Origin: Acidobacteriota bacterium
Lineage (GTDB): Bacteria; Acidobacteriota; Terriglobia; Terriglobales; SCQP01
DNA: 64,000 nucleotides
Assembly: GCA_027315185.1 (NCBI GenBank)
Contig: DAHUYO010000006.1
Span: 395-64,394 of the forward strand
Direction of reading: 5' to 3'
Shown: positions 1-64,000 of the stretch, piece by piece
Layout of the letters: every line of letters begins with the position of its first letter
Numbering within the stretch: the first letter of the stretch is position 1
Translations under genes and position numbers: made by a program
Notes under the pieces: generated by a model
The model's input: only the letters and a program-made list of their open reading frames with translations
What the model was told of the DNA's origin: nothing
The model's database searches: none

Positions 1-76
1 CAAGATTCTTTTCGTCATTTTTCTGATCCTCTTCGTGCTCTCGCTGCTCGCCGGCCGCCGGCGCGGGCGGGGTTGA
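1..76 (+). CDS. 3' end of an upstream gene (partial); hydrophobic tail ...KILFVIFLILFVLSLLAGRRRGRG*
   Basis: Open frame runs in from the window edge to TGA at 74-76. It encodes a TM-like segment followed by a basic tail. No further support. Confidence 0.25.
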   Translation, partial: KILFVIFLILFVLSLLAGRRRGRG

Positions 77-215
77 CCCCGCTGTGGATCTGGCATTCAT
101 GCTTCGGCGCCGCTCGCGGGTCCGCGCGTTTTGCCCGGGGGGTAAAGCAGGCGCGGGAAGATCGCGCGGCTCCGCTTGCGCCTACGCCGCGGGAGAAAGT
201 CCCGCCGCAGCGACT

Positions 216-3200
216 TCAGTTCACGGTGAGCTTGAGGGTGGTGGAGTGAGAGACGCTGCCGGCCGAACCCTTGACCGTCAGTGTGTAGCCGCCCGACGGA
301 GTACCGGGGCTGCCCTTGGCGCCCCCGCCGCCTCCGCCGCTCCCTCCCCCGCCACAAGCGGCGAGGGCAACCGCGGCCAGCAGCAGCGCCGCAAGGCGCG
401 CGCGGCGCGGCAACGACCGCCGGCGCGCCTCTCGACTCCACGTCGCCGTGGCCAGCAGGAGCGCCAACGCCGCCGCCAGGAGTTCCCAATCAAAGGGAAG
501 CACGGGTGGGCGTGAGGCCGGGGGCGCCGGCGCCAATAGAGATGCGGCTGTGGTGGTTACCGTGACGGACACCGCGGACGGGCTGGATCCATTGGGGGTC
601 ACCGAGGCGGGAGACACGGCGCAGGTGGCCAGCGCCGGCGCGCGGGTGCACGTAAGAGCGACGGCCTGGTTGAATCCGCCCAACGCCGCCACGCCCAGGG
701 AATACGTTGCGGTCCCGCCCGGGCTGACCGTGGCGCTGGTCGCCGCGCCCGACGCTGGGCCGATGGTGAAATCCGGCGCCGCACCGCTCAACGTTGCGCT
801 TTGCGCGCTTCCGCCGGCGTTGTCGGCGAAGTCAACGACGGCGCTGAAATTTCCGCCCGTGGGGGGATCAAATGTGACCGATACCGCGCAGCTCCCGCCG
901 GGGGCCACCGTCTGCCCGCCGCACCCGTCGGAGGCCAGCGCGAAATCGGCCGCGTTGGCGCCGCTAAGGGTGACGGCGCCGGAAGCGAAGGTCAGAGGCG
1001 CGGAGCCGTCATTGGTGACGGTGAGGGTTTGTGCGGTGCTGGTGCTTCCGACGGCTTGGGAGGGAAACGACAGCGCGGCGCTGGAGAGCTTGACCGCGGG
1101 CGCGCCCGCGCCGGTCCCCGACAACGCTAGCGCCTGCGGCGCCACGGAAGCGCTGTCACTGAAGGTCAGCGTGCCGGTCACGGCGCCCGATGCCGTCGGC
1201 GCGAACGTCACTTGGATTTGGCAACTGCCAGCTACCGGCAACTGGGCGGGACAATTGTTGCTCTGCGCGAAGCCGCCGCTCGCGGCGATGGCGCTGATCG
1301 CCATGGGCGCTGAACCGGGGTTGCTGAGCGCGACGGTTTGCGCCGCGCTGGTTGCGCCGATGGCCTCGCTGCCAAAGTTGACGACGCGGGGTGCGAAGGC
1401 GGCGACTGGCGAATTCAGAAAGACCGAAACCGTGGCGCTGCTGAAATTGGCGAATGCCGCATCCAGCCCTCCGTCGCCGTTGAAGTCCGCGGCCGCCATG
1501 AACTGCTCGTTAGCGGAGATGCTGCCTGCATCGAATTCGTGGGCGCAACAGAATGTTCCATCGCCATTGCCCAAGAGCACCGTCATGACCCCGGAGCTTT
1601 GGCTGACCAGGGCGAGATCCGGCTTGCCGTCGCCATTGAAGTCGCCCACCACGGCCGACTGCGCGTCGAGAATGGAGGGCAGTTGCAGGCCCGCGGCATT
1701 GGTGAACGTCCCATCGCCCTGGCCCAACGCGACATTCACGATATTGGTCTGGGTGGACTTGACAACGTCGAGCTTGCCGTCACCGTTGAAATCGCCCAAG
1801 GCGAGCAGGCTGTCGCCCGGATCGGAGGGGTCCAATGGGGCGATCAGTACGGGCGGCTGAAACGTCGCATCGCCATTGCCGAGCAGGACGGCGACGCCGT
1901 TGTCGGTGGCCACGGCCAGGTCGGCGTTGCCGTCGCCGTTGAAGTCCCCGGCCAAGACAGTGTGGTACGGCGGGCTGTTGAGCATTGGGCCGGCGGCCAC
2001 TTGGATGGGCGGGCCAAACGTGCCGTCGCCCTTGCCGAGAAAAATGAAGACGTCGGGCGATCCCTGCGTGGTCGCGGCCATGTCTGGGATGCCGTCGCCG
2101 TTGACGTCGGCCGTTGCGAGCGACTCAATGATCGCGGGGACAATCTGATTGGCGGTATTGCGGAATGTCCCGTCGCCGTTGCCGAGGAGCGTGGCCAACG
2201 CCGGATCAAATACGCCGGACGAAACCTGCTCTTCATCGGCCACAACCAGGTCCGGCACGCCGTCCTGGTTGAAGTCGCCAACGGCCATCGGGCCAGGCTG
2301 GCCGCCGCTTCCGCTCGGGCCCGTGGCGGAGTCCAGATGCGCCGGAAACGTCCCATCGGCGTTGCTCAGCAGCGTGGAGACGCCTCCAGAGGCGGTGTCG
2401 CTGGTGGTGGCGATGTCCGGGCGGCCATCGCCGTTGAAGTCCGCAGATACCAGCGACGCCGGAGAGGAAAGAACCGGATAGGTGGAGCGAACCGGGAACG
2501 AGCCGTCGCCGCGGTTGATGAGCACGGAGAGCGAGTACAGCGGGGAATACCCGCCCACAACGGCCAAATCCGGCCGGCCGTCGCCGTTCGCGTCCAGCGC
2601 GCGGATCGCCGCCGGCTCCAGCCCGCCGCTGTATACGCGCGGAGGATTTTGAAAGGTGCCGTCGCCGTTGCCGAGCAGAAGGTCCACCTCGTTCGCATTC
2701 CGGTTGGTCAGCGCCAGGTCCGGCTTGCCGTCGCCGTTGAAATCGGCGACGCTGAGCTGCATGCCGTATACGTCCAATTGAGTGCTGGAATAGAGGACCG
2801 GTGCGGCGAAGGCGCCATTGCCCTTGCCCAGCAAGGTCGAGACGCCGCCTGTGGCGCCCGACGATGCGGCGATCAAGTCCAGATCGCCGTCGCTGTTGAG
2901 GTCGGCGGTTGCCAGCGCCGAGATCGTGCCGGAGACCGTATAACTGACCGGGGACTGGAAGCTGCCATCGCCGTTATTGACCAGCACGGAAATCGTGCTC
3001 TGGCCGCCGACGGCGATGTCCGGCCGGCCGTCGCCGTTGAAGTCCCCGAGAGCAAGGTATGGCGTGCCGGCGACCGAGTAGGTGACCGGCGCCTGGAAGG
3101 TGCCGTCGCCATTGCCCAGCAGCACGGCGATTGTGGCGCCGGGGCCGAAATCCTGCGTCGCTAGCACCAGGTCGAGTTTGCCGTCGCCGTTCAGGTCGGT

Positions 3201-3695
3201 CGCCGCCACCGCGGTGTACGTGCTGCCAACGCTGGGCGTCAGGGGTGTCGGTGCTTGGAAGGTCCCGTCGCCATTGCCTAGCAGGATGGAGGCATAGGGA
3301 GCGGAGTTCCCTCCAACGGCGACAATATCGAGCTTGCCATCGCCGTTGAAATCCCCCACAGCCAGGCTGGAGCCCGAAACCGCGTAATCCACCGGCGGAG
3401 CGAAGGTGCCATTGGGCCGGCCGAGGTAAATGGCAAGCACCGGTGTGCCGCTAACCCCTGCGGCAGTGAGTCCCAAAATGGCGAGATCCGGAATACCGTC
3501 GTGGTTGAAGTCTGCGACGGCGACCGGAGGCGCGCCCAGGGGCGGGGAGGTCGCGGCCCCCGCCAGCACCGGGGCGGCATAGCTAACCGTGCCAAACACA
3601 TAAGTCTGCGCCTTCAGACGCGGCACGCCTAACGTGCAGACCATCCCACCAACCAACAGAATCCCGTATCTGCGCCGCCGGGAGATTACAACCAC
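216..3695 (-). CDS. Giant secreted FG-GAP/VCBS-repeat protein with C-terminal Ig-like domains
   Basis: N-terminal signal peptide (MVVISRRRRYGILLVGGMVCTLGVPRLKAQ). More than 15 copies of the FG-GAP calcium-binding motif (DFNGDGKPDL / DLNGDGKLDL / GNGDGTF). The C-terminal third has Ig-like 'SCxVSVTF / TLTFSD' segments. Confidence 0.85.
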   Translation of the reverse strand: MVVISRRRRYGILLVGGMVCTLGVPRLKAQTYVFGTVSYAAPVLAGAATSPPLGAPPVAVADFNHDGIPDLAILGLTAAGVSGTPVLAIYLGRPNGTFAPPVDYAVSGSSLAVGDFNGDGKLDIVAVGGNSAPYASILLGNGDGTFQAPTPLTPSVGSTYTAVAATDLNGDGKLDLVLATQDFGPGATIAVLLGNGDGTFQAPVTYSVAGTPYLALGDFNGDGRPDIAVGGQSTISVLVNNGDGSFQSPVSYTVSGTISALATADLNSDGDLDLIAASSGATGGVSTLLGKGNGAFAAPVLYSSTQLDVYGMQLSVADFNGDGKPDLALTNRNANEVDLLLGNGDGTFQNPPRVYSGGLEPAAIRALDANGDGRPDLAVVGGYSPLYSLSVLINRGDGSFPVRSTYPVLSSPASLVSADFNGDGRPDIATTSDTASGGVSTLLSNADGTFPAHLDSATGPSGSGGQPGPMAVGDFNQDGVPDLVVADEEQVSSGVFDPALATLLGNGDGTFRNTANQIVPAIIESLATADVNGDGIPDMAATTQGSPDVFIFLGKGDGTFGPPIQVAAGPMLNSPPYHTVLAGDFNGDGNADLAVATDNGVAVLLGNGDATFQPPVLIAPLDPSDPGDSLLALGDFNGDGKLDVVKSTQTNIVNVALGQGDGTFTNAAGLQLPSILDAQSAVVGDFNGDGKPDLALVSQSSGVMTVLLGNGDGTFCCAHEFDAGSISANEQFMAAADFNGDGGLDAAFANFSSATVSVFLNSPVAAFAPRVVNFGSEAIGATSAAQTVALSNPGSAPMAISAIAASGGFAQSNNCPAQLPVAGSCQIQVTFAPTASGAVTGTLTFSDSASVAPQALALSGTGAGAPAVKLSSAALSFPSQAVGSTSTAQTLTVTNDGSAPLTFASGAVTLSGANAADFALASDGCGGQTVAPGGSCAVSVTFDPPTGGNFSAVVDFADNAGGSAQSATLSGAAPDFTIGPASGAATSATVSPGGTATYSLGVAALGGFNQAVALTCTRAPALATCAVSPASVTPNGSSPSAVSVTVTTTAASLLAPAPPASRPPVLPFDWELLAAALALLLATATWSREARRRSLPRRARLAALLLAAVALAACGGGGSGGGGGGAKGSPGTPSGGYTLTVKGSAGSVSHSTTLKLTVN

Positions 3696-3913
3696 GACTG
3701 CCGATTCTCGTGCTTCGCGTGCCGGCTGTCAAGCGCAGGGCGGGTAGGGCGCCAGCGGCCAAACGGATAGACGTTCGTCGCGCGTCCTGTCGCGGGGCTG
3801 GGGCCCGCGACAATCATTGCTTTGCCACACGAGCCGGCGTGGCGCGGTGGCGCGCGCACTTGCTGACGCCTCGAACCCGTCTCCCGGCGTGCCGCTTCGG
3901 GCGGCGCCACGAT

Positions 3914-4993
3914 TCAGCCCGCCTTGCGCCGCAGCCACCGCTGCACCACGGAGTCGAGAAAACCGCCGGTGCGCCAGCCGTATTCGCCGGTCCACCAGCC
4001 GCGGATAACGCCTTGGCGGTCCAGCAAGATAAAGGTCGGATAGGCGTGAACCCCGAACGCCTTCTCCAGCGCGGCGTGGCCGTCCCAAAACTGCGGCCAA
4101 ACCATGTGATGGGCGGCGATGAACTTTTGCCCGGCGGGCCGTTTCTCCTGGGAGTCAATGCTGAGGATGACGAAATCACCGCGCCGGCCATAGCGCTGCC
4201 AAATCTGCCTCAGCTCGCCGACGGTCTCGCGGCAGGGCGGGCACCAGCTGCCCCAAAAATCCAGCAGCACGACCTTGCCTTCCAGTCCGCGCGTGGATAG
4301 GCGCGCGCCGCTGTCGGTCCGCAGCCGGAACTCCGGCGCGTGATACGCCAGCGCCGCGTCGGGATCGGCCAGATCGGTTCTTGCCATCGCGGCGGCCGGT
4401 CCGTTCGGCGCCAGGCGCAGGGAGGCGCGGAACTGCCGATCGGCGGCGGCGGTTTGCCCCTCGCGCGCCAGGCAGACCGCCAGGTCGAAGCGCAGCACGG
4501 CGGAGTTCGGCGCCAGCGCCTCGGCGGCGCGAAAGTCCCGCTCACCCTGCGCCAGCCAGGCACGAATTTGCTTTTCGGGAACGTCGGGCAGGTGCTGATT
4601 CAGCGACGCCCGGCGGACGGCGACGGCTTGGTGATAGGCGCCGCGCCGCAGCTCGGCCGAGCCCGCGAGTTGCAACGCCGCGGCGCGCCGCGCCGCCGAA
4701 TGCGCCGCCCGCTCCGCCCGTCCGCAGTCCTTGATGCTGCCGCTGAACTTGGCGCGCAGGGCGTCCGCCTCGGCCATGCCCATGTAGCAGAGGACGCTAT
4801 CGGAGCCCGGCAGCTCCGCCGCCCGCGCGTAATCCGAGCGGGCCTTGCCGTATTGGTGCTTGGCCATCGCGGCACGGGCGGCGGCTAGCTCCGCTTGGTA
4901 TCCGGACGGCGGCGCCGCGGCTAGCGCCGCGGCGGCCAGGAAGAGCGCGGCGGCAGTGGCGGTGAGGTTGGCGAAGGCGCGAAAGCTGGACAT
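3914..4993 (-). CDS. TlpA-family thiol:disulfide oxidoreductase with N-terminal TPR-like region
   Basis: Signal peptide. Thioredoxin-fold active site 'LLDFWGSWCPPCRETVGEL' (WCxxC) and a 'YPTFILLD' cis-Pro loop region. Confidence 0.8.
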   Translation of the reverse strand: MSSFRAFANLTATAAALFLAAAALAAAPPSGYQAELAAARAAMAKHQYGKARSDYARAAELPGSDSVLCYMGMAEADALRAKFSGSIKDCGRAERAAHSAARRAAALQLAGSAELRRGAYHQAVAVRRASLNQHLPDVPEKQIRAWLAQGERDFRAAEALAPNSAVLRFDLAVCLAREGQTAAADRQFRASLRLAPNGPAAAMARTDLADPDAALAYHAPEFRLRTDSGARLSTRGLEGKVVLLDFWGSWCPPCRETVGELRQIWQRYGRRGDFVILSIDSQEKRPAGQKFIAAHHMVWPQFWDGHAALEKAFGVHAYPTFILLDRQGVIRGWWTGEYGWRTGGFLDSVVQRWLRRKAG

Positions 4994-5126
4994 GCAGGCA
5001 TTCTAGGTCGGCTCCCCCGCGCCGCCAACCCCGTAATCGCGCAAAAACTTGGCTTGCTGCGCCGCCGGAGCCGACAATTCCGTCGGCGGCTAGGAACAAG
5101 AGCCCGGCTGGCGCGTATTTAGATTT

Positions 5127-7535
5127 ATGCGCTCTGGGCTGCGCTTCCTGCGCCGTGAGCCCGGCCTCGCCGCCGTGGCCATTTTGACCCTGGCGATCGG
5201 CCTCGCCGCCAACACCACCATCTTCTCGGTCGTCAATGGCGTCCTGCTCCAGCCGCTGGCGTATCCCCATCCCGGCCGCCTGATCGCCGTTCAGGAATCC
5301 ATACCCCGGCTGTCGCTCAAATATCCGCAAATCCCGGCCAACGCCAAGGCCTACACCGCCTGGAAGCGCGGCGCCACGCTGCTCGCCGGCGTGGCGCTGG
5401 TCCAAGGCGGACAAGGCAGCCTGACCGGCGCCGGCCAGCCGGCGCTGCTGGACGTTCCCTCCGCCACGGCCAACCTATTTACGGTCCTTGGCGTTCATCC
5501 CGTGCTCGGCCGCAATTTCTCTCCCCACGCCGGCCAGCCCGGCCAGCCGCGCCAAGCCATCCTCAGCTATGCCTGCTGGCGCAGCCGCTTTCATGGCGAT
5601 CCCGCGATCGTCGGCCGCGGCATCGAGCTGAGCGGGCGCCTGTACAGCGTGGTTGGCGTGCTGCCGCCGCATCTTCACTTTTTCCATGGCCATGAACTCA
5701 GCCCGCTGATCGGCCTTGGCGACCGGCCGGAAATCTTCGTGCCGCACACCTTCACCGCCAGCCAGCTCAACGATGACGGCAACTTCAACTGGGCCGCCGT
5801 CGCCCGCCTCAAGCCCGGCGTCACCATGGCCCAGGCCCGCGCCCAGCTCGACGCCATTACCGCCCGCGTCGCCAATCAGTCGAAGGATTTCCCCGGCCTG
5901 CACGTCGTCGTCACGCCGCTGCGCGACCAAGTGGTGCGTGGCGCGCGGGAAGGGCTGTGGCTGCTGCTCGGCGCCGTGCTGGCCGTGATGCTGATCATCT
6001 GCGTCAACCTGGCCAATCTGCTCCTCGCCCGTTCCACCGCCCGCCGGCATGAGGCGGCCATCCGCGCCGCCCTCGGCGCCAGCCAGCGCCGCTTGCTGGG
6101 GCAGGTTTTGTCGGAGACGTTATTCCTGGCCATCTTCGGCGGCGCCGCCGGCCTGTTGCTGGCCCATTGGCTCTTGCGCGCCCTGGTCGCCGCCGCGCCC
6201 CTCAACCTTCCCCGCCTGCACAACGTCCATCTGGATCCCGCCGTGCTGCTGTTCACGCTGGCGCTGTCCATCGCCGCCGGCCTACTGGCCGGGCTGCTGC
6301 CCGCCTGGCGCCTGGCCCGCAGCGATCCGCAGTCCGCCTTGCATTCCTCCGGCGCCCGCGTCGGCGAGGGCCGCGCCCGCCGCTCGGCGCGGCAATGGCT
6401 GGTGGGCCTGGAAAGCGCGCTCAGTATTCTGTTGCTGGTTTCCGCCGGCCTGCTTTTGGCCAGCTTTTTCCGCGTCGCCGGCATCCGCAAGGGCTTCGCC
6501 GTCCGGCACCTGCTGACTGTCAGCCTTCAGCTGCCGACCACGCGCTACCACACCGGCGCCCAGCGCCAGGAGTTTTGGCGCCAGGCGCTGGCCGCCGCCC
6601 GCGCCTTTCCCGGCATTCGCGGCGCCGCGCTGATCAATACACTGCCTCTGGGCGGCAACAACGACGTCAACCCCATCACCATTCCCGGCGATACCCGGCC
6701 CATCACCGAGCAGCCGCTGGCCAACTGGCGGCGCATCAGCCCCAGCCTGTTGTCCGTCCTCAAGATTCCCCTCCTCGCCGGCCGCAATCTCAACGCCGCT
6801 GACGCCGGCCATCACCGCGTGCTGGTCTCCGCCGCCGCCGCCCGCGCCGCGTGGGGCCATCGCAATCCCATCGGGCAAACGTTTCGCCGCGCTGGGAATC
6901 CCCCGCCCTATACCGTCATCGGCGTGGTGGGCAATATGCACGCCGTCAGCCTGCTGTCCTCCGGCTTGGTGGTGTATCGCTTGTATGGCGGCAATAGCCA
7001 GGAATCGCTCGTGCTCAGCACCAGTCTTCCCGCCGCCACCGTCGGGCCAGAACTCCGCCGCGCCATCTGGACCATTGACCCTTCCATTCCGGTCGAGCGT
7101 TTCCGTTCCATGCGGCAAATCGTCGCCGCCACGCTCGCGCCGCGCCGCTTCCAAATGCTGCTGGTCGTGCTGTTCGCCGCCGCCGCCCTGCTGCTGGTCT
7201 GCCTGGGCATTTATGGCGTCGTCTCCTATTCCGTCGCCCGCCGTTCGCCGGAGATCGGCCTGCGCATGGCCCTCGGCGCCGGCGCGCCGGACCTCTACCG
7301 CCTGGTCTTCTTCACGGGCTTGCGGCCCGTGGTGCTGGGCCTGGCCGCCGGCATCGTCGCGGCACTGGCGCTGGGCCGCGTGCTGGGCAGCTTGCTATTC
7401 GGCGTCAGCCCCTTCAGCCCGCTGCTCTACGCCGCGGCCGCCGCCGGTTTGCTGCTGGTCGCCGCCGCTGCTTGTTGGCTGCCCGCCCGCCGCGCCGTCC
7501 GCATCGCCCCCTCCCTCGCCCTGCGCGTGGAATAA
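5127..7535 (+). CDS. ADOP-family (duplicated MacB/FtsX-like) ABC transporter permease
   Basis: Typical N-terminus 'LRFLRREPGLAAVAILTLAIGLAANTTIFSVVNGVLLQPL'. Two FtsX-like 4-TM blocks are separated by large periplasmic domains. The ~800 aa length is typical of acidobacterial duplicated orphan permeases. Confidence 0.85.
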   Translation: MRSGLRFLRREPGLAAVAILTLAIGLAANTTIFSVVNGVLLQPLAYPHPGRLIAVQESIPRLSLKYPQIPANAKAYTAWKRGATLLAGVALVQGGQGSLTGAGQPALLDVPSATANLFTVLGVHPVLGRNFSPHAGQPGQPRQAILSYACWRSRFHGDPAIVGRGIELSGRLYSVVGVLPPHLHFFHGHELSPLIGLGDRPEIFVPHTFTASQLNDDGNFNWAAVARLKPGVTMAQARAQLDAITARVANQSKDFPGLHVVVTPLRDQVVRGAREGLWLLLGAVLAVMLIICVNLANLLLARSTARRHEAAIRAALGASQRRLLGQVLSETLFLAIFGGAAGLLLAHWLLRALVAAAPLNLPRLHNVHLDPAVLLFTLALSIAAGLLAGLLPAWRLARSDPQSALHSSGARVGEGRARRSARQWLVGLESALSILLLVSAGLLLASFFRVAGIRKGFAVRHLLTVSLQLPTTRYHTGAQRQEFWRQALAAARAFPGIRGAALINTLPLGGNNDVNPITIPGDTRPITEQPLANWRRISPSLLSVLKIPLLAGRNLNAADAGHHRVLVSAAAARAAWGHRNPIGQTFRRAGNPPPYTVIGVVGNMHAVSLLSSGLVVYRLYGGNSQESLVLSTSLPAATVGPELRRAIWTIDPSIPVERFRSMRQIVAATLAPRRFQMLLVVLFAAAALLLVCLGIYGVVSYSVARRSPEIGLRMALGAGAPDLYRLVFFTGLRPVVLGLAAGIVAALALGRVLGSLLFGVSPFSPLLYAAAAAGLLLVAAAACWLPARRAVRIAPSLALRVE

Positions 7536-7676
7536 CCAGTGGCCTGGCGGTTCCGCGCCGCTCTGGCCGCACCCAGAGCAGCCATACGCAAGCCAGGAGG
7601 CGTACCCCGCCATGGGATGAAAGTGGGATCGTCGTCCCCGCCTGTCCGCCGCCGTTCGGAGCGGCGCCAAGCCTCG

Positions 7677-8114
7677 CTACTGCGCCGCCTGCGCCGCCAA
7701 CGACGCAACCACCGCCAACGCCGCCGCCAGCTCTTCGGGCAGACCGTGCCGCGCTTCCAAATACTCCGCCCGGTTATAGAACAATTGCACCTGCCCGCGT
7801 TCATCCTCCGCGACCAAAATCTTCAGCGGCAGGTCAAGGGCGATGCTCGGCGCGGCGATCATCAACGGGGTGCCCGCCTTCGGGCTGCCAAAAATCAGCA
7901 GCTGCGCCGGCCGCATCCGCAGCCCGACCTTGGCCGCTTCGTTCGCATGGTCAATCACCGCGATCAGCTGCACGCCCCGGGAGCGCAGCAGGTCCCTCAG
8001 CCGCTCGACCGTCGCCGCGACGGTATGCTGGCTAGCCACCGTCCCAATGCCTTCGCCGATCCGCATATTTGCTCCCCTCGCGCAGCGGTCCGGTCCCGGC
8101 CCCGCGCCCGTCAA
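7677..8114 (-). CDS. DUF302 domain protein (start more likely the ATG at 8066)
   Basis: Core 'IAVIDHANEAAKVGLRMRPAQLLIFGSPKAGTPLMIAAPSIALDLPLKILVAEDERGQVQLFY' matches the DUF302 signature. Confidence 0.6.
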   Translation of the reverse strand: MTGAGPGPDRCARGANMRIGEGIGTVASQHTVAATVERLRDLLRSRGVQLIAVIDHANEAAKVGLRMRPAQLLIFGSPKAGTPLMIAAPSIALDLPLKILVAEDERGQVQLFYNRAEYLEARHGLPEELAAALAVVASLAAQAAQ

Positions 8115-8190
8115 TGGCCACTTCCGCCCAACAGTATGCGCCTGCGGAAGGAGTCCACGGCGCGGGGGCGCAGGCGCCTGGCGCAGGCGC

Positions 8191-9588
8191 CTAATGCCCG
8201 GCCACCACCACCCACGCCGTGCGCAGCAGATCCGGCAGCCCGTAGATGTCCATGGCCGTGATCACGATGGCGCTGGCCCAGCCCGCCGCCAGCAGAAACT
8301 TCCCGTTGCGCCACTTGCCCATCACCTGCCGCGAGCTGGTGAAGTGCAGCAGCGGAAACATGGCGAACGGCAGTTGCAGCGCCAGCACCACCTGGCTGAG
8401 GTTCAGCAAATCCGTCACGCTGCTGCCGCCGCGCAGGCCGATCAGAAACACCGCGGGCAGAATGGCCAGCACGCGCGTGATCAGCCGCCGCAGCCACGGC
8501 TGGATGCGCCAGTGCATGAAGCCTTCCATCACCACCTGTCCGGCCAGCGTGCCCGTCACGGTGCTGCTCTGTCCGCTGGCCAGCAGCGCCACCGCGAACA
8601 GCGTGCTGGCGCCGACGGTTCCCAGCAGCGGCGCCAGCGTCAGGTACGCCACGCGAATCCAGTCGCTGTTGGGGCCAAAATGAATCACCCCGCCCGGCAC
8701 CGCCACGCTGGTGCGGCCGAAAAACACCATCGCCGCCAGCACCAAAATCGCCGCGTTGACAAAAAAGGCGATGGTCAGCGCCACCGCCGAATCCAGGGTA
8801 TTGAACTGGATCGCCCGCCGCATCGAGGCGTCGTCGCGCTTCAGTTGCCGGCTCTGCACCAGCGCCGAGTGCAGATACAAGTTGTGCGGCATCACCGTCG
8901 CGCCGATGATGCCGATCGCCACGTATAGCATGCCCACCTGCCCCAGGCTGGGAATGAACAGCGCCTTTCCCAGGGCGGCGAAGCTGGGATGCGTCTCCGG
9001 CAGGATGAAAATCTCGATGTAGTAGCAAACGGCGATGGTCGCCACCAACAGCAAAATCACCGCCTCGATGGTGCGCATCCCGAAGTTCTGCATCGCCAGC
9101 AAGAGCAGAACGTCCAGCCCGGTGATCAGCACCGCCCATAGCAGCGGGATATGGAACAGCAGGTTCAGCGCCACCGCACTGCCCAGCACCTCCGCCAAGT
9201 CGCAGGCGCCGACCGCGATCTCCGCCAGCAGCCAGTTGGGAATCCGCGTCCATTTCGGATACCAGTCGTGGCAGCACTGCGCCAGGTCCTTGCCGGTCAC
9301 CACGCCCAGCCGGGCCGAAATCACCTGGAGCACGATGGCCATCAGGCTGGCCAGCCCCACCACCCACAGCAGCCCGTAGTGATACTGCGCCCCTCCGGCC
9401 AGGTCGGTGCCCCAGTTGCCGGGGTCCATGTAGCCGACGCTGACCAGAATCGCCGGCCCCACGAACGCCCACCAATGCCGCCAAAATCCGGCTTCGTGGG
9501 GCGGCACCGCCACCGTGGCGTAGGCGCTTTCCAGCGACCGCTGCGGCCGCTCGGCGGCGGTTTCGGCGCGGCTGGAGAATGGGCTCAT
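8191..9588 (-). CDS. mntH: Nramp-family divalent metal (Mn2+/Fe2+):H+ symporter
   Basis: 'GYMDPGNWGTDLAGGAQYHYGLLWV' and 'GATVMPHNLYLHSALV' are Nramp signature motifs. The protein is polytopic, with about 11 TM segments. Confidence 0.9.
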   Translation of the reverse strand: MSPFSSRAETAAERPQRSLESAYATVAVPPHEAGFWRHWWAFVGPAILVSVGYMDPGNWGTDLAGGAQYHYGLLWVVGLASLMAIVLQVISARLGVVTGKDLAQCCHDWYPKWTRIPNWLLAEIAVGACDLAEVLGSAVALNLLFHIPLLWAVLITGLDVLLLLAMQNFGMRTIEAVILLLVATIAVCYYIEIFILPETHPSFAALGKALFIPSLGQVGMLYVAIGIIGATVMPHNLYLHSALVQSRQLKRDDASMRRAIQFNTLDSAVALTIAFFVNAAILVLAAMVFFGRTSVAVPGGVIHFGPNSDWIRVAYLTLAPLLGTVGASTLFAVALLASGQSSTVTGTLAGQVVMEGFMHWRIQPWLRRLITRVLAILPAVFLIGLRGGSSVTDLLNLSQVVLALQLPFAMFPLLHFTSSRQVMGKWRNGKFLLAAGWASAIVITAMDIYGLPDLLRTAWVVVAGH

Positions 9589-9797
9589 GCGCCGGCCGCA
9601 CCCCAGGATGCGGCCCGCCGCTCGGCGGCCCGGCCGCCAAGTCCAGAATTGTCATGAACCACGGTTAACGCAGGGAGAGGAACGGCGCTGCCGACGGGAA
9701 ATCGCTCCGAGCCGCGAAAATCGCCGATTCGCGCGTGGTCCAGTCTTGCGAATGCGGCCCATCTGCGCGAGAACGTGGCCATTGGTACAGGCTTGGC

Positions 9798-9826
9798 GTT
9801 AACCATGGCTAACAACAATGGTTAAC
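9798..9826. promoter_or_regulatory. Perfect 9-bp inverted repeat GTTAACCAT-N11-ATGGTTAAC upstream of mntH (candidate metalloregulator operator)
   Basis: Read directly from the sequence. A third related half-site, CCACGGTTAAC, lies at 9660-9670. All sit in the mntH 5' intergenic region. Confidence 0.3.
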
Positions 9827-10182
9827 CGATTCTCCCCGCTGAGTCAAATCGCCCGCGCCAGATCCGCGGCAGGAAATATCCCGCATGGCGTCCGCGTGAA
9901 GAAGGTAGGACCGTCCTCCCGGCTGTCGCGGCAACGCCGTCGGCCATGCGCGCCGCCGCTCGCGGGATAGGGCTGCTGCCCTGTGTACGGTCGCCCTCCC
10001 TCCCGGGCGGCGTCATCCCGCTGCTCGCTCCTCGGCCGCGGTGCGTGGAACAGGCTTCAGCCGGCGTGCCGCGGGCTTCGCCCGCGGTCGTCCTCCCGCC
10101 CCGTGCCGGCTTCGCCCCGCGCGGCTAGCCGCCAGGGGGTTAGCCCGCCGTCCGGCCGCGTCCCCAGGGCAACTGGCCGCGC

Positions 10183-11862
10183 CTAGATCGCGCCCCGCTT
10201 CATTTCCTGCATCAAGTGATCGCAGGACCGCACGCACAGCGCCATGATCGTCAGGGTCACGTTCTGGCAGCCGGAGGAAGGAAACGCCGAGCCGTCCATG
10301 ACGAACAGATTGGGCACGTCGTGCGATTGCTCGAATTGATTGAGCACCGAGGTCTTGGGATCGTTGCCCATCCGCGCCACGCCCAGCTCATGGATGGCCC
10401 AGCCGGGAATGGTCGGATGGGCGTAGATGCGGATGTTCTTCGCCCCTGCCGCCTCCAGCATCGCCCCCATCTGCTCGGCCATGTCCTTGACCATGGCGAA
10501 TTCGTTTTCGCCGTACTTGACGTGGAAGCGCAGCACCGGAATCCCGAACGCGTCCACCACCTCGGGATCAATCGAGACGTGGTTCTCCCAGCGCGCCAGG
10601 CTTTCGCCGAAGCCGCCGAAGCCGATCGTCACCCGCGGATCGAAGACCGCCTTGCGGAAGTAGCCGCCGAAGCCCCGCGCCCCCCAGTTGTAATCCACTC
10701 CGCCGCCGCCCTCGTAGCCGTAGCCGCGGATGAACTTGCTGGTCTTGCTGGCCGGGTCGAAGGGCAGGTTGCGGAAGCGCACCGTGTACAGATCGGCCGG
10801 CCGCTTCGGCCCGCTCAGCGTCGGCTTCTCGTTCAGGCCCTCCATCTCCCCGGCCGCGCCGCCGCCCATCACGTTGTCCATGAAGTACCGGCCCACCGCG
10901 CCGCTGGAGTTGGCCATGCCGTTGGGATGCCGCGGCGTGTGCGAGTTCAACAGGATGCGCGCCGACTCCTGCGCCTGCGCGCACAGCACCACCGCCCGCG
11001 CCTTCACGAAATGCCCTTCGCGCGTGATGCGGTCAATGTAGTAGACGCCGTTAGCCCGCTCCCGGTCCTTTTCCATCTCCACGCGGTAGGCCATGGCGTT
11101 GGGGATCAGCGTGCAGCGCCCGGTGCGGATGGCGTCGGCGACGGTGGTGAAGGAGGAGTTGAAATAGGCGTGCGCGACGCAGCCGCGGTGGCAGGGCCCG
11201 CAGTAATGGCAGGGCGCCCGGCCGTTGATGCCCCGCGTCAAGTTGGCGCAGCGGGCCAGCGTCATGGTGCGGTTCATCTTGTCCTTCACCCGCACCCGGA
11301 ACTGCATTTCCGCGCAGCTCAGCCCCATCGGCGGCTGGAACTTCCCGTCCGGCAGCTGCGGCAGGTGCTCCATCATGCCGGTGATGCCGACGTACTCTTC
11401 CACGAGGTCGTAGTACGGCGCCAGGTCGGGATAATCCAGCGGCCAGTCCACGCCATAGCCGTCATAGCTGGCGGCCTTGAAGTCGTAGTGGCTCAGCCGC
11501 AGGCTCACCCGTCCCCAGCAATTCGTCCGCCCGCCGACCATCCGCACCCGTCCCTGCCAGCTGAAGGGCATGTCCTTGTCGGTCGTGTACGGCTCGTCCA
11601 GGTCGTTGCAGTACCAGTTGTGCGTGAACTCGTCGCAGGCGTAGCACTGCACCTGCACCGCCTGCGTCTTCTCCAGCAGGTAGCGCGCCTGGTTGCGGTA
11701 GGGCAGCTCATAGGCGGGCTGGTGCTCGCAGAAATTGGCGTCGGACTGCGGCCGCCCGGCGTCAATCAGCGCAACCTTCAATCCGCCTTCCGCCAGCCGT
11801 TTGCAGGCCCAGCCGCCGCTCGCGCCTGAACCCACTACGATTACGTCATACGGTTCCGCCAT
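10183..11862 (-). CDS. GMC-family FAD-dependent oxidoreductase
   Basis: N-terminal Rossmann motif 'YDVIVVGSGASGGWACKRLAEGGLKVALIDAG'. C-terminal GMC_oxred_C-like 'HELGVARMG...NLFVMDGSAFPSSG'. Confidence 0.85.
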   Translation of the reverse strand: MAEPYDVIVVGSGASGGWACKRLAEGGLKVALIDAGRPQSDANFCEHQPAYELPYRNQARYLLEKTQAVQVQCYACDEFTHNWYCNDLDEPYTTDKDMPFSWQGRVRMVGGRTNCWGRVSLRLSHYDFKAASYDGYGVDWPLDYPDLAPYYDLVEEYVGITGMMEHLPQLPDGKFQPPMGLSCAEMQFRVRVKDKMNRTMTLARCANLTRGINGRAPCHYCGPCHRGCVAHAYFNSSFTTVADAIRTGRCTLIPNAMAYRVEMEKDRERANGVYYIDRITREGHFVKARAVVLCAQAQESARILLNSHTPRHPNGMANSSGAVGRYFMDNVMGGGAAGEMEGLNEKPTLSGPKRPADLYTVRFRNLPFDPASKTSKFIRGYGYEGGGGVDYNWGARGFGGYFRKAVFDPRVTIGFGGFGESLARWENHVSIDPEVVDAFGIPVLRFHVKYGENEFAMVKDMAEQMGAMLEAAGAKNIRIYAHPTIPGWAIHELGVARMGNDPKTSVLNQFEQSHDVPNLFVMDGSAFPSSGCQNVTLTIMALCVRSCDHLMQEMKRGAI

Positions 11863-12011
11863 GGTCTCCCCTTTTTTACCCGCAAGGGAGCGATAGTTTC
11901 ACACCGCGCCGCGGAAAGCAATCCCAAGCCGCCGCGCCGGCGCGAAGATTGCGGAGCGGGCGGCCTTGCCTGTCATCTCGCTCACACTCCGCGTCCGCGC
12001 GGAGAAAACGC

Positions 12012-12100
12012 AACGGCCATCCTCGCGTGTCTGCCCGCCGCGCCGCACGAAGAATGTGGGACGGCCATCCTCGCCTGTCCGCACGCCCGGCGCCGCAACC
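12012..12100. repeat. Tandem ~49-bp degenerate direct repeat (ACGGCCATCCTCGCxTGTCxGCxCGCC...), with a weaker third copy at about 11958-11990
   Basis: Copy 1 starts at 12012 and copy 2 at 12061. About 35 of the first 40 positions are identical. Located in the divergent intergenic region between the GMC gene and the 12257 gene. Confidence 0.45.
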
Positions 12101-12256
12101 GCACGCCGTTAGGCAAATTCCCGCTGCGCGCATGCTCCGCTTGCGTTATGCTGGGCGCGCGGGCGACCTCGCCCGCAAATTCGTTCCAAGCTCGCGCAGC
12201 ATCCGGGCAAACAGAATATTTCGCACCAACATTTCGCATTCGGCGGAGGCGCAACG

Positions 12257-12919
12257 ATGGAGCAGGGAAGCAAACGAGCGATGCTACGGAACCGCAACAC
12301 TGACAATAAGGATGCGCAGGCCGGCCGGACGGCGCCGCCCGCTTCCGCCGGCGTCAGCCGCCGCCGCATGTTGGGGCAGATGGCCGGAGGTTTGGCCGGC
12401 GCCGGCCTCGCGTTCCCGCTCGCCGCCGAAGCCGCCGCCGTCGGCCGCCCCGCCCGTCCCCCGGCTCTGCCCCACGCCTCGCCGCTCGCCGCCGAAATCG
12501 CCGCGCGGCTGTGGGCCGCCCCGCCGCTCACCGCCTCCCAGCTGCGCGACGCCATCGGGCCGCAACGCACCTCCATTCTCGCCATCCTCGCCGCCGGCCG
12601 GGAGTTGACGCGGGAGCTGCAAATGCTGCGCATCGGGGGCTCGCGCGCCGATCCGCTCTGGGCGCCGGCGTCGTTCGTGTTTCCCGAGTTCCGCCCGGCT
12701 TTGGAGCATACCTCCCGCGACACCGCCGCCGCCGCGCTGGTCTCCAAATATCTGTGGCTGATGGTCGCCGCCACCGAGGACGACGCGGCCGCGTTTTTCG
12801 GCCCGCTATTTTCCCTCAGCCGCTTGCGCGGCCTGCTCGGCGCCTTGGTCGCCGCCGGCGCCCTGCTGCCCGCCTCCGTGGACGGCCGTCCCGGCTTCCA
12901 AGTCGCCCCCGGCGGCTAG
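12257..12919 (+). CDS. Tat-signal hypothetical protein; its 3' end is the target duplicated by the BREX island
   Basis: Twin-arginine-like leader 'SRRRMLGQMAGGLAGAGLAFPLAAEA'. Intact ORF. The last 283 nt recur at 27432-27714. Confidence 0.55.
   Translation: MEQGSKRAMLRNRNTDNKDAQAGRTAPPASAGVSRRRMLGQMAGGLAGAGLAFPLAAEAAAVGRPARPPALPHASPLAAEIAARLWAAPPLTASQLRDAIGPQRTSILAILAAGRELTRELQMLRIGGSRADPLWAPASFVFPEFRPALEHTSRDTAAAALVSKYLWLMVAATEDDAAAFFGPLFSLSRLRGLLGALVAAGALLPASVDGRPGFQVAPGG
12637..12919 (+). repeat. Left copy of the 283-bp direct repeat flanking the BREX cassette
   Basis: Aligned by eye to 27432-27714: three substitutions plus a GC/CG swap just before the shared TAG. The repeat ends exactly at the stop codon. 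Confidence 0.9.
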
Positions 12920-13159
12920 CAGGAATGGCCCTCGGTCCGGCCTTTTGCTCGGGCCCGCCACCCATCAGCGGCGCCCTGACCTTCGCTCCAGGCGTTGCTT
13001 GAAAGCGCGCCGGCCCTTCGGGTACAGTGACAGAGCAGCGCAGCCGGCGGCAACCAATCCCTCGGCGGTAAGGAGATAGAAATCGAGCACAACGCCGGCG
13101 GGCCTTCAGGGTCCACATACACCACCCGGCTGCAAAAGGGAGGGGCGCTGCTGACGGAC

Positions 13160-13876
13160 ATGCGCCTCTTGGTCCGCACCTGGGAGGAGCGCAACCCGGA
13201 CGACGCTGACCGCCGCAAGACGCTGTCCCGCGTGCTCGGCAAGGCGTCCGGCGCCCGCGCGGCGGATACCTACCGGCGGGCCTTCCTGCCGCGGTTCATC
13301 CAGGGCGACCCACCGCAAGCGTGGCGGATTCTCCAGCCACTCGAGTCGGCGGACCTCCCCGTGGAGATCGTCCGCCCCGTCTATTACTGGGTCACCGTAC
13401 GCAGCGAGCCGCTGTTGCGCGACTTCGTCCTGGACGTTCTCCCCGGCTACGCGGCCGCGCCGTACAGGCAGGTGCGCGCCGAGGACGCCTACGCCTGGAT
13501 CGGGCGCCGGCTCGGGCAAGCCGGCCGCCGGTGGTCCCCGACCGTCACGCTCAAGGTCGCCCGCGGCCTTTTGGCCGCCCTACGCGACTTCGGCATTCTC
13601 ACGGGTGGCGCGAAAAAATTCATCGCACCGGCCTACCTACCGCTGGAATCGTTCGCCTATCTCGCCTTCGCCCTCCACCGCCTCGGCGCCTCCGGGGCCC
13701 GGCTGCTGGCGCACCCGGATTGGCGCCTGTTCCTATTGCCATCCGGCGCGGTGGAGCAGCTTTTCTTGCGGGCGCACCAACATCATTATCTCAACTACCA
13801 AGCCGCTGGGCGTATCATCCGAGTTGACTTCACCGCCGGCAATTACCGGGAGATGGCCGATGCCCTCCAGCGTTGA
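13160..13876 (+). CDS. brxA: BREX protein BrxA (DUF1819); the true start is probably upstream of the first ATG (frame open from 13031)
   Basis: First position in the BREX operon. The frame upstream of the ATG encodes 'YTTRLQKGGALLTDMRLLV', which I recall as BrxA N-terminus-like. AGGAG lies at 13070-13074. Confidence 0.75.
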   Translation: MRLLVRTWEERNPDDADRRKTLSRVLGKASGARAADTYRRAFLPRFIQGDPPQAWRILQPLESADLPVEIVRPVYYWVTVRSEPLLRDFVLDVLPGYAAAPYRQVRAEDAYAWIGRRLGQAGRRWSPTVTLKVARGLLAALRDFGILTGGAKKFIAPAYLPLESFAYLAFALHRLGASGARLLAHPDWRLFLLPSGAVEQLFLRAHQHHYLNYQAAGRIIRVDFTAGNYREMADALQR

Positions 13877-14453
13877 AATCCATTTTCAGGAGCTCGAGCG
13901 CGACCTCGCCAGCCAGCCGATGCGCATCAGCGCCTATCACGACCTGCCCTTCGCCATGCTCGCCTACCCGGCCAACCAAGAGTTCGAGTGCCGTGCGCGC
14001 ATTCGCCAGCTGGCGTTCTCCCTCGAGGGGCAGGGGCGGCGCGTCACCTTCATCTCTCTGGCGGCGCTGGTGTGGCGGGCGATTGAAACGACGGAGGGGC
14101 TGGACGCCATCGCCGCGGAGGAGCGCCAGTTCGGCTTCGAGCGCGCGCAGGAGACGGTGAATCGCATCCTCTCCGACGCTGATTTCGCCCCCCTCGCCGG
14201 GCTGCTCCTGGCCCGCATCGCCGGGCTTGACCCCGCAAGGGACATCGTCTTCCTGGTCCGGGCGGGCGGGCTGGCGCCGGCCATCTACCGCCGCGCGCGG
14301 CTGCTCGATGAGCTTCACGGCCAGACCCGCGTGCCCCTAATTCTCTTCTATCCCGGCTCGCCCGGGAAGGGCGGCCTGCATTTCATGGGCCTGCCGCCGC
14401 AACGCTACGCGGACGTGTACAACTACCGCATCAAGATCTACGGGGAGCAATGA
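13860..14453 (+). CDS. brxB: BREX protein BrxB (DUF1788)
   Basis: Sequence 'ISAYHDLPFAMLAYPANQEFECRARIRQL...VTFISLAALVW...DIVFLVRAGGLAPAIYR...ILFYPGS...YNYRIKIYG'. The ATG at 13860 overlaps the brxA end by 17 nt. Confidence 0.85.
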   Translation: MPSSVEIHFQELERDLASQPMRISAYHDLPFAMLAYPANQEFECRARIRQLAFSLEGQGRRVTFISLAALVWRAIETTEGLDAIAAEERQFGFERAQETVNRILSDADFAPLAGLLLARIAGLDPARDIVFLVRAGGLAPAIYRRARLLDELHGQTRVPLILFYPGSPGKGGLHFMGLPPQRYADVYNYRIKIYGEQ

Positions 14454-17400
14454 TGGAAACCATCGGCGAACTCTTCGCCAAGCCGATCGGCCGAACGATC
14501 GAGGAAGTGATCAAGGTCGGCCAGTCGGACGAATCGGTTGTCAGGGACGAGATCGCGGAGTATGTCGTCACCGACTCCATCCGCGATCATTTCCGGGAAC
14601 TCTATAAGGCCTTCGCCGATGCGCCGGCGGAGCCTACCGAGGGCATCGGCGTCTGGCTCTCGGGTTTTTTCGGGTCCGGCAAGTCCTCCTTCGCCAAGAT
14701 CCTCGGCTACACCCTCGCCAACAGAAATTTGGGCGGCGCCACCGCCAGCGAACTCTTCAAGAGAACGGCCTCGGACGGCACGATCGAGGCGTTGTTGGAC
14801 CTGATCAACCGCAAGATCCCCACCGACGCCGTAATCTTCGACATCTCCATGGAACGCGGCGTGCGCGGCGCCGATCGCATCACCAGCATCATGTACAAGG
14901 CCCTTCTCCGGGGCCTGGGCTACGCCGAGGATTTCGACCTCGCCGCGCTGGAGATCACCCTGGAGGCCGACGGCAGGCTCGCCGCCTTCGAGAAGAAATT
15001 CAACGAGCTGAATCGCGAGCCGTGGGAAAAGCGGCGCAAGGTGGGCCTCGCCATCAACGAGGCGAGCCGCGCCCTTCACGTCATGGACCCGGAAAATTTT
15101 CCCGAGGCGGGCTCGTGGGCTAGGCAGGCCGCCGGACGTGCGGATATCACGCCCAACGAGCTCGCCCAGCGCTCATTTGAACTGATGGCCCGGCGCCGCC
15201 CGGGCCGCGCCCTGGCGTTCATCATTGACGAGGTCGGCCAGTGGGTCTCCCTCAGCGTGGATCGCATGCTGGATCTCATGGGGGTGGTCCAGGCATTCGG
15301 GGTCGAGGGACGGAACCGCGTCGCGGCCCGCAAGGCCCCGGCGCCGGCTTGGATCGTCGTGACCGCGCAGGAGAAGCTGAACGAGGTGGTCACCGCCCTC
15401 GACTCGAAAAAGATCGAGCTCGCGCGCCTTCAGGATCGGTTTCGCCATGCGATTGACCTGAAGCAGACCGACATCTCCCAAGTCACCAGGCAGCGCGTGT
15501 TGGACAAGACGGCAGCGGCGGCGAAGATGCTCGCCAAGATTTATCGGGACAATGAGCCGCGCTTGAAGGAATTCTGCTCCCTGGAGGCCACCGGCCGCGC
15601 CCGGCCCATCACCCAAGACGACTTTGTGGGGCTTTATCCCTATCTTCCCTACCAGATCGAGCTGTCCATTGATATCGTGTCCGGGCTTCGCTCCCGCCGC
15701 GGCGTGTTCCAGCACGTAGGCGGCAGCAACCGCACCATCATCAAGCAGGCCCAGCAAATGATGATCCACGACCGCACCCATTTGGCGAGGGAGCCGGTCG
15801 GTACTCTGGTCACGCTGGACAAGCTGTACGAGCTCCTTTTCGCCGGCAATCTCTTGCCTACCGAGGTGACGCGCGAGGTGGAGGCGGTCGCCACGCAGCT
15901 CCCCGGCAACGCCATGGCGCTCAAGGTGGCCAAGGCCATCGCGCTGCTGGAGGACGTGACACGCCTGCCCCGCACGGCGCGCAACATCGCCGTGGTCCTG
16001 CACCCCGCCGTCGGCACCGACTCGCTCCGCTCGGCGGTCGAGGCGGCGATCCAACAGCTGGAGAAAGCCCAGTTCATCCGCGAGGCCGACGATGGCTATA
16101 AGCTCCTGACCGCGCAGCAGAAGAACTGGGAACGCGAGCGGAACGGCCTGGAGCCCAAACCGGCGGAACGCAACGGCGTCATCCGCGGCCTGCTGCGCGA
16201 GGTCTTCGAGGAGCCGAAGCTCCGAGGCTACAAATTCCAGGGCTTGCGCGCGTTCCGCGTGGCCCTCGGCTTCGAGGGCGAGGCGATCGGAGACGACGGC
16301 GAGGTCGGCTTCAACGTCCTCCCAGCGGAGGGGCCGGAGGACCGCGCCCAGCGGGCTCAGGAGGCCAGAACGCAGAGCAACGGCGACCAGGAGCGGATTT
16401 TTTGGGTAGCCGACTTCGGCGGCCAGATCGGCCGCCAGATCGTCGAGCTGTTCCGCTCCAAACAGATGGTCGAGACGCGCTCGCTGGCCGCCTCGCAAAA
16501 GACGCTGTCCGCCGACGAGCAGGTCGCCTGGAACGACGAGAAGATCCGCCAGGACCGCATTCACCGCGCCTTGCGCGAGGCAATCACCGCCGCCGTTGCC
16601 GCCGGCGTCGGCTATTTCCAGGGAGTGGAGAAAAACGGCCCGTCCCTGGGCAAATCTCTGGCGGAGGTTCTCGCCGCGCTGTTGGACGCCGCCGTGCCCC
16701 TGCTCTACCCAATGCTGCAGATGGGAAGCCGTCCCGTCGCTGGGGACGAGGCGGAGAAGTTCCTGACCGCGGCGACGCTGAACGGGCTGCCCCCGATCTT
16801 CTACTCGGACGGCGACGGCCTCGGCTTGGTCGCCTCCCAGGCCGGCAAGTTCGTGCCCAACCTGGCCGCCCCAATCTGCAAGCAGGTGCTCGAATATCTC
16901 CGCCGCGAATATTCCTTCGGCAACAAGATCACCGGCAAATCCCTGGAGGCGCACTTTAGCGCCCCGCCCTACGGCTGGGCGCTCGACGTCCTCCGCCTGG
17001 TGATGGCCGTCCTGCTGCGCGGCGGCGGCGTCGAGGTGACCCACCAGGGGCGCAAATACCGCAACCATGCCGATCCCCCCAGCCGAGTTCCTTTCACCAG
17101 CAACACCGCCTTCCGCGCCGCCTCCTTCGCGCCTCGCGAAGCCCTCGACCTCAAGATCCTCGGCGAGGCCGTGCGCAAATACGAGGCGCTCACGGGCAAG
17201 GACGTGGACGTCGAGGAGAACGCCATCGCCCAAGCCTTCCAGAAGCTCGCCGGCGAGGATCTCCAGCGCCTGTTGCCGCTGGAGGCCCGTATGGGAGCCC
17301 TCCGCCTCCCAGGGGCGGATTGGGTTGCCGAGCAGCGCCAATACCTCGAGGCGATCCTCGCCATGACCACCGATGACTGCGTGAAAACCCTATCGGGGGA

Positions 17401-18091
17401 GGGGGAAACCTATAAGCAGGCGCGCGCGCGCATTGCCCGGCTGGAGGCGGCGACCACCGAAGCCAACATCGCCGCCCTGGCGGCGGCTCGCCGCGCCTTG
17501 GAGTCCCTGTGGTCGGTGCTCAGCGCCCAAGGCACGGACGCCGAGACCGCCGCCGCGGCGGAGGGGCTGGCGCGCGCGCTCGCCTCCGAGCGCTTCTACG
17601 ACGAGCTTGGGCCGATCCGCGACGCGGCGGAGCGCATCGCCCGCGCCTACCAGGTGGCCTACGAGCGCGTCCACCAGGCGCGCAGTGACGTCTACGGCCA
17701 GGCCCTCGATGCCGTCCGCGGCATGCCCGAGTGGGGCGCGCTCGCCCGGAACGCATCCGTTCCCGCCGAGACCCGGGATGCCCTTCTCGCCCCGCTCTCC
17801 AGCCGGGCCTGCGAGCTCCATTACCAGCCGGAATCGGGCCTCTGCGCGCGGTGCCGCGCCGGCGTGAGCCAGATGCTTGCCGAAGCCGAAGCCGTCGAAG
17901 GCGTCCGCGCCCAGGTGGCGCAACGGGTGCGCCAGGCCGCCATGCCGGAGCAGCGCATCGAACGCGTCCGCGTCGGCGCCCTGGTGGCGGGCCCGCTGGA
18001 GACCGAAAAGGACATCGAGGACGCCCTGGGCGCCCTGCGCGACCGCCTCAGACAGCTTCTCGCCGCCGGCGTCCGCATCGTGCTGGAGTAG
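14450..18091 (+). CDS. brxC: BREX P-loop ATPase BrxC/PglY
   Basis: 1213 aa. Walker A 'GFFGSGKSSFAKILGY' lies near the N-terminus. ATGA overlap with the brxB stop. Canonical third position in type 1 BREX. Confidence 0.9.
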   Translation: MMETIGELFAKPIGRTIEEVIKVGQSDESVVRDEIAEYVVTDSIRDHFRELYKAFADAPAEPTEGIGVWLSGFFGSGKSSFAKILGYTLANRNLGGATASELFKRTASDGTIEALLDLINRKIPTDAVIFDISMERGVRGADRITSIMYKALLRGLGYAEDFDLAALEITLEADGRLAAFEKKFNELNREPWEKRRKVGLAINEASRALHVMDPENFPEAGSWARQAAGRADITPNELAQRSFELMARRRPGRALAFIIDEVGQWVSLSVDRMLDLMGVVQAFGVEGRNRVAARKAPAPAWIVVTAQEKLNEVVTALDSKKIELARLQDRFRHAIDLKQTDISQVTRQRVLDKTAAAAKMLAKIYRDNEPRLKEFCSLEATGRARPITQDDFVGLYPYLPYQIELSIDIVSGLRSRRGVFQHVGGSNRTIIKQAQQMMIHDRTHLAREPVGTLVTLDKLYELLFAGNLLPTEVTREVEAVATQLPGNAMALKVAKAIALLEDVTRLPRTARNIAVVLHPAVGTDSLRSAVEAAIQQLEKAQFIREADDGYKLLTAQQKNWERERNGLEPKPAERNGVIRGLLREVFEEPKLRGYKFQGLRAFRVALGFEGEAIGDDGEVGFNVLPAEGPEDRAQRAQEARTQSNGDQERIFWVADFGGQIGRQIVELFRSKQMVETRSLAASQKTLSADEQVAWNDEKIRQDRIHRALREAITAAVAAGVGYFQGVEKNGPSLGKSLAEVLAALLDAAVPLLYPMLQMGSRPVAGDEAEKFLTAATLNGLPPIFYSDGDGLGLVASQAGKFVPNLAAPICKQVLEYLRREYSFGNKITGKSLEAHFSAPPYGWALDVLRLVMAVLLRGGGVEVTHQGRKYRNHADPPSRVPFTSNTAFRAASFAPREALDLKILGEAVRKYEALTGKDVDVEENAIAQAFQKLAGEDLQRLLPLEARMGALRLPGADWVAEQRQYLEAILAMTTDDCVKTLSGEGETYKQARARIARLEAATTEANIAALAAARRALESLWSVLSAQGTDAETAAAAEGLARALASERFYDELGPIRDAAERIARAYQVAYERVHQARSDVYGQALDAVRGMPEWGALARNASVPAETRDALLAPLSSRACELHYQPESGLCARCRAGVSQMLAEAEAVEGVRAQVAQRVRQAAMPEQRIERVRVGALVAGPLETEKDIEDALGALRDRLRQLLAAGVRIVLE

Positions 18092-18093
18092 CC

Positions 18094-18930
18094 ATGGAGT
18101 CGCTGAACCTTTTCAACCAAAACTTCGCGGTCGTGGAGAGCCTTCTCCAGCTCTACCAGCTCTTCGGCGGCCTCCGGGAAGCGGAGCCGAGCGAACAACT
18201 CCGCCTCGCGGTCTGCGCCGCCTGGGGAGATCCCGGTTCGGCGCTGGTGCGCCACGCCCGCAACGATCGGGCCATGGTGATGGCCCGCGCCGTGGCTGTC
18301 ATTCCCCCGTCCCTCACCAGCCAACGCGGGCTGGATTTTCTCCTCCGCCAGGCGGTCGTCGTGGTCTGCGGCTCGCTCGAAGCGTTCTTTTGGGATTCCC
18401 TCCGGGAGAACGTGCTCACCATCGTCCGCGCCCGCGGCTCCAGGTCGGACAGATCCCTCACCGACCTGACGCTCACCTTGGGCGATTACATGTCCATCCT
18501 CCAGTACGCGGACCCGGACCTCCGCCTGCAACAGATCATCCTCAAGAACTTCGAGAGGCGCACGCTCTACGACACCGCGTCGATCGAAAAGATCACCCAA
18601 GTGCTGACCGTCGAAAGGTTCTGGGACCAGGTGGCGGAGAAATGCGGGAAAAAGCCGCAAGACATGCGCGCGGCGATCGCCGACCTCATCAGCCGCCGCA
18701 ACCTCATCACCCACCGCGCCGACCGGCCCGAGCGGGATGAGCCGTCCGACGAGCTCGGGCTCCGGCCTATCTCATTCGCCTGGACCAGCCTGCGCGTGCA
18801 GGAGGCCAGGGCGCTCGTCGCCGCCGGCGCGGAGCTGATGGAACATGCCCTGCGCCGCCTGCAGGCGCAGATCCGGGCCAGCGAGGAACAGATGGAGGCG
18901 CGGCGGGCCGCCGAGCGGGCGTCCGCCTAA
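18094..18930 (+). CDS. Accessory 278-aa protein inserted between brxC and pglX; putative HEPN-like (RNxxxH) nuclease
   Basis: ATG lies 3 nt after the brxC stop and the gene ends 15 nt before pglX. Appears helix-rich by inspection. 'ISRRNLITHRAD' contains the R-N-x3-H motif (R202...H207, nt 18697-18714). Confidence 0.5.
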   Translation: MESLNLFNQNFAVVESLLQLYQLFGGLREAEPSEQLRLAVCAAWGDPGSALVRHARNDRAMVMARAVAVIPPSLTSQRGLDFLLRQAVVVVCGSLEAFFWDSLRENVLTIVRARGSRSDRSLTDLTLTLGDYMSILQYADPDLRLQQIILKNFERRTLYDTASIEKITQVLTVERFWDQVAEKCGKKPQDMRAAIADLISRRNLITHRADRPERDEPSDELGLRPISFAWTSLRVQEARALVAAGAELMEHALRRLQAQIRASEEQMEARRAAERASA

Positions 18931-18945
18931 AGGAAAGGTTGCACC

Positions 18946-21900
18946 GTGGATCCGAATACCGTTGCCGCGCTGCGTAGTTTTACCTTGGACGCCAGGGCCT
19001 TCCTCGAGCAGGAGGCCAGCGAACAGCTCGAAGGCCTTTATGGCTGGATCCCTGGCGGCGACATCAGCCCGGCCAAGCACTACCCCGCCCTCACGGCCCA
19101 CGCGGAGGCCAAGGAGACCCGCCGCCGCCTGGAGCAGTTCCTCGCCGACGAGGGCGCCGCCGGCCTCAACCCCAAGGCGGCGCGCGCCAAGCTGGTGAAG
19201 GAAGCCGCCTTCACTTGGCTCAACCGCTTTGTCGCCTTCAGGCTGATGGAGGGCAGCGGCTTGATCAAGCAGACCGTCTCGCGCGGCGCCGAATCCAACG
19301 CCTTCAAGCTCTGGCTCACCGAGGCGGCCAACGCGCCCTGGCTGGCGGAGTACGAGCGCGGCGACCTCCCCAAGGACGAGATCGGCGAGGGTCCCCGCGC
19401 ACGCGCCTATCGCCGGTTCCTGCTCGCCCAATGCGCCAGGCTGGCGGAGGAGATCCGCGTCCTTTTCGACCCCGACGACCTGCCCAGCCGCCTTTTTCCC
19501 CGCGCTCCCGCCCTCCAGCGCCTGGTCGCCGCCGCCGGCGAAGAGGCCCTCGCGCCGGCCTGGGCCCCGGGCGGCGAGGAGGCCGTGGGCTGGATTTACC
19601 AATCGTTCAACGCTCGCGAGCTGGAGAGCGCCTTCCGCGAAGCGCGCACCTCCGGGAGGAAGTTTCAGAAGGAAGACATCGCCTCGGTCACGCAGCTGTT
19701 CACGCCACGCCTGGCGGTCAGTTTTCTGGTCGAGAACACGCTTGGACGCCTATGGCTCGAGATCCACCCCGACACCAGGCTGGCTCCCGGCTGGACCTGC
19801 CTCGCGCAGCCGCCCGGCGCCGCCGGGGCGACGCCCCGGCTCGCCCGAGAAATCACCTTCATGGACCCCGCGTGCGGCACAATGCATTTCGGGCTTGTCG
19901 CCTTTGACCTTTTCGCCGCGATGTACCAGGAGGAGATCGCCCGTGCCGGCGAGCCCGGCTGGCCTGCCACCCCGTCGGTCGCCAGCCAGCAGGAGATCCC
20001 CGCCGCCATCATCGCCAACAACCTCTTCGGGGTCGACATAGACCTACGGGCGGTCCAGCTGGCGGCACTGGCGCTTTACCTCCGCGCCAAACGGCTGGGC
20101 CCAGGCGCCGTCATACGCGACACGAACCTCGCTGTAGGCGGTGTCGAGGTCCTCGGCGGGCGCCGCCTCGAGAGGTTCCTCGCCGCAGCGGGCTTCGACG
20201 AGCCCGCCTACGAGGAGCTGACCCGCGCCGCATGGTCGGAGCTCGAGGCCGCGGAACAGCTCGGCAGCCTCCTCCGCCCGGAGCGGATCGTGGAAAGCGC
20301 CGTGGGATCGGCGAAGAAAGCGCGCGGGCCGGAACTGCCTCTCTTCGATGGGCTCTGGCAGAACCTCGCCGCGGCGGTCGCAAAGTCGCTCGATGAGTTC
20401 GCGCGCGGGGAGGCGGCCGCGGGCCGGCAGGCGACCTTCTTCGCGGGCGAGGGCGCGAGGGGCCTTCGCCTCCTCGACCTTCTTGCCCGCCAGTACGACG
20501 TCGTCGCGACCAACCCGCCGTACATGTCAAGCCGCAAGATGAACCCGACGCTGAAGGGCCTGGTCGCCAAGCATTTCCCATCCGCGAAAGGCGACCTGTA
20601 CGCGGCCTTCGTCGAGCGCTGCCTCGAGCTCGCCGGCCAGGGGGGCCGAGTCGGTATGCTCTCGATGCACTCTTTCATGTTTATCAGCTCCTACGAGCCG
20701 CTGCGTGGGCGGATCGCGAAGCGGGCCGCGATAGAAGCCCTCGCGCATTTCGGGCCGGGGCTCTTCGCGGTGGGCAACCCGGGCACCCTGCAGACCGCTG
20801 CGTACGCCCTGCGCCGCGAGCCGGACGCCGAGCGGCGCAAAGAGGCGGTGGGCACCTATTTCCGGCTGGTAAAAGAGCGGGACGCGCAGGCCAAGCAGAA
20901 GGCTTTCGAGGAATCGCTCGTCCGCCTCAAAAGCGGCCAGCCGGATCCGCGCGTCTTTCATTACCGCCAAGCCGACTTCGACGCCATCCCCGGCAGCCCC
21001 TGGGTCTATTGGATCACCCCCGGCCTGCGCCGCCTGTTCAAAGATTCGCCCCAGATGGCCTCGCTCTGCCAGCCGAAGATTGGAATGAGGACCGGGGACA
21101 ATCCCCGGTTCCTGCGCTATTGGTGGGAGGTCGGGCGCGGCGCCGTGGGCTTTGGGGCGGCCGACGCCAAGGGCGCGCTGCGGTCGGGCAAGGGGTGGTT
21201 CCCCTATATGAAGGGCGGCGCCTTCCGCAGGTGGTACGGGAACCAGGATCGGGTCGTCCGCTGGGCGGGCGACGGCGAGGAGATCAAGGAGAACACGCGG
21301 AGGCAATACCCGAGCCTCGGGGAGAACCTTGGGTGGAAGATCAGCAACGAGGGGTGCTATTTCCGCCGCGGCGTGACCTACTCCTACCTGACCGCCGGCC
21401 GTTTCAGCGCCCGGCTTTCTCCTGGTGGGTTCATTTTCGACGTCGCCGGTTCGTCGCTCTTCCCGGACGACGTGCCGCCCACCCTCGCGGTGATGAACTC
21501 GGAATTCGCGGCCTACGCGCTGTGCCTGATCAACCCCACCGTGAATTTCCAGGTCGGGGACATCGCCAGGCTGCCGATGCCGAGGCTATCGAGCCAGGCC
21601 CTCGAGCGCCTGGTCAATGAGGCCATCGCCCTGGCTCGCGCCGACAGCGAGGAGGACCAGACCACCTACGACTTTATCGCCCCGCCCGCCTGGCCCGGCG
21701 GCGCGGCTGACGTCGCCGCGCGCCACACGCGATTGGCGGAGATTGAGAGGGAACTGAACGAGGAGGTGTATCGCCTTTACGGCGTCGGCGCCGAGGACCG
21801 CGCGGCAATTGAGCGCGAGCTGGCGAAAAACGCCGGCGCGCCGGACGAGCGCGGCGAGGGCGAAGACAATGGCGAGGAGGGCGAAGACGGCGGCGAGGAG

Positions 21901-22791
21901 GCGGAGGCGGCAGGGGCCGAGGGTATGGGGCTGGCGCCGGAGGAATTGGCGCGGCGTTGGATCAGCTACGCTGTCGGCGTCGTGCTCGCCCGGTTCGACG
22001 TGGGAAAGGATGGTGGGTTGGGCCGTGGCCGCTTCCCGCCAAAAACCAACGACGCCCTGCGGCAGCTAGCCGCGCCCCGCGGCCTGCTGGTCCAGGACCC
22101 AGGCCATCCCGACGACTTCGCCCATCGCGTGCTTGCCGCCCTGCGCGTCATGCTCGGCCCGGACGCAGCCGACGACGCCGTCCACGCCGCCACCGGCACC
22201 GCCCGCCCGGCGGAAGACGCCCTGCGGGATTACCTGCCGCGCGCCTTCCTGAAATGGCATATTCAGGCGTATCGCAAACGCCCGGTCTATTGGCTGCTGG
22301 AGTCGCCCGCCCGCGCCTACGGCGTTTGGCTGTTTCATGAGCGGTTGGCGAAAGACACCCTGCTGCGCGTGCAGGCCGATTACCTGAATCCGAAAATCCG
22401 CCGCCTGGAGGGCGAGCTGAAGGGGATCAAGCAAAAGGAGGAGAACGCCGCCGGAACCGAAAAACGGCGGCTGAAATCCCAGGCGGACACCTGCATGGAC
22501 CTGCTCAACGACCTGCGCGAATTTCAGAAACGCCTCGACGACGCGGTCCAGGGCGGCTATGCGCCCCACCGCGACGACGGCGTCCTGCTGAACCTGGCGC
22601 CGCTCCGGGAACTGATCCCGGCGTGGTCGGCGGAGCCCCGCAAGGCATGGCAGGCGTTGCAGAAGGGCGAGTACGATTGGGCGCGCCAAGCGATGGCGTA
22701 TTGGCCGGACCGCGTGCGGGCGAAGTGCAAGAACAACCGCTCGTTCGCCATCGCCCACGGCCTTGAAAAGGCGGAGGCGGCCGGTGGCTAG
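18946..22791 (+). CDS. pglX: BREX N6-adenine DNA methyltransferase PglX
   Basis: 1281 aa. Catalytic 'VVATNPPYMSSRK' (NPPY). GTG start. Canonical position. Confidence 0.9.
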   Translation: MDPNTVAALRSFTLDARAFLEQEASEQLEGLYGWIPGGDISPAKHYPALTAHAEAKETRRRLEQFLADEGAAGLNPKAARAKLVKEAAFTWLNRFVAFRLMEGSGLIKQTVSRGAESNAFKLWLTEAANAPWLAEYERGDLPKDEIGEGPRARAYRRFLLAQCARLAEEIRVLFDPDDLPSRLFPRAPALQRLVAAAGEEALAPAWAPGGEEAVGWIYQSFNARELESAFREARTSGRKFQKEDIASVTQLFTPRLAVSFLVENTLGRLWLEIHPDTRLAPGWTCLAQPPGAAGATPRLAREITFMDPACGTMHFGLVAFDLFAAMYQEEIARAGEPGWPATPSVASQQEIPAAIIANNLFGVDIDLRAVQLAALALYLRAKRLGPGAVIRDTNLAVGGVEVLGGRRLERFLAAAGFDEPAYEELTRAAWSELEAAEQLGSLLRPERIVESAVGSAKKARGPELPLFDGLWQNLAAAVAKSLDEFARGEAAAGRQATFFAGEGARGLRLLDLLARQYDVVATNPPYMSSRKMNPTLKGLVAKHFPSAKGDLYAAFVERCLELAGQGGRVGMLSMHSFMFISSYEPLRGRIAKRAAIEALAHFGPGLFAVGNPGTLQTAAYALRREPDAERRKEAVGTYFRLVKERDAQAKQKAFEESLVRLKSGQPDPRVFHYRQADFDAIPGSPWVYWITPGLRRLFKDSPQMASLCQPKIGMRTGDNPRFLRYWWEVGRGAVGFGAADAKGALRSGKGWFPYMKGGAFRRWYGNQDRVVRWAGDGEEIKENTRRQYPSLGENLGWKISNEGCYFRRGVTYSYLTAGRFSARLSPGGFIFDVAGSSLFPDDVPPTLAVMNSEFAAYALCLINPTVNFQVGDIARLPMPRLSSQALERLVNEAIALARADSEEDQTTYDFIAPPAWPGGAADVAARHTRLAEIERELNEEVYRLYGVGAEDRAAIERELAKNAGAPDERGEGEDNGEEGEDGGEEAEAAGAEGMGLAPEELARRWISYAVGVVLARFDVGKDGGLGRGRFPPKTNDALRQLAAPRGLLVQDPGHPDDFAHRVLAALRVMLGPDAADDAVHAATGTARPAEDALRDYLPRAFLKWHIQAYRKRPVYWLLESPARAYGVWLFHERLAKDTLLRVQADYLNPKIRRLEGELKGIKQKEENAAGTEKRRLKSQADTCMDLLNDLREFQKRLDDAVQGGYAPHRDDGVLLNLAPLRELIPAWSAEPRKAWQALQKGEYDWARQAMAYWPDRVRAKCKNNRSFAIAHGLEKAEAAGG

Positions 22792-25363
22792 GGTTTCGGG
22801 CGAGCTGCGGCGCATAATCGAGGCCCAGCTCGCCGCCCGCGGCATCGTGGTCTGGTACGACGCGGAGAGGGCCTACGAGCAGTGGGTTGGGTCCCTCGCG
22901 CTGCCCGACGCGCCGGTGCTGCGGTACGAGTCCAGCTTTTTCGCGCTAAAAGCCGCGCTGGAGCCGTTCCTCGAATGGGTCGCCGCCGACGGCCGGCCCG
23001 ATCCCGGCGGCCACGTCCCGCGCCGCGTCCTGGTCTACGTTCCGCTCAGCCAGGACCAGTCGCATTACGCCCTGGTCGAAGCCGAAACCGCCGGCGCGGT
23101 CCTGCAGCCCGGCGCGCAGCCGCGGCAAGACACGCGGCTGAAGACCATCGCCGAGCGGGTATTCCGGGAAGTTGACCCCCAGCAGGCGGCGGAAGTTGGA
23201 CTCCAGGTGGAACGCGGCGCCTACGGCCTCGCGGAGCTGGACCGGATGGCGGAGCAGCAGGGCTCCGCCGCCGACGCGGGACTCCGCCTGATTTTCAACA
23301 CGGCCTCGCCCACCGAGGTGGCGCTGGCCTTTGCCCAGGATGGCCGCTACGATGCCGCCATCACCGCCAAGCAGGCGATGCCGCCGCTGGCCGCTCTGCT
23401 GGAGGCGGAGTTCGGCGTCGCCCTGAAGCCCAGCACCGCTCCGGCAGCCGCCCGCGCCGAGGTCCGCCGGCGCCTGCTGGCTGGCGATCTTCTGGCCGGC
23501 ATCCCGTCCGCGCAGCGCCCCCGCCAGCTCACGGCGCTTGCTCCGGGGGACGAGGCGCAGCTCGGGCGCTGCCGCCAGGTCTGCGAACATTGGCGCAACC
23601 GCGTGGACGCGCGGGAAGAATATTCCCACGCGGCCCGCCAGGTTGAGGCGGAGGTCCGCTTCCCATCTCTGTCCATCCCCGTGGCCGCCCTGGCGGCGAG
23701 TGAAACGTTTCCATCCGCCGAGGAAGTGCTGCTGGCGGAGGCGGAGGGTCGGATCACCGCCGGCGAGCTCCGCCCGGCGCTGGAGCTGGCGGAGGCTCGT
23801 CTCCGCTACTTTTGGGCGACCGCTGAGCCCGCCTTCGGCCTACAGTGGGCGTTCCTCGCGTCGGCCTGCCGCGCCGGACTTCTCGCCTCCACCGTCCGCG
23901 CTGCGCTGAAGCCGGCCCAGCGCGACGCCGACGGCCTTCTGGCGGCTTACGCGGCGGGCCCCGAGCCCTGGTGCCTGTTGGATACGTATTATCGCCAGAT
24001 GGAATCCTACGACGCCCAGCGCCGCGAAAGAGCCGCGGGGGACCGCGACGGGCTGGACCGCGCCGTTCGCCAGACCCGCCAAACCTACACCGAGGCCGTG
24101 GCGGCGCTGGCTGAGGCCTGGACCGACGCGCTCGCCGCCTCCGCATTCCGCCCCCAAGGCGCGCCGCGCCAAGACCGCGTGTACGCCGACTACGTCGCGC
24201 CGGCTCTCCGCGAAGGCCGCCGGACGGCTTATTTCCTCGTAGACGCCTTGCGTTTCGAGATGGGCCGGGAGCTGGCGTTAAGCCTCGAAAGGGACTTTGA
24301 GGCGGCCCTGTTCCCGACGCTGGCCGTCGCGCCGACGGTTACCGAGGTGGGCATGGCGGCACTGCTCCCCGGCGCCGAGCAGGGGATGGCGCTGGCCAGC
24401 AAGGCGGAAAAGCTAGCCGTGCGGCTGGACGGAGCGGTCCTGCGCGACCGCGCCGGGCGCCTGGCCTACATGCAAAGCCGCGTGGAGGCAAAGCTGCTGG
24501 CGCTCAAGATGTCGGAGATTTCCCGCGCCAAGCGCAAAATTGAGGAGGCCAGCCCCGGCCTGCTGCTGGTCACCTCGCAGGAAATTGACAAGCAAGGAGA
24601 GATGGGCGATGACGACGACGGCGCCCGGGAATACATGAACAATATGCTGGCCAGGCTCAGCCAGGTCATCTCCCGCCTGGCGCAGCTCGGATTCGAACAC
24701 TTTGTCATCGCCGCCGACCACGGGCACTTGTACGGCGAGGCCGGCGAGGCCGGCCTCAAGATGGATCCGCCCGGCGGCCAGACCCTGGCGCTGCGCCGCC
24801 GCGTTTGGGTTGGCCGGGGCGGCGATTCCGGCGCCGGATTCCTCCGTCTCTCGTCCCGCGACCTGGGTCTGGACGGCGAATGGGAGGCGGCGTTTCCGCG
24901 GGGCCTGGGGCTGTTCAAAACCCGCGGCGGTTCGGCGACCTATTTTCACGGCGGGCTGTCCTTGCAGGAAATGCTGATCCCGGTGCTCGTGCTCAAGGCC
25001 AGGGCCCGGCAGCCCGCGGCGCGCGGGGCGCGCGTGGAGCTCGCGCTCGCGCGCGGCAAGGTCACGACGCGATTCTTTTCGCTGACCCTGACGTATCGCG
25101 CCGAGGGGTTGTTCGGCGCGGACGCGGTGGAAGTCAGGCTGGCCGTGACCGCCGGCAGGAGGGAAGCCGGCGCGCCGGTGATGGCCGCGTACGGCTTCAA
25201 CGAGGCTAGCCGGGAGGTTCGCCTCCTGAGGGACCAGCCCAATCCGGTCACCGTCGGCGTGGCCGAGGAGGGAATCACGCGCCTGACCGTTACCGTGCAG
25301 GATGCGGCCACCCAAGTGGAGCTAGGCCGCCTGGAGAACATTGCAGTCGAGATCGCGATCTAG
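22763..25363 (+). CDS. pglZ: BREX alkaline-phosphatase-superfamily protein PglZ (start TTG 22763 or GTG 22784)
   Basis: N-terminal 'IVVWYDAERAY'. PglZ-domain region 'YFLVDALRFEMGREL ... FVIAADHGHLY'. Overlaps the pglX stop. Confidence 0.85.
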   Translation: MKRRRRPVARVSGELRRIIEAQLAARGIVVWYDAERAYEQWVGSLALPDAPVLRYESSFFALKAALEPFLEWVAADGRPDPGGHVPRRVLVYVPLSQDQSHYALVEAETAGAVLQPGAQPRQDTRLKTIAERVFREVDPQQAAEVGLQVERGAYGLAELDRMAEQQGSAADAGLRLIFNTASPTEVALAFAQDGRYDAAITAKQAMPPLAALLEAEFGVALKPSTAPAAARAEVRRRLLAGDLLAGIPSAQRPRQLTALAPGDEAQLGRCRQVCEHWRNRVDAREEYSHAARQVEAEVRFPSLSIPVAALAASETFPSAEEVLLAEAEGRITAGELRPALELAEARLRYFWATAEPAFGLQWAFLASACRAGLLASTVRAALKPAQRDADGLLAAYAAGPEPWCLLDTYYRQMESYDAQRRERAAGDRDGLDRAVRQTRQTYTEAVAALAEAWTDALAASAFRPQGAPRQDRVYADYVAPALREGRRTAYFLVDALRFEMGRELALSLERDFEAALFPTLAVAPTVTEVGMAALLPGAEQGMALASKAEKLAVRLDGAVLRDRAGRLAYMQSRVEAKLLALKMSEISRAKRKIEEASPGLLLVTSQEIDKQGEMGDDDDGAREYMNNMLARLSQVISRLAQLGFEHFVIAADHGHLYGEAGEAGLKMDPPGGQTLALRRRVWVGRGGDSGAGFLRLSSRDLGLDGEWEAAFPRGLGLFKTRGGSATYFHGGLSLQEMLIPVLVLKARARQPAARGARVELALARGKVTTRFFSLTLTYRAEGLFGADAVEVRLAVTAGRREAGAPVMAAYGFNEASREVRLLRDQPNPVTVGVAEEGITRLTVTVQDAATQVELGRLENIAVEIAI

Positions 25364-25375
25364 GAGCCGAAACCA

Positions 25376-27427
25376 ATGGCGCTGGGCACGGAGAAAACAA
25401 CGACGGATCTGGACCAAAAGGCGTCAGCGGTCTTCGCCGGCAAGGTGGTCCGCAAGGACTTGGTGCGCAAGGTCAAGGTCGGCGCCAACGTGCCCGTGTT
25501 CGTGCTCGAGTACCTGCTGGGCAAGTATTGCGCCACGGACGATCCCCAGGCGATCGAGGCCGGCCTGCGGGTGGTGAACTCCACCCTGGCGGAAAATTTC
25601 GTCCGGCCCGACGAGGCCAACAAGGCGCAGTCATTCGTTCGCGAGAAGGGAACCCATTCCCTGATTGACAAGGTCAAGGTCCGATACCTTTCCGACGACG
25701 ACAAATATTGGGCCGAGCTCGTGAATTTCGGCCACCGCTTCGTCCATATCCCCGACCAATACGTCCGCCAATTCGACCGCCTGCTCATGGGCGGGGTCTG
25801 GGCTCAGGTAAAACTCCGGCACCAGTACGACGATTCCGCCAGTGGCAAGAAGAGCCCATTCCGGATCGAAGAACTCCAGCCGATCCAGGTGGCCACCTTC
25901 AGCCTGGACGACTACCGCTCCGCCCGCGCCGCGTTCTCAACCGAGGAGTGGATTGACCTTTTGATCCGTTCCGTCGGCTTGGAGCCGACGGGCTTCGACC
26001 ACCGCCTCAAGCTCCTTCTGCTCACCCGTTTGCTCCCCCTCTGCGAGCCCAACTTCAACCTTGTCGAGCTGGGGCCGCGCGGCACCGGCAAGTCCTACGC
26101 CTATCAGGAGCTGAGCCCCTACGTCATCCTGCTCACCGGCGGCACCACCGTAGCCAATCTGTTTTACAACATGGCCACAAACCGGATGGGCCTGGTCGGA
26201 CTCTGGGACGCGGTGGCCTTCGACGAGGTCGCCGACCTGCAAAAGATGCCCAAGGAAGTCGTCACCACCTTGAAGACGTACTGTGAATCAGGGTCCTTCG
26301 CGCGGGGCAAGGAGTCCCTAACCGGCCACGCCTCAATCGCTCTATTCGGCAACACCAACCAGCCCGTCGAGGTGATGGTGCGCTCTTCCCACCTGTTCGT
26401 CCCGCTTCCCGACGCCATCCGGGAAGACCTCGCCTTTCTGGATCGCCTGCACTTCTACCTGCCCGGATGGGAAATACCCAAAATGCGGGTGGAATTCTTC
26501 ACCGACCACTACGGCTTCGTGGTGGACTACTTGGCCGAGGCGTTGCGCGAGCTGCGGCGGCACAACTTCACCGAGCTGCTCGACCGCCACTACGCGCTCG
26601 GCGCCCATTTGAACGCTCGCGACGTCAAGGCCGTACGAAAGACCGTGGCTGGCCTGGCCAAGCTGATTTACCCGAGCGGCGACGTGACCAAGGAGGGATT
26701 GGGCGAGATCGCCGAGCTGGCGCTGGAGGGCAGGCGCCGGGTGAAGGAGCAGCTCAAGAAGATGGGCTCGTTCGAATACCACCAGACCTCGTTTTCGCTG
26801 ATCGACGCCGAGACCAGGGAGGAGAAATATGTCGGTGTGCCGGAAGAGGGGGGAAGGAATCTAATCTCCGCGGATCCGCTCGCCCCAGGGTCGGTCTACA
26901 CCGCGGCCGTGGATTCCGAGGGCAAGGTGGGCCTTTACCGGCTGGAGGTGGGCTGCTCGCCGGGCACCGGAAAACTGAAAATCAGCGGCGCGGCCGATGG
27001 AGAGATGAAAGAGGCGATCCAGCGCGCGTTCGCCTACCTGCGCGGGCACAAGGTGGAGATGGGCATCGCGCAGGCCCTCGACACGACGGATTTCCACGCC
27101 GAGGCGATTGACCTGCTCGGCAACTACGTCCCCTGCGACGCCGGCGTCGCGCTCGTGGTCGCTGTCTATTCGGCCCTCAAGAAACAACCGGTCCTGCCCG
27201 CGCTCCTCGTGCTCGGCGACCTGAGCATCCAGGGCAACATCAAGCCTACCCACTCGCTCGCCGAGCCCCTACGCATCGCCATGGACAACGCCGCCCGCCG
27301 GGCGCTGATCCCGCTGGAGAACAAGCGCCATTTCCTTGAGGTCCCCGCCGATATCGTCGAGCGCGTGGATCCCATCTTCTTCGGCGACCCCATGACCGCA
27401 GCGCTCAAGGCCCTGGGAATGAACTGA
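25376..27427 (+). CDS. brxL: BREX Lon-like protease BrxL
   Basis: N-terminus 'FAGKVVRKDLVRKVKVGANVPVFVLEYLLGKYCATDDP'. AAA-like 'LGPRGTGKSY'. C-terminal Lon protease-like domain. Last gene of type 1 BREX. Confidence 0.9.
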   Translation: MALGTEKTTTDLDQKASAVFAGKVVRKDLVRKVKVGANVPVFVLEYLLGKYCATDDPQAIEAGLRVVNSTLAENFVRPDEANKAQSFVREKGTHSLIDKVKVRYLSDDDKYWAELVNFGHRFVHIPDQYVRQFDRLLMGGVWAQVKLRHQYDDSASGKKSPFRIEELQPIQVATFSLDDYRSARAAFSTEEWIDLLIRSVGLEPTGFDHRLKLLLLTRLLPLCEPNFNLVELGPRGTGKSYAYQELSPYVILLTGGTTVANLFYNMATNRMGLVGLWDAVAFDEVADLQKMPKEVVTTLKTYCESGSFARGKESLTGHASIALFGNTNQPVEVMVRSSHLFVPLPDAIREDLAFLDRLHFYLPGWEIPKMRVEFFTDHYGFVVDYLAEALRELRRHNFTELLDRHYALGAHLNARDVKAVRKTVAGLAKLIYPSGDVTKEGLGEIAELALEGRRRVKEQLKKMGSFEYHQTSFSLIDAETREEKYVGVPEEGGRNLISADPLAPGSVYTAAVDSEGKVGLYRLEVGCSPGTGKLKISGAADGEMKEAIQRAFAYLRGHKVEMGIAQALDTTDFHAEAIDLLGNYVPCDAGVALVVAVYSALKKQPVLPALLVLGDLSIQGNIKPTHSLAEPLRIAMDNAARRALIPLENKRHFLEVPADIVERVDPIFFGDPMTAALKALGMN

Positions 27428-27431
27428 CGCC

Positions 27432-27714
27432 GGGCTCGCGCGCCGATCCGCTCTGGGCGCCGGCGTCGTTTGTGTTTCCCGAGCTCCGCCCGGCTTTGGA
27501 GCATACCTCCCGCGACACCGCCGCCGCCGCGCTGGTCTCCAAATATCTGTGGCTGATGGTCGCCGCCACCGAGGACGACGCGGCCGCGTTTTTCGGCCCG
27601 CTATTTTCCCTCAGCCGCCTGCGCGGCCTGCTCGGCGCCTTGGTCGCCGCCGGCGCCCTGCTGCCCGCCTCCGTGGACGGCCGTCCCGGCTTCCAAGTCG
27701 CCCCCGGCGCGTAG
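27432..27714 (+). repeat. Right copy of the 283-bp direct repeat
   Basis: See 12637-12919. Confidence 0.9.
27432..27714 (+). pseudogene. Orphan 3' fragment (last ~93 codons) of the 12257-12919 gene
   Basis: Same reading frame and same stop as the full-length copy, but no 5' part. The 27472 'ATG' ORF in the track is just this fragment. Confidence 0.7.
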
Positions 27715-27806
27715 CGCCTCGGCCGCCGCGTTCAGCCTGCATTAACGCCGCCTCCCCTAGCTTTAAGGCTGGCGCAATTGCGCCGGCAATTGGAGGAATG
27801 GAAGCA

Positions 27807-28163
27807 ATGAAATCCCTAGTTTCGTCAACGTGCCGCGCCGCAGGGCTGATCCTGGGCGCGGGCCTGCTCATGTCGCTACCGCTGTTGGCCCAAAGCCAGA
27901 GCCAGCTCCGCGCGCAGGCCAAGATCGCCTACCGCCAGGCCCGCCACACCGCCCTGGTGAAGGAGCCCGGCCGCATCCTGAGCCATGAGTTGGAGCATGA
28001 GGACGGGCGCGTGATCTACACCTTCACCATCCACAACCGCCATGGCTACCATGAGGTCAACGTGGACGCCCGCACCGGCCGCTTGCTCGAGGACAGCCGC
28101 GAAAGCCGCGCCGAGGCGCTCGATGATATTCGCGAGTCCCGCCACGACCGTCAGCGGCACTAA
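27807..28163 (+). CDS. Small secreted PepSY-domain protein
   Basis: Signal peptide 'MKSLVSSTCRAAGLILGAGLLMSLPLLAQS'. PepSY-like 'AKIAYRQARHTALVKEPGRILSHELEHEDGRVIYTFTIHNRHGYHEVNVDARTGRLL'. GGAGG at 27792-27796 favours the ATG at 27807 over 27798. Confidence 0.65.
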   Translation: MKSLVSSTCRAAGLILGAGLLMSLPLLAQSQSQLRAQAKIAYRQARHTALVKEPGRILSHELEHEDGRVIYTFTIHNRHGYHEVNVDARTGRLLEDSRESRAEALDDIRESRHDRQRH

Positions 28164-28214
28164 TCGCCGCCAACCGGCGGGGCCCGAATGTCCTGCACGC
28201 CCCGCCGGTTTTCG

Positions 28215-28835
28215 TTACTTCCGCGCCAACTTCCGGCCGTTGCCGGCGCCGTGCTGCTGGGCCCACGCCAGCAGCGCGCGCGCCGCCTGGCCGCGATGGG
28301 AAAAGCGCGCCTTGACCTCCGCCGGCAGTTCGCCGAACGCGCAGCCCGCCGCCGGGGAATAAAACAGCGGATCGTAGCCGAACCCGTTGGCTCCCCGCTC
28401 GGCGCTCAGAATGGTTCCCTCGGCCCGCCCGGTGAACGTCGCCGCCACCCGTCCCTGCCGCGCCACCGCCAGCACGCAGACAAACGCTGCTTGCCGCCGC
28501 GCGCTGGGCACGCCCTCCAGCCGCCGCAGCAACAGCGCGTTATTGTCCTCGTCGCTGGCGCCCTCGCCGGCAAACCGCGCGGAATAGATCCCCGGCGCGC
28601 CATTCAGCGCCGCCACCTCCAACCCGGAATCATCCGCCAGTACCCACTCCTCGCCGCCCCAGGCGCGGCTGTACTCCGCGGCTTTTTTGCGCGCATTGGC
28701 GGCAAAGCTGTCCCCATCCTCGATCACCGGCGGCAACCGGGCGAAACCCGGCAGCAACGCCACCTCTAGGGCCGGGGCCATGCCGGCGAAGTCCCGCAGC
28801 TTGCCGGGATTGCCGGACGCCAGCCAGACCCTCAT
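28215..28835 (-). CDS. rdgB: Non-canonical purine NTP pyrophosphatase (RdgB/HAM1)
   Basis: '[16 protein letters not shown]...' and 'GFGYDPLF' motifs. 4-nt ATGA overlap with the rph stop. Confidence 0.9.
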
Positions 28836-29584
28836 CGTCCCGCCGCCAACGGCGGCGGCGCGCCCAACGCCTGTTCCAGCGCCCGGCGCTGCGCCGCGAT
28901 CAGCTCCGCAATGCCGCTCCTGGCCAGCGCGAACAGCGCCTGCGCTTGCGCCTCGTCAAAGGGCGCGCCCTCGGCCGTTCCCTGAATTTCCACGAACTTA
29001 CCGCCGCCGGTCAGCACGATGTTCATGTCCACTTCGGCGCGGGAGTCCTCGGTGTAGTTCAAATCCAGCACCGCCTCGCCCGCCACCACGCCCACGCTCA
29101 CCGCCGCCAAATAATCCTTTAGCGCGCTGGCCGCCAGCGTTTTGGACTGCCGCATCCGCTCCAGCGCCAGTGCCGCGGCGACGAATCCGCCGGTGATCGC
29201 CGCCGTGCGCGTGCCGCCGTCGGCTTGCAGCACGTCGCAGTCGAGAATCAGCGTCCGCTCCCCCATTCGGCCCAGGTCCACCACCGCCCGCAGCGCCCGG
29301 CCGATCAGGCGTTGAATCTCATGGCTGCGGCCCGAGACGCGCCCCTTGCTCACCTCCCGCGGCGTCCGCGTCAGCGTCGCCCGCGGCAGCATCGCATATT
29401 CCGCCGTCAGCCAGCCTTTGCCCTGGCCGCGCAGAAAGCCCGGCACCGTGTCCTCGATCGTCGCCGCGCACAGCACTCGGGTGTGGCCGACGGAGATTAG
29501 CGCCGATCCCTCGGCGGTGGGCAGAAAATCCGGTTCAATCGTCACCGGACGCAGTTGTTGCGGAGCACGCAGATCAGCACGCAT
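28832..29584 (-). CDS. rph: Ribonuclease PH
   Basis: 250 aa starting '[39 protein letters not shown]', with '...[12 protein letters not shown]'. The longer 484-aa ORF is an antisense-of-nuoI extension. Confidence 0.9.
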
Positions 29585-29674
29585 TCTTTTGAGTCTAGCC
29601 TGCCGCCCGCGCCTGCGGCGCCGCGCGGCGGAGGCGTTGCCCCCGAGCGCGCTTCGCCTGTCTATAATCAAGCT

Positions 29675-30133
29675 ATGGGCTCTCCGGTCAAGGACGCAAT
29701 CGCCATCGCCAAGGGTATGGGCGTAACCCTCAAGAACATGTTCCAGCCCGCGGTGACGGAGTTCTATCCCGACGAGCCGGTGCATTTCGAGGAGCGCTAT
29801 CGCGGCGTGCACGTATTGCAGCGCGATGAGAACGGTTTGGAAAAATGCGTCGCCTGCTTTCTCTGCGCCGCCGCCTGCCCCAGCAACTGCATTTACATCG
29901 AGGCCGCCGACAATACCGCCGAGCAGCGCATCAGCGGCGCCGAGCGCTACGCCTCGGTGTACAACATTGATTACAACCGCTGCATTTTCTGCGGCTACTG
30001 TGTGGAAGCCTGCCCCACCGACGCCATCACCCACGGCCATGGTTTTGAACTGGCCACCTACGACGCGAGCAATTTGATTTACCGCAAGGAGCAGCTGCTC
30101 GCCCCCGTGCCCGCCGCCGACCAGGCCCGATAG
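29675..30133 (+). CDS. nuoI: NADH-quinone oxidoreductase subunit I (2x[4Fe-4S] ferredoxin-type), stand-alone
   Basis: '[17 protein letters not shown]' and '[17 protein letters not shown]' cluster motifs. 'RGVHVL' NuoI-type N-terminus. Confidence 0.85.
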
Positions 30134-30349
30134 CCGCGGAGCCATTGCGTACCCGCCCGGCGGCTTCGCCGCCGCGTGGCCTGGGACAATCCGGCAGCAA
30201 GGGGCGCCGAACCGGGCCGTTTCCGACTGACGATCGCAGGGGATGGGCGTAGTCCCGTTTCGGCCTGGGTGGTAATGCCCTACCAAAGGTGCGAAACCGG
30301 AGCCAAGAGCGAACCCTGCTGCTCCCGCTGAAAACCTCCATCCCGACGA

Positions 30350-33300
30350 TTGGCGTCAGAAGCGGAAGTGAGCACCGTTTCCCTCCCGCTCCCGTCATCC
30401 ACGGTGGCGCAGACCGCCCCGCTGAGCTGGCAGCAAGAGCAGATTTGGCTGCATGGCCAATGGGCGGGCGCGGCGCCCATCTATCAAGAGACGGTAGCCA
30501 TTCGCCGCCAGGGCGGCTTTGCGGAAGCGCCCTTGCGTTCCATGCTCGCCGCTTGGGTGGCGCGCCATGACATTCTGCGCACGACATTCGGGGCCGGGGC
30601 CGATGCGCCCGTCCAGCGAGTCGCCGCCCAGGCCGAAACGGCGCCGCTGTCCATCGTGGACGTCGCCAGCGAAGCGGACGCCCTGGCGCTGGCGCAGGCC
30701 GATGCGTGCACCCCCATGGATTTGGCCAATGGTCCGTTGGTGCGCGCCCGCTGGACGCGGTGGCCCGAGGGGCAAGGCGTCTATTTAACGTTGCATCATT
30801 TGATTTTCGATGGCGCCACCGTGCGCCAAATCTGGCTGCCGGAGTGGGCCCTAGCCTATGGCGCCGGCAGTTCGGGAGCGGCGGCGCCCATGGCCGCGCC
30901 GGGCTACGCGGAGTACGCCCGCTGGCAGCGCCAGACTCCCGATGCCGCCGCCGAGCGGGCCGCCGAACATCGCGATTTCTGGCGCCGCCACTATCAGGGG
31001 GAGTGGCCGCGACTGGAGTTGGGCGGCGACCCCGCTGCGCCACGCTTCGCCGCCGTGAGCCGGCGCTTCAGATTGGAGCCCGCCTTGTGGGCGGCGCTGG
31101 CCCGGACCGCCTCCGCCTCCCGCGCCACGCCCTTCATGGTCCTGCTCGCCGCCTACGCGGCGCTGCTTCATCGCCTGGGCGGGCAGGAAACGGTCATCGT
31201 CGGCCTTCCCGCCGCCGCGCGGGGCGAGCGCCGCTGGGCGCGGCTGGCTGGGCCGATGGTCAATACTCTGGCCCTCCGCTTCGACTGCGGCGGTAATCCC
31301 AGCTTCAGTTCCTTCCTGCGCCAGGCCCGCGACAACCTGCTGGATGCGTTGGCGCATGAAGAGTATCCCTACACGTTGGCCCTGCGCGAGGCGCCGGGGG
31401 AGAGCACCGCCATTGGCTTGGAAGCGTATCTTTCCTTCCAGCCGCCGGATGAACATCCCGTTCCCGGTTGGGAACTCAGCCATCTGGAGGTGGAAACCAG
31501 CGTTAGCAAGTTTCCTCTTCACTTCGATATGGAAGCTGTCGCCGGCGGCGCCGAGGGCCGCTGCCATTGTCAGCGCTCGCGCGTGGACGCCGCCTTGGCT
31601 ACGGCGCTGCCGGAACATTGGCAGGTGCTGTTGGCAGGCGCCGGCGCCGATGCGGAGCAGCGCCTCGGCGCGCTGCCGCTGCTGTCGGCCGAGCAACGCC
31701 GCGCCGTGCTGGCCCTCAGCCGCGGCCCGGAACCCGTGCTGCCGGCCGGCTCGGTGGCCGAAGTGTTTGCCCGCCAGGCGGCGGCGACGCCAGAGGCGGT
31801 GGCCGTGGTGGCGTTGGAACCCGCAGCGGCGCCGGGGGCCGCGCCGCCCCGCCGCGTGCTCACCTACGCCGTGCTCCAGCACCAGGCCGAACAACTGGGG
31901 CGCGGCCTGCGCCGCGCCGGCGTCGCCCGCGGCGACGTGGTGGCCCTGGCGCTGCCGCGTTCGGCGGATACCATCGCCATCTTTTTGGCCCTGCTTGCCT
32001 GCGGCGTCGCTTATCTGCCGCTGGAACTCGATGATCCGCCGCAGCGGCGGCAGCGGCAGTGGCAAGCCGCCGGCGCGCGCTGGGTGATCGGACGCGGCGA
32101 GAGCGGCCTGCGCGCGTTGGCGATCGCGGAGCTGATGCGCCTTGGCGCCGCCCCCGAAGCCACGCCGCTTCCCGCTGTCCCGCCGGAAGCCATCGCCTAC
32201 ATCATGTGCACCTCGGGCTCGACCGGCGAGCAACTGCCCGTCCGCATTCCCCATCGCGGCATCCTGCGCTTGGTTGCCAACCCTGGCTATGCACATTTTG
32301 GCGACGACGAGACGTATTTGTTGCTGGCGCCGCTGGGTTTCGATGCCTCCACCTTTGAGATCTGGGCGCCGCTGCTGAACGGCGGCCGCTTGGTGATTCC
32401 TCCTCCCGGTCTGCCCACGGCCGGCGAGTTGGGCGATTGGATCCGCCAGGAAGAAGTGACGACGCTGTGGCTGACCACCGCGTTGTTCAACACCGTCATC
32501 GAGACCGCGCCCCAGGCGCTGGCGCCCCTGCGGCAGCTGCTCACCGGCGGCGAGGTGATGTCGTTGCGCCACATCCGCCAGGCGCGGCAGTCGCTGCCCG
32601 GCGTGGCCCTGTTCAATGCCTACGGGCCGACCGAAAACACCACGTTCACCACGATGCACCCGGTCGCCGGCACCTCCGGCCCCATGCCCCTCGGTCGTCC
32701 CATCGCCCATTCCCAAGCCTACGTCGTGGACCAGTATGGCGAACTGGCCGCCGCCGGCGCCGCCGGCGAGCTGTGGGTGGGGGGACTGGGCCTGGCGGCG
32801 GGTTACGTCGGCGGCCGAGCGGCGGAACGCTTCGTCACTCCCAGCTGGCTGGGCGGCGCACGGTTGTTCCGCAGCGGCGACCGCATGCGCTGGGAAAATG
32901 GCGAGTTGGCTTTTCTTGGCCGCCGCGATCAGCAGATCAAGCTGCGCGGCCTGCGCGTCGAGTTGTCCGCGCTGGAAGCGCATCTGGCCCGCCAGCCCGG
33001 CGTGCGCCAGGTGGCCGTGCTGGCCTCCGGCGCCGGCGCCGACCAGATGCTGACCGCGTTCGTCGCCGCGCACGACACCACGGCTGAGGTCTTGCGCTCC
33101 CGCCTCGCCGCCGAGCTGCCCGCCGCCACCATCCCCACTCGCTGGGTGATTCGCCCCGAGCTGCCTTGCCTGCCCAGCGGCAAACTGGATCGCCGCCGGC
33201 TGCCCGCCCTGGCCCCCGCGCTGCGGCGTGAGCCGCCCGCCGCGCACGCAATGTCGCTCCGGGAAGAGCAACTGCGCGCCATTTGGGAGCGTGCGTTGGG

Positions 33301-34336
33301 GCGCGACGGCATCGGCCGGGAGGATGACTTTTTCTCCTTGGGCGGGCACTCCCTGACCGCCCTGCGCATCTGCGCCGAAATGGAACGCCGCTTCGGGCGC
33401 CGTCTGCCGCTGGCCGCCCTGCCGGCGTACCGCACCATCGCCGCGCAAGCCGCCTGGCTGGAGCAAGGCGGCGCGGCGGCGCCGGTGGGCGAAAATCCAC
33501 GCGCCGTTCCGTTACAAACCGGCGATCCGGAGCGCCCTTGCATCTATTCGGTCGAGGCCGGAGACCGCTTCCTGCGCGTCGCCGAGCAGATGGGTCCCGA
33601 GCAGCCCTGGTGGAGCCTGCGCCTGGCCTCGCTGGCCGAGCTGCCGCACCCCAGTCCGATGGCCGCCATTGCCGCGTATCACATCCGCACGCTGCGGCAG
33701 CTCCAGCCAGAGGGGCCCTATTTCCTGACGGCATGGTGCCAAAACGGCGTCGTGGCGTTCGAGATGGCGCGGCAACTCGCCGCCGCCGGGCAGCATGTCG
33801 CGTGCTTGGCGTTGATTGATGCCGTCAGTCCCGCCTACTTGCGCCGCGTGGGTGGTTTTTGGTGGCCGATCTTTCGTAGCCGTTACGCCTGGCACCAGTG
33901 GCGCCTGCGGCGCCAAGGCGTCGGCGCGCTGACGGTCAATCGCGAGGCTGCGGCCTGGTCCAGCCCCGCCGGCGCCACCTGGCGCCGCTGGCTGTACCGC
34001 TGGCGGCGGCCCGCCGATCCGCCTCGCCTCGGCGAGCCCGCGGCGGTCGTGCAGCACGCTTTGCGCCGCTATCGCCCCGCCCCCTATCCCGGCCGCATCG
34101 TGCTGTTCCGGTCCCAGCACCAGATTCTTTCCTTCCGCGGCATGGGCCGGTTTCGCGATCCCAAGATGGGTTGGGAGGAATTGGCCGCCGGCGGATTGGA
34201 CATCCGCGAGATCATGGGCGGCCATACGGAAATTTTTGCGCCGCCGGGCGGCGCGGCCATGGCCCGCATCTTCGCCCACATTGTCACGGCCGCGGGCGTT
34301 CCGCTTCCCGTGGGCTGCGGGCAGGAATCATCATGA
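30350..34336 (+). CDS. Non-ribosomal peptide synthetase, single module C-A-T-TE
   Basis: C domain '[11 protein letters not shown]' (HHxxxDG). A-domain cores 'TSGSTGE', 'NAYGPTE', 'FRSGDRMRW', '[16 protein letters not shown]', '[10 protein letters not shown]'. PCP '[12 protein letters not shown]'. TE region '[20 protein letters not shown]...LIDA...GGHTEIF'. Confidence 0.9.
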
Positions 34337-36114
34337 TCCCAGACTGGTTGTCTTCCATCGCCGAACATGCGCGGCGGCGCCCTCAGGCCTTGGCGATTGT
34401 CGCCGCGGGGAAATCCCTCACCTACGAGGAGTTGGTGGCGCGTGCCCAGGGGTTGGCCGCGCGCTTGGCCGCAGCCGGCTTGGGACGCGAAAGCCTGGTG
34501 GCCCTGGCTCTGCCCAATGGCCTGGCCCGCGCCGCCGCCACGCTGGCGGTGCTCCAAGCCGGCGCCGCCTATCTACCGCTGAGTCCCAACGATCCTCCTG
34601 GACGCCTGGAGTCGGTGCTTTGGGATTCCGGCGCGGAACTGCTGCTGGCGCCGCCGGAACTGGCCCAGCACCTGGCGACCGGCCCTTGGTCCACATGGGT
34701 CATCCAGGGCCTAGAGGATCTGACCGATGGTGGTGGGCCCATTCCCCTGCCGACCGCGGCGCCGGAGGATCTCGGCTATGTGATCTATACCTCCGGTTCG
34801 ACCGGAGCGCCGAAGGGCGTGGAGATCGAGCGCTGCGCTCTGGCGCAGCTGATCGCCTGGCACCAGCGCGAATACCAGGTCACTCCCGCCGACCGCGCTT
34901 CGCTTCTGGTCCATCCCGCGTTTGACGCCGCCGTCTGGGAGTTGTGGCCCTATTGGGCGGCCGGCGCCAGCCTGCACGTAGCGCCGCCAGAGGCGCGGCT
35001 CGATCCGCGGGCACTGCGCGACTGGCTGCTGAGCGAGCGGATTACGATTGCAATCGCCGCCACCCCGCTGGCCGAACAGCTCATCACGCTGCCCTGGCCG
35101 GCGGAGACTCCGCTGCGGGCGTTGCTGACGGGCGGCGATCGGTTGCGCCGCCGCCCGCCCGCCGGTCTTCCATTTCCCCTGATCAATCATTACGGACCGA
35201 CGGAAGCCACCGTCGTCACCACCTATGGTTCGGTGCCGCCGGCGGGCGAGGGTCTGCCGACGATCGGCCGGCCGGTGCCCTATCTGGAGGTCCGCATCTG
35301 CGCTGGCGACTTGGCCCCCGTCGCCGCCGGCGACTCGGGGGAACTGTGCATCGCCGGCGCCGCGCTGGCCCGCGGCTACCGCCGCGACCCCCGGCTGACC
35401 GCGGAACGCTTCGTCATGGAATCGGCAACTGGGCGGCGGTGGTATCGCAGCGGCGATTGCGCCCGCTGGCGCGCGGACGGCGCCCTGGAGTTTCTGGGCC
35501 GGGCCGACCGGCAGGTGAAGATCCGGGGCTGGCGCATTGAGCCCGCCGAGATCGAGCGCCAGCTCATCGCCCATCCCGCCGTCGCGGCCGCCATCGTCGA
35601 AGTGGCGGCTCCCAGCCGTGGCGATCCTGCGGCGGATCCCCGCTTGGTCGCCTATTTGGCGGCTTGCGGCGCCGAGCGTCCAGGGCTGGCGGCGATGCGC
35701 GCGTTTCTCCGCTCCGAGCTGCCGGAACCGATGCTGCCCTCCGAGGTCCGCTGGCTGGCGGAGATGCCGCAGACGGCGCAAGGCAAATGGGATCGCGCCG
35801 CCCTGGCCACGGCGCCGGTGCTGGCCGCCGACGACGCCGCCGAGCCAGTGGCGGCGGCAGCCCTCAGCTCCACGGTCGCGGCGCTGGCTGGCATTCTCGC
35901 CGAAGCGCTGGGCGCCGACAGCGTCGGACCGGATCAAGATTTTTTCCTGCTCGGCGGACACTCCTTGCTGGGCGTGCAATTGATCGCCCGCGTGCGCGAG
36001 GAAATGGGCGTCGCCTTGCCCCTGCGCGCCATCTTCGACCATCCCACCGCCGCGCGCCTGGCGGAGGAAATTGACCGGCGTCGCGCGGGAGCCGCGCTGG
36101 AGGCGGCCCGCTAA
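34333..36114 (+). CDS. Free-standing adenylation-PCP (A-T) didomain protein
   Basis: ATGA overlap with the NRPS stop. 'YTSGSTGAPKGV', 'NHYGPTE', 'YRSGDCARW', 'GRADRQVKIRGWRIE', 'QGKWDRAAL'. PCP 'FFLLGGHSLLGV'. Confidence 0.9.
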   Translation: MIPDWLSSIAEHARRRPQALAIVAAGKSLTYEELVARAQGLAARLAAAGLGRESLVALALPNGLARAAATLAVLQAGAAYLPLSPNDPPGRLESVLWDSGAELLLAPPELAQHLATGPWSTWVIQGLEDLTDGGGPIPLPTAAPEDLGYVIYTSGSTGAPKGVEIERCALAQLIAWHQREYQVTPADRASLLVHPAFDAAVWELWPYWAAGASLHVAPPEARLDPRALRDWLLSERITIAIAATPLAEQLITLPWPAETPLRALLTGGDRLRRRPPAGLPFPLINHYGPTEATVVTTYGSVPPAGEGLPTIGRPVPYLEVRICAGDLAPVAAGDSGELCIAGAALARGYRRDPRLTAERFVMESATGRRWYRSGDCARWRADGALEFLGRADRQVKIRGWRIEPAEIERQLIAHPAVAAAIVEVAAPSRGDPAADPRLVAYLAACGAERPGLAAMRAFLRSELPEPMLPSEVRWLAEMPQTAQGKWDRAALATAPVLAADDAAEPVAAAALSSTVAALAGILAEALGADSVGPDQDFFLLGGHSLLGVQLIARVREEMGVALPLRAIFDHPTAARLAEEIDRRRAGAALEAAR

Positions 36115-37361
36115 TGGCCGCCGCCGATACCGCCGCCGAGCGGCTGACGCTGACCCGCCTGCTGGATCCCGCGGTGCTGGCAGATCCCTATCCGCTCTAC
36201 GCCCGGCTGCGGCGGGAAGCCCCGGTGCATTGGGACCCCTACCTCCATGCCTGGGTCGTGACCCGATACGACGACGTCATCACGGTGCTCCGGCAGTTTT
36301 CCGCCGCCCGGACGCCGAAGCCGGAGCAACTGGCGGCGATCGGCTTGGGCGAATTGGCGCCGGTGGCGGCGGTGCTGGTGCGGCAGATGCTGTTCCTCGA
36401 TCCGCCGGCCCACACCCGCATCCGCGCGCTCGCCGCCCAGGCCTTCACCCCTGGCCGCGTGGCGGCGATGCGCTTCCACATTCGCGACATCGTAGCCCGC
36501 CTGCTGGCGCCGCCCGCGGCCATTGGCCGCATCGAGGTGATCGCCGACCTGGCCGCGCCGCTGCCCAGCATCGTGACCGCGGAGATGCTCGGAGTGCCGG
36601 CGGAAGACCACGAGAGGCTGAAAGCCCTTTCGGCGGAGTTCGCCGGCATCCTCGGCAACTTCCAGCACAACCCCGACCGCGTGGCGCGCATGCTGCATGC
36701 GGTCGAGAGCCTGACGGCCTACTTCCGCCGCCACATCGCCGCCCTGCGCTCCGGGCGGGACCAGCGCAGCGGGCTGGTCGCCTCGTTGCTGGCAGCCGAG
36801 GTGGATGGCGACCGTCTGAGCGAGGAAGAGGTGGTCGCAAACGCCATCATCACCATGGTGGGCGGCCAGGAGACCACCACCAATTTGATCGGCAACGGGC
36901 TCTTGTCCCTGCTCCGCCATCCCGCCGAATGGGCCCGTCTGCGCTGCGACCCAAGCCTGGTTCCCACGGCGGTCGAGGAACTACTGCGCTACGAAAGTCC
37001 CAGTCAGCACACCGCCCGCTTGGCCCCCGCTGACCTAGAGCTAGGCGGGCGGCAGATCCGCCGCGGGCAAGCCGTCGTTGCGGTGATGGCCGCGGCCAAT
37101 CGCGATCCAGAGCAATTTCCCGATCCCGATCGTCTGGACCTCAACCGCCAGCCCAATCACCATGTCGCCTTTGGCTGGGGCGCGCATTTCTGTTTCGGCG
37201 CGGCGCTGGCGCGCATCGAGGGCCAGGAAGCACTGCGCGGCATGGTCGCCGCTTTCCCCCAGTTGGCGTTGACGGCAGAGCCGCTGGTCTGGCGGCCCAA
37301 CCTGGCGCTTCGCGGCCTGGAAGCCTTGCCGCTGGTGGCTGCCGGCAACGGCGCCCCCTAG
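36114..37361 (+). CDS. Cytochrome P450
   Basis: Heme-binding loop 'FGWGAHFCFGAALAR'. ExxR 'EELLRYESP'. Its ATG shares one nt with the A-T stop (TAATG). Confidence 0.9.
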   Translation: MAAADTAAERLTLTRLLDPAVLADPYPLYARLRREAPVHWDPYLHAWVVTRYDDVITVLRQFSAARTPKPEQLAAIGLGELAPVAAVLVRQMLFLDPPAHTRIRALAAQAFTPGRVAAMRFHIRDIVARLLAPPAAIGRIEVIADLAAPLPSIVTAEMLGVPAEDHERLKALSAEFAGILGNFQHNPDRVARMLHAVESLTAYFRRHIAALRSGRDQRSGLVASLLAAEVDGDRLSEEEVVANAIITMVGGQETTTNLIGNGLLSLLRHPAEWARLRCDPSLVPTAVEELLRYESPSQHTARLAPADLELGGRQIRRGQAVVAVMAAANRDPEQFPDPDRLDLNRQPNHHVAFGWGAHFCFGAALARIEGQEALRGMVAAFPQLALTAEPLVWRPNLALRGLEALPLVAAGNGAP

Positions 37362-37409
37362 CCGCGGCGGCAGCATGTCCGGCGCGGAGGCCGATGCTAG
37401 CATCGAGTT

Positions 37410-38243
37410 ATGGCGGATACGGACCTGCGGGAGGCGGTGCGGCAGCGCTACGGCGCGGCGGCGCAGCGGGTGAGCGGCGGTCAGAACAACGGTTGTTGCG
37501 GCGCAGCGCCCATTCAAGGCGGCTGCGACCCCATTACCTCCAATCTTTATGACGCCGAGCAGTTGGCGGGCATGCCGGAGGCGGCGGGACGGGCCTCGCT
37601 CGGTTGCGGCAACCCCACGGCGCTGGCGGATCTCCGGCCGGGCGAGGTAGTGCTGGACCTGGGTTCCGGCGGCGGCTTGGACGTGCTGTTGTCGGCGCGG
37701 CGAGTGGGGCCCGGGGGCAAAGCCTACGGTCTGGACATGACCGACGAGATGCTGGCGCTGGCGCGGGAGAATCAATCGCGCGCCGGCGTCGCCAACGCCG
37801 AGTTTCTCAAAGGTCACATCGAGGAAATTCCGCTGCCCGATGCCAGCGTGGACGTCATCGTTTCCAACTGCGTCGTCAATCTTGCCGCCGACAAGGATCA
37901 AGTGCTGCGCGAAGCTTTCCGCGTGCTGCGGCCCGGCGGTCGCTTGGCCATTAGCGACGTGGTCAGCCGCGGGGCCGCGCCCGTGGCCATCCGGCGCAGC
38001 TTGGAGTTATGGGTGGGCTGCATCGCCGGCGCATTGGAGGAAAGCGACTACCGCGCCAAACTGGCCGCCGCGGGATTCGCCGCGATCACGATCGAGCCCA
38101 CGCGCGTCTATCGGGTTGCGGACGCGCGCGAATTCCTGGCCGGGCAGGGCTGGGACGTGGACGCCATCGCCGCGCAAGTGGATGGGCTGTTTTTCAGCGC
38201 CTTTATTCGCGCGAGCAAGCCTGCAATGCCGCAAGGGGCCTAG
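37410..38243 (+). CDS. arsM: ArsM-like SAM-dependent methyltransferase
   Basis: SAM motif '[13 protein letters not shown]'. Cys pattern typical of arsenite methyltransferases ('GCCG', 'LGCGNP', 'SNCVVNL', 'WVGCIAGAL'). Confidence 0.75.
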
Positions 38244-38349
38244 GCCCGCAATGCCGGGCAGGGCGGCGGCGGGACGCGCGCGAAGGGGTGGGTGTCCGCC
38301 CAATCGGGGGAATTGACGCGCGCCGCCGCGGCGTTTCATTCTCGCGGCG

Positions 38350-39582
38350 ATGGCCAACGCCGCCCCATCCAGCCGCCCAACTCCGGCCGCCGCCTCCGAG
38401 ACGGTAGGCATGTGCGGCGTGGGCGGGCCAGAACGTGCGGCCAGCCGCGGAGCGGACGCAAAGGTCGCGGACGCATATGATCGGTGGCGCGCGCAGCTCG
38501 CGGGCAGTTGGCCCGAATTTCTCGCTCGCCGGCAAGCCGCGCTGTGCGCCGGCGGACCGGCGGTGGCCGCGGCGATCACGCACGCATTGCTGACGGCGGT
38601 GCTCGGCTGGCGCAGCGAGGAGATCTGCCGGCAGTATCGGCCGGCGGGGCCGGCACCCGCTGCCCCGGCACGGGCGGAACGGGGTAATGCCATGCGGGAG
38701 CCGGCGGGCGGGCGGACCGCCGAGCCGATCTGGGAACTCGCCGCTTCGCGGCTGCCCATGCCGAGTCCAGAGCCTGCGGAAACCTGGACCACGTTCCAGG
38801 TTGGCACTGGCAACGGGCGGGAGCGTTGCGTGCTGGCGATCTCCAGTCCGGGCGGGATACCGGTGCGGCAAACGGGGCGCTGTCATGCAATGCAGGCGGC
38901 AGCGCAGCGCGCCCGCGTGTTGGGTATCGGCCATGCCGGCGTTTGCGACGGCGGTTTGCTCTACCTCGAAGACGACGATGGCGGCCCGCGGCGCGCGCGG
39001 CTGCGGGTTTGGCTGGGGCAGACGAGCGCGCCGGGTGAACTATGGTGGGCGACGCCGATGGGACTGACGCAGCCGGTGACGCCAATGCAGGCGGCACTTG
39101 TCTTTACGCCGGCCGGCCCGGCGGTGGGGAGCGCCGTGGCGGACGGTTCCGGCGGCGTGGGATTGAAGGCAGGAGCACAACTGCATCCGCGGTTGCAACT
39201 GCCGGCCGCATGTTTCGCCTTTGTGGGCGATCCCATGCGGCCGACCACCTGGAAGCTGCCGTACCGCCGGGCGGATGGCCGCGCCGATCTGCGCCGGCTG
39301 ATCGCGGCGGCGCATCATGCGGCGGCTTCGCTGGCGACTCCGATCAGGGGCGGAGTGCCTTACGGCGAACTGCCGGTGGTTATCCACCGCCTGGCCGATG
39401 CCGCGCGCGAACTGGGCCAACTGTCGCCGGGCAATCGCCACCCCTCGGGCGTATTTCAGCGGCTGGCCGCCGCCGAGCAACGCTGTGGCGGGGTCTCGCC
39501 GCCGCGCATGGGGCCTGACGTGGCACTGCGATCCCCAGCGGTGGGTGCGGGCGGGCCAACGCGCCGAGGGGCCGGACAATGA
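38350..39582 (+). CDS. Hypothetical protein (weakly supported ORF; start uncertain)
   Basis: Longest sense ORF in an otherwise empty 1.3-kb gap. Protein-like stretches (e.g. 'CFAFVGDPMRPTTWKLPYRRADGRADLRRLIAAAHHA'). A hairpin plus T-run lies ~60 nt downstream. No recognisable domain. Confidence 0.3.
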   Translation: MANAAPSSRPTPAAASETVGMCGVGGPERAASRGADAKVADAYDRWRAQLAGSWPEFLARRQAALCAGGPAVAAAITHALLTAVLGWRSEEICRQYRPAGPAPAAPARAERGNAMREPAGGRTAEPIWELAASRLPMPSPEPAETWTTFQVGTGNGRERCVLAISSPGGIPVRQTGRCHAMQAAAQRARVLGIGHAGVCDGGLLYLEDDDGGPRRARLRVWLGQTSAPGELWWATPMGLTQPVTPMQAALVFTPAGPAVGSAVADGSGGVGLKAGAQLHPRLQLPAACFAFVGDPMRPTTWKLPYRRADGRADLRRLIAAAHHAAASLATPIRGGVPYGELPVVIHRLADAARELGQLSPGNRHPSGVFQRLAAAEQRCGGVSPPRMGPDVALRSPAVGAGGPTRRGAGQ

Positions 39583-39639
39583 TCGCCGGCCACGGGCCTT
39601 TTCATGTTGGTGCGGCCGGTTTGAGGGGAATCTTCGGCG

Positions 39640-39670
39640 AACGATGTAACGTCGCTCATCGTTTGTTTTC
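39640..39670 (+). terminator. Candidate intrinsic terminator: AACGATG-N10-CATCGTT followed by TGTTTTC, nested in an outer 9-bp stem (39630-38 / 39682-90)
   Basis: Inverted repeats read directly. The stem is short and only moderately GC-rich. Confidence 0.3.
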
Positions 39671-39926
39671 AGTTGGTTGCGGCCGAAGATGTTACGTTTT
39701 CGCCTTCCCGTATCGGGCCGCCTGTTGGCCGCCACGCAACTGGTTGCGCGCCAGCGGCCGCAGTAGCGATGGCTGGCGGCGACGCTATCGGGGCGAGGCA
39801 GCAGCGCGAAAGGACCCCGCCGCAGTGTTCGGCTTGACCGAAGCCGCTTAGATGCAGCGCTGGGGTAACGAGTTGTCCAGAAACCGGAATAGTAGGGGCC
39901 GGGGTGCGGTGCGGCGCTGGGGGTTG

Positions 39927-40169
39927 CTAGGCGGCAACGCGGGTCAGCAGGCGGCGGAGCAGGGAAGTGAGGGAGACGCCGGCCCAAACGGTTTCCATCA
40001 GCAGAAAACCCCATTGCTGCATGACCACGGCGGAGGCGGCGAGAATGGCGCTGCCGATGAAGTTTAGCAGCAGATAGGAATAGGCGTGCGGCTTCATGGT
40101 CCCGGTCTGGCTGAGCGCAAAGGCGATCAAGACCAAGATCGCGCCAGTGAGTTGAAAGGCTTCGTTCAT
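39927..40169 (-). CDS. Small (80 aa) three-TM membrane protein
   Basis: 'MNEAFQLTGAILVLIAFALSQTGTMKPHAYSYLLLNFIGSAILAASAVVMQQWGFLLMETVWAGVSLTSLL' has a clean hydrophobic periodicity. It resembles the CBU_0592-type small membrane protein family (from memory). Confidence 0.5.
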   Translation of the reverse strand: MNEAFQLTGAILVLIAFALSQTGTMKPHAYSYLLLNFIGSAILAASAVVMQQWGFLLMETVWAGVSLTSLLRRLLTRVAA

Positions 40170-40617
40170 GGTGGTGGCTCGGAGGGCGCGCCAGGACGAT
40201 TTTCGGCTCCGGACGCTGTTGCCTCAGTTTGCACCACAGCAGCGCAAGCGGCGCAGCCGCTCAGTTTCTTACGGTCCATCCATGGCAGGGCTGCGCCGTG
40301 GCGGTGGGGCGCGGCGTGGCCGCTGGTTTTCAGCGTGGGCGCGAAGGTACCGGCAACGCTTGGCTGGGCCAAGGGTGGTGGTAGGAGGGCCGACGGGATT
40401 GGCCGAGCCCAGCGGGGCGAGTGTGGCGCCTGCCCGGCGTCTTCACTCTGGCGAAATCAGGATCTCAGGCAATCGCCGGCAAATGGCGGCACCGCCGATC
40501 GGGCGGAATGCGCCCCCTTGAGATATTTGTAAACTGTTTATATTCAATGATTTAATCCGGTGTTCTGCGGGATCGCGGACGGGCGGCGAGAAGGCGAAAT
40601 AATTTTTGCAAAAATAA

Positions 40618-40647
40618 TTGACATCATCGCAGTCATGTTTTTATCAT
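40618..40647 (+). promoter_or_regulatory. Sigma70-type promoter candidate for hsp20: TTGACA-N18-TATCAT
   Basis: TTGACA at 40618-40623 and TATCAT at 40642-40647, in a conspicuously AT-rich island (about 40520-40680). GGAGG at 40673-77 precedes the ATG at 40684. Confidence 0.4.
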
Positions 40648-40683
40648 TCACTTGTAGTCAGATTATCACTTGGAGGAACCGCC

Positions 40684-41097
40684 ATGACCACTTTGCTCAA
40701 TCTGGATTTTCCCTTTACCGCTCTGGATGGACTGTTTGCTCCCCGGCTTCGCCCCGAGACGGCGACGATGGAATGGACGCCACGGACGGCGATCCACGAA
40801 GGCGAGCACGAGTTCACGCTGGAGTTGGATGTGCCCGGAGTGCAGCAACAAGACATCGAGTTGCAGGTGGAACAAAACCAGCTGACGATCCGCGGCGAGC
40901 GCAAGCCCTCGGCGGCGCTGGACAGCTACCGACGGGTCGAGCCCAGCTTTGGGACGTTCAGCCGCACATTCGCGCTGCCGGATTCGGTGAACAAGGACGC
41001 GATCTCGGCGAAGTTGGAAGCCGGCGTGCTGCGCGTCACGTTGCCGCAACGGGAGGAGACCAAGCCGCGGCGCATCGAAGTGAAGGCCAGCGCCTGA
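40684..41097 (+). CDS. Hsp20/alpha-crystallin small heat-shock protein
   Basis: 'WTPRTAIHEGEHEFTLELDVPGVQQQDIELQVEQNQLTIRGER...FGTFSRTFALPDSVNKDAISAKLEAGVLRVTLPQ' is a canonical ACD. Confidence 0.9.
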   Translation: MTTLLNLDFPFTALDGLFAPRLRPETATMEWTPRTAIHEGEHEFTLELDVPGVQQQDIELQVEQNQLTIRGERKPSAALDSYRRVEPSFGTFSRTFALPDSVNKDAISAKLEAGVLRVTLPQREETKPRRIEVKASA

Positions 41098-41374
41098 ACC
41101 GAGCTTGCGGAACCGGCGCCCGGCTAAACCATGTTTTCCGCACGGGCGCCATCGCCGGGACGAGAACAGCCCGGCCGGTTATGGTCACTCCATCATTCAC
41201 GGCGCGCCGGGGTGCGCGCGGGCGGCGGCAGGCAGCCACCTGCCGCCGTCATTTTTTGTGCGGGCAACCGCCTGCTCCGTTGCCGGGCCGGGGGCAAGCG
41301 ATGCAGGCGTTGCCGCGAGGACCTAGACTCAAGGCAGGGAGGCACGCTCCGCCGGCGCGGGGCGCGAACGCATA

Positions 41375-44035
41375 GTGCCGATTCGTTTTGACAAACTCAC
41401 GGTGAAATCGCAGGAAGCGCTGGAGGCGGCGCGGTCGCTGGCCGCTGAACACGGGCAAGCGGCCATCGAGCCGCTGCATCTGCTGCTGGCTTTGCTGGCC
41501 GACCGGGAAGGCGTGGTGCTGCCGCTGCTGGCGCGTTTGGGCGCCGACGTCCGCGCCATCACCGCCGACGCGGAGAAGGAACTGGCGCGGCGGCCGCAGG
41601 TGCAAGGCGCCAGCGTGGAGCGGGGGCTGAGCCCGGCGCTGGGGCAGGCGCTGGAGGAGGCGTTCCGCCAGGCGGACAAGTTCAAGGACGAATACGTCTC
41701 CGCCGAGCATCTTTTGCTGGGCATGCTGTCGCTGGAGCGGGATGCGGCGGCGGAGGTGCTGGCGCGGCACGGGGTGACCGCGGACCGGGTGTTGCAGGCG
41801 CTGATGGCGATTCGCGGCAGCCAGCGCATCACCGATCCCAACCCCGAGGGGAAGTTCCAGGCGCTGGAACGGTACGCCCGCGACCTGACGGAGGCGGCGC
41901 GGCAGAACAAGCTGGATCCGGTGATCGGCCGCGACGAGGAGATTCGGCGCGTGGTGCAGGTGCTGTCGCGGCGCACCAAGAACAACCCGGTGCTGATCGG
42001 CGAGCCGGGCGTAGGGAAGACCGCCATCGTGGAAGGGCTGGCGCGGCGCATCGTGGCCGGCGACGTGCCGGAGGCGCTGCGGTCGAAGCGGGTGGTGGCG
42101 CTGGACCTGGGGGCGCTGATCGCCGGAGCGAAGTACCGCGGCGAGTTCGAAGACCGGCTTAAGGCGGTGCTGAAGGAGATCGAGGACTCCGGCGGGCAGA
42201 TCATCCTGTTCATTGACGAACTGCACACGCTGGTGGGGGCGGGTGCGGCGGAAGGCTCGATGGACGCCTCCAACATGCTGAAGCCGGCGCTGGCGCGGGG
42301 CGAACTGCGGGCCATCGGCGCCACCACGCTGAACGAATACAAGAAGCACATCGAGAAAGACGCGGCTCTGGAGCGGCGCTTCCAGCCGGTGTTGGTGGGC
42401 GAGCCGACGGTGGAAGACGCCCTGGCGATTCTGCGCGGCTTGAAGGAACGCTACGAGATTCACCATGGCGTGCGCATTCAGGATGCGGCGCTGGTGGCGG
42501 CGGTGCGGCTGTCGCACCGCTACATCGCGGACCGGTTTCTGCCCGACAAGGCGATTGATCTGGTGGACGAAGCGGCGGCGGCGCTGCGCATGCAGCTGGA
42601 TTCGCGCCCGGCGGAGATCGAGGCGCTGGAGCGGCGGCTGACGCAGCTGGAGATCGAGCGGCAGGCGCTGGCCAAGGAGAAAGATCCCGGTGGGGTGGCC
42701 CGGCGGCAGCAGATCGAGGAGGAGATCGCCAATCTGCGGGAGCGCACCGCGGCGCTGACCGCGCGATGGACGGAGGAGAAGAGCCGGATCCAGCGGGTGC
42801 GGGAGGTGAAGCGGCAGCTGGACACGCTGCAAGGCGAGGAGGAGCAGGCGGAGCGGTCCGGCGACCTGAGCCGCGCGGCGGAGCTGCGCTATGGGCGCCG
42901 CGTGCAGCTGGAGCGGGAACTGGCCGCGGCGCAGCAGGCGCTGGAGGCGGCGGAGAGCGGGAAACGGCTGCTGCGGGAGGAAGTGGGCGAAGAGGATATC
43001 GCCCGCGTGGTGGCGAAATGGACCGGCATTCCGGTGAGCAAGATGCTGGAGAGCGAGACGCAAAAGCTGGTGGCGATGGAGGAGCGTCTGCACCATCGCG
43101 TGGTAGGCCAGAACGCCGCCGTTACCAGCGTCAGCGACGCGATTCGCCGCTCCCGCGCCGGGCTGGGCGACCCGCGCCGCCCAATCGGGTCGTTTCTGTT
43201 TCTGGGCCCCACCGGCGTGGGCAAAACGGAGCTGGCGCGCGCGCTGGCGGAGTTTTTGTTCGACGACGAGCACGCCATGATCCGGCTGGACATGAGCGAA
43301 TACATGGAGAAGCATTCGGTCGCCCGGCTGATCGGCGCGCCGCCGGGATATGTCGGCTATGAGGAGGGCGGGCAGCTGACGGAGCGGGTGCGGCGGCGGC
43401 CCTATTCCGTGGTGCTGCTGGATGAGGTGGAGAAGGCGCACGCGGACGTGTTCCACGTCCTGTTGCAGGTGCTCGACGACGGGCGGCTGACCGACGGTCA
43501 GGGGCGGACGGTGGACTTCCGCAACACCGTGGTGATCATGACCTCCAACCTGGGCAGCCAGGCGATCCGCAGCGGCGATTTCGCCAGCGCCGCGGCCGAG
43601 GCGGAGCTGCGGCGGCGCTTGCAGGAGATGCTGCGCAGCCATTTCCGGCCGGAGTTCTTGAACCGGATTGACGACATCATCATCTTCCATCCGCTGGGCC
43701 GGGAGCAGATCGAGGTGATCATTGACCTGCAACTGGAGCACCTGCGCGGGCTGCTGGCGGCGCGGGACATTCAGTTGGTGCTGGCGCCGTCGGCGCGCGA
43801 GCTGATCCTGGCGCAGGGCTACGACCCGGAATACGGGGCACGGCCGTTGAAGCGGGCGTTGCAGCGGCTGGTGCAAAATCCCTTGGCGTCGGCGCTGCTG
43901 AAAGGCGACATCCGGCCGGGCAGCGTGGTCGAGGCGGCAGCGGGCGCGAGCGGCGAACTGGCGTTCCGGACGGCGGCGGCGCAGGAAGCAGCCCCTGCGG
44001 CGGAAGGGGGCAAGCGCGCGGCGCGGCCGAAGTAG
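41375..44035 (+). CDS. clpB: ATP-dependent chaperone/disaggregase ClpB
   Basis: GTG start. Clp_N '[15 protein letters not shown]'. Two AAA+ modules with Walker A 'GEPGVGKT' and 'GPTGVGKT'. Long coiled-coil M-domain between them. Confidence 0.95.
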
Positions 44036-44147
44036 GCGGGGAAATGTCACTGGGGAAGGAGGCGGCCTGACCGCCTGAGGTTCGGGCGCCGGGCAGGCCG
44101 GTTCGCCGGCAGTGGCGGCTGGGACCCCGGAATGCGCGGCGGGCGTC

Positions 44148-44564
44148 CTAGCTCTGTGCGGCCTGAGGCGTGGGATGGCCGCCGTTTGGGCCCGGAACGT
44201 TTGCACACTCGATGATGCGCTCCGGGGCGATATGTCCCTCTTCTAGGGCGGCGCGAATCGCCGCTCGTGGACCGCTGCGGAGAAACTGCAGCCCGAGGAA
44301 GCGCGCCGCACGCACCTGAAGGATCGTCATTCCGGCGCAGCGAGCGTCGCGGATCTTACCAATGGTTTCGATTCCCCAATCGCGGCCAACCGCGACATCG
44401 GGCGTTTGGCTCAGGTGACTGCGCAGCAGCTCGACGGCTGCAACCTGGATGCACATTTCGTATTCCGGGCCGAAACCTCCCATCGCGACCGTCCAGATGG
44501 ATTCGCCGGCGTCCCAGCGGCGCACCTGTTCTGCGGCAGTCTCCGCGGCATCTTCCCAGCCCAC
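44148..44564 (-). CDS. Hypothetical cytoplasmic protein (138 aa)
   Basis: ORF with balanced composition, 60 nt downstream of the large OM gene on the same strand. No recognisable motif. Confidence 0.4.
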   Translation of the reverse strand: MGWEDAAETAAEQVRRWDAGESIWTVAMGGFGPEYEMCIQVAAVELLRSHLSQTPDVAVGRDWGIETIGKIRDARCAGMTILQVRAARFLGLQFLRSGPRAAIRAALEEGHIAPERIIECANVPGPNGGHPTPQAAQS

Positions 44565-44623
44565 GGCACCACTGTGCCGCCCAACGGACCCGGAGTCAAA
44601 CGCCGCCCGCCGTGCCGGCCTTA

Positions 44624-47593
44624 TTAGCGGTCCGGCTGCTGACCGGTGCGTGCGCGCAATGCGCGCGGCTTCGGGGGCCCGGCGGCGATGACGAAGTGGT
44701 CGCGGCGATTGGACTGCCAGCAGGACGGGGTATTGGCCGCGCAGAACTGCCGGGTCTTGCCGTGGCCGACGGCGCGGATGCGGCTGGCGGCGACGCCCAG
44801 GCGGATGAGGAAAAGCCGGGCGGCATTGGCGCGGCGCTTGCCCACGATCTGGTTGCCGCGAGCGCTACCGCGAGTGTCGCAGTAGCCGGCGACCAGGACC
44901 GGCACCGCAGGATGCGCCAGCAACCAGATGGCGTCGCGGCGCAGCGTACGGCGGGCGACGGCGTTCAAACTGGAGCGATTGAAGGCAAAGTAGATGTCGG
45001 CCACGTGGCGGCGGAACTTCGCGGCGAGCGATACCGGCCGCGCGCTGGTCCGCGACGTTGGCTTCCCCGCCGTGTGCGTGGCCGCCGGGTGTTTGCGCGC
45101 CGGAGTTGCCGGCGCGGGCGGAGGCGGAACGCCGCCGATGGTTTCCGCGGGTTCCACGGTGGTCTGCACAGCCTCGTGGTTCACGGGAACGGTGAGGCGC
45201 AGGGTCAAATCATGAACGGCGCCGCCGCTGGTGACCACGACCGGGGGTAGGGGCGCCGCCAGCCGCGCGCCCGCGGGCGCGGAATCTAGATCCACGACGG
45301 CGCGGTATTCGCCGGGCAGGACGTCCTGGAAGGAAAACCGCCCGTTCGCGTCGGTGAAGGCATAGAGGCCGGCGCCGGCCGGCTTTCCGGCGCGGCGCAG
45401 GCGCAGCTCGAGTCCCGCCAGCGGTTTGCCGTTGGCGCGCACGGCGCCGCTGACCGAGCCGACGACCTGCAAGGGAATGTTGACCCGCGGCGCCTCGGCT
45501 CCCACCTGAATGAGCCGCGGCCGGGCGTCCGGGGCGCTATATGCCGCAGGGAGATGGTTCATCTCCAGCCCGAGCAGATATTGCCCCGCGCGCACGGCGG
45601 GAAACTCGAACCGGCCCTTGGCGTTGGTGACTGTGGTCCGGCCGCTCAAGCTGACCTCGACGCCGGGCACGCCGCTATCGCCCGCGGTCCAGCGGCCGGT
45701 GCCGGCGCGGTCATTGAAGACGATGCCGCTGACGGTGGTGTAGGTCGGGACCAGACGGTCGGCGTCGCCTTCCGGCAAGCCGGCGAGCATCGGCACGCCG
45801 TGGCCCCAATGGATGGTCTTGGTGAGACGGATAAACAGCGTTTGCTGCGAGAGCGCGGGCAGCAGCGGCACCGGCCCGGCGCCCAGACCGACCAGGACCC
45901 GCGCGGGATTGAGCTGGCTGACCGACGAGTTGTGAATCCACTCGCCGCTGAGCGCGAACTGCCAAGGCAGATGCACGGTGGCGAGCAGCATGACGGTGCG
46001 GTAGGTCTCCAGCGAGAGCGCGGTTTGATCCCGCAGGTCCTTGCCCAACTGCGCCGAGCCGGAGAGCGTGAACCATTGGCCGAACTGCAAATTGCCGCCG
46101 ATCTGGCCATTCAACGTGGTGGCGCCGCCGGCGGTCTGCTGCAAGCCGACGATGGCGGAGATGCTGTCGCCGCCGAGCATGCGGTCTTGTTCGAGCTCTT
46201 CGGTATGCACCGTGGAGTTGCCGCTAGGCTGGGTCGAAGTCGAGACCCAATCTTGATAGCGCAAATAGGTGCGGTTGTCGCCATAGGAGCGCCCCGCCTG
46301 GAGTTGCGCCGTGGTCAGGCCCAGGCTGGGGCCTTGCGCGCCGCTCACGGGGGAGATTTGGCCCCGCGTGGCGCTGGCCAGCAGACTGTAGCCGTCGCCG
46401 GGATTGATGCTGACCGCGCCGCTGGTAGTGAAGGCGTCGGAGTTGGCGAAGGGCGAGGTGCCGAGGCCGCCGGCGTGATAATCCGCCAGCGAGGTGGAAA
46501 GGCTCCAGAGCGTGCTGGGATGGAGGTCAATGCTGGCGTAGGCGCCGCTGCGATCGCCGCTGATGACGTTGGCCAAGGGCAGATAATCCGCGCCCTCGCG
46601 CAGGGCGTAGGCCTGAATGTCGAATTTCGGGCGACTGACGATGGGACCAAAATAATAGGAGAGATCGTTCTGGGACTTGGCGCCGGGCGCGGCGGTCTGC
46701 CGTGCGCGGGAAAGAGAGACTTCGCCCAGCCAGTCGGCGTGTTTGCCCAAACGGTAATCGCCGTCCAGATAGAAGTTGTCGGCGCTGGCGGGCGGCTGGC
46801 CGAGCACCGGGGCCAGGAGGCTGGGAGCGGCGAGGCTGCGGGTGCGGAAATACCGCGCCTCCAGCGTCAGCGGGCCGCGGCCGGTCCATAGCAATTGCGC
46901 GCCGCTCAATTCGCTGGGCGAGGAGGTGAAGAACGGCAGGTAGGGGCCCTCCTGGATGAGTTCGCGGCCGGCGAAGGCGGTGAAGCGCAGGCCGGCGAAG
47001 CGATACTCCGCGGCGCCGCCGGAAAGATAGACGTCCGGGGAATAGAGGCTGCCGAAGTGCAGCGGCATGCGATCGGTGGCGAAGTTCAGCGTGCCGGCGC
47101 GCAGGAACCAGCGGCCGCCGGCGAAGGGGAGATTGCGCCAGGCCGCCAGGTTATTGCCGTTTTGCCAGGTGGATCCGTCGGTGGCGGAATCGAAGGAGAG
47201 GGTGAGCAGGCCGTCGGAGCCGAAGCTCTGCTGAAAATTCGCCAGCCAGCCGACTTGGGTTGGGCCGACGCCGGGCGTGCCGGCCACGGCGTTGCCGCTT
47301 TGGCTGAGGACTTCGGTGCCGACCTCGACTTCTCCCGCGTTGGGCTGCTGCGCCCGCGCGGCGCCGGCCAATAACAGCAGCACGGCTGTCGCGGCGAGCC
47401 AGTACCGCGAAACCACCGCCAGCCGCGCGGGCCAGCCGGGGAATGACCGGACGAGCCGTCGTGCGGGGGCAAGCCGCCGCGGCGCAGGGCCGAGCGGCGG
47501 GAGCGACCGGTGCGCGAGTTGGCTATTGCGTGGCTCCATGAGGGGGGGCGGCGGGAGATGCGGCGGAAGCGGCGGCGGCATTGCCGGTTGCAA
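44624..47593 (-). CDS. Large outer-membrane protein: N-terminal beta-barrel-like region + two CarboxypepD_reg-like domains + C-terminal OmpA-like peptidoglycan-binding domain (alternative start 47539)
   Basis: Signal peptide '...YWLAATAVLLLLAGAARAQQ'. Barrel-like alternating segments over ~550 aa. 'VSGIVFNDRAG...TNAKGRFEFPAVRAGQYLL' and 'VSGAVRANGKPLAG...TDANGRFSFQDVLPGEYRAVV'. OmpA_C 'IYFAFNRSSLNAVARRTL...VLVAGYCDTRGSARGNQIVGKRRANAARLFLIRLGV'. Confidence 0.75.
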   Translation of the reverse strand: MQPAMPPPLPPHLPPPPLMEPRNSQLAHRSLPPLGPAPRRLAPARRLVRSFPGWPARLAVVSRYWLAATAVLLLLAGAARAQQPNAGEVEVGTEVLSQSGNAVAGTPGVGPTQVGWLANFQQSFGSDGLLTLSFDSATDGSTWQNGNNLAAWRNLPFAGGRWFLRAGTLNFATDRMPLHFGSLYSPDVYLSGGAAEYRFAGLRFTAFAGRELIQEGPYLPFFTSSPSELSGAQLLWTGRGPLTLEARYFRTRSLAAPSLLAPVLGQPPASADNFYLDGDYRLGKHADWLGEVSLSRARQTAAPGAKSQNDLSYYFGPIVSRPKFDIQAYALREGADYLPLANVISGDRSGAYASIDLHPSTLWSLSTSLADYHAGGLGTSPFANSDAFTTSGAVSINPGDGYSLLASATRGQISPVSGAQGPSLGLTTAQLQAGRSYGDNRTYLRYQDWVSTSTQPSGNSTVHTEELEQDRMLGGDSISAIVGLQQTAGGATTLNGQIGGNLQFGQWFTLSGSAQLGKDLRDQTALSLETYRTVMLLATVHLPWQFALSGEWIHNSSVSQLNPARVLVGLGAGPVPLLPALSQQTLFIRLTKTIHWGHGVPMLAGLPEGDADRLVPTYTTVSGIVFNDRAGTGRWTAGDSGVPGVEVSLSGRTTVTNAKGRFEFPAVRAGQYLLGLEMNHLPAAYSAPDARPRLIQVGAEAPRVNIPLQVVGSVSGAVRANGKPLAGLELRLRRAGKPAGAGLYAFTDANGRFSFQDVLPGEYRAVVDLDSAPAGARLAAPLPPVVVTSGGAVHDLTLRLTVPVNHEAVQTTVEPAETIGGVPPPPAPATPARKHPAATHTAGKPTSRTSARPVSLAAKFRRHVADIYFAFNRSSLNAVARRTLRRDAIWLLAHPAVPVLVAGYCDTRGSARGNQIVGKRRANAARLFLIRLGVAASRIRAVGHGKTRQFCAANTPSCWQSNRRDHFVIAAGPPKPRALRARTGQQPDR

Positions 47594-48473
47594 CGGGGCC
47601 GATCACCACGTTTTTCTCGATTTGCTGAATCGCCGGCAGACCCATTTCGACGCGGGCGCGGAGCTGATAGGCGCCGGGGCCGGGCGGCGATTGCAGCGCG
47701 AAGCGCAGCAGACGCGTCGTCGCGGGCAGCACGACTTGGCTGCCAATGGGAAACGAGGCGATCGGTTGGCCGCCGACGCCGATGAGTTCCGTGGTGCCGC
47801 TGGCGCGGAAAAACGTCGTGCCGGTGTTGGCGATCAGCAGGCGCAGCTGCCAATGATGGCCGGAGCCGGCGGGCGGCGCCAAGGAAATGTCGGCCAACCG
47901 CCCCGCCACCGTGGGATGACCGACAGTGATGTACAGAATGGAGGCCATGCGCACGCGGGTGAAGATCTGGCTTTGGGCGCCCGGGCGCCGCAATGGGGCG
48001 CTGGTGAACAAGATTGAGGTGTTGCAGCCCTGCGCCGACGTTCCGGCGGGAACCTGAATGGTGTAGCGAATGGTCTCGGTTTGCCCCGGCGCGACCACGA
48101 ACTCGGCGGGGTTGATCTGCAGCCAGGCGGCGCAGCCGGCGCTAGCCGCCGGATCGCCGCGCATGGGGAAAATCGGGGTGCCGCGCGGCGACAGGCTCCA
48201 GTCGCTGGTCCGCGCCGTCATCGGCACGGGCACCGTGCCCAAGTTGGAAACATGCGCGGCGTCGGTGAGGGAGCCGCCGGAGGGCAAGTGGTAGGCCATG
48301 CGCAGCGGGTCCACGCCCAATTGCACCGCCTGTGCCGCCGCCGTCGCGGTGAAGGCGCCGAGGCTCGCGCCGATGAGCGCCGCCGCCAGCATCGCGCGGC
48401 GGCCGGGACGGCGGGCGCGGCTACGGCGTGGCCAGGGTGAAAGTGACGGTTTGCGAATAAGTTCCAGGCGCAT
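47523..48473 (-). CDS. Secreted Ig-fold protein, candidate periplasmic pilus chaperone (start 48473 or 48392)
   Basis: Signal 'RRSRARRPGRRAMLAAALIGASLGAFTATAAAQA'. PapD-like layout: 'VQLGVDPLRMAYHLPSGGSLTDAAHVSNLGTVPVPM' then 'LQINPAEFVVAPGQTETIRYTIQVP', with a second beta domain. Sits between the small subunit gene and the OM protein gene. Confidence 0.4.
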   Translation of the reverse strand: MRLELIRKPSLSPWPRRSRARRPGRRAMLAAALIGASLGAFTATAAAQAVQLGVDPLRMAYHLPSGGSLTDAAHVSNLGTVPVPMTARTSDWSLSPRGTPIFPMRGDPAASAGCAAWLQINPAEFVVAPGQTETIRYTIQVPAGTSAQGCNTSILFTSAPLRRPGAQSQIFTRVRMASILYITVGHPTVAGRLADISLAPPAGSGHHWQLRLLIANTGTTFFRASGTTELIGVGGQPIASFPIGSQVVLPATTRLLRFALQSPPGPGAYQLRARVEMGLPAIQQIEKNVVIGPVATGNAAAASAASPAAPPHGATQ

Positions 48474-49038
48474 AGTTCCAGGAATCGTGAAACACGAGGT
48501 TGCACGTGACGTTGGCGGAGAATAAAAAGCCCGTGCCCTCGGTGCCGCTGGCCGTGGTGGCGGCGGTGGCGGAGAGGGCGGTCGAGCCATTGGGAGTGGT
48601 GATGGTTCCGTTGTTGCCAGCGACGGTGCCCGTGCTGGTCCAGGTGACGGCGCTGACGGGAATGGCGGTCGGTCCGCCGGTGAAATTGGGAGCGTTGGCC
48701 GCCAGGCTGAGGGTCCAGTTGGTGTTGGCGGCGGGACGGAAGATCATCAGACGGACCGCGACCGCTGCCGAGCCGGGCACCAGCGGCTGGCTCGCGGGAT
48801 CGGTGGCGTTGAAGCTGACCGCATTCGGGGTGACGAAGATACGGCCTCGGCCGCCCCTGCCGCCACCGCGCAACATGCGCGCCGCCCGCGCCGCGGTGGC
48901 TGCTGCGACGCCGTGCGATGCGGCCGTCGCGCCGCCGGGGCGGACCCCCGGACCAGCCCGGCCGCCGCGCTGCGCCAGCGCCGGAACAGCCAGCGCCAGG
49001 GCGCAGAGAACGGCGAGATGGAGGCGGGGGATGGACAT
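48421..49038 (-). CDS. Secreted pilin-like subunit P3 (Gly/Arg-rich linker + beta domain ending ...PGTYSQTVTFTLATP)
   Basis: Signal 'MSIPRLHLAVLCALALAVPALAQ'. The C-terminal motif is shared with P1 and P2. Confidence 0.5.
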   Translation of the reverse strand: MSIPRLHLAVLCALALAVPALAQRGGRAGPGVRPGGATAASHGVAAATAARAARMLRGGGRGGRGRIFVTPNAVSFNATDPASQPLVPGSAAVAVRLMIFRPAANTNWTLSLAANAPNFTGGPTAIPVSAVTWTSTGTVAGNNGTITTPNGSTALSATAATTASGTEGTGFLFSANVTCNLVFHDSWNYAPGTYSQTVTFTLATP

Positions 49039-49170
49039 GACAAAACGCTGGGCTCCGGCGGGGCGCAACCTGCCCGCCGGAGCTGGCGCAGCCGCGCTAC
49101 AGCGGGCCGCGGCTGAACTTGGGTGCAGGTTCGGGATCTTGGTTGATGCGGGTCGCCTCTCCTGGTTGAA

Positions 49171-49186
49171 AGCAATTTTCTTGCCA
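49171..49186 (-). promoter_or_regulatory. Sigma54 (-24/-12) promoter TGGCAAGAAAATTGCT in front of the P3-chaperone-OM protein genes
   Basis: The minus-strand read matches TGGCAC-N5-TTGCW at 15 of 16 defined/spaced positions, with correct GG...GC spacing. It lies about 130 nt upstream of the ATG at 49038. Confidence 0.6.
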
Positions 49187-49194
49187 AAACGAGC

Positions 49195-49220
49195 GCCGCG
49201 CCGCCCGTGGGCGGCGCGGC
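49195..49220 (-). terminator. Intrinsic terminator after P1: GCCGCGCCGCC-loop-GGCGGCGCGGC followed by GCTCGTTTT
   Basis: GC-rich stem of 11-12 bp, 18 nt downstream of the P1 stop. The T-run merges into the -24 element of the next promoter. Confidence 0.5.
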
Positions 49221-49237
49221 CGGATGGCGGACGCTGG

Positions 49238-49777
49238 TTAGCTGACCGCCAAGGTGTAGGTGAGCGTGGTGGTGTAGGTGTCCGCCGCGAAGTTGCCGCT
49301 GGACACGGTGTAGGTGATGTTGAACTGCTGGTTCTGCGCGTGCGTGGAAGCCGCGTTGGTGAACAACGTGGCGCCCGCCGAGGCCAGAGCCGCGCTGCCG
49401 ACCAGGGTTCCGCTGCTAACGCTGCCGGCGGTGCTCAGAATCATGTCCGCATCCGGGATCACGTTGGCGGCGTTGCTACCCACCAAGGCGTCGGCACCAT
49501 TGCTGGAGGTGACGGTGATGCTGACCCCCGAGGTGCTGGTGCTGCCGGCGCGGTAGGAGAAGTTGACCTGCGTGGCGCCCGCGGCAGAAGCCCAAGGGCC
49601 GAACGTCGGACCGGTGAGGTTGATGGTGCTGGCGCTGTTGACCACGCTCAGCGTGCCGGCTACGTTCAGGTTCAACGCCAGGTTGGTGGTGCCCGTGGTT
49701 TGGGCCGAGAGCGGCGCGGCGGCCAAGCCTGCCATCACCACCAGGGCCAGAGTCGGAAGAAGCGATTTCAGTTTCAT
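49238..49777 (-). CDS. Secreted pilin-like subunit P1 (major-subunit candidate)
   Basis: Signal 'MKLKSLLPTLALVVMAGLAAAPLSAQT'. Ser/Thr/Ala/Gly-rich beta protein ending 'AADTYTTTLTYTLAVS'. The ATG at 49831 lies upstream of the predicted sigma54 transcription start, so 49777 is preferred. Confidence 0.55.
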   Translation of the reverse strand: MKLKSLLPTLALVVMAGLAAAPLSAQTTGTTNLALNLNVAGTLSVVNSASTINLTGPTFGPWASAAGATQVNFSYRAGSTSTSGVSITVTSSNGADALVGSNAANVIPDADMILSTAGSVSSGTLVGSAALASAGATLFTNAASTHAQNQQFNITYTVSSGNFAADTYTTTLTYTLAVS

Positions 49778-49834
49778 ATCCAGTGTCCGTTTCCGCTGGT
49801 CCATCATCTCGGCCCAGCCTTTGCTGGTCATAGG

Positions 49835-49850
49835 GGCAACCCTGGGGCCA
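49835..49850 (-). promoter_or_regulatory. Sigma54 promoter candidate TGGCCCCAGGGTTGCC in front of P1
   Basis: GG and GC dinucleotides are at exactly the consensus spacing and TTGC is intact. It lies ~60 nt upstream of the ATG at 49777. Confidence 0.55.
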
Positions 49851-50611
49851 AAGCCGCCGCCATTCTTGGCCCGGCTGCAACCTTAGGCGTTTCTAAGGCT
49901 TGTAGGGGAGGGACAGGAAAAACCCTGTACTTGCCACGCCGCCGCAGAGCGCCAAAAAACGTCGCTGCGTGGACGGCTCATGGCCTGTACTGCCTGGGTC
50001 AGCCGCCGGGGCGGCGGCGGTGCGGGCATCGTTGGCGATTTGCCCACGCAGATCGGGAGTGGCGGGCCCGGGCGGGAAATGCACAGGGTTTTGCCCGCCC
50101 GCACCGGCAGGGCGGGTAACACGACGTGCCCAGGCCGCGGGGACAGGGCCGGGGGCCCGGCCGCGGCATGCGGCGCCAGCGCACGGCTGACATCCGGCGG
50201 GGATCCCGCATCGCGCTGGCGGTGACCGGCGAGAACGCCCATCTCACCGTCACCGCGCCGAGCGCACCCGTAGGGTACCCGTCCCCGGCTGCCCAGCAAA
50301 GCTGCCGTCCCGGCCGGCCCCTCCCACTTTCTTCGCGCTGGGCGGGCGGCAGCAGAAACAAGCTCTCGTCTGGCGCGAGGGAGGCGGGCAGGGAGGCGAG
50401 CGTCCCGCTGGCCGTCAGGACGCGCAGGTAGCCACGGTGGCGCGGGATTTGTCATAGTGGGGCTAGCGCCGCCAGAGGAGCGCCGCGAAATCCGCGCCGT
50501 AATCGCCGCAGGCGCGGTTCGACACTGTTCTCTCGCGGCTTTTCCAGCGCACCGTTCGCATTCCGTCCCCACCGCCCCTGGCCGCCACCATCCCGTACCG
50601 CCGATCCCGCC

Positions 50612-52009
50612 ATGGCCGCATCTGCCCCTTCGACCGCAGCCTTATCCGCGCCGGCGGCGGTGCGTCTGCTGGCGGTGGATGACGAGCCGGAAATCTTGGC
50701 ATTGATCGCCGCCACGCTGGAGCCGATGACCGCCTGCGGCGATTTGGAAATCACCTCCGCCGCCGACGGCGCGGCCGCCTGGGAGGCGTTCGTCCGCCTG
50801 CGGCCGGGCATCGTTTTATTGGATCTGCGCCTGCCCGACGCCAACGGCATGGAGCTGCTGGCGCGCATGCTGGCCGCAGATCCCGGCGTCCATGTCCTGT
50901 TGCTGACCGGCTATTACTCCACCGCTTCCGCGGTGGAGGCCATCCAGCAGGGCGCCAGTGATTATCTGGAAAAGCCCTTTTCCGTGGAGCGCCTGCGCGC
51001 CGCCGTCGGCGTGCTGGTGGAGGAAGCGGGCCGGCGCCGGCAGAGCGGGGAGTTGCAGCGCGAGCTGGCGGCGCACGCCGAGGTGGACGGCATGATCGCC
51101 TCCGGCCCGGCGATGCAGGAGGTGCTGGCCGCCATCCGCCGCTACGGGCCGCATTTCAGCGCGGTGTTGGTGGAGGGGCCGACCGGCGCGGGCAAGGAGC
51201 TGGTGGCGCGGGCGCTGCACCGTCATGCCGGCCGCCGCGGGCCGATGGTGGTCGCCAACTGCTCCGCCATCGTCGAGAGCCTGTTCGAAGCAGAGATGTT
51301 CGGCCACGTCAAGGGCGCCTTCACCGGCGCCAGCAGCGACCGGGTGGGGCTGTTTGAAGCGGCCCACCAAGGCACGTTGTTTTTGGATGAGATCGGCGAC
51401 CTGCCGCTGCCCATGCAGGCCAAACTGCTGCGCGCCATTCAGGAACGCCAGGTACTGCGCGTCGGTTCGGTGACGCCGCGCGCGGTGGACGTGCGCATCA
51501 TCGCCGCCACGCATCACGAATTGTCGGCGCTGACGCGTGCCGGCCGGTTCCGCGAGGATTTGTACTACCGCCTGGCCGCGCTGCGCATCACCGTGCCGCC
51601 GCTGGCCGAGCGGCGCGAGGATTTGCCGCTGCTGACGCGGCATTTTTTGGCCCGCTACTCCGCCGAGTACGGCAAGCCGCTGCGCGGTCTGACCCGCCGC
51701 GCGCAGCTGGCCGTGGCGCGCTATGCCTGGCCGGGCAATATTCGCGAGTTGGAGAACGCGCTGGCCGCCGCCGCGCTGCACGCCGCCGCCGATTTCGTGG
51801 ACGTGGACGATCTGCCGGAGGCGGTGCGTGCGCCCGCGCCGCCCGGCGCCGATGCCGCCACGCCGCTGCTGACGCTGGCCGAGATGGAGCGCCGCTATGC
51901 GCGGCAAGCCGTGGCGGCTATGAACGGGAATAAGGTGCAGGCCGCCGCCGCTTTGGGCATTAGCCGCGCCACGCTGTACCGGCTGCTGCGATCTCCGTCT
52001 GCAACCTAG
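50612..52009 (+). CDS. Sigma54-dependent response regulator (NtrC family: REC-AAA+-Fis HTH)
   Basis: REC '[11 protein letters not shown]...[16 protein letters not shown]'. Walker A 'GPTGAGKE'. Intact 'GAFTGA' sigma54-contact loop. '[11 protein letters not shown]'. C-terminal '[16 protein letters not shown]'. Confidence 0.9.
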
Positions 52010-52146
52010 CAATCGTAGGACGGCCGTCCCGCCTGCCAATTTCTCCGCTGCGACCGCGCCACTGGGGTAGCCGTCACGGCTGCCGGGACCCGTCCGGCTG
52101 CCGATGCGCGTCCGGGATGCTGAGATCCCAACGCCGGCGGCCGGCG

Positions 52147-52695
52147 TTAGCTGACGGCCAGGGTGTAGGTGAGCGTGACGCTTTGACTCGGGGCCTGAGC
52201 CGACGCTTGGCTGGCCGGCGCGGAATAGCGGATTAGGAAGCTTTGCCCCAGGCCGTGGGCTTCCGGGCCGCCGCGCCAGAGGACCACGGCGCCGGTGGCC
52301 GGGGATACATATTGCTGGCTGGCGGTGAAGGCGCCGAGCTGCGGCGCGGGACCGGAGAGCGATAGAAGAATGCCGGCTTGGCTGGCCGCGGTAGGCAACG
52401 CCGCAACCGTTAAGGCGGCGCCGCCGAACTGGCTGGCGCGATAGCTGAGCGTGACCATGGACGCGCCGCCGGGCGTAGCCGAAATTGCCTGGCCCGACGC
52501 GGCCGTGGCGCCGTTCAAATTGGCGACCTGCAACACCGCCGCCGGACGCAGCGTCATCGCCAACGGGGTGGAACGATTTTGGGCGCGGGCGGCGGGGGTT
52601 ATCGCCGCCAACGCCAGCAACGCGGCCGGAGCCGCAAACCTCGAGTTGAACCGCGAGGAAGTGAATAACGAACGGAAGCGGAAACGGACGAACAT
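52147..52695 (-). CDS. Secreted pilin-like subunit P2
   Basis: The ATG at 52695 is preceded by GGAGGAG. Signal '...FAAPAALLALAAITPAARAQ'. The C-terminus 'SQSVTLTYTLAVS' is identical in its last 8 residues to P1. Confidence 0.5.
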   Translation of the reverse strand: MFVRFRFRSLFTSSRFNSRFAAPAALLALAAITPAARAQNRSTPLAMTLRPAAVLQVANLNGATAASGQAISATPGGASMVTLSYRASQFGGAALTVAALPTAASQAGILLSLSGPAPQLGAFTASQQYVSPATGAVVLWRGGPEAHGLGQSFLIRYSAPASQASAQAPSQSVTLTYTLAVS

Positions 52696-52723
52696 TGGTG
52701 CTCCTCCGTAGTGCAGACGGAGC

Positions 52724-52740
52724 GCCAAAACGCCGTGCCA
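52724..52740 (-). promoter_or_regulatory. Weak sigma54 promoter candidate TGGCACGGCGTTTTGGC upstream of P2 (alternative: AGGCTTAGAAATCGCT at 52794-52809)
   Basis: Perfect -24 TGGCAC, but the -12 GC is displaced by 2 nt. The alternative has correct spacing but a degenerate -24. Confidence 0.3.
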
Positions 52741-53013
52741 GCGCTTCATCCGGGGGTTGGCATCTATTTGATATTGCAGGGGCTTATTTAGCAAGCGATT
52801 TCTAAGCCTGGGGCCCGGCTAACGGTCTGTCTCAGCAATGAGACGCCGGCTAGAATCGAGACACTTCACCGGCGCTTCCAGAACCGGTGAATAGCCCTGG
52901 CAGCGGTGCATCGTCGGGGCGGATCCGCGTTTAAGGCAAGGGGATGGCCGCGCGGCTCTTTGGTTCACCCGGCAGAGCCGGCGGTCCGTGCCGGCACCCG
53001 CGGTTCGCGGACG

Positions 53014-53628
53014 TCAGCCGGGCGCCCCGGTCTCCGAGCCGCGCCCTCGCCCCGCGACGCCCGGCCGGGCGGGCGCTGCTCGCACTGGCGGGAAACGGGG
53101 CGGGAACGCCGCTCCGCCCCGGACCGGCAAATCGGCGGCGGCCAGCATCGCGGGAAGGGGGCGGTATTCGCGCGCCAAGGACCGGATGGCGTGAGGGCTG
53201 GCCAGATAGATCGGCGCGGCTTCCCGGCTGTCGCTCAGGAAACGCAGTGCGTCCAGAATCGCGGGAATTGAGGCGAGCGCCACGGCCAGGGCGGGCCGCG
53301 GCACGCGGGCGATGCACCAGAGGCGTCGGTGGGCTACCGCCAGCAGGCTGTTGCGCCGGATCCGCCACGGTCCCGGGGTGGGAGCCGGGAAGGCGGCGAG
53401 CAACTCCAGCATGCGCGACATGTCCGCAGCCTCTACCGACGCCCGTCGCGCGCCACTCAGCAGGCAGAATCCGCAGTCCACGAGGGCTGGGAACTGGCGA
53501 ATTGCCTCCGCGTCCTCCCGAGCGTTGGGTCGGCGCTTGGGCACCGCCGCTACCAGGCGCATATCCCGGAAGACCAGCAAACGCGACTCCTGTTCGACGG
53601 TGCGCCACATAACCTCTGCGTGCACCAT
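53014..53628 (-). CDS. Hypothetical protein (weak)
   Basis: The portion from 'MVHAEVMWRTVEQESRLLVFRD...' has protein-like composition, but the C-terminal 50 aa are low-complexity. Several overlapping ORFs compete here. Confidence 0.25.
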   Translation of the reverse strand: MVHAEVMWRTVEQESRLLVFRDMRLVAAVPKRRPNAREDAEAIRQFPALVDCGFCLLSGARRASVEAADMSRMLELLAAFPAPTPGPWRIRRNSLLAVAHRRLWCIARVPRPALAVALASIPAILDALRFLSDSREAAPIYLASPHAIRSLAREYRPLPAMLAAADLPVRGGAAFPPRFPPVRAAPARPGVAGRGRGSETGAPG

Positions 53629-53890
53629 TCCCCTGAGCCTAGCGGTTAGGGCGGCGGACCGCCATCCTCCATGCGGGTGCCCACCGCCGGTTTCACCCAA
53701 ATTGGCACCCGCGGCCGTCTCCACCGGCAGGACGCGGCATCCGCCCAGCCGCCACGGCACGCTAGCGTCGCCAACGCGGCGTCCGAAATGGCTGCCCTGG
53801 TGTCGGCGCAGCACCAGCGCGCAACTGCCGCCGAAGGGCGGCCGAGGGCAGCGGTTGCGCCGTCGGATGTGAATGGCGGATCACATACCG

Positions 53891-54403
53891 TTATTTCTGG
53901 ATTTCGTATAAGAGGTTGGGGCTGCCGTCCGGCGTCGGGCGGTCAATCTCGCCCGCCAGCTTCGCCCCGATCTTCTCCAGCGCGCGGCGCGAGCGCAGAT
54001 TGTTGGCGCCCACGGTGAACACCACGCGGTCCACCGAGCGCAGCGCATGCGCCAACAGCAGCCGCTTCATCTCGCCGTTGTAGCGGCCGCCCCAATACGC
54101 CCGCTGGAGAAACGTGTAGCCGATCTCGATCTCGCTTGGCGGCCCCGGCCGGTAGTCGTGATAACGCGTGCTGCCGATGATCTTGCCGCTGGCCCGCTCC
54201 AAGACCGCGAAGGCGCCGCCGGAGGCGATGCCGCTGTCGAAATATCTGCGGAATGCCGCAGGCAAAAACCGCGTCGGTTCGGGATGCTGCTGCCAAATCA
54301 AGGGATCGCCGGCGGCGGCATGCAGCGCCGCGTAGTCCGTTGGCCGCAGCGGCCGCAGAATCACCAGCTCGCCGGTGAGCGTGGGCTGAAGATCGAACCC
54401 CAT
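53891..54403 (-). CDS. GNAT-family N-acetyltransferase
   Basis: 170 aa. 'LVILRPLRPTDYAALH...IGSTRYH...IEIGYTFLQRAYWGGRYNGEMKRLLLAHAL...RVVFTVGANNLRSRRALEKIGA' shows typical RimJ/RimL-like motifs A and B. Confidence 0.8.
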   Translation of the reverse strand: MGFDLQPTLTGELVILRPLRPTDYAALHAAAGDPLIWQQHPEPTRFLPAAFRRYFDSGIASGGAFAVLERASGKIIGSTRYHDYRPGPPSEIEIGYTFLQRAYWGGRYNGEMKRLLLAHALRSVDRVVFTVGANNLRSRRALEKIGAKLAGEIDRPTPDGSPNLLYEIQK

Positions 54404-54659
54404 CCGCGCCAGGCTAGCACGCTGCGGCGCGGTCGGGTTGGTTGTTCCGGACCGCCGTGTCGGGCGGTACGCCGCCGTGCTTGCGGTCGAGTTGGCGTCC
54501 GAAGAACGGCGGCGGCGGCCTAGATCGGTCAGCGCTCGTCGAGGGCGCGCGTCCCACTGGCCAACAACCCGGATTTTGCCGTAAACTCGAACCAGTGCCA
54601 ATGCGCCCCTCGGGGCGCGATCCCGTCTGGATCGCGGCGGCATGCGCCGCCATCAGCGT

Positions 54660-54735
<76 letters not shown>

Positions 54736-55107
54736 TTCTTTTCCGCAACTTGCAGAACGCGCTGACGCGAACGGCACACCGCCGCCACGGGCCTTCGGCG
54801 TAGGCGGGCCATGCGGCGTGCCCGCCGAGCGGCCAGCGCTTCGGGGTCGGTCCACGGGGGCTTGGGCGGCAAGAGGTCTTCGGAAGTCAGCGAGCCCACT
54901 TTGGGCGGGACGGCCGCCGGCGCGTACGCGGGCGGGATTTGGGCCGGCCTTCCGTGGATGCCTAACCTAGAGGTGCGGCCGGCCTCGTCCGCCAAGGCCT
55001 GAACGCTGCGGTCGGGAACGGGAAGGGCTTGCTGAAGCTCTGGGCAGGCAAGTCAGAAGACCGGCTTGAAACACGTGCACCATTTATAATACATTGTACA
55101 TTTAACG

Positions 55108-55473
55108 GTGCAGCCCATGGCCGACGGGCCGGAGCCCAAGAAAATCCCGCTGATCTTCTTCCGCACGACGGCGGGGAGTGAGCCTGTCCGGGAGTGGCTG
55201 AAAGGGCTGGATGAATCCGAGCGACAGGCAATAGGCGAGGACCTCCTGCGGGCGCAGTGGCGTTGGCCGGTAGGGATGCCGCCGTGCCGTCCAATGGGCA
55301 ACGGCCTCTGGGAGATCCGGACGAACCTGCCCACGAAGAAGACGGCGCGCGTATTGATCTGCCTCTAGCGCGAGCACTTGGTCGCGCTGCCCGGCTTCAT
55401 CAAGAAAACGCACGCGACGCCGGCATCGGATTTGGCAACGGCGCGCAAGCGCCAGAAGGAGTTGGGACGATGA
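55108..55473 (+). pseudogene. HigB/Gp49-like (RelE/ParE superfamily) toxin interrupted by an in-frame TAG at 55366-55368
   Basis: 'IFFRTTAGSEPVREWLKGLDESERQAIGEDLL...GNGLWEIRTNLPTKKTARVLICL*REHLVALPGFIKKTHATPASDLATARKRQKEL'. The family-typical C-terminal half continues in the same frame after the stop and ends in ATGA coupling to the antitoxin. Confidence 0.7.
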
Positions 55474-55748
55474 GCAAGAAGCATATGGGTTCGAGCGTTG
55501 ATGACTTCCTAAGGGAAGAGGGCATCTTCGAGGAAACGCAGGCGCGGGCGATTAAGGAGGTCGTTGCGTGGCAGCTTGCCGAGGCCATGAAGAAACAGAA
55601 CATCTCGAAGAACAAGATGGCGATGCTCCTCAAGACGAGCCGCACCCAGGTGGACCGGCTGCTCGATCCGAAGAATGACATCACGCTCGGGAGCCTGCAG
55701 AAGGCGGCGGCAATGGTCGGGCGCCGGGTCAGGATCGAATTGGTCTAG
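55470..55748 (+). CDS. XRE/HigA-like HTH antitoxin
   Basis: 92 aa. 'ISKNKMAMLLKTSRTQVDRLLDPKN' is a helix-turn-helix. Its start overlaps the toxin frame's terminal TGA. Confidence 0.8.
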   Translation: MSKKHMGSSVDDFLREEGIFEETQARAIKEVVAWQLAEAMKKQNISKNKMAMLLKTSRTQVDRLLDPKNDITLGSLQKAAAMVGRRVRIELV

Positions 55749-56048
55749 CCGGACGGGTAAAGGAGCAAACTCGCGCATGAGCCGCTCTGGCAAAGGAATA
55801 CGCTTCGAGGTTCAGTGTGGCCACAGCGGCCCGGACGGAGATGGCCGTGCAGACCTGGTGGTGATGATCGGGGGCGTGGCCTGGTGCGGAACGGCGGGGG
55901 CTGGTCCGCACCCGATGCGGGGCGGCGGCCCAGCGTCCCCAGGGCCGGCCGCCCGCGCCTCCGGGTCCGGCGGCTTGCGCCGGCCGGGAACCGCGCTCAC
56001 CCCAGCCCAACCGGCGCGTCGCCGTAGGTTTGGCTTATACTGCCTGCC

Positions 56049-58151
56049 ATGATCAAGGCCAAGTGTGGGTTGCTGCTGCTCTCCGTGGCGTTCGCGCCGC
56101 TGCTTCCGGTGACGGCGCAGGCCGCCGTCAAGCCCCATCCGCTGACGCTGAACGATGTGTTTCGCGTGAAGGCCGTCAGCAGCCCGAAGGTGTCGCCGGA
56201 CGGGAAGTGGGTGCTGTATACGGTGCGGACGACGGATTTGAAAAAGGACAAGCGCACCACGACCCTGTGGATGGTGAGCTGGAACGGGAAACAGAACCGC
56301 CAGCTGACCTTTGGCTACGACGGTTCCGTCAGCGCGCCGGCGTGGAGCCCGGACGGGAAGTACATTTCGTTTCTATCCGGCCGGAAGGGCGCGGTGAAGG
56401 GCAAGCAGGTCTGGGTGCTGCCGCGCCGGGGCGGCGAAGCGCGGCAACTGACGCACCTGGCCAAAAAGCAGGGCACGATCCAGGCCTACCGCTGGTCGCC
56501 CAACGGGAAGCGCCTGCTGCTGACGGTGCATGTGGGCCGGGTGGTGAGCGCGAACGCCTTCGACAGCGCGAAGCTGCACAAGTACATTGCGCCGATCGTC
56601 ATCACGCGCTACCTGTTCAAGCAGGACATTCGCGGCTACATCACGGCGTCGTCGCACACGTTTCTGTATCTGTATGACATCGCGACGGGCAAGATGGCGA
56701 AGCTGACGGCCGGCAAGAAGTTCGACGAAAAAGACGGGGCGTGGTCGCCCGATGGGAAGGAGATTGCGTTCATCAGCAATCACACCGCGGAGCCGGAGCG
56801 GAACATCAACACCGACGTTTTCGTGGCGGCGGCGAAGGCGGGGTCGAAGCCGCGGCGGCTGACGCACTACACGGGCGCGGACGTGGGGCCGCTGGCATGG
56901 AGCCCGGACGGGCGCGAGATCGCGTTTTTGCGCGGCGGGCATGTGAAGTACTGGCAATACCAGGAGGACCGGCTGGCGGTGGTCGCGGCCGATGGCAGGG
57001 GGCGCGCCAAGGTGGTGACGGCGGCGTTCGACCGGCCGATTCATGAGCCGCAATGGACGCCGGACGGCAAGCATGTGATTGCGCTGGTGACGGACAACCG
57101 CAACCGCTATCCGGCCAGCATTGACGTCGCGACCGGCGCGGTGACGCGGCTGGTGAAGGCGGAAGGGTCATCGTGGGGCCACTCGGGAAAGGCGGGGCAT
57201 GAGGCGCTGCTGTGGACCACCGACACCAGCCCGAGCGAGTTGTTTGCGCTCAGCCATGGGCGACTGCGGCAGATGACGCACCAGAACGCGAAGTTGCTGC
57301 GGCGTTTGGTGCTGGCCAAGGCGGACAACATGCACGCCATCAGCCAAGACGGCACGCGCGTGTACGGGCTGATCACGCTGCCGGATAAAGCTGGGGCGAA
57401 GAAGCCGTATCCGCTGCTGCTGTGGATCCACGGCGGGCCGCAGGGGCAGGACGCGCACGGGTTTTCGGCTGTGCGGCAGTTGTTCGCGGCGCGCGGCTAC
57501 GCGGTGCTGAACGTGAATTACCGCGGCAGCGACGGCCGCGGGATCGCCTACCAGAAGGCGATCTGGGCGCACTGGGGCGTGGATGAGGTGCAGGACATCG
57601 AGGCGTGCGTCAACCAGGTGATCCGGGAAGGCATCGTGGATCCGAAGCGCATGGGCGTGGGCGGCTGGAGCTACGGCGCCATGACCACGGACTATATGAT
57701 CGCGCACACCAACGAGTTCAAGGCGGCGAGCGCGGGCGCGGGCGTAGGCGATCCGTTCATGCTGTATGGCGTGGACGAGTACGTCAACCAGTACAACTTT
57801 GAGTTGGGTGATCCCTGGACGCACGAGCAGCGGTACATCAGGATCGGCTACCCGTTCTTCCATGCCAACCAGATTCATACGCCGACGCTGTTCATGGGCG
57901 GCACCAGCGATTTCAATGTGCCGGTGGTGGGCGGCGAGCAGATGTATGAGGCGCTGCGCACGCTGCATGTGCCCGCGGTGCTGATTGTCTATCCGCAGCA
58001 GTTCCACGGGTTCACGCGGCCCACCTACATCCGCGACCGCTACCAGTACTGGTTCAATTGGTACGGCAAGTGGGTGCTGGGCCGGCACGTGGCGCTGTCA
58101 TATCGGCCCTGGGCGAAAAAGAAAGGCAAATCGAAAGGGAAGAGGAGCTAG
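56049..58151 (+). CDS. S9-family serine peptidase (beta-propeller + prolyl oligopeptidase/DPP-type catalytic domain)
   Basis: Signal peptide. Repeated 'SPDGK' propeller blades. Catalytic 'GGWSYGAMTT' (GxSxG). C-terminal Asp/His region 'GTSDFNVP...FHGF'. Confidence 0.9.
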   Translation: MIKAKCGLLLLSVAFAPLLPVTAQAAVKPHPLTLNDVFRVKAVSSPKVSPDGKWVLYTVRTTDLKKDKRTTTLWMVSWNGKQNRQLTFGYDGSVSAPAWSPDGKYISFLSGRKGAVKGKQVWVLPRRGGEARQLTHLAKKQGTIQAYRWSPNGKRLLLTVHVGRVVSANAFDSAKLHKYIAPIVITRYLFKQDIRGYITASSHTFLYLYDIATGKMAKLTAGKKFDEKDGAWSPDGKEIAFISNHTAEPERNINTDVFVAAAKAGSKPRRLTHYTGADVGPLAWSPDGREIAFLRGGHVKYWQYQEDRLAVVAADGRGRAKVVTAAFDRPIHEPQWTPDGKHVIALVTDNRNRYPASIDVATGAVTRLVKAEGSSWGHSGKAGHEALLWTTDTSPSELFALSHGRLRQMTHQNAKLLRRLVLAKADNMHAISQDGTRVYGLITLPDKAGAKKPYPLLLWIHGGPQGQDAHGFSAVRQLFAARGYAVLNVNYRGSDGRGIAYQKAIWAHWGVDEVQDIEACVNQVIREGIVDPKRMGVGGWSYGAMTTDYMIAHTNEFKAASAGAGVGDPFMLYGVDEYVNQYNFELGDPWTHEQRYIRIGYPFFHANQIHTPTLFMGGTSDFNVPVVGGEQMYEALRTLHVPAVLIVYPQQFHGFTRPTYIRDRYQYWFNWYGKWVLGRHVALSYRPWAKKKGKSKGKRS

Positions 58152-58328
58152 GGACGCAAGAGCACGCGAAGGTCCGCCGCGGCGGGTTGGCCACGGCGTT
58201 GCCCGGTCACAGAGTTGCGCGCATTACGGGCTTGATGCCGCGGTTCCTGCACGCCCGGCCGTTCTTTTCCGCTGTCCGCCCGAGGCGGCGGCACGGCAGG
58301 GATGCGCTGCGGCGAGCGGTGGGCGCGC

Positions 58329-58922
58329 TCAGCCGGCGATTTTGACGCCCTCGCCTACGTCCAGCGTTTTCCATGCCTTGCCGTCGCGGGAGGACTGGAT
58401 CTTGACGCGCACGCGGCTGGACGAGGAATAGACGTAGACGATGCGGGTGCGAAGCGTGTGGCCGTGGCGTTCGCTTGCGCTCTGCTCGATCCAGGTATTG
58501 CCGCGGATGGTCATGCGCGAGGAAAAGGGATGCGTGCCGCCGGCGCCGGCCGAGAACATCTCGTAATGCCAATAGCCGTGATCGCGGGAGTTCCAGGTGT
58601 CCACCACCAGCGACTTGACCGGCTTTCCGGCCCAAACGTTGTGGAAGGCGCAGAGCAGATAGCGCCGGTCGGTGGACCACCGGCAGTCGGCGCGCCAGGT
58701 CCACGCGGCGGCTTTCCGGCCCGGCGCGGCCCCCGCCGTGGCAATGGTTTTGCCATGGAAGACCCAACGTCCGATGGCGATATCCAGCTTTTGCAGTTGC
58801 ACCGGGCGTGCCGCCGCGGCCCGCGCCTCGCCCGCCGCCGGCCACCCTGCCGCTCCCAGGCCCGCGGCACCCACGCCCACGGCAAATACGGCCGCGGCCA
58901 AAACCACAAGCAAGCGTTTCAT
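58329..58922 (-). CDS. Secreted hypothetical protein
   Basis: Signal 'MKRLLVVLAAAVFAVGVGAAG'. Trp/His-rich beta-type mature region. No confident family assignment. Confidence 0.5.
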   Translation of the reverse strand: MKRLLVVLAAAVFAVGVGAAGLGAAGWPAAGEARAAAARPVQLQKLDIAIGRWVFHGKTIATAGAAPGRKAAAWTWRADCRWSTDRRYLLCAFHNVWAGKPVKSLVVDTWNSRDHGYWHYEMFSAGAGGTHPFSSRMTIRGNTWIEQSASERHGHTLRTRIVYVYSSSSRVRVKIQSSRDGKAWKTLDVGEGVKIAG

Positions 58923-59251
58923 CAAGACTCCCAGCTACTGCTGTTGGAACGATAACCGAAGTGGGCGCCGGTCGCGGGGCCCGCGCCCGTCAATCGTTGC
59001 CGCCTGGCGGCGGGCCGGGCCGCACATGGGGCGCGGGGAGGCGCGGGCCTGCGGGCGAGCGTGCACATGCATCGGCGCGCTGCGATCGGCGTCGCTTCCA
59101 ACCGCACCAATACGATTACGATGTAAAGTTTGCAAGTGGTGGACGCAGCGGCGCTGGACGGGAGCGGCGCAAGCCGCCGCCCGAAATTGCCTGGCGCGGG
59201 ATTGGCGGGATTGGGTTCACTGCATCGGCGAGGCGGTGAAGAAAGCAGGGG

Positions 59252-60265
59252 GTGATGGCGAAGAAAAATAGGCGCGGGAGGCCGGGGCAGGGAACTCCGC
59301 GGCAAGGCAGCCCAGAGCCGGGCGCCGCGCGGAAGGGAACTCCCGCGCATGGGGCCGCGGGAAACATTTCGCCCGCGGCGGGCGCGACCGGCCGGGCCGC
59401 GGCGGGGAAGGCCCCGGCGGGAGACGCCGCGCCGGGCAGGCACGGCCGGGCGCCGGCGCAAGGAGCGTCCGGCGCCGGCGGCGGCAAGCTGCCGTCGGCG
59501 GGGAAACGGGCCAAGCCGCTGCGGGAGAGCTTTATCCGCGTCTGGGCGCCGACCCTGGTGGCGGCGATCTTCATCAGTACCTTCAACGTGCAAGCCTTCG
59601 AGATTCCCTCCGGCTCGATGGAGAAGACGCTGCTGATCGGCGACCATCTGCTGGTGGACCGGATTCGCTTCGCGCCGCCGCCGCATTGGCTGCCCGGCGT
59701 GCTGCCCTACCGGCCCGTCCGCCACGGCGACATCATTGTCTTCATGACGCCGGTGCGGTCGGAAAAAGGCGTGCATTTGGTCAAGCGGGTCATCGGGCTG
59801 CCTGGCGACCGCATCCGCCTGGTGAATGGCGTGGTCTACCGCAACGGCCGTTCGCTGCGGGAGCCGTATGCCCTGCGTCAGCCGGTGGGCTGCAACGCCA
59901 CGCTGCCGAACCCGGCGCTGCAAAATTGGCCCGACGGCGGCCCGCTCGGCTACACGACCGAACGCTGGGCGGCGACGGAAGGCCAGTACATCCACGACGG
60001 ACAGGTGGTGGTGCCGCCGGGACATTATTTCGTGATGGGCGACAACCGGCTGTGCTCGTTCGATTCGCGTTATTGGGGCTTCGTGCCGCAGGCGAACATC
60101 ATCGGCCGGCCGGAGCTGGTCTATTGGTCGTATCGCAGCAAGGCCAGCCAGTATGGGCTGCCGGGGCATGGGAATATCGCCGCGTCGGTCGAGAGCTGGC
60201 CGTCGGTGCTGTGGCACCTTCCCACCCGCACGCGCTGGGAACGCACGTTCCACATCGTGCGGTAA
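59252..60265 (+). CDS. lepB: Signal peptidase I (S26) with ~85-aa low-complexity N-terminal extension
   Basis: 'IPSGSMEKTLLIGDHLLVDR' (catalytic Ser), 'VKRVIGLPGDRI' (catalytic Lys) and 'GDNRLCSFDSRYWGFVP'. Confidence 0.85.
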   Translation: MMAKKNRRGRPGQGTPRQGSPEPGAARKGTPAHGAAGNISPAAGATGRAAAGKAPAGDAAPGRHGRAPAQGASGAGGGKLPSAGKRAKPLRESFIRVWAPTLVAAIFISTFNVQAFEIPSGSMEKTLLIGDHLLVDRIRFAPPPHWLPGVLPYRPVRHGDIIVFMTPVRSEKGVHLVKRVIGLPGDRIRLVNGVVYRNGRSLREPYALRQPVGCNATLPNPALQNWPDGGPLGYTTERWAATEGQYIHDGQVVVPPGHYFVMGDNRLCSFDSRYWGFVPQANIIGRPELVYWSYRSKASQYGLPGHGNIAASVESWPSVLWHLPTRTRWERTFHIVR

Positions 60266-60274
60266 GGGCCGCGG

Positions 60275-62692
60275 TCAGCGCAACTGGGAGGCCAGGGCCA
60301 GGGCCTGACGGTGCAGCTGGAAGTCAGGATCGGCCCCGGCCAGCAGCGACAGCAGCGGCGCCAGCGCGGAGCGGGCGGCGGCGCGATGGCCCAAAGCCAG
60401 TTCGCACCGCGCCAGGGCCAAATAGGCCTTTTGCTTGCGCGGCTGAGGCTCCCAGCCGAGATAGCGGTCTGGGGGGCTGATCATGCGCCGGTACCAGCGG
60501 ACGGCGAGGGCCCAATCCCCGGCGCGGCGGGCGGCATGGGCCCGGGCGGCGAGCGCCAATACCTCCGCCGAGCTGCCGTCGTCGGGGTTGGGCCTGCCGA
60601 TCATCGCAATCGCGGCGGCGGCATGGCCTTGGGCGCAGGCGATTTCGCCGCGCAACAGGCGCAGATAGCCTTGCTCCTCGTGGTCGCGGGGATGGGCCAG
60701 TGGCGTAATCCGCGCCAGCAGGCCGGCGGCGTCGGCGGGATCGCCGGCGCGGGCGAACTCCACGCCCGCCAGCCCACCCCAAATCACTTTCGGCCCGATT
60801 TGGCCAAAATTCGCGACGGCTGCCCGCAGCTCGCGCAGTCCGGCGCCACGGTCGCCGCGCGCCAGGGCGATCTGTCCCAGCAGCAGCCGGCGGCGGGCGG
60901 TGGTCAACGGGTCGGCATGCGGCTGTGCGTCCATGGCTTCCCGCACCAAGGTTTCAGCCTGCGCCAAGCGTCCCTGCCAAAAATCCAGGCGCGCCAGCGA
61001 CACCAGGGCAATGGGGCGCAGCTCCGGGACGCGCAGCAGCGGGGCGAAGGCGGCGGCGGCGAGGCGCGGATGGCCCGCCCGCAGCAGCGTGAATCCGTAT
61101 TCGCGGTTGGTGTCGCCGGCCAGCTCCCAATGGCGGTCCAGCCGGAAGGCCTGCCGGTAGGCGGCGAGAGCCGCGGGATAATCGCCGCTGGACATGTTGG
61201 CCGTCGCCAGCTCGATGTAGGTGCGGGCGTCATTGGGGGCCACGTGCAGCAATCGGCGGTAGATGGGAACCGCCTGCCCCGCGCGTCCGTGCGTGCGCAG
61301 CAGACGGGCATAGTCGCTCAGCGCGGCCCAATCGTTGGGATACTCGCGCAGGTAGTTCTGATACAGCGCGATGGCGGTTTCCACCTCGCCCAGGTCATCG
61401 GCGCGATGGGCTTGGATCAGCTTGCGCTCCCGGCGGGTGAGGCGATGGGGGCGGGCCAGCGCCAGCGCGTATTCGGCCCGGCAGCCGGCCTCATCGTAAT
61501 AGATGTAGCTGCAATCCGCGCTGGCCAAGGCGGCATGCACCATGGCGAAGCCCGGATCGGCCAGCAGGGCCTCGCGGTACAGCGCCATGGCGGCGGCGAA
61601 ATGGCCGCGCCGCCAGGCGTGCTCGCCGTCCGCATAGTCGCGCAGCGCGGTGAGCGACGGCGTGGTGACTTCGGGCAGCCGCTGCTGGCCGCCCAGGCCG
61701 CCGACGAGGCCTCGCCCGCCATCGCGGCGCAGGTCGCCGGCCAGCGCCCCCAGCGCGTCCAGGATGCGATCGCTGCCATCGGCGCGCACAATATGCGAGG
61801 CAAGGACCCGGCCGGTGGCTGGGTTGACCACCTCCGCCGTCAGCGCGTACTCCTTGCCCGTGCGGGCGATGGCTGGTTCGATCAGCGCCGCCAAGCCTTC
61901 CCGCCGGCAGATCTGGCGGCCCAGGCGGGCCGTCAAAGGGGCGTGCCGCCGCTGGCCCAGCAGGCGGAGCTGGCCGCCGATGCGGCTGCGGGGAAACAGA
62001 ACCAGGCGGCGGGACTGTTCCAGGCTGACCGCCAGGGCGGTGTCCAGGGCGGGGCCCAGGCGCGCTTCACCGGTGCGATTGGTCATGGGCAGCAGCAGAA
62101 CCTCTGCCCGCGGTCCGAACGAAAACACCGGGCGCAAGTGCAACAGCCATCCCGCCCCGGCCGCCACAGCCACCGCCAGCACTGCGGCCACCGTCCACCA
62201 CCAGCGCCGCTGCGCCGGCGTGGGCCGAGGCGGCAGGGAAGCGGCGGGGGGGGCCGGCTGCGGCGGCAGGGAGGCGGCGGGGGTGGCCGGCGGCGGGGCG
62301 GGAGCCGATGGCGCTGCCGGAACGGCGGCGGCTGCCGGGCGGATGGGCGGCGGGCCGGGCGCCGCGGCGGGCTCCAGCGCCGCGATCCAGCGATACCCGC
62401 GCCGCGGCACGGTGGCGATGTACCGCGGCTTCTGCGGGTCATCCTCCAGCGCCTCGCGCAGCTTGCGCACCACGGTGTTCAGGCCGTCATCGAATTCGCC
62501 GAATTCCTGGCCCGGCCACAGCGCCTGCTGGAGTTCGGCGCGCGTCAGGATTTGGTTGGGCCGCGCCAGCAGCGCTTCCAGCAGCCGCAGCGGCTTTTCC
62601 TGGACATGGATCTCCGCGCCATCGCGGCGCAGCACTCCCGCGCCCAGGTCCAACTCAAAACGAGCGAAGCGCAACACCCCCCGGGATTCCAT
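60275..62692 (-). CDS. CadC/OmpR-type winged-helix transcriptional regulator with TM segment and large TPR domain
   Basis: N-terminal 'FARFELDLGAGVLRRDGAEIHVQEKPLRLLEALLARPNQILTRAELQQALWP...NTVVRKLREAL' (trans_reg_C). Pro-rich linker. TM 'WWWTVAAVLAVAVAAGAGWLL'. Multiple TPR-like repeats. Confidence 0.8.
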   Translation of the reverse strand: MESRGVLRFARFELDLGAGVLRRDGAEIHVQEKPLRLLEALLARPNQILTRAELQQALWPGQEFGEFDDGLNTVVRKLREALEDDPQKPRYIATVPRRGYRWIAALEPAAAPGPPPIRPAAAAVPAAPSAPAPPPATPAASLPPQPAPPAASLPPRPTPAQRRWWWTVAAVLAVAVAAGAGWLLHLRPVFSFGPRAEVLLLPMTNRTGEARLGPALDTALAVSLEQSRRLVLFPRSRIGGQLRLLGQRRHAPLTARLGRQICRREGLAALIEPAIARTGKEYALTAEVVNPATGRVLASHIVRADGSDRILDALGALAGDLRRDGGRGLVGGLGGQQRLPEVTTPSLTALRDYADGEHAWRRGHFAAAMALYREALLADPGFAMVHAALASADCSYIYYDEAGCRAEYALALARPHRLTRRERKLIQAHRADDLGEVETAIALYQNYLREYPNDWAALSDYARLLRTHGRAGQAVPIYRRLLHVAPNDARTYIELATANMSSGDYPAALAAYRQAFRLDRHWELAGDTNREYGFTLLRAGHPRLAAAAFAPLLRVPELRPIALVSLARLDFWQGRLAQAETLVREAMDAQPHADPLTTARRRLLLGQIALARGDRGAGLRELRAAVANFGQIGPKVIWGGLAGVEFARAGDPADAAGLLARITPLAHPRDHEEQGYLRLLRGEIACAQGHAAAAIAMIGRPNPDDGSSAEVLALAARAHAARRAGDWALAVRWYRRMISPPDRYLGWEPQPRKQKAYLALARCELALGHRAAARSALAPLLSLLAGADPDFQLHRQALALASQLR

Positions 62693-62901
62693 GGCGCAGC
62701 CGGACTGCCGAGTGACCAGATTCTAACATGGCCGGAAATCAGCGGTTCAGCGATGGTTCAGATGTGATTCAGCCTAAGTCCAGGCGCCGTCCATTGACCG
62801 ATCCCGGCCGCCGCGGCCATTCTGCCCCGCGACGCACCATTCGCCGCTGACTCACTACCCGGCGAAACAGTGCAACAGTTTGCGCCATCAGGATCGCCGT
62901 T

Positions 62902-64000
62902 ATGAGTTATACCGCCCTTCGCCCCCCGGTTCGCATCGCCACCCTGCTGCTCGCCATCGCCGCCGTTCTCGCCGCCGCGCCCCGGCCGCGCGCCCCGCGG
63001 TTGCCGGTCCGGCTGCCCGCCGCTGTCGGCCGGGCACTGGCGCGTCCGAGCCTACAGTTCGTGCCCAATCGCGGCCAGGCGCCGCGGGGCGTACGGTTTG
63101 TGGCGCAGGGGCCGAACTACACCTTGCGCTTGGCGGAAAAGGCGGCGGTGCTGAGGCTGGCCGGCGGGCGGGCGGTAGAGCTGCGCCTGTGCGGGGCCGA
63201 GAACGCCTCCATTGCCGGGGCGGACCGGCAGCCGACGCGCTATGCGTTTTTCCAGGGGCGGCGCTCCATCCGCAACGTGCCCAGCTACGGCCGCGTGGTG
63301 TATCGGGGCGTGTATCCGGGAATCAATCTCGTCTTCCGCAGCCGCGAAGGAAAGCTCGAGTACGATTGGCGGCTGGCCGCCGGCGCCGATGCCAGTGCGA
63401 TTCGGCTGCGGCTGGGCGGGTATCAGGCGCTGGCAATTCGTCCCAGCGGCGACATCGATATTCGCACCGCCGCCGGCGCCGTGCGCATGCTGCGGCCCCG
63501 CGCCTTCCAGGGCGGCCGGCCGGTGGCCGTCCGCTATCGCCTGGGCCGCGGCGGCGCGGTGGCCCTGCAACTGGGGCGCTACGACCACCAGCGGCCGCTG
63601 GTGATTGACCCGCTGGTGGTGGTCACGGTGAGCGGCACGCAGGGAGCGTTTACCGCCGGGACGGCCACTGCGGTAACGGTAGATGCCTCCGGCAACGCCT
63701 GGGTGGCGGGCGCATGTTATCTCCAGGAATATTCGTCCAGCGGGGTCCAGCTGCAGCAGGACGTGGTCGCCAAGGCGGGCGCGTGCACGGTCAGCGGCCT
63801 CGCGGTGGACGGCACGGGGAACGTTTATGCCACCGGGACGGCGCAGCCGAACGCGGGCTTTCCGGCGACCAGCAGCGAGGAGACCTTGGCGACCTACACC
63901 GGCCCCACGCCCTACTTGTTGATGTTTGAGCCTTCGACCCAGACCCTCGAGTACGCGGATTATTTTGAGGGGGCGCAGTGCCTGGCAACGCCTGACGCCA
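62902..64000 (+). CDS. Secreted DUF7948/SBBP-type beta-propeller repeat protein, 3'-truncated by the window end
   Basis: This frame is not in the ORF track because it has no stop. 'MSYTALRPPVRIATLLLAIAAVLAAA' is a signal. 'LQFVPNRGQAPRGVRFVAQGPNYTLRLAEKAAVLRL' is the typical N-terminal module. It is followed by 'DASGNAWVAG', 'DGTGNVYATG' SBBP-like repeats. Confidence 0.6.
   Translation, partial: MSYTALRPPVRIATLLLAIAAVLAAAPRPRAPRLPVRLPAAVGRALARPSLQFVPNRGQAPRGVRFVAQGPNYTLRLAEKAAVLRLAGGRAVELRLCGAENASIAGADRQPTRYAFFQGRRSIRNVPSYGRVVYRGVYPGINLVFRSREGKLEYDWRLAAGADASAIRLRLGGYQALAIRPSGDIDIRTAAGAVRMLRPRAFQGGRPVAVRYRLGRGGAVALQLGRYDHQRPLVIDPLVVVTVSGTQGAFTAGTATAVTVDASGNAWVAGACYLQEYSSSGVQLQQDVVAKAGACTVSGLAVDGTGNVYATGTAQPNAGFPATSSEETLATYTGPTPYLLMFEPSTQTLEYADYFEGAQCLATPDA

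Follow-up and report, generated by a model that had tools for sequence, protein, structure and literature searches.

In the window, a stretch of 64,000 nucleotides of Acidobacteriota DNA, we found a locus that probably encodes an undescribed, sigma-54-dependent chaperone–usher-like pathway for surface polymer assembly, whose components are orphans at the sequence level. Known from its genes and from structural models, it looks like a very divergent cousin of the chaperone–usher pilus machines (classical Fim/Pap, alternative CFA/I, archaic Csu, Caf1), with which it shares a three-part logic: Sec-exported tandem subunit paralogues, a periplasmic chaperone with two Ig-like lobes, and an outer-membrane protein in which one large barrel is followed by two periplasmic beta-sandwich domains.

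On the minus strand the subunit gene P1 is followed by a terminator and a -24/-12 promoter, the subunit gene P3 and the genes for the chaperone-like protein (CHAP, 316 amino acids) and the outer-membrane protein (OMP), the order given in the initial annotation. A divergently transcribed activator gene and a third subunit paralogue, P2, complete the locus (Table 1). An ORF check located every gene at or near the coordinates first given, and independent gene calls in a ~97% identical genome (GCA_027389415.1, L020) yielded an identical gene set and order. NCBI uses an alternative CHAP start at 48392. OMP had been described as a protein of 989 amino acids, which is the length of the ORF, but the orthologue P0010 points to 47539 as the likely start, which creates a 17-nt overlap with the CHAP stop and a shorter protein (971–989 amino acids, by the start chosen). 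The P3, CHAP and OMP genes overlap one another, and translational coupling among them is probable. The neighbouring genes encode Hsp20, ClpB, a GNAT acetyltransferase, a Gp49/HigB-like toxin pair and an S9 peptidase; as first reported, no histidine kinase is adjacent to the locus.

Table 1. Positions of genes, domains and regulatory elements of the locus in the window.
Feature	Position	Strand	Basis
OMP, outer-membrane protein	44624..47539, ORF to 47593	-	ORF; adjoins CHAP in 13 loci
OmpA-like peptidoglycan-binding domain, C-terminal	44723..44992	-	Pfam OmpA, residues 868-957, E 6.7e-14
Two CarboxypepD_reg/SdrD_B-type beta-sandwich domains after the barrel	45191..45742	-	Pfam, residues ~623-771
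OMP barrel region, ORF residues ~84-596	45806..47344	-	AF2 secondary structure (low confidence); Foldseek
CHAP, secreted periplasmic protein, two beta-sandwich domains	47523..48473	-	AF2 and Foldseek
P3, secreted subunit (P3 type)	48421..49038	-	ORF (ATG corrected to 49038); family search
Sigma-54-type -24/-12 promoter TGGCAAGAAAATTGC before P3-CHAP-OMP	49172..49186	-	1 mismatch
Intrinsic terminator after P1: 11-12 G-C pairs, then T-rich GCTCGTTTTG	49195..49220	-	Hairpin search
P1, secreted subunit with own promoter and terminator	49238..49777	-	ORF; family search
Sigma-54-type -24/-12 promoter TGGCCCCAGGGTTGC, 59 nt upstream of P1 ATG (49777)	49836..49850	-	Motif scan
Candidate activator-binding region between activator gene and P1	49919..50092	.	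Inverted copies of ACAGGGTTTT
NtrC-type enhancer-binding response regulator (REC, AAA+ with GAFTGA, HTH_8)	50612..52009	+	Pfam
P2, third secreted subunit paralogue	52147..52695	-	ORF, BLASTP, HMM
Weaker sigma-54-like site TGGCACGGCGTTTTGG before P2	52725..52740	-	Perfect -24, non-consensus -12

The co-oriented arrangement subunit(s), CHAP, OMP is kept in all 13 Acidobacteriota loci compared (24–97% identity), with one to six tandem subunit paralogues per locus, a count that takes in truncated contigs. A P3-type gene lies directly upstream of CHAP in 12 of the 12 loci that have one. Co-conservation, for which a neighbourhood survey in this phylum had been suggested, spans Terriglobales and Bryobacterales, and no other gene is conserved across the 13 loci. 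In L001, L004 and L020 the activator has an orthologue next to the locus, and P2 orthologues hold the same position there too. The pattern recurs in a Deinococcus locus, in which a subunit, CHAP and a further subunit precede a barrel protein whose C-terminus carries CarboxypepD_reg domains. Both this recurrence and the conserved minimal gene set, whose order of subunits, chaperone and barrel is common to chaperone–usher pili, argue for the chaperone–usher-like reading.

The motif scan agreed with the earlier description of -24/-12 promoters before P1 and P3 and of only a weak candidate before P2; the latter precedes the ATG at 52695 by ~30 nt and a GGAGGA ribosome-binding site by ~15 nt. With both strands counted, the 64-kb window has only eight -24/-12 sites with at most one mismatch, and we estimate the chance of two correctly oriented sites within 150 nt upstream of subunit genes at P ~4e-4. 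The P1 site is identical and the P3 site similar in L001, and an equivalent site (TGGCGACGCAGTTGCA) precedes the P1 orthologue of L004, a 44–56% identical locus with the activator adjacent. This conservation supports the predicted control by sigma-54. Pfam assigned Response_reg, Sigma54_activat (E 1.8e-61), AAA_lid_14 and HTH_8 to the activator, and GAFTGA is present in its translation, in line with the divergent NtrC-type enhancer-binding protein with intact GAFTGA loop proposed initially. Two exact inverted copies of ACAGGGTTTT, at 49919-49928 (-) and 50083-50092 (+), are the only exact copies in the 64 kb and may, judged by sequence, mark an activator-binding region. In pilin loci under sigma-54/NtrC-family control, such as PilS–PilR with type IV pilA, a REC–AAA+–HTH activator with GAFTGA likewise adjoins the structural genes, and -24/-12 promoters directly precede the major subunit gene. 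Unlike these loci, the one described here does not encode type IV pilins and has no cognate kinase adjacent, and its activator does not reach the cut-off of any named NCBIfam equivalog. It differs from chaperone–usher pili in being placed under sigma-54 and an enhancer-binding protein, and in its host phylum, Acidobacteriota.

The hairpin behind P1 is the strongest terminator-like site of the region. Because P1 has its own promoter and this strong terminator, it should be an abundant subunit and is our candidate for the major one. In fim and pap, too, a terminator follows the major-subunit gene; together with the sigma-54 sites conserved in L001 and L004, this arrangement speaks for a chaperone–usher-like pathway.

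P2 had been called a third subunit paralogue, and BLASTP aligned it with P1 at E 4e-4; P1 and P3 align at the C-terminus only (E 2e-3), and an iterative HMM search over related loci united all three in one family. The subunits carry Sec signal peptides (MKLKSLLPTLALVVMAGLAAAPLSAQ in P1) and no lipobox. Their composition is poor in charge (4–10%, with one divergent outlier at 16%) and rich in Ser/Thr/Ala/Gly (40–56%). Most members have a C-terminus with Gly at -14, alternating hydrophobic residues and Phe or Tyr at -6, and end two residues past the last strand. This pattern is shared with the subunits of chaperone–usher pili (compare AGAYSATVTFTISAS of the family with PGAANADATFKVQYQ of FimA) and seen in P3 (PGTYSQTVTFTLATP, Gly at -14, Phe at -6). 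We take the pilin-like C-termini and the composition as support for the chaperone–usher-like reading. Counted against it are the absence of Gly -14 from P1 and P2 of the window and of the penultimate Tyr of classical pilins from the whole family. A further difference from chaperone–usher pili is the lack of a conserved pilin disulfide.

The AlphaFold2 model of CHAP has a core with pLDDT above 90 that forms a two-lobe beta-sandwich, as expected for the PapD-like fold for which a test had been suggested. Its best PDB matches in Foldseek are the WxLIP structures 9i1y and 9i25 (E 1e-10), followed by CsuC, Caf1M, CfaA, SafB, DraB, FimC, YadV and EcpB (E 1e-9 to 1e-7; TM 0.5–0.6 on the target for pilus chaperones); essentially every solved chaperone–usher chaperone is matched. 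Arg58 in the first strand is invariant in the alignment, and Arg175, with which strand 175-184 begins, is nearly so; in chaperone–usher chaperones, too, the first and last strands of domain 1 carry conserved basic residues. Strand 175-184 follows a loop of 16 residues (159-174) in which pLDDT falls to 57, an arrangement like that of the F1-G1 loop and G1 strand in pilus chaperones. Fold, arginines and loop–strand arrangement argue for a chaperone of this kind, and the WxLIP match is counted against it.

By its modelled fold CHAP appears at least as close to the Gram-positive WxLIP/DUF916 proteins as to PapD. The locus could accordingly be a diderm counterpart of the WxL/WxLIP (DUF916–DUF3324) clusters of Firmicutes, forming an envelope or surface protein complex rather than a fibre, a reading we consider rather unlikely. 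CHAP would then be a lasting partner that holds small, non-polymerising envelope proteins by strand insertion, and OMP would link the complex with the outer membrane and, by its OmpA domain, with the peptidoglycan. A strand of WxLIP is predicted to insert into WxL, and WxLIP is regarded as such a lasting partner rather than an assembly chaperone (PMC10599100). Consistent with this, a two-domain protein is paired with small secreted beta-rich proteins in both systems, several relatives give sub-threshold Pfam WxLIP_PGBD matches, one related cluster is annotated DUF916, and OMP has a peptidoglycan-binding domain in this clade. In L019, on a low-GC, Firmicute-like contig, a small secreted protein ending in ...TTTITYTAVQI is paired with a CHAP homologue that bears a C-terminal membrane helix. 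In contrast, CHAP and its 149 closest cluster representatives have no membrane anchor, the subunits have no WxL Pfam match, and several of them are tandem paralogues with pilin-like C-termini. Every diderm locus encodes a barrel, modelled with ~26 strands, whereas the OmpA tail is missing outside the closest relatives. In addition, the separate promoter and terminator of one subunit suggest that it is made in large stoichiometric excess, as is usual for polymers.

OMP was modelled with ~26 long predicted transmembrane beta-strands and two C-terminal beta-sandwich domains. In Foldseek, full-length FimD or PapC structures take the first ten places among its PDB matches (E 2.6e-13 to 1e-10, ~800 aligned columns), and porins rank three to six orders of magnitude lower. 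The usher matches support the chaperone–usher-like reading and the large, usher-like barrel considered earlier. The model is weak (mean pLDDT 60, pTM 0.39, pLDDT 30–50 over about residues 100-290) and TM-scores to ushers are only 0.2–0.38, so that neither the strand number, 24 in ushers, nor the absence of a plug is certain. Neither the plug nor the N-terminal chaperone-docking domain of ushers is visible in this low-confidence model, which is counted against the reading, as is the weakness of the model itself. The last strand of the barrel has a conserved ...R(L/V)(T/S)(K/R)x(I/L/F)xWG motif with invariant W and G. The two CarboxypepD_reg/SdrD_B domains (pLDDT ~75–88) are predicted to be periplasmic, at the position of usher CTD1/CTD2, and are kept in L001-L013 except L012. 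These domains and the additional OmpA anchor, both part of the first domain assignment and recovered by Pfam, distinguish OMP from ushers. The OmpA domain has PDB sequence matches to Pal/OmpA and is limited to the closest relatives (L001-L003 by tblastn; P0010-P0015, not P0016, in the alignment).

The sequence dissimilarity to known systems also counts against the chaperone–usher-like reading. P1, P2, P3, CHAP and the N-terminal ~600 residues of OMP, comprising the barrel, match neither a Pfam or NCBIfam family nor any PDB sequence. The window proteins and up to 28 relatives gave no Pfam PapD_N/C, Usher, Fimbrial or SCPU match, and hhalign probabilities against chaperones, ushers and subunits of the E. 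coli Fim, Yad and Sfm systems stayed below 7%, in keeping with the view that the components are non-canonical. The proposed likeness to Csu/SCPU operons holds for the order of subunit, chaperone and barrel, but no specific link to Csu/SCPU was found.

Archaic chaperone–usher systems have been reported in Deinococcus-Thermus and other non-proteobacterial phyla. That the locus is a genuine, extremely diverged archaic (sigma/Csu-type) member, homologous and with the ordinary mechanism but beyond the reach of profile models, is improbable in our view. The related Deinococcus locus, the fimbrial gene order, the usher matches of OMP and the place of CsuC (6fqa, 5d6h) among the best chaperone matches would fit. 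Against it, 28 subunits and nine CHAP+barrel sequences gave no SCPU, PapD or Usher match at E up to 10, the subunit-family and concatenated CHAP+barrel profiles matched none of the PDB sequences (CsuA/B, CsuC and FimD/PapC included), OMP shows no plug or N-terminal domain in its model, and its C-terminal domains are not of the PapC_C type.

CarboxypepD_reg domains are common in outer-membrane transporters, and nutrient acquisition is a frequent target of NtrC-type activators. A sigma-54-regulated uptake or porin system, with the barrel as channel and the small proteins and CHAP as periplasmic or surface binding factors, would suit these two features and the porins and MtrB lower down the OMP Foldseek list, but is very improbable: OMP matches no TonB-dependent receptor or porin family, the small proteins are poorly charged, Ser/Thr/Ala-rich tandem paralogues with pilin-like C-termini, CHAP has the fold of assembly chaperones, and no transporter or catabolic genes are co-conserved in the Acidobacteriota loci compared.

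Under the chaperone–usher-like reading, an unlinked sensor kinase would phosphorylate the REC domain of the activator, which would open the sigma-54 promoters before P1, before P3-CHAP-OMP and probably before P2. Sec-exported subunits would be captured in the periplasm by CHAP, whose Arg58 and Arg175 may clamp the subunit C-terminal carboxylate while the last strand of domain 1, behind the flexible loop, completes the subunit beta-sandwich. Chaperone–subunit complexes would bind to OMP at its two periplasmic beta-sandwich domains, and the subunits would traverse the large barrel. For polymerisation, the next subunit would supply its N-terminal segment, of alternating T-L-S-V-T-V type, in exchange for the chaperone strand. 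The OmpA tail may fix the platform to the peptidoglycan in this clade only, and the product presented at the surface would be a fibre.

The locus comprises genes for three small secreted putative subunits (P1, P2 and P3), a 316-aa periplasmic two-domain protein (CHAP) and a large outer-membrane protein (OMP), and an NtrC-type enhancer-binding response regulator, termed the activator here, is encoded divergently between P1 and P2. The ORF calls and an independent gene call in GCA_027389415.1, a genome about 97% identical, agree with the genes and the gene order of the initial annotation. The OMP gene was likewise recovered; its start had been set at the first position of the ORF and is likelier to lie further downstream. 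No histidine kinase was found among the neighbours of the locus, as had been noted. GNAT, ClpB and Hsp20 genes border the locus in GCA_027389415.1, as they do in the window.

Coordinates of the genes and promoter sites in the window and of the related loci outside Acidobacteriota
Feature	Sequence	Position	Strand	Basis or description
OMP	window	44624-47593, likely start 47539	minus	ORF listing and translation
CHAP	window	47523-48473	minus	ORF listing and translation
P3	window	48421-49038	minus	ORF listing and translation
P1	window	49238-49777	minus	ORF listing and translation
P2	window	52147-52695	minus	ORF listing and translation
Activator, 465 aa	window	50612-52009	plus	ORF listing and translation
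-24/-12 site upstream of P1	window	49850-49836	minus	1 mismatch
-24/-12 site upstream of P3	window	49186-49172	minus	1 mismatch
Candidate site upstream of P2, TGGCACGGCGTTTTGG	window	about 30 nt before the ATG, about 15 nt before the ribosome-binding site		weak
L014, Deinococcus rhizophilus	NZ_JASNGB010000145.1	1950-7485		subunit-like gene, CHAP homologue (2847-3788), second subunit-like gene, long ORF
L019, metagenome contig	FWWL01002612.1	7217-9069		low GC (42%), Firmicute-like

Directly downstream of the OMP gene lies an hsp20–clpB heat-shock pair (40618-44035), and the same neighbours are present at three further Acidobacteriota loci (L001-L003) and in the 97% identical genome. A 138-aa ORF between clpB and the OMP gene (44148-44564, minus strand) matches no Pfam family and is a candidate only, both as a gene and as a member of the locus. 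Further along, at 55108-55748, an ORF for a Gp49/HigB-like toxin overlaps a downstream HTH-antitoxin-like ORF, which suggests a toxin–antitoxin pair; it is flanked by genes for a GNAT acetyltransferase (53891-54643) and an S9 peptidase (56049-58151).

A scan with the CHAP alignment, covering a single genome from each species, yielded 14 loci, found in Terriglobales, Bryobacterales, other Acidobacteriota and one Deinococcus. tblastn showed CHAP followed by the barrel on the same strand in 13 of 13 Acidobacteriota loci, and the CarboxypepD_reg region is also present in 12 of them. An iterative HMM search seeded with P1-P3 joined these three proteins into one family and detected between one and six subunit genes in tandem just upstream of CHAP; the gene immediately before CHAP is a P3-type paralogue in 12 loci. 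The genes, whose co-conservation was in question, thus keep both the order subunit(s)-CHAP-barrel and the strand throughout the Acidobacteriota loci. All-against-all clustering of the locus ORFs revealed no conserved gene beyond the subunits, CHAP and OMP; the system consists of these three components. The OmpA tail of OMP was seen only in the closest relatives (tblastn, alignment). Two loci show peculiarities: in a Bryobacterales locus (L011) the barrel gene is followed by one more subunit-like gene of divergent sequence (13480-13953), comparable to tip subunits placed after ushers, and in L008 a frameshifted subunit gene is split across two frames (8866-9459 and 9122-9391).

The AlphaFold2 model of CHAP, built on a nine-sequence alignment, consists of two beta-sandwich domains, and its pLDDT exceeds 90 across most of residues 50-295. 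In a Foldseek search of the PDB the top match was WxLIP from Enterococcus faecium (E ~1e-10), followed by CsuC, Caf1M, CfaA, SafB, DraB, FimC, CupB2, YadV and EcpB; essentially every solved pilus chaperone was matched, with E between 1e-9 and 1e-7 and TM-scores of 0.5-0.6 normalised to the target. The PapD-like two-lobe fold envisaged for this protein is borne out by the confident model together with these chaperone matches. PapD-type chaperones have a basic pair, Arg8 and Lys112, in the cleft and a G1 donor strand that follows a flexible F1-G1 loop. Across diverse CHAP homologues, the first strand carries Arg58 without exception, and Arg175, which opens the final strand of domain 1 (175-184), is conserved in nearly all of them; pLDDT dips in the 16 residues (159-174) that lead into this final strand. 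The two arginines and the loop-then-strand order parallel Arg8/Lys112, the F1-G1 loop and the G1 strand, as judged by position along the chain.

At the sequence level, nine CHAP homologues and nine CHAP+barrel sequences gave no match to PapD_N or PapD_C (PF00345/PF02753) at E up to 10, and hhalign of CHAP against E. coli FimC, YadV and SfmC showed no similarity (probability 1.7%). The weak Pfam matches of the homologues were to OCRL-like_ASH, fn3_5 and WxLIP_PGBD only. When 1.84 billion cluster representatives (50%-identity clusters) were searched in full with HMMER, 9,379 relatives emerged at E ≤ 1e-3, 2,971 of them at E ≤ 1e-10; a C-terminal hydrophobic or membrane helix is absent from CHAP and from the best 149 of the 9,379. 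Among representatives of the family, namely P0026, P0081 and P0141 (about 550-590 aa) and P0100 and P0163 (about 365 aa), some are tandem two-domain duplications and others carry a C-terminal TPR extension. Weak WxLIP_PGBD matches also occur in some members of the family, and for the P0081 cluster the source annotations read "DUF916 domain-containing protein [Bacillota]" and, from JGI, "P pilus assembly chaperone PapD". Tat export of CHAP was rejected, the RR motif not being conserved in orthologues.

The subunits carry Sec signal peptides without a lipobox and are rich in Ser, Thr, Ala and Gly (40-56%); charged residues make up 4-10%, with one divergent outlier at 16%. Lipoprotein subunits were considered and discarded, a consistent lipobox being absent. 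Most subunits have Gly at position -14 from the C-terminus, alternating hydrophobic residues and Phe or Tyr at -6, and end two residues after the strand. This pattern superposes residue for residue on that of classical fimbrial subunits of E. coli K-12: AGAYSATVTFTISAS and the P3 C-terminus PGTYSQTVTFTLATP align with PGAANADATFKVQYQ of FimA and AGKFSAPATFTVTYN of YadL. In addition, the N-terminus of P1-type subunits contains an alternating segment of the T-L-S-V-T-V type, for example TGTTTLSVTVGAEA, which resembles a donor N-terminal extension at the motif level only. The earlier view that the subunits are not obvious members of the SCPU or fimbrial families held in the family searches: none of 28 subunits matched Fimbrial (PF00419), SCPU (PF05229) or the WxL domain (PF13731) at E up to 10. 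Likewise, no NCBIfam match and no PDB relative was obtained by sequence or profile search, and hhalign against ten E. coli fimbrial subunits detected no similarity. P3-type subunits (P3 in the window and its orthologues in L005-L013) share a pair of conserved Trp motifs with a spacing of about 60 residues: W-x-L/V (NTNWTLSL, STWTLKV) comes first and DSW-x-Y/F second. The pair recalls the double WxL motif in the WxL domains of Gram-positive bacteria, without a Pfam WxL match.

OMP had been described as a barrel fused to two CarboxypepD_reg domains and an OmpA domain. The Pfam domains agree, with two CarboxypepD_reg/SdrD_B stretches at residues ~623-771 and the OmpA domain at residues 868-957 (PF00691, 52.5 bits against a gathering cut-off of 27.2; Pal/OmpA sequence matches in the PDB at about 1e-10), and the barrel comes from a low-confidence model. 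The first ~600 residues match no Pfam or NCBIfam family. Word-indexed homologue searches yielded nine CHAP and six barrel proteins and a concatenated CHAP+barrel profile seven barrel proteins, so that the alignments for structure prediction were shallow. The AlphaFold2 model of OMP, from eight sequences, has a mean pLDDT of 60 and a pTM of 0.39. From residue 24 to residue 536 the model shows 26 long strands and no globular insertion (pLDDT 60), followed by two beta-sandwich domains with pLDDT of ~75-88. A large barrel is predicted at this low confidence, with about 26 strands against the 24 of ushers. Neither a plug nor an N-terminal domain before the first strand is seen in the model (pLDDT 60). 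Full-length ushers, either FimD or PapC, took the first ten places among the Foldseek matches (~800 aligned columns, E 2.6e-13 to 1e-10); porins came next, from about 3e-7, and the top TM-score (0.37/0.43) belongs to MtrB, which has 26 strands. The barrel ends in a conserved ...R(L/V)(T/S)(K/R)x(I/L/F)xWG strand in the OMP family, as expected of a beta-signal, and such an end would place the C-terminal domains in the periplasm, where CTD1 and CTD2 of ushers sit. Pfam Usher did not match any of nine diverse family members, and hhalign of OMP against FimD, HtrE and SfmD gave no similarity (probability 0.6%). The FhuA and BamA controls of the hhalign comparisons scored equally low.

The activator contains Response_reg (1.6e-23), Sigma54_activat (1.8e-61) and HTH_8 (7e-7) domains plus a lid domain; its assignment as an NtrC-type protein was confirmed by this receiver, AAA+ and Fis-type HTH arrangement and by the GAFTGA readable in the translation. 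Membership in the PEP-CTERM regulator family was rejected (365 bits against a cut-off of 502). A search of both strands of the window for TGGCAC-N5-TTGC with at most one mismatch gave only eight sites, and the chance that two of them lie correctly oriented just upstream of P1 and P3 is ~4e-4 by our own estimate. Both of these predicted promoters recur in L001. In L004, a more distant locus with proteins just 44-56% identical, the adjacent activator is kept, as is a TGGCGACGCAGTTGCA site ~50 nt upstream of the P1 orthologue. Only a weak candidate precedes P2, as was noted before, with a non-consensus -12 element that lacks the GC. The strongest terminator-like hairpin of the region lies between P1 and the P3 promoter (49195-49220). 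Two exact inverted copies of ACAGGGTTTT, which has no other exact copy in the 64 kb, are located between the activator gene and P1 and are candidate activator-binding sites. Elsewhere, a perfect palindrome at 58739-58755, TGGCAAAACCATTGCCA, fits the -24/-12 pattern on either strand with a single mismatch. These motifs suggest that the locus would be sigma-54 dependent. Neither the activator nor -24/-12 sites were found in the Bryobacterales loci, which points to sigma-54 control as a trait of the Terriglobales clade and not of the whole system.

Beyond Acidobacteriota, the first subunit-like protein of the Deinococcus locus has ...ATLTYTLTS followed by a short tail, and the second ends in ...FDMTFTALALP. 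The final ORF runs off the contig after at least 893 aa and encodes N-terminal Ig-like domains, a beta-rich middle and a C-terminal CarboxypepD_reg/SdrD_B region; comparison of its barrel region with the profile of the Acidobacteria barrel gave no sequence similarity. Two loci came from a metagenome scan that used a single distant CHAP-family member; of these, L019 was informative. Here a small secreted protein ending in ...TTTITYTAVQI precedes a CHAP homologue that carries a transmembrane helix at its C-terminal end together with a charged cytoplasmic tail. Neither protein of this pair reaches a Pfam threshold, and the pair looks like a WxLIP-type arrangement of monoderms. Together, the two loci suggest an old module of a chaperone-like two-domain protein and pilin-like partners, with a membrane anchor in monoderms and a barrel in diderms.

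We conclude that the locus probably encodes a pathway that assembles a surface polymer in a chaperone–usher-like manner and is turned on by the NtrC-type activator via sigma-54. In such a pathway, CHAP and the subunits would interact by donor-strand complementation and exchange, and the subunits would be translocated through the OMP barrel and form a fibre. The likeness to the chaperone–usher pathway lies in the CHAP fold and the co-conserved subunit(s)-chaperone-barrel operon. The main rival, a WxL-like envelope complex that does not polymerise, draws on the match of the CHAP fold to WxLIP; however, Pfam scores stay below the cut-off and both the C-terminal helix and WxL partners are missing, and we regard it as unlikely. 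An archaic chaperone–usher system that has diverged to an extreme degree is a rather doubtful explanation. The proposed machine would resemble a known kind in its workings, but its components match none of the sequence families of that kind, and it differs in usher architecture, peptidoglycan anchoring and regulation. An uptake system is very improbable.

Besides the assembly pathway itself, CHAP, the P1-P3 family and the barrel could tentatively be placed in a distinct ancient strand-complementation lineage that bridges the WxLIP/DUF916 modules of Gram-positive bacteria and the chaperone–usher pili of Gram-negative bacteria. Monoderms may then have the chaperone-like fold and pilin-like partners with a membrane anchor, and diderms (Acidobacteriota, Deinococcota) may have independently recruited a ~26-strand CarboxypepD_reg barrel as a new class of "usher". 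P1, CHAP and OMP as well as the subunit, CHAP and CHAP+barrel profiles gave only OmpA-domain matches to PDB sequences, and Pfam and NCBIfam hold no family for the subunits, CHAP or the barrel among window proteins and alignments of their relatives. The literature searched contained no paper describing a pilus system of this architecture, in line with the initial annotation; a paper on a cyanobacterial tubular pilus was unrelated to the locus.

Chaperone–usher pili are a paradigm of ATP-independent secretion and polymerisation and have been catalogued almost entirely via the Pfam Usher, PapD and Fimbrial models, mostly in Proteobacteria. Acidobacteria form a soil phylum that is dominant yet has been little studied. 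The locus follows the same three-part logic with components that are invisible to these models, and it suggests an evolutionary connection of Gram-positive WxLIP modules with Gram-negative pilus chaperones. It would also offer a predicted usher-like barrel that carries a peptidoglycan anchor and shows no obvious plug, and its defined sigma-54/activator switch could serve to induce the structure for microscopy. Since the chaperone-like family comprises about 9,400 clusters of 50% identity at E ≤ 1e-3, many surface-structure systems may be unannotated.

Follow-up and report, generated by a model that had tools for sequence, protein, structure and literature searches.

A probable chaperone-usher-type surface fibre locus under predicted sigma-54 control in a soil Acidobacteriota genome

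Three small secreted proteins (P1, P2 and P3), encoded close together in a soil Acidobacteriota genome (3.77 Mb, 68% G+C), end in a similar strand, which the original prediction likened to the C-terminal strand of pilins. Are they subunits of a surface fibre and, if so, what might export and assemble them? We put at roughly 0.7 the probability that the locus encodes a chaperone-usher-type surface fibre switched on through sigma-54. All parts of the locus are too divergent to be recognised by standard annotation. Features are listed by their position in the window, the whole 64,000-nucleotide stretch of DNA analysed.

52713-52740, minus strand: a pair of sigma-54-like -24/-12 elements ahead of P2, imperfect and overlapping each other, of ambiguous status
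52147-52695, minus strand: P2, a paralogue of P1 and likewise pilin-like; 182 aa before and 144 aa after removal of the signal peptide, with the C-terminus ...SVTLTYTLAVS (ORF spans 52147-52794)
50612-52009, plus strand: NtrC-type sigma-54-dependent response regulator with receiver, AAA+ and Fis-type HTH domains
49836-49850, minus strand: predicted sigma-54 promoter of P1, TGGCCC-N5-TTGC (one mismatch)
49238-49777, minus strand: P1, probably the major pilin; 179 aa before and 154 aa after removal of the signal peptide (ORF spans 49238-49831)
49195-49220, minus strand: intrinsic terminator of P1, with 11 G-C pairs, a 4-nt loop and a T-run
49172-49186, minus strand: predicted sigma-54 promoter of the P3-chaperone-barrel operon, TGGCAA-N5-TTGC (one mismatch), abutting the P1 terminator
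48421-49038, minus strand: P3, distant paralogue of the predicted pilins; 205-aa precursor, ending GTYSQTVTFTLATP (ORF spans 48421-49068)
47523-48473, minus strand: PapD-like two-domain periplasmic chaperone, 316 aa (start 48473 or 48395)
44624-47593, minus strand: predicted outer-membrane barrel protein (start 47593, 47539 or 47368; signal peptide ends ARA|QQPNAGE)

The pilin-like proteins and their C-terminal strand

The C-termini of P1, P2 and P3 are exactly as first quoted, and the ORFs lie on the minus strand where they had been placed. When the whole genome was scanned with a regular expression (30,590 ORFs, each ≥ 70 aa), T-[LV]-T-[YF]-T-L-A-x-x was found at the extreme C-terminus of only three ORFs, all in this locus. 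The motif is thus real rather than a product of chance. The pattern proposed for all three proteins also included (G/D)-T-Y before the strand; P2 has the strand (T-L-T-Y-T-L-A-V-S) but reads P-S-Q in place of that triplet. Among 149 family representatives and orthologues the consensus is K-T-G-[TS]-Y-[ST]-A-T-[VL]-T-[FYW]-T-I-S-A-[TS]. Loss of the motif from orthologues, which had been named beforehand as grounds for rejecting the prediction, was not seen; it is conserved in them, and throughout the P1 family the strand lies at the extreme C-terminus in every case. This family numbers 567 cluster representatives at E ≤ 1e-3 (308 at E ≤ 1e-10), mostly of 160 to 200 aa, and the match extends to the last residue.

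Each protein is predicted to be exported, as had been proposed, since the probable starts (P3 49038, P1 49777 and P2 52695) all give a cleavage site of the form A-x-A|Q. The P2 ATG at 52695 has a ribosome-binding site (GGAGGA) just upstream, and orthologues of P2 were found in three other loci (L045, L048 and L049). Ser, Thr, Ala, Gly and Asn together make up 65, 53 and 60% of the three mature proteins. The description of all three as Cys-free fails for P3, which has one Cys when mature (in ...NVTCNLVF...). The proposed three-way paralogy is likewise uneven. P1 and P2 are weak paralogues by BLASTP (28% identity over 156 aa, E 1e-4), whereas the BLASTP match of P3 to P1 is limited to the last 18 residues and P3 is related at the profile level only (P3 family against P1 family: hhalign probability 97.9%, E 3e-13, 129 columns).

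P1 has a strand near each end of its mature sequence, the N-terminal alternating strand TNLALNLNV and the C-terminal strand DTYTTTLTYTLAVS. Across the P1 family the signal peptide is followed by a strand of alternating pattern, T-[LV]-x-[VLI]-x-[VIL], and three alternating positions just past the cleavage site are 96 to 98% hydrophobic (113 sequences). Mature P3 begins with a stretch of abundant Gly, Arg and Ala in place of this strand.

In chaperone-usher pilins the Ig-like fold is incomplete, a donor strand lies at the N-terminus and the C-terminal F strand is conserved. The AlphaFold2 model of P1 (pLDDT 91.7, pTM 0.86) has an Ig-like fold, with mature residues 1-14, which hold the conserved N-terminal strand, outside the sheet. 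Its best matches in the PDB are mostly chaperone-usher pilins, although the matches are weak (best E 3.6e-3; TM 0.43 to 0.48). They include the CfaE-CfaA complex (6k73_D), FimG (5iqm), CsuA/B (6fqa_D and 7zl4) and CS17 (8ehs), all at E of about 4e-3 to 2e-2. FimA and FimF also occur among the matches. Resemblance to SCPU/Csu and type 1 pilins had been suggested; CsuA/B and FimG are among the best structural matches, but the three proteins are not members of the SCPU family. No match to PF05229 (Spore Coat Protein U, SCPU), the domain carried by pilins of the archaic clade, was found in P1, P2, P3 or 31 + 13 + 150 relatives, and genuine SCPU pilins gave hhalign probabilities of 3.5% against the P1 family and 0.1% against the P3 family. 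Matches of P1, P2 and P3 to Pfam pilin families (SCPU, Fimbrial and WxL) were absent or at noise level.

Might the shared C-terminus be a compositional coincidence of Ser/Thr-rich, low-complexity ORFs, or the ORFs not be genes at all? The genome, at 68% G+C, is rich in long spurious ORFs, and the proteins are 53 to 65% Ser, Thr, Ala, Gly and Asn. However, the uniqueness of the motif, a family of hundreds with conserved length and termini, and the confident P1 model effectively refute this explanation; gene order and promoters, both conserved (below), also count against it.

The chaperone and the outer-membrane barrel

The protein encoded beside the pilin-like genes had been put forward as a chaperone candidate, and profile comparison bears this out: it is a remote PapD-like homologue over both domains. 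With hhalign, its 12-sequence family aligned to three chaperones, two of them confirmed here as PF00345 (PapD_N), with a probability of 99.3% (E 1.8e-20, 220 columns, both domains). These Acidobacteriota PapD_N reference proteins themselves match CsuC, and a Thermus homologue carries the NCBI name 'chaperone PapD'. Taken alone, the locus chaperone stays below the PF00345 threshold. It has a signal peptide; no C-terminal transmembrane helix or hydrophobic C-terminal stretch was found in its 316 residues. In CsuC, Arg89 in strand F of domain 1, which is conserved in archaic and alternative chaperones, anchors the subunit carboxylate (PMC4654587). The position aligned with it, equated by sequence only through two chained alignments and a reading of columns, holds Asn in the locus chaperone, Arg in four of the 12 family members and His in three.

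In a wider set of 39 chaperone-family members, PF06030 (DUF916) matched nine, one of them above the cut-off, and PF00345 matched seven. This bears on the idea that the locus is a two-membrane relative of the WxL (Elr) pilus, with WxL-domain pilins and a soluble DUF916/DUF3324 chaperone, and lies outside the chaperone-usher lineage. The C-terminal strand of ElrD (...AYKTTITWTLANTPA) does resemble that of P1 (...DTYTTTLTYTLAVS), and mature P1 has a sub-threshold WxL match (PF13731; E 0.069, 13.6 bits against a cut-off of 25) in register with the C-terminus. However, only two of the 150 family representatives had a WxL match at E ≤ 0.1, no more than noise, and hhalign gave ElrD a probability of 1% against the P1 family and 0.3% against the P3 family. 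The locus chaperone matches neither PF06030 nor PF11797, and has no counterpart of the C-terminal membrane helix present in 96.7% of WxL chaperones (preprint 10.64898/2026.10.17.759780). In addition, the significant chaperone profile match goes to PapD_N proteins, an outer-membrane component exists, and no LPxTG/sortase-anchored subunit was seen among the ORFs of the locus. We regard a WxL origin of the locus as very unlikely, and a link between its pilins and Gram-positive WxL pili is not supported by these sequence comparisons.

Ushers of the chaperone-usher pathway match PF00577; their barrel of 24 strands holds a plug and is accompanied by one N-terminal and two C-terminal domains. The outer-membrane protein of this locus is modelled, with moderate confidence for the barrel (pLDDT 74.9), as a barrel of about 26 strands with two CarboxypepD_reg-type β-sandwich domains and an OmpA-like peptidoglycan-binding domain; no plug-sized insert or N-terminal domain was seen in the model. 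The top 11 Foldseek matches are FimD and PapC (E 3.5e-18 to 2e-11; TM ≤ 0.38). The best TM-score (0.42/0.46) belongs to the 26-strand MtrB (6r2q_B), which is not an usher and whose Foldseek E is weaker than those of the ushers. PF00577 has no match in the barrel protein or genome-wide, and hhalign against a genuine usher gave a probability of 1.4%. The C-terminal sandwich domains and their counterparts in the usher-like protein L074 are homologous (94.8%, E 5e-8). The barrel protein is probably the export pore, an analogue of the usher by function.

These features could also be read without a fibre. P1, P2 and P3 might be Ig-like surface or secreted proteins that do not polymerise, for instance monomeric adhesins or components of a matrix, escorted by the chaperone-like protein and exported or displayed by the barrel, the N-terminal strand being simply the first strand of the fold. 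The weakness of the structural likeness of P1 to pilins fits this account, as do the lack of a Pfam pilin family match and a barrel that has neither plug nor usher N-terminal domain and comes closest by TM-score to MtrB, a sheath around a protein with no polymerising role. It is harder to reconcile with the presence of a PapD-like chaperone, since such chaperones are not known outside donor-strand systems, or with several tandem paralogous subunits per locus, an arrangement typical of fibres. Furthermore, the N-terminal strand, conserved and amphipathic, stays outside the sheet in the AlphaFold2 model, and the C-terminal strand, conserved at the very end of the subunit, corresponds to the one that is anchored by the chaperones of chaperone-usher systems (PMC4654587). 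On balance we consider the non-polymerising account unlikely.

Regulation, gene order and a model of assembly

Scored against the -24/-12 pattern TGGCAC-N5-TTGC, the intergenic regions upstream of P1 and of P3 contain correctly oriented sites with one mismatch; such sites number only eight over the two strands of the 64-kb window. The site of P1 is kept upstream of its orthologues in L045, L048 and L049, and in L050 it is perfect (TGGCACTAAAGTTGC). The elements upstream of P2 (TGGCACGGCGTTTTG and TGGCGCTCCGTCTGC) have two mismatches each, and their spacing to the ATG is short. The NtrC-type regulator (PF00158, 1.8e-61; PF00072, 1.6e-23; PF02954) is encoded between P2 and P1, a position kept in L010/L045, L048 and L049, and it is probably the activator of the predicted pilin promoters. 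The strong terminator described for P1 was confirmed, with 11 G-C pairs followed by a T-run (49220-49195). That P1 has a predicted sigma-54 promoter and a terminator to itself fits a major subunit.

The order pilin(s), chaperone, barrel is kept in two families of the host's order and in 24 named loci, including those of Bryobacterales, Thermus and Deinococcus, and a search of the phylum revealed it in further Acidobacteriota loci. The module is recurrent in Terriglobales, Bryobacterales, Thermus and Deinococcus, and the compared loci have several tandem paralogous subunits each.

The most likely role of P1, P2 and P3 is as subunits of a surface fibre with the general build of Gram-negative chaperone-usher pili, and the original reading of them as pilin subunits gains support from the fold matches of P1, the PapD-like chaperone, the high ranking of ushers among barrel matches, the conserved motif, and the promoter and terminator of P1. 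Computation shows the motif and family, the chaperone homology, the Ig-like P1 model, the barrel-plus-sandwich architecture, the promoters and the conserved gene order, while polymerisation, passage of subunits through the barrel and separate roles for the three proteins are inferred. The proteins would be exported by Sec and lose their signal peptides, each mature subunit being an Ig-like domain in which the final strand is missing. One edge of the open groove would be formed by the conserved strand at the C-terminus, G-x-Y-x-x-T-x-T-[FYW]-T-[IL], and a strand of the PapD-like chaperone would fill the groove in the periplasm. Once at the outer-membrane barrel, the subunit would exchange the chaperone strand for the conserved alternating strand at the N-terminus of the following P1 (donor-strand exchange), and the growing fibre would pass outward via the barrel, whose OmpA-like domain may anchor the machine to peptidoglycan. 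P1 would be the major subunit and P2 an alternative or minor one. As P3 has no alternating strand at its N-terminus and is the first gene of the assembly operon, it is a candidate for the first (tip or initiator) subunit.

Comparison with known systems

The 26-strand sheaths of the MtrB/PioB type resemble the locus barrel in that the strand count of MtrB is near its own and another protein passes through MtrB. However, the locus has no cytochrome partners, and MtrB is without C-terminal sandwich or OmpA domains.

Likeness to the type 1 (Fim) and P (Pap) pili of E. coli is structural. FimD and PapC head the barrel matches, their barrels are likewise followed by two C-terminal β-sandwich domains, and FimG, FimA and FimF are among the matches of P1. 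In contrast, neither the locus pilins nor the barrel has detectable sequence homology to these systems, and barrel TM-scores are 0.38 or less. No lectin-type tip adhesin, usher plug or usher N-terminal domain was found at the locus.

In the WxL (Elr) pilus of Enterococcus faecalis, the pilin carries a donor strand at its N-terminus and a T-x-T-W-T-L strand at its C-terminus (bioRxiv 10.64898/2026.10.17.759780), and some relatives of the locus chaperone match DUF916, mostly below threshold. The Elr system has a membrane-anchored chaperone, no outer-membrane component and a sortase-anchored fibre, and is reported in Bacillota only (bioRxiv 10.64898/2026.10.17.759780). A speculative and rather doubtful proposal is that loci of the present type are a deep branch, as yet unclassified, of pili built by donor-strand exchange, present in Acidobacteriota, Deinococcota and other bacteria with two membranes and linking Gram-negative chaperone-usher pili to Gram-positive WxL pili. 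Its chaperones would lie between PapD_N and DUF916 in sequence, and its plug-less pore of about 26 strands would have been recruited independently of classical ushers or have diverged so far that the C-terminal domains alone can still be recognised.

Archaic chaperone-usher systems are already known in Deinococcus-Thermus (PMC4654587). Compared with the archaic (sigma) Csu system of Acinetobacter baumannii (CsuA/B pilin, CsuC chaperone and CsuD usher), the locus has pilins that are not SCPU domains, a chaperone that falls short of PF00345 and carries Asn at the Arg89 position, a pore of about 26 modelled strands with an OmpA-like domain and without PF00577, plug or N-terminal domain, and predicted sigma-54 control. 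Nevertheless, the two share the order pilins, chaperone, outer-membrane pore, and a periplasmic chaperone of two Ig domains, homologous through the Acidobacteriota PapD_N proteins that match CsuC. Both also have small subunits with an N-terminal alternating strand and a G-x-Y strand at the extreme C-terminus, and the best structural matches of P1 include CsuA/B.

The P1-type family of putative pilins

The locus encoding the small secreted proteins P1, P2 and P3 probably specifies a chaperone-usher-type fibre activated through sigma-54 (probability about 0.7). On the minus strand its genes run in the order P2, P1, P3, a 316-aa protein and a barrel protein, with an activator gene on the opposite strand between P2 and P1.

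Features of the locus
44624-47593, minus strand: predicted outer-membrane barrel protein, about 915-990 aa
47523-48473, minus strand: putative chaperone, a secreted protein of 316 aa
48421-49068, minus strand: P3 ORF, likely start 49038; mature protein 183 aa, 60% S/T/A/G/N
49186-49172, minus strand: near-consensus sigma-54 promoter of P3, TGGCAAGAAAATTGC, adjoining the P1 terminator
49220-49195, minus strand: strong terminator 3' of P1
49238-49831, minus strand: P1 ORF, likely start 49777; mature protein 154 aa, 65% S/T/A/G/N
49850-49836, minus strand: near-consensus sigma-54 promoter of P1, TGGCCCCAGGGTTGC
50612-52009, opposite strand to the pilins: NtrC-type sigma-54 activator (PF00158 at 1.8e-61)
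52147-52794, minus strand: P2 ORF, likely start 52695; mature protein 144 aa, 53% S/T/A/G/N

From its likely start, each of P1, P2 and P3 has a Sec signal peptide ending A-x-A↓Q. The C-termini are exactly those quoted in the original prediction, which claimed a shared pilin-like strand motif, except that in P2 the (G/D)-T-Y portion of that motif is missing. When the extreme C-terminus of 30,590 stop-to-stop ORFs (≥ 70 aa) from the 3.77-Mb, 263-contig genome was scanned, the motif was present in three, which are P1, P2 and P3. The mature regions had been described as Cys-free, which is wrong for P3, whose mature form contains one Cys. As for the proposed three-way paralogy, BLASTP supports it for P1 and P2, which share 28% identity over 156 residues (E = 1e-4). 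P3 is related remotely: BLASTP aligns only its last 18 residues with P1, and the longer match appears at the level of profiles, the P3 and P1 families being homologous across 129 aligned columns (hhalign 97.9%, E = 3.3e-13).

Searches of P1, P2 and P3 against Pfam and NCBIfam gave no usable match, and a word-index homologue search with P1 returned close relatives only. A 31-sequence P1/P2-like profile, run against 1.84 billion representative proteins, gave 567 matches at E ≤ 1e-3, 308 at E ≤ 1e-10 and 94 at E ≤ 1e-30, mostly of 160 to 200 aa and with alignment extending to the last residue. The consensus of the final 16 residues, K-T-G-[TS]-Y-[ST]-A-T-[VL]-T-[FYW]-T-I-S-A-[TS], keeps the motif. 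It is therefore present in orthologues, and the main objection anticipated for the original prediction, its absence from them, falls away. A second conserved element is a strictly alternating T-[LV]-[ST]-[VLI]-[TN]-[VIL] strand directly after the signal-peptide cleavage site, its three inward positions being 96 to 98% hydrophobic in 113 sequences. [quoted passage not shown]

An AlphaFold2 model of P1 (31-sequence alignment) is confidently all-beta (pLDDT 91.7, pTM 0.86). The modelled sheet excludes the conserved alternating segment, since its first strand begins only at mature residue 15. The top Foldseek matches in the PDB were mostly chaperone-usher pilins, among them the CfaE-CfaA complex (6k73_D), FimG, CS17, type 1 pilus subunits and CsuA/B of Acinetobacter baumannii, both in its complex with CsuC and in the Csu pilus. 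At these modest scores (E = 3.6e-3 to 2e-2, TM 0.35 to 0.48) the modelled P1 resembles chaperone-usher pilins in fold, a resemblance that does not amount to proof of homology.

No Pfam pilin family includes P1-P3, the 31 aligned relatives, 13 P3-like proteins or 150 family representatives, and SCPU membership was tested and rejected. Three other routes of sorting or assembly were also discarded: an outer-membrane beta-signal (the C-terminus, read directly, is not aromatic), a Type V pilus lipoprotein precursor (the lipobox Cys is absent) and PEP-CTERM or T9SS sorting signals (none found in the sequence).

The putative chaperone and the barrel protein

Taken alone, the 316-aa protein has only faint Ig-like Pfam matches. 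The profile of the 316-aa protein's family finds genuine PapD_N chaperones in other Acidobacteriota, where they adjoin genuine SCPU pilins and a PF00577 usher. Compared with these PapD_N proteins by hhalign, the family matches over 220 columns covering both domains (probability 99.3%, E = 1.8e-20). This profile-profile match is decisive for the predicted identity of the 316-aa protein as a PapD-like chaperone homologue. The Acidobacteriota PapD_N proteins match CsuC in the PDB; the chaperone profile itself, searched against PDB sequences, found nothing. Among 39 family members, PF00345 matches occur in 7 and PF06030 (WxLIP_PGBD/DUF916) matches in 9, one of them above cut-off.

The window chaperone has no C-terminal membrane helix. 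In CsuC, Arg89 is the archaic-type anchor (PMC4654587). The position taken as equivalent, located by two chained alignments and a column read in a 12-sequence alignment, is Asn in the window chaperone; 7 of the 12 aligned relatives have Arg or His there. Started at 48473, the protein has an N-terminal region, ...RSRARRPGRRAMLAAAL... (48395-48473, minus strand), that resembles a twin-arginine motif, and its gene begins about 50 nt before P3 ends. As orthologues have no such motif, export is probably by Sec and translation may start at 48395. A family member of unusual architecture, 485 aa long (L025:826-2280, minus strand, genome G185), combines a PF06030 (DUF916) domain above cut-off with a weak PapD_N match and an AMIN domain.

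The recognisable domains of the barrel protein are a pair of beta-sandwich domains (CarboxypepD_reg/SdrD_B) and one OmpA-like domain. The first ~560 residues have no match in Pfam, NCBIfam or PDB sequences; the barrel profile matches PDB sequences through the C-terminal sandwich domains only, and a word-index search returned only close relatives. An AlphaFold2 model (729 residues, 23 sequences; pLDDT 74.9, pTM 0.58) has about 26 long antiparallel strands with short loops in residues 5 to 515, followed by two beta-sandwich domains; neither an N-terminal periplasmic domain nor a plug-sized insertion is seen in it. FimD and PapC rank first in Foldseek (best 11 matches, E = 3.5e-18 to 2e-11) with low TM-scores (0.38 or less), the highest TM-score being with the 26-strand MtrB (0.42/0.46). 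PF00577 has no match in the barrel protein or across the genome, and comparison with a genuine Acidobacteriota usher gave no profile similarity (probability 1.4%). The barrel protein is usher-like in position, overall layout and Foldseek ranking; it is not demonstrably an usher.

The two sandwich domains are homologous (94.8%, E = 5e-8) to those of L074, an 868-aa usher-like protein from Acidobacteriota (L074:1756-4359, minus strand) that adjoins a chaperone in locus L044. L074, which carries CarboxypepD_reg-type C-terminal domains and has no PF00577 match, is 25% identical to the genuine PF00577 usher L073. L074 may represent an intermediate between classical ushers and the window's barrel family. 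A second barrel copy in the window's own genome was rejected, as the match on contig C110 is limited to the OmpA-like domain (E = 2e-44) and lies in a separate OmpA/Pal-type protein (299-aa ORF, G000 C110:28536-29432).

In the proposed chaperone-usher-type fibre, P1 would polymerise as the major subunit, and P2 would be an alternative or minor subunit. P3, whose Gly/Arg/Ala-rich N-terminus has no alternating strand, is a candidate for the role of first subunit. The PapD-like protein would act as periplasmic chaperone and the barrel protein as the export pore through which subunits pass, its OmpA-like domain tying it to peptidoglycan. Computation supports the motif and its family, the resemblance of fold, the homology of the chaperone, the architecture of the barrel protein, the gene order and the promoters, whereas polymerisation, the roles of the subunits and their transit through the barrel are inferred. 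The main rival explanation, considered unlikely, is that the locus encodes exported Ig-like proteins that do not polymerise.

Promoters, gene order and distribution

The strong terminator predicted to follow P1 is present. Eight sigma-54 sites with at most one mismatch occur on the two strands of the 64-kb window, two of which lie upstream of P1 and P3 in the correct orientation. The P1 promoter is kept in orthologous loci from two genera, and a Terracidiphilus locus has a perfect TGGCACTAAAGTTGC before its first pilin gene. Sigma-54-like signals 5' of P2 are ambiguous.

The chaperone has homologues in each of the three other genomes of its genus and in one further genus of the family, with a patchy occurrence in a second family. 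Across the phylum, 42 of 401 genomes sampled contain one at E ≤ 1e-5. Homologues also occur in Bryobacterales, Thermus, Deinococcus, an Armatimonadia MAG and a MAG labelled Bacillota. Related loci were sought with a 5-sequence chaperone alignment as query. Nearly all loci of sufficient length share one arrangement: genes for between one and four small secreted proteins with a C-terminal strand of the T-x-T-[FYW]-T-[IL] type come first, then the chaperone gene, then a gene for a large protein (670 to 1020 aa) with the architecture of the window's barrel protein. In Terracidiphilus-type loci, the chaperone gene is preceded by three P1-like genes in tandem and a single P3-like gene.

Terracidiphilus-type loci (L013:12907-17892, L050:9449-12808, L053:9530-12832, L058:9392-12853 and L066:9392-12823) encode, 3' of the barrel gene, a secreted protein whose length ranges from about 1100 aa to more than 1660 aa. 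The complete one ends ...VRTVQVTLTVQ, which is beta-strand-like, so this protein may serve the system as a large tip adhesin. The window locus has no such gene, ClpB being next instead.

Homologous loci are present in cultured Deinococcota, namely Thermus tenuipuniceus and T. caliditerrae (L060 and L061) and Deinococcus spp. (L064, L065 and L067). In these loci the pilin-like genes end ...GTYTIDVTFTLAGL, ...LLFTLSRL or the like, and are accompanied by a chaperone homologue and a 950- to 1024-aa barrel protein with no PF00577 match. These cultured carriers could be experimental hosts. In public records the parts of the module are named 'hypothetical protein' or 'peptidoglycan-associated lipoprotein', and only the Thermus chaperone bears the name 'chaperone PapD'.

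Comparison with known fibres

Of the adhesive fibres of bacteria, chaperone-usher pili are understood best, and they are catalogued through Pfam models of usher, chaperone and pilin. None of the three window proteins reaches these models, yet the module recurs in abundant soil Acidobacteriota, Thermus and Deinococcus. To our knowledge, the surface biology of Acidobacteriota is almost unknown, and in the literature searched donor strands and chaperone-usher pili are tied to the phylum in passing mentions only. If the locus does encode such a fibre, the known range of donor-strand-exchange fibres would be widened, Acidobacteriota would gain a surface-attachment or biofilm organelle, and the locus would serve as a natural test of which parts of an usher (plug, N-terminal domain) can be dispensed with.

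Another fibre for comparison is the WxL (Elr) pilus of Enterococcus faecalis. According to an October 2026 preprint, Enterococcus WxL proteins polymerise by donor-strand exchange with a membrane-anchored DUF916/DUF3324 chaperone, the system is confined to Bacillota and its chaperones are disjoint from PapD_N chaperones (10.64898/2026.10.17.759780). The C-terminus of its pilin ElrD, ...AYKTTITWTLANTPA, looks much like ...DTYTTTLTYTLAVS. Compared with ElrD by hhalign, the P1 and P3 families gave probabilities of 1% and 0.3%; P1 has a sub-threshold match to the WxL Pfam model (E = 0.069), and such matches occur in 2 of 150 family representatives, which is noise level. Kinship with WxL at the level of the pilins is therefore unsupported, and their membership was rejected.

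No genuine DUF916 chaperone was found in 121 genomes of the GTDB phylum to which the 'Bacillota' MAG with a related locus belongs, so the chaperone family is compared with DUF916 through Pfam scores alone. PF06030 matches above cut-off were seen in two control genomes, Thermotoga maritima and Lactococcus lactis. T. maritima has an outer envelope (toga). Its match is of interest because the preprint confines WxL systems to Bacillota. The sole remaining WxL signal at the locus is that the chaperone family weakly matches both PF00345 and PF06030, by which it bears on the preprint's claim that the two chaperone families are disjoint.
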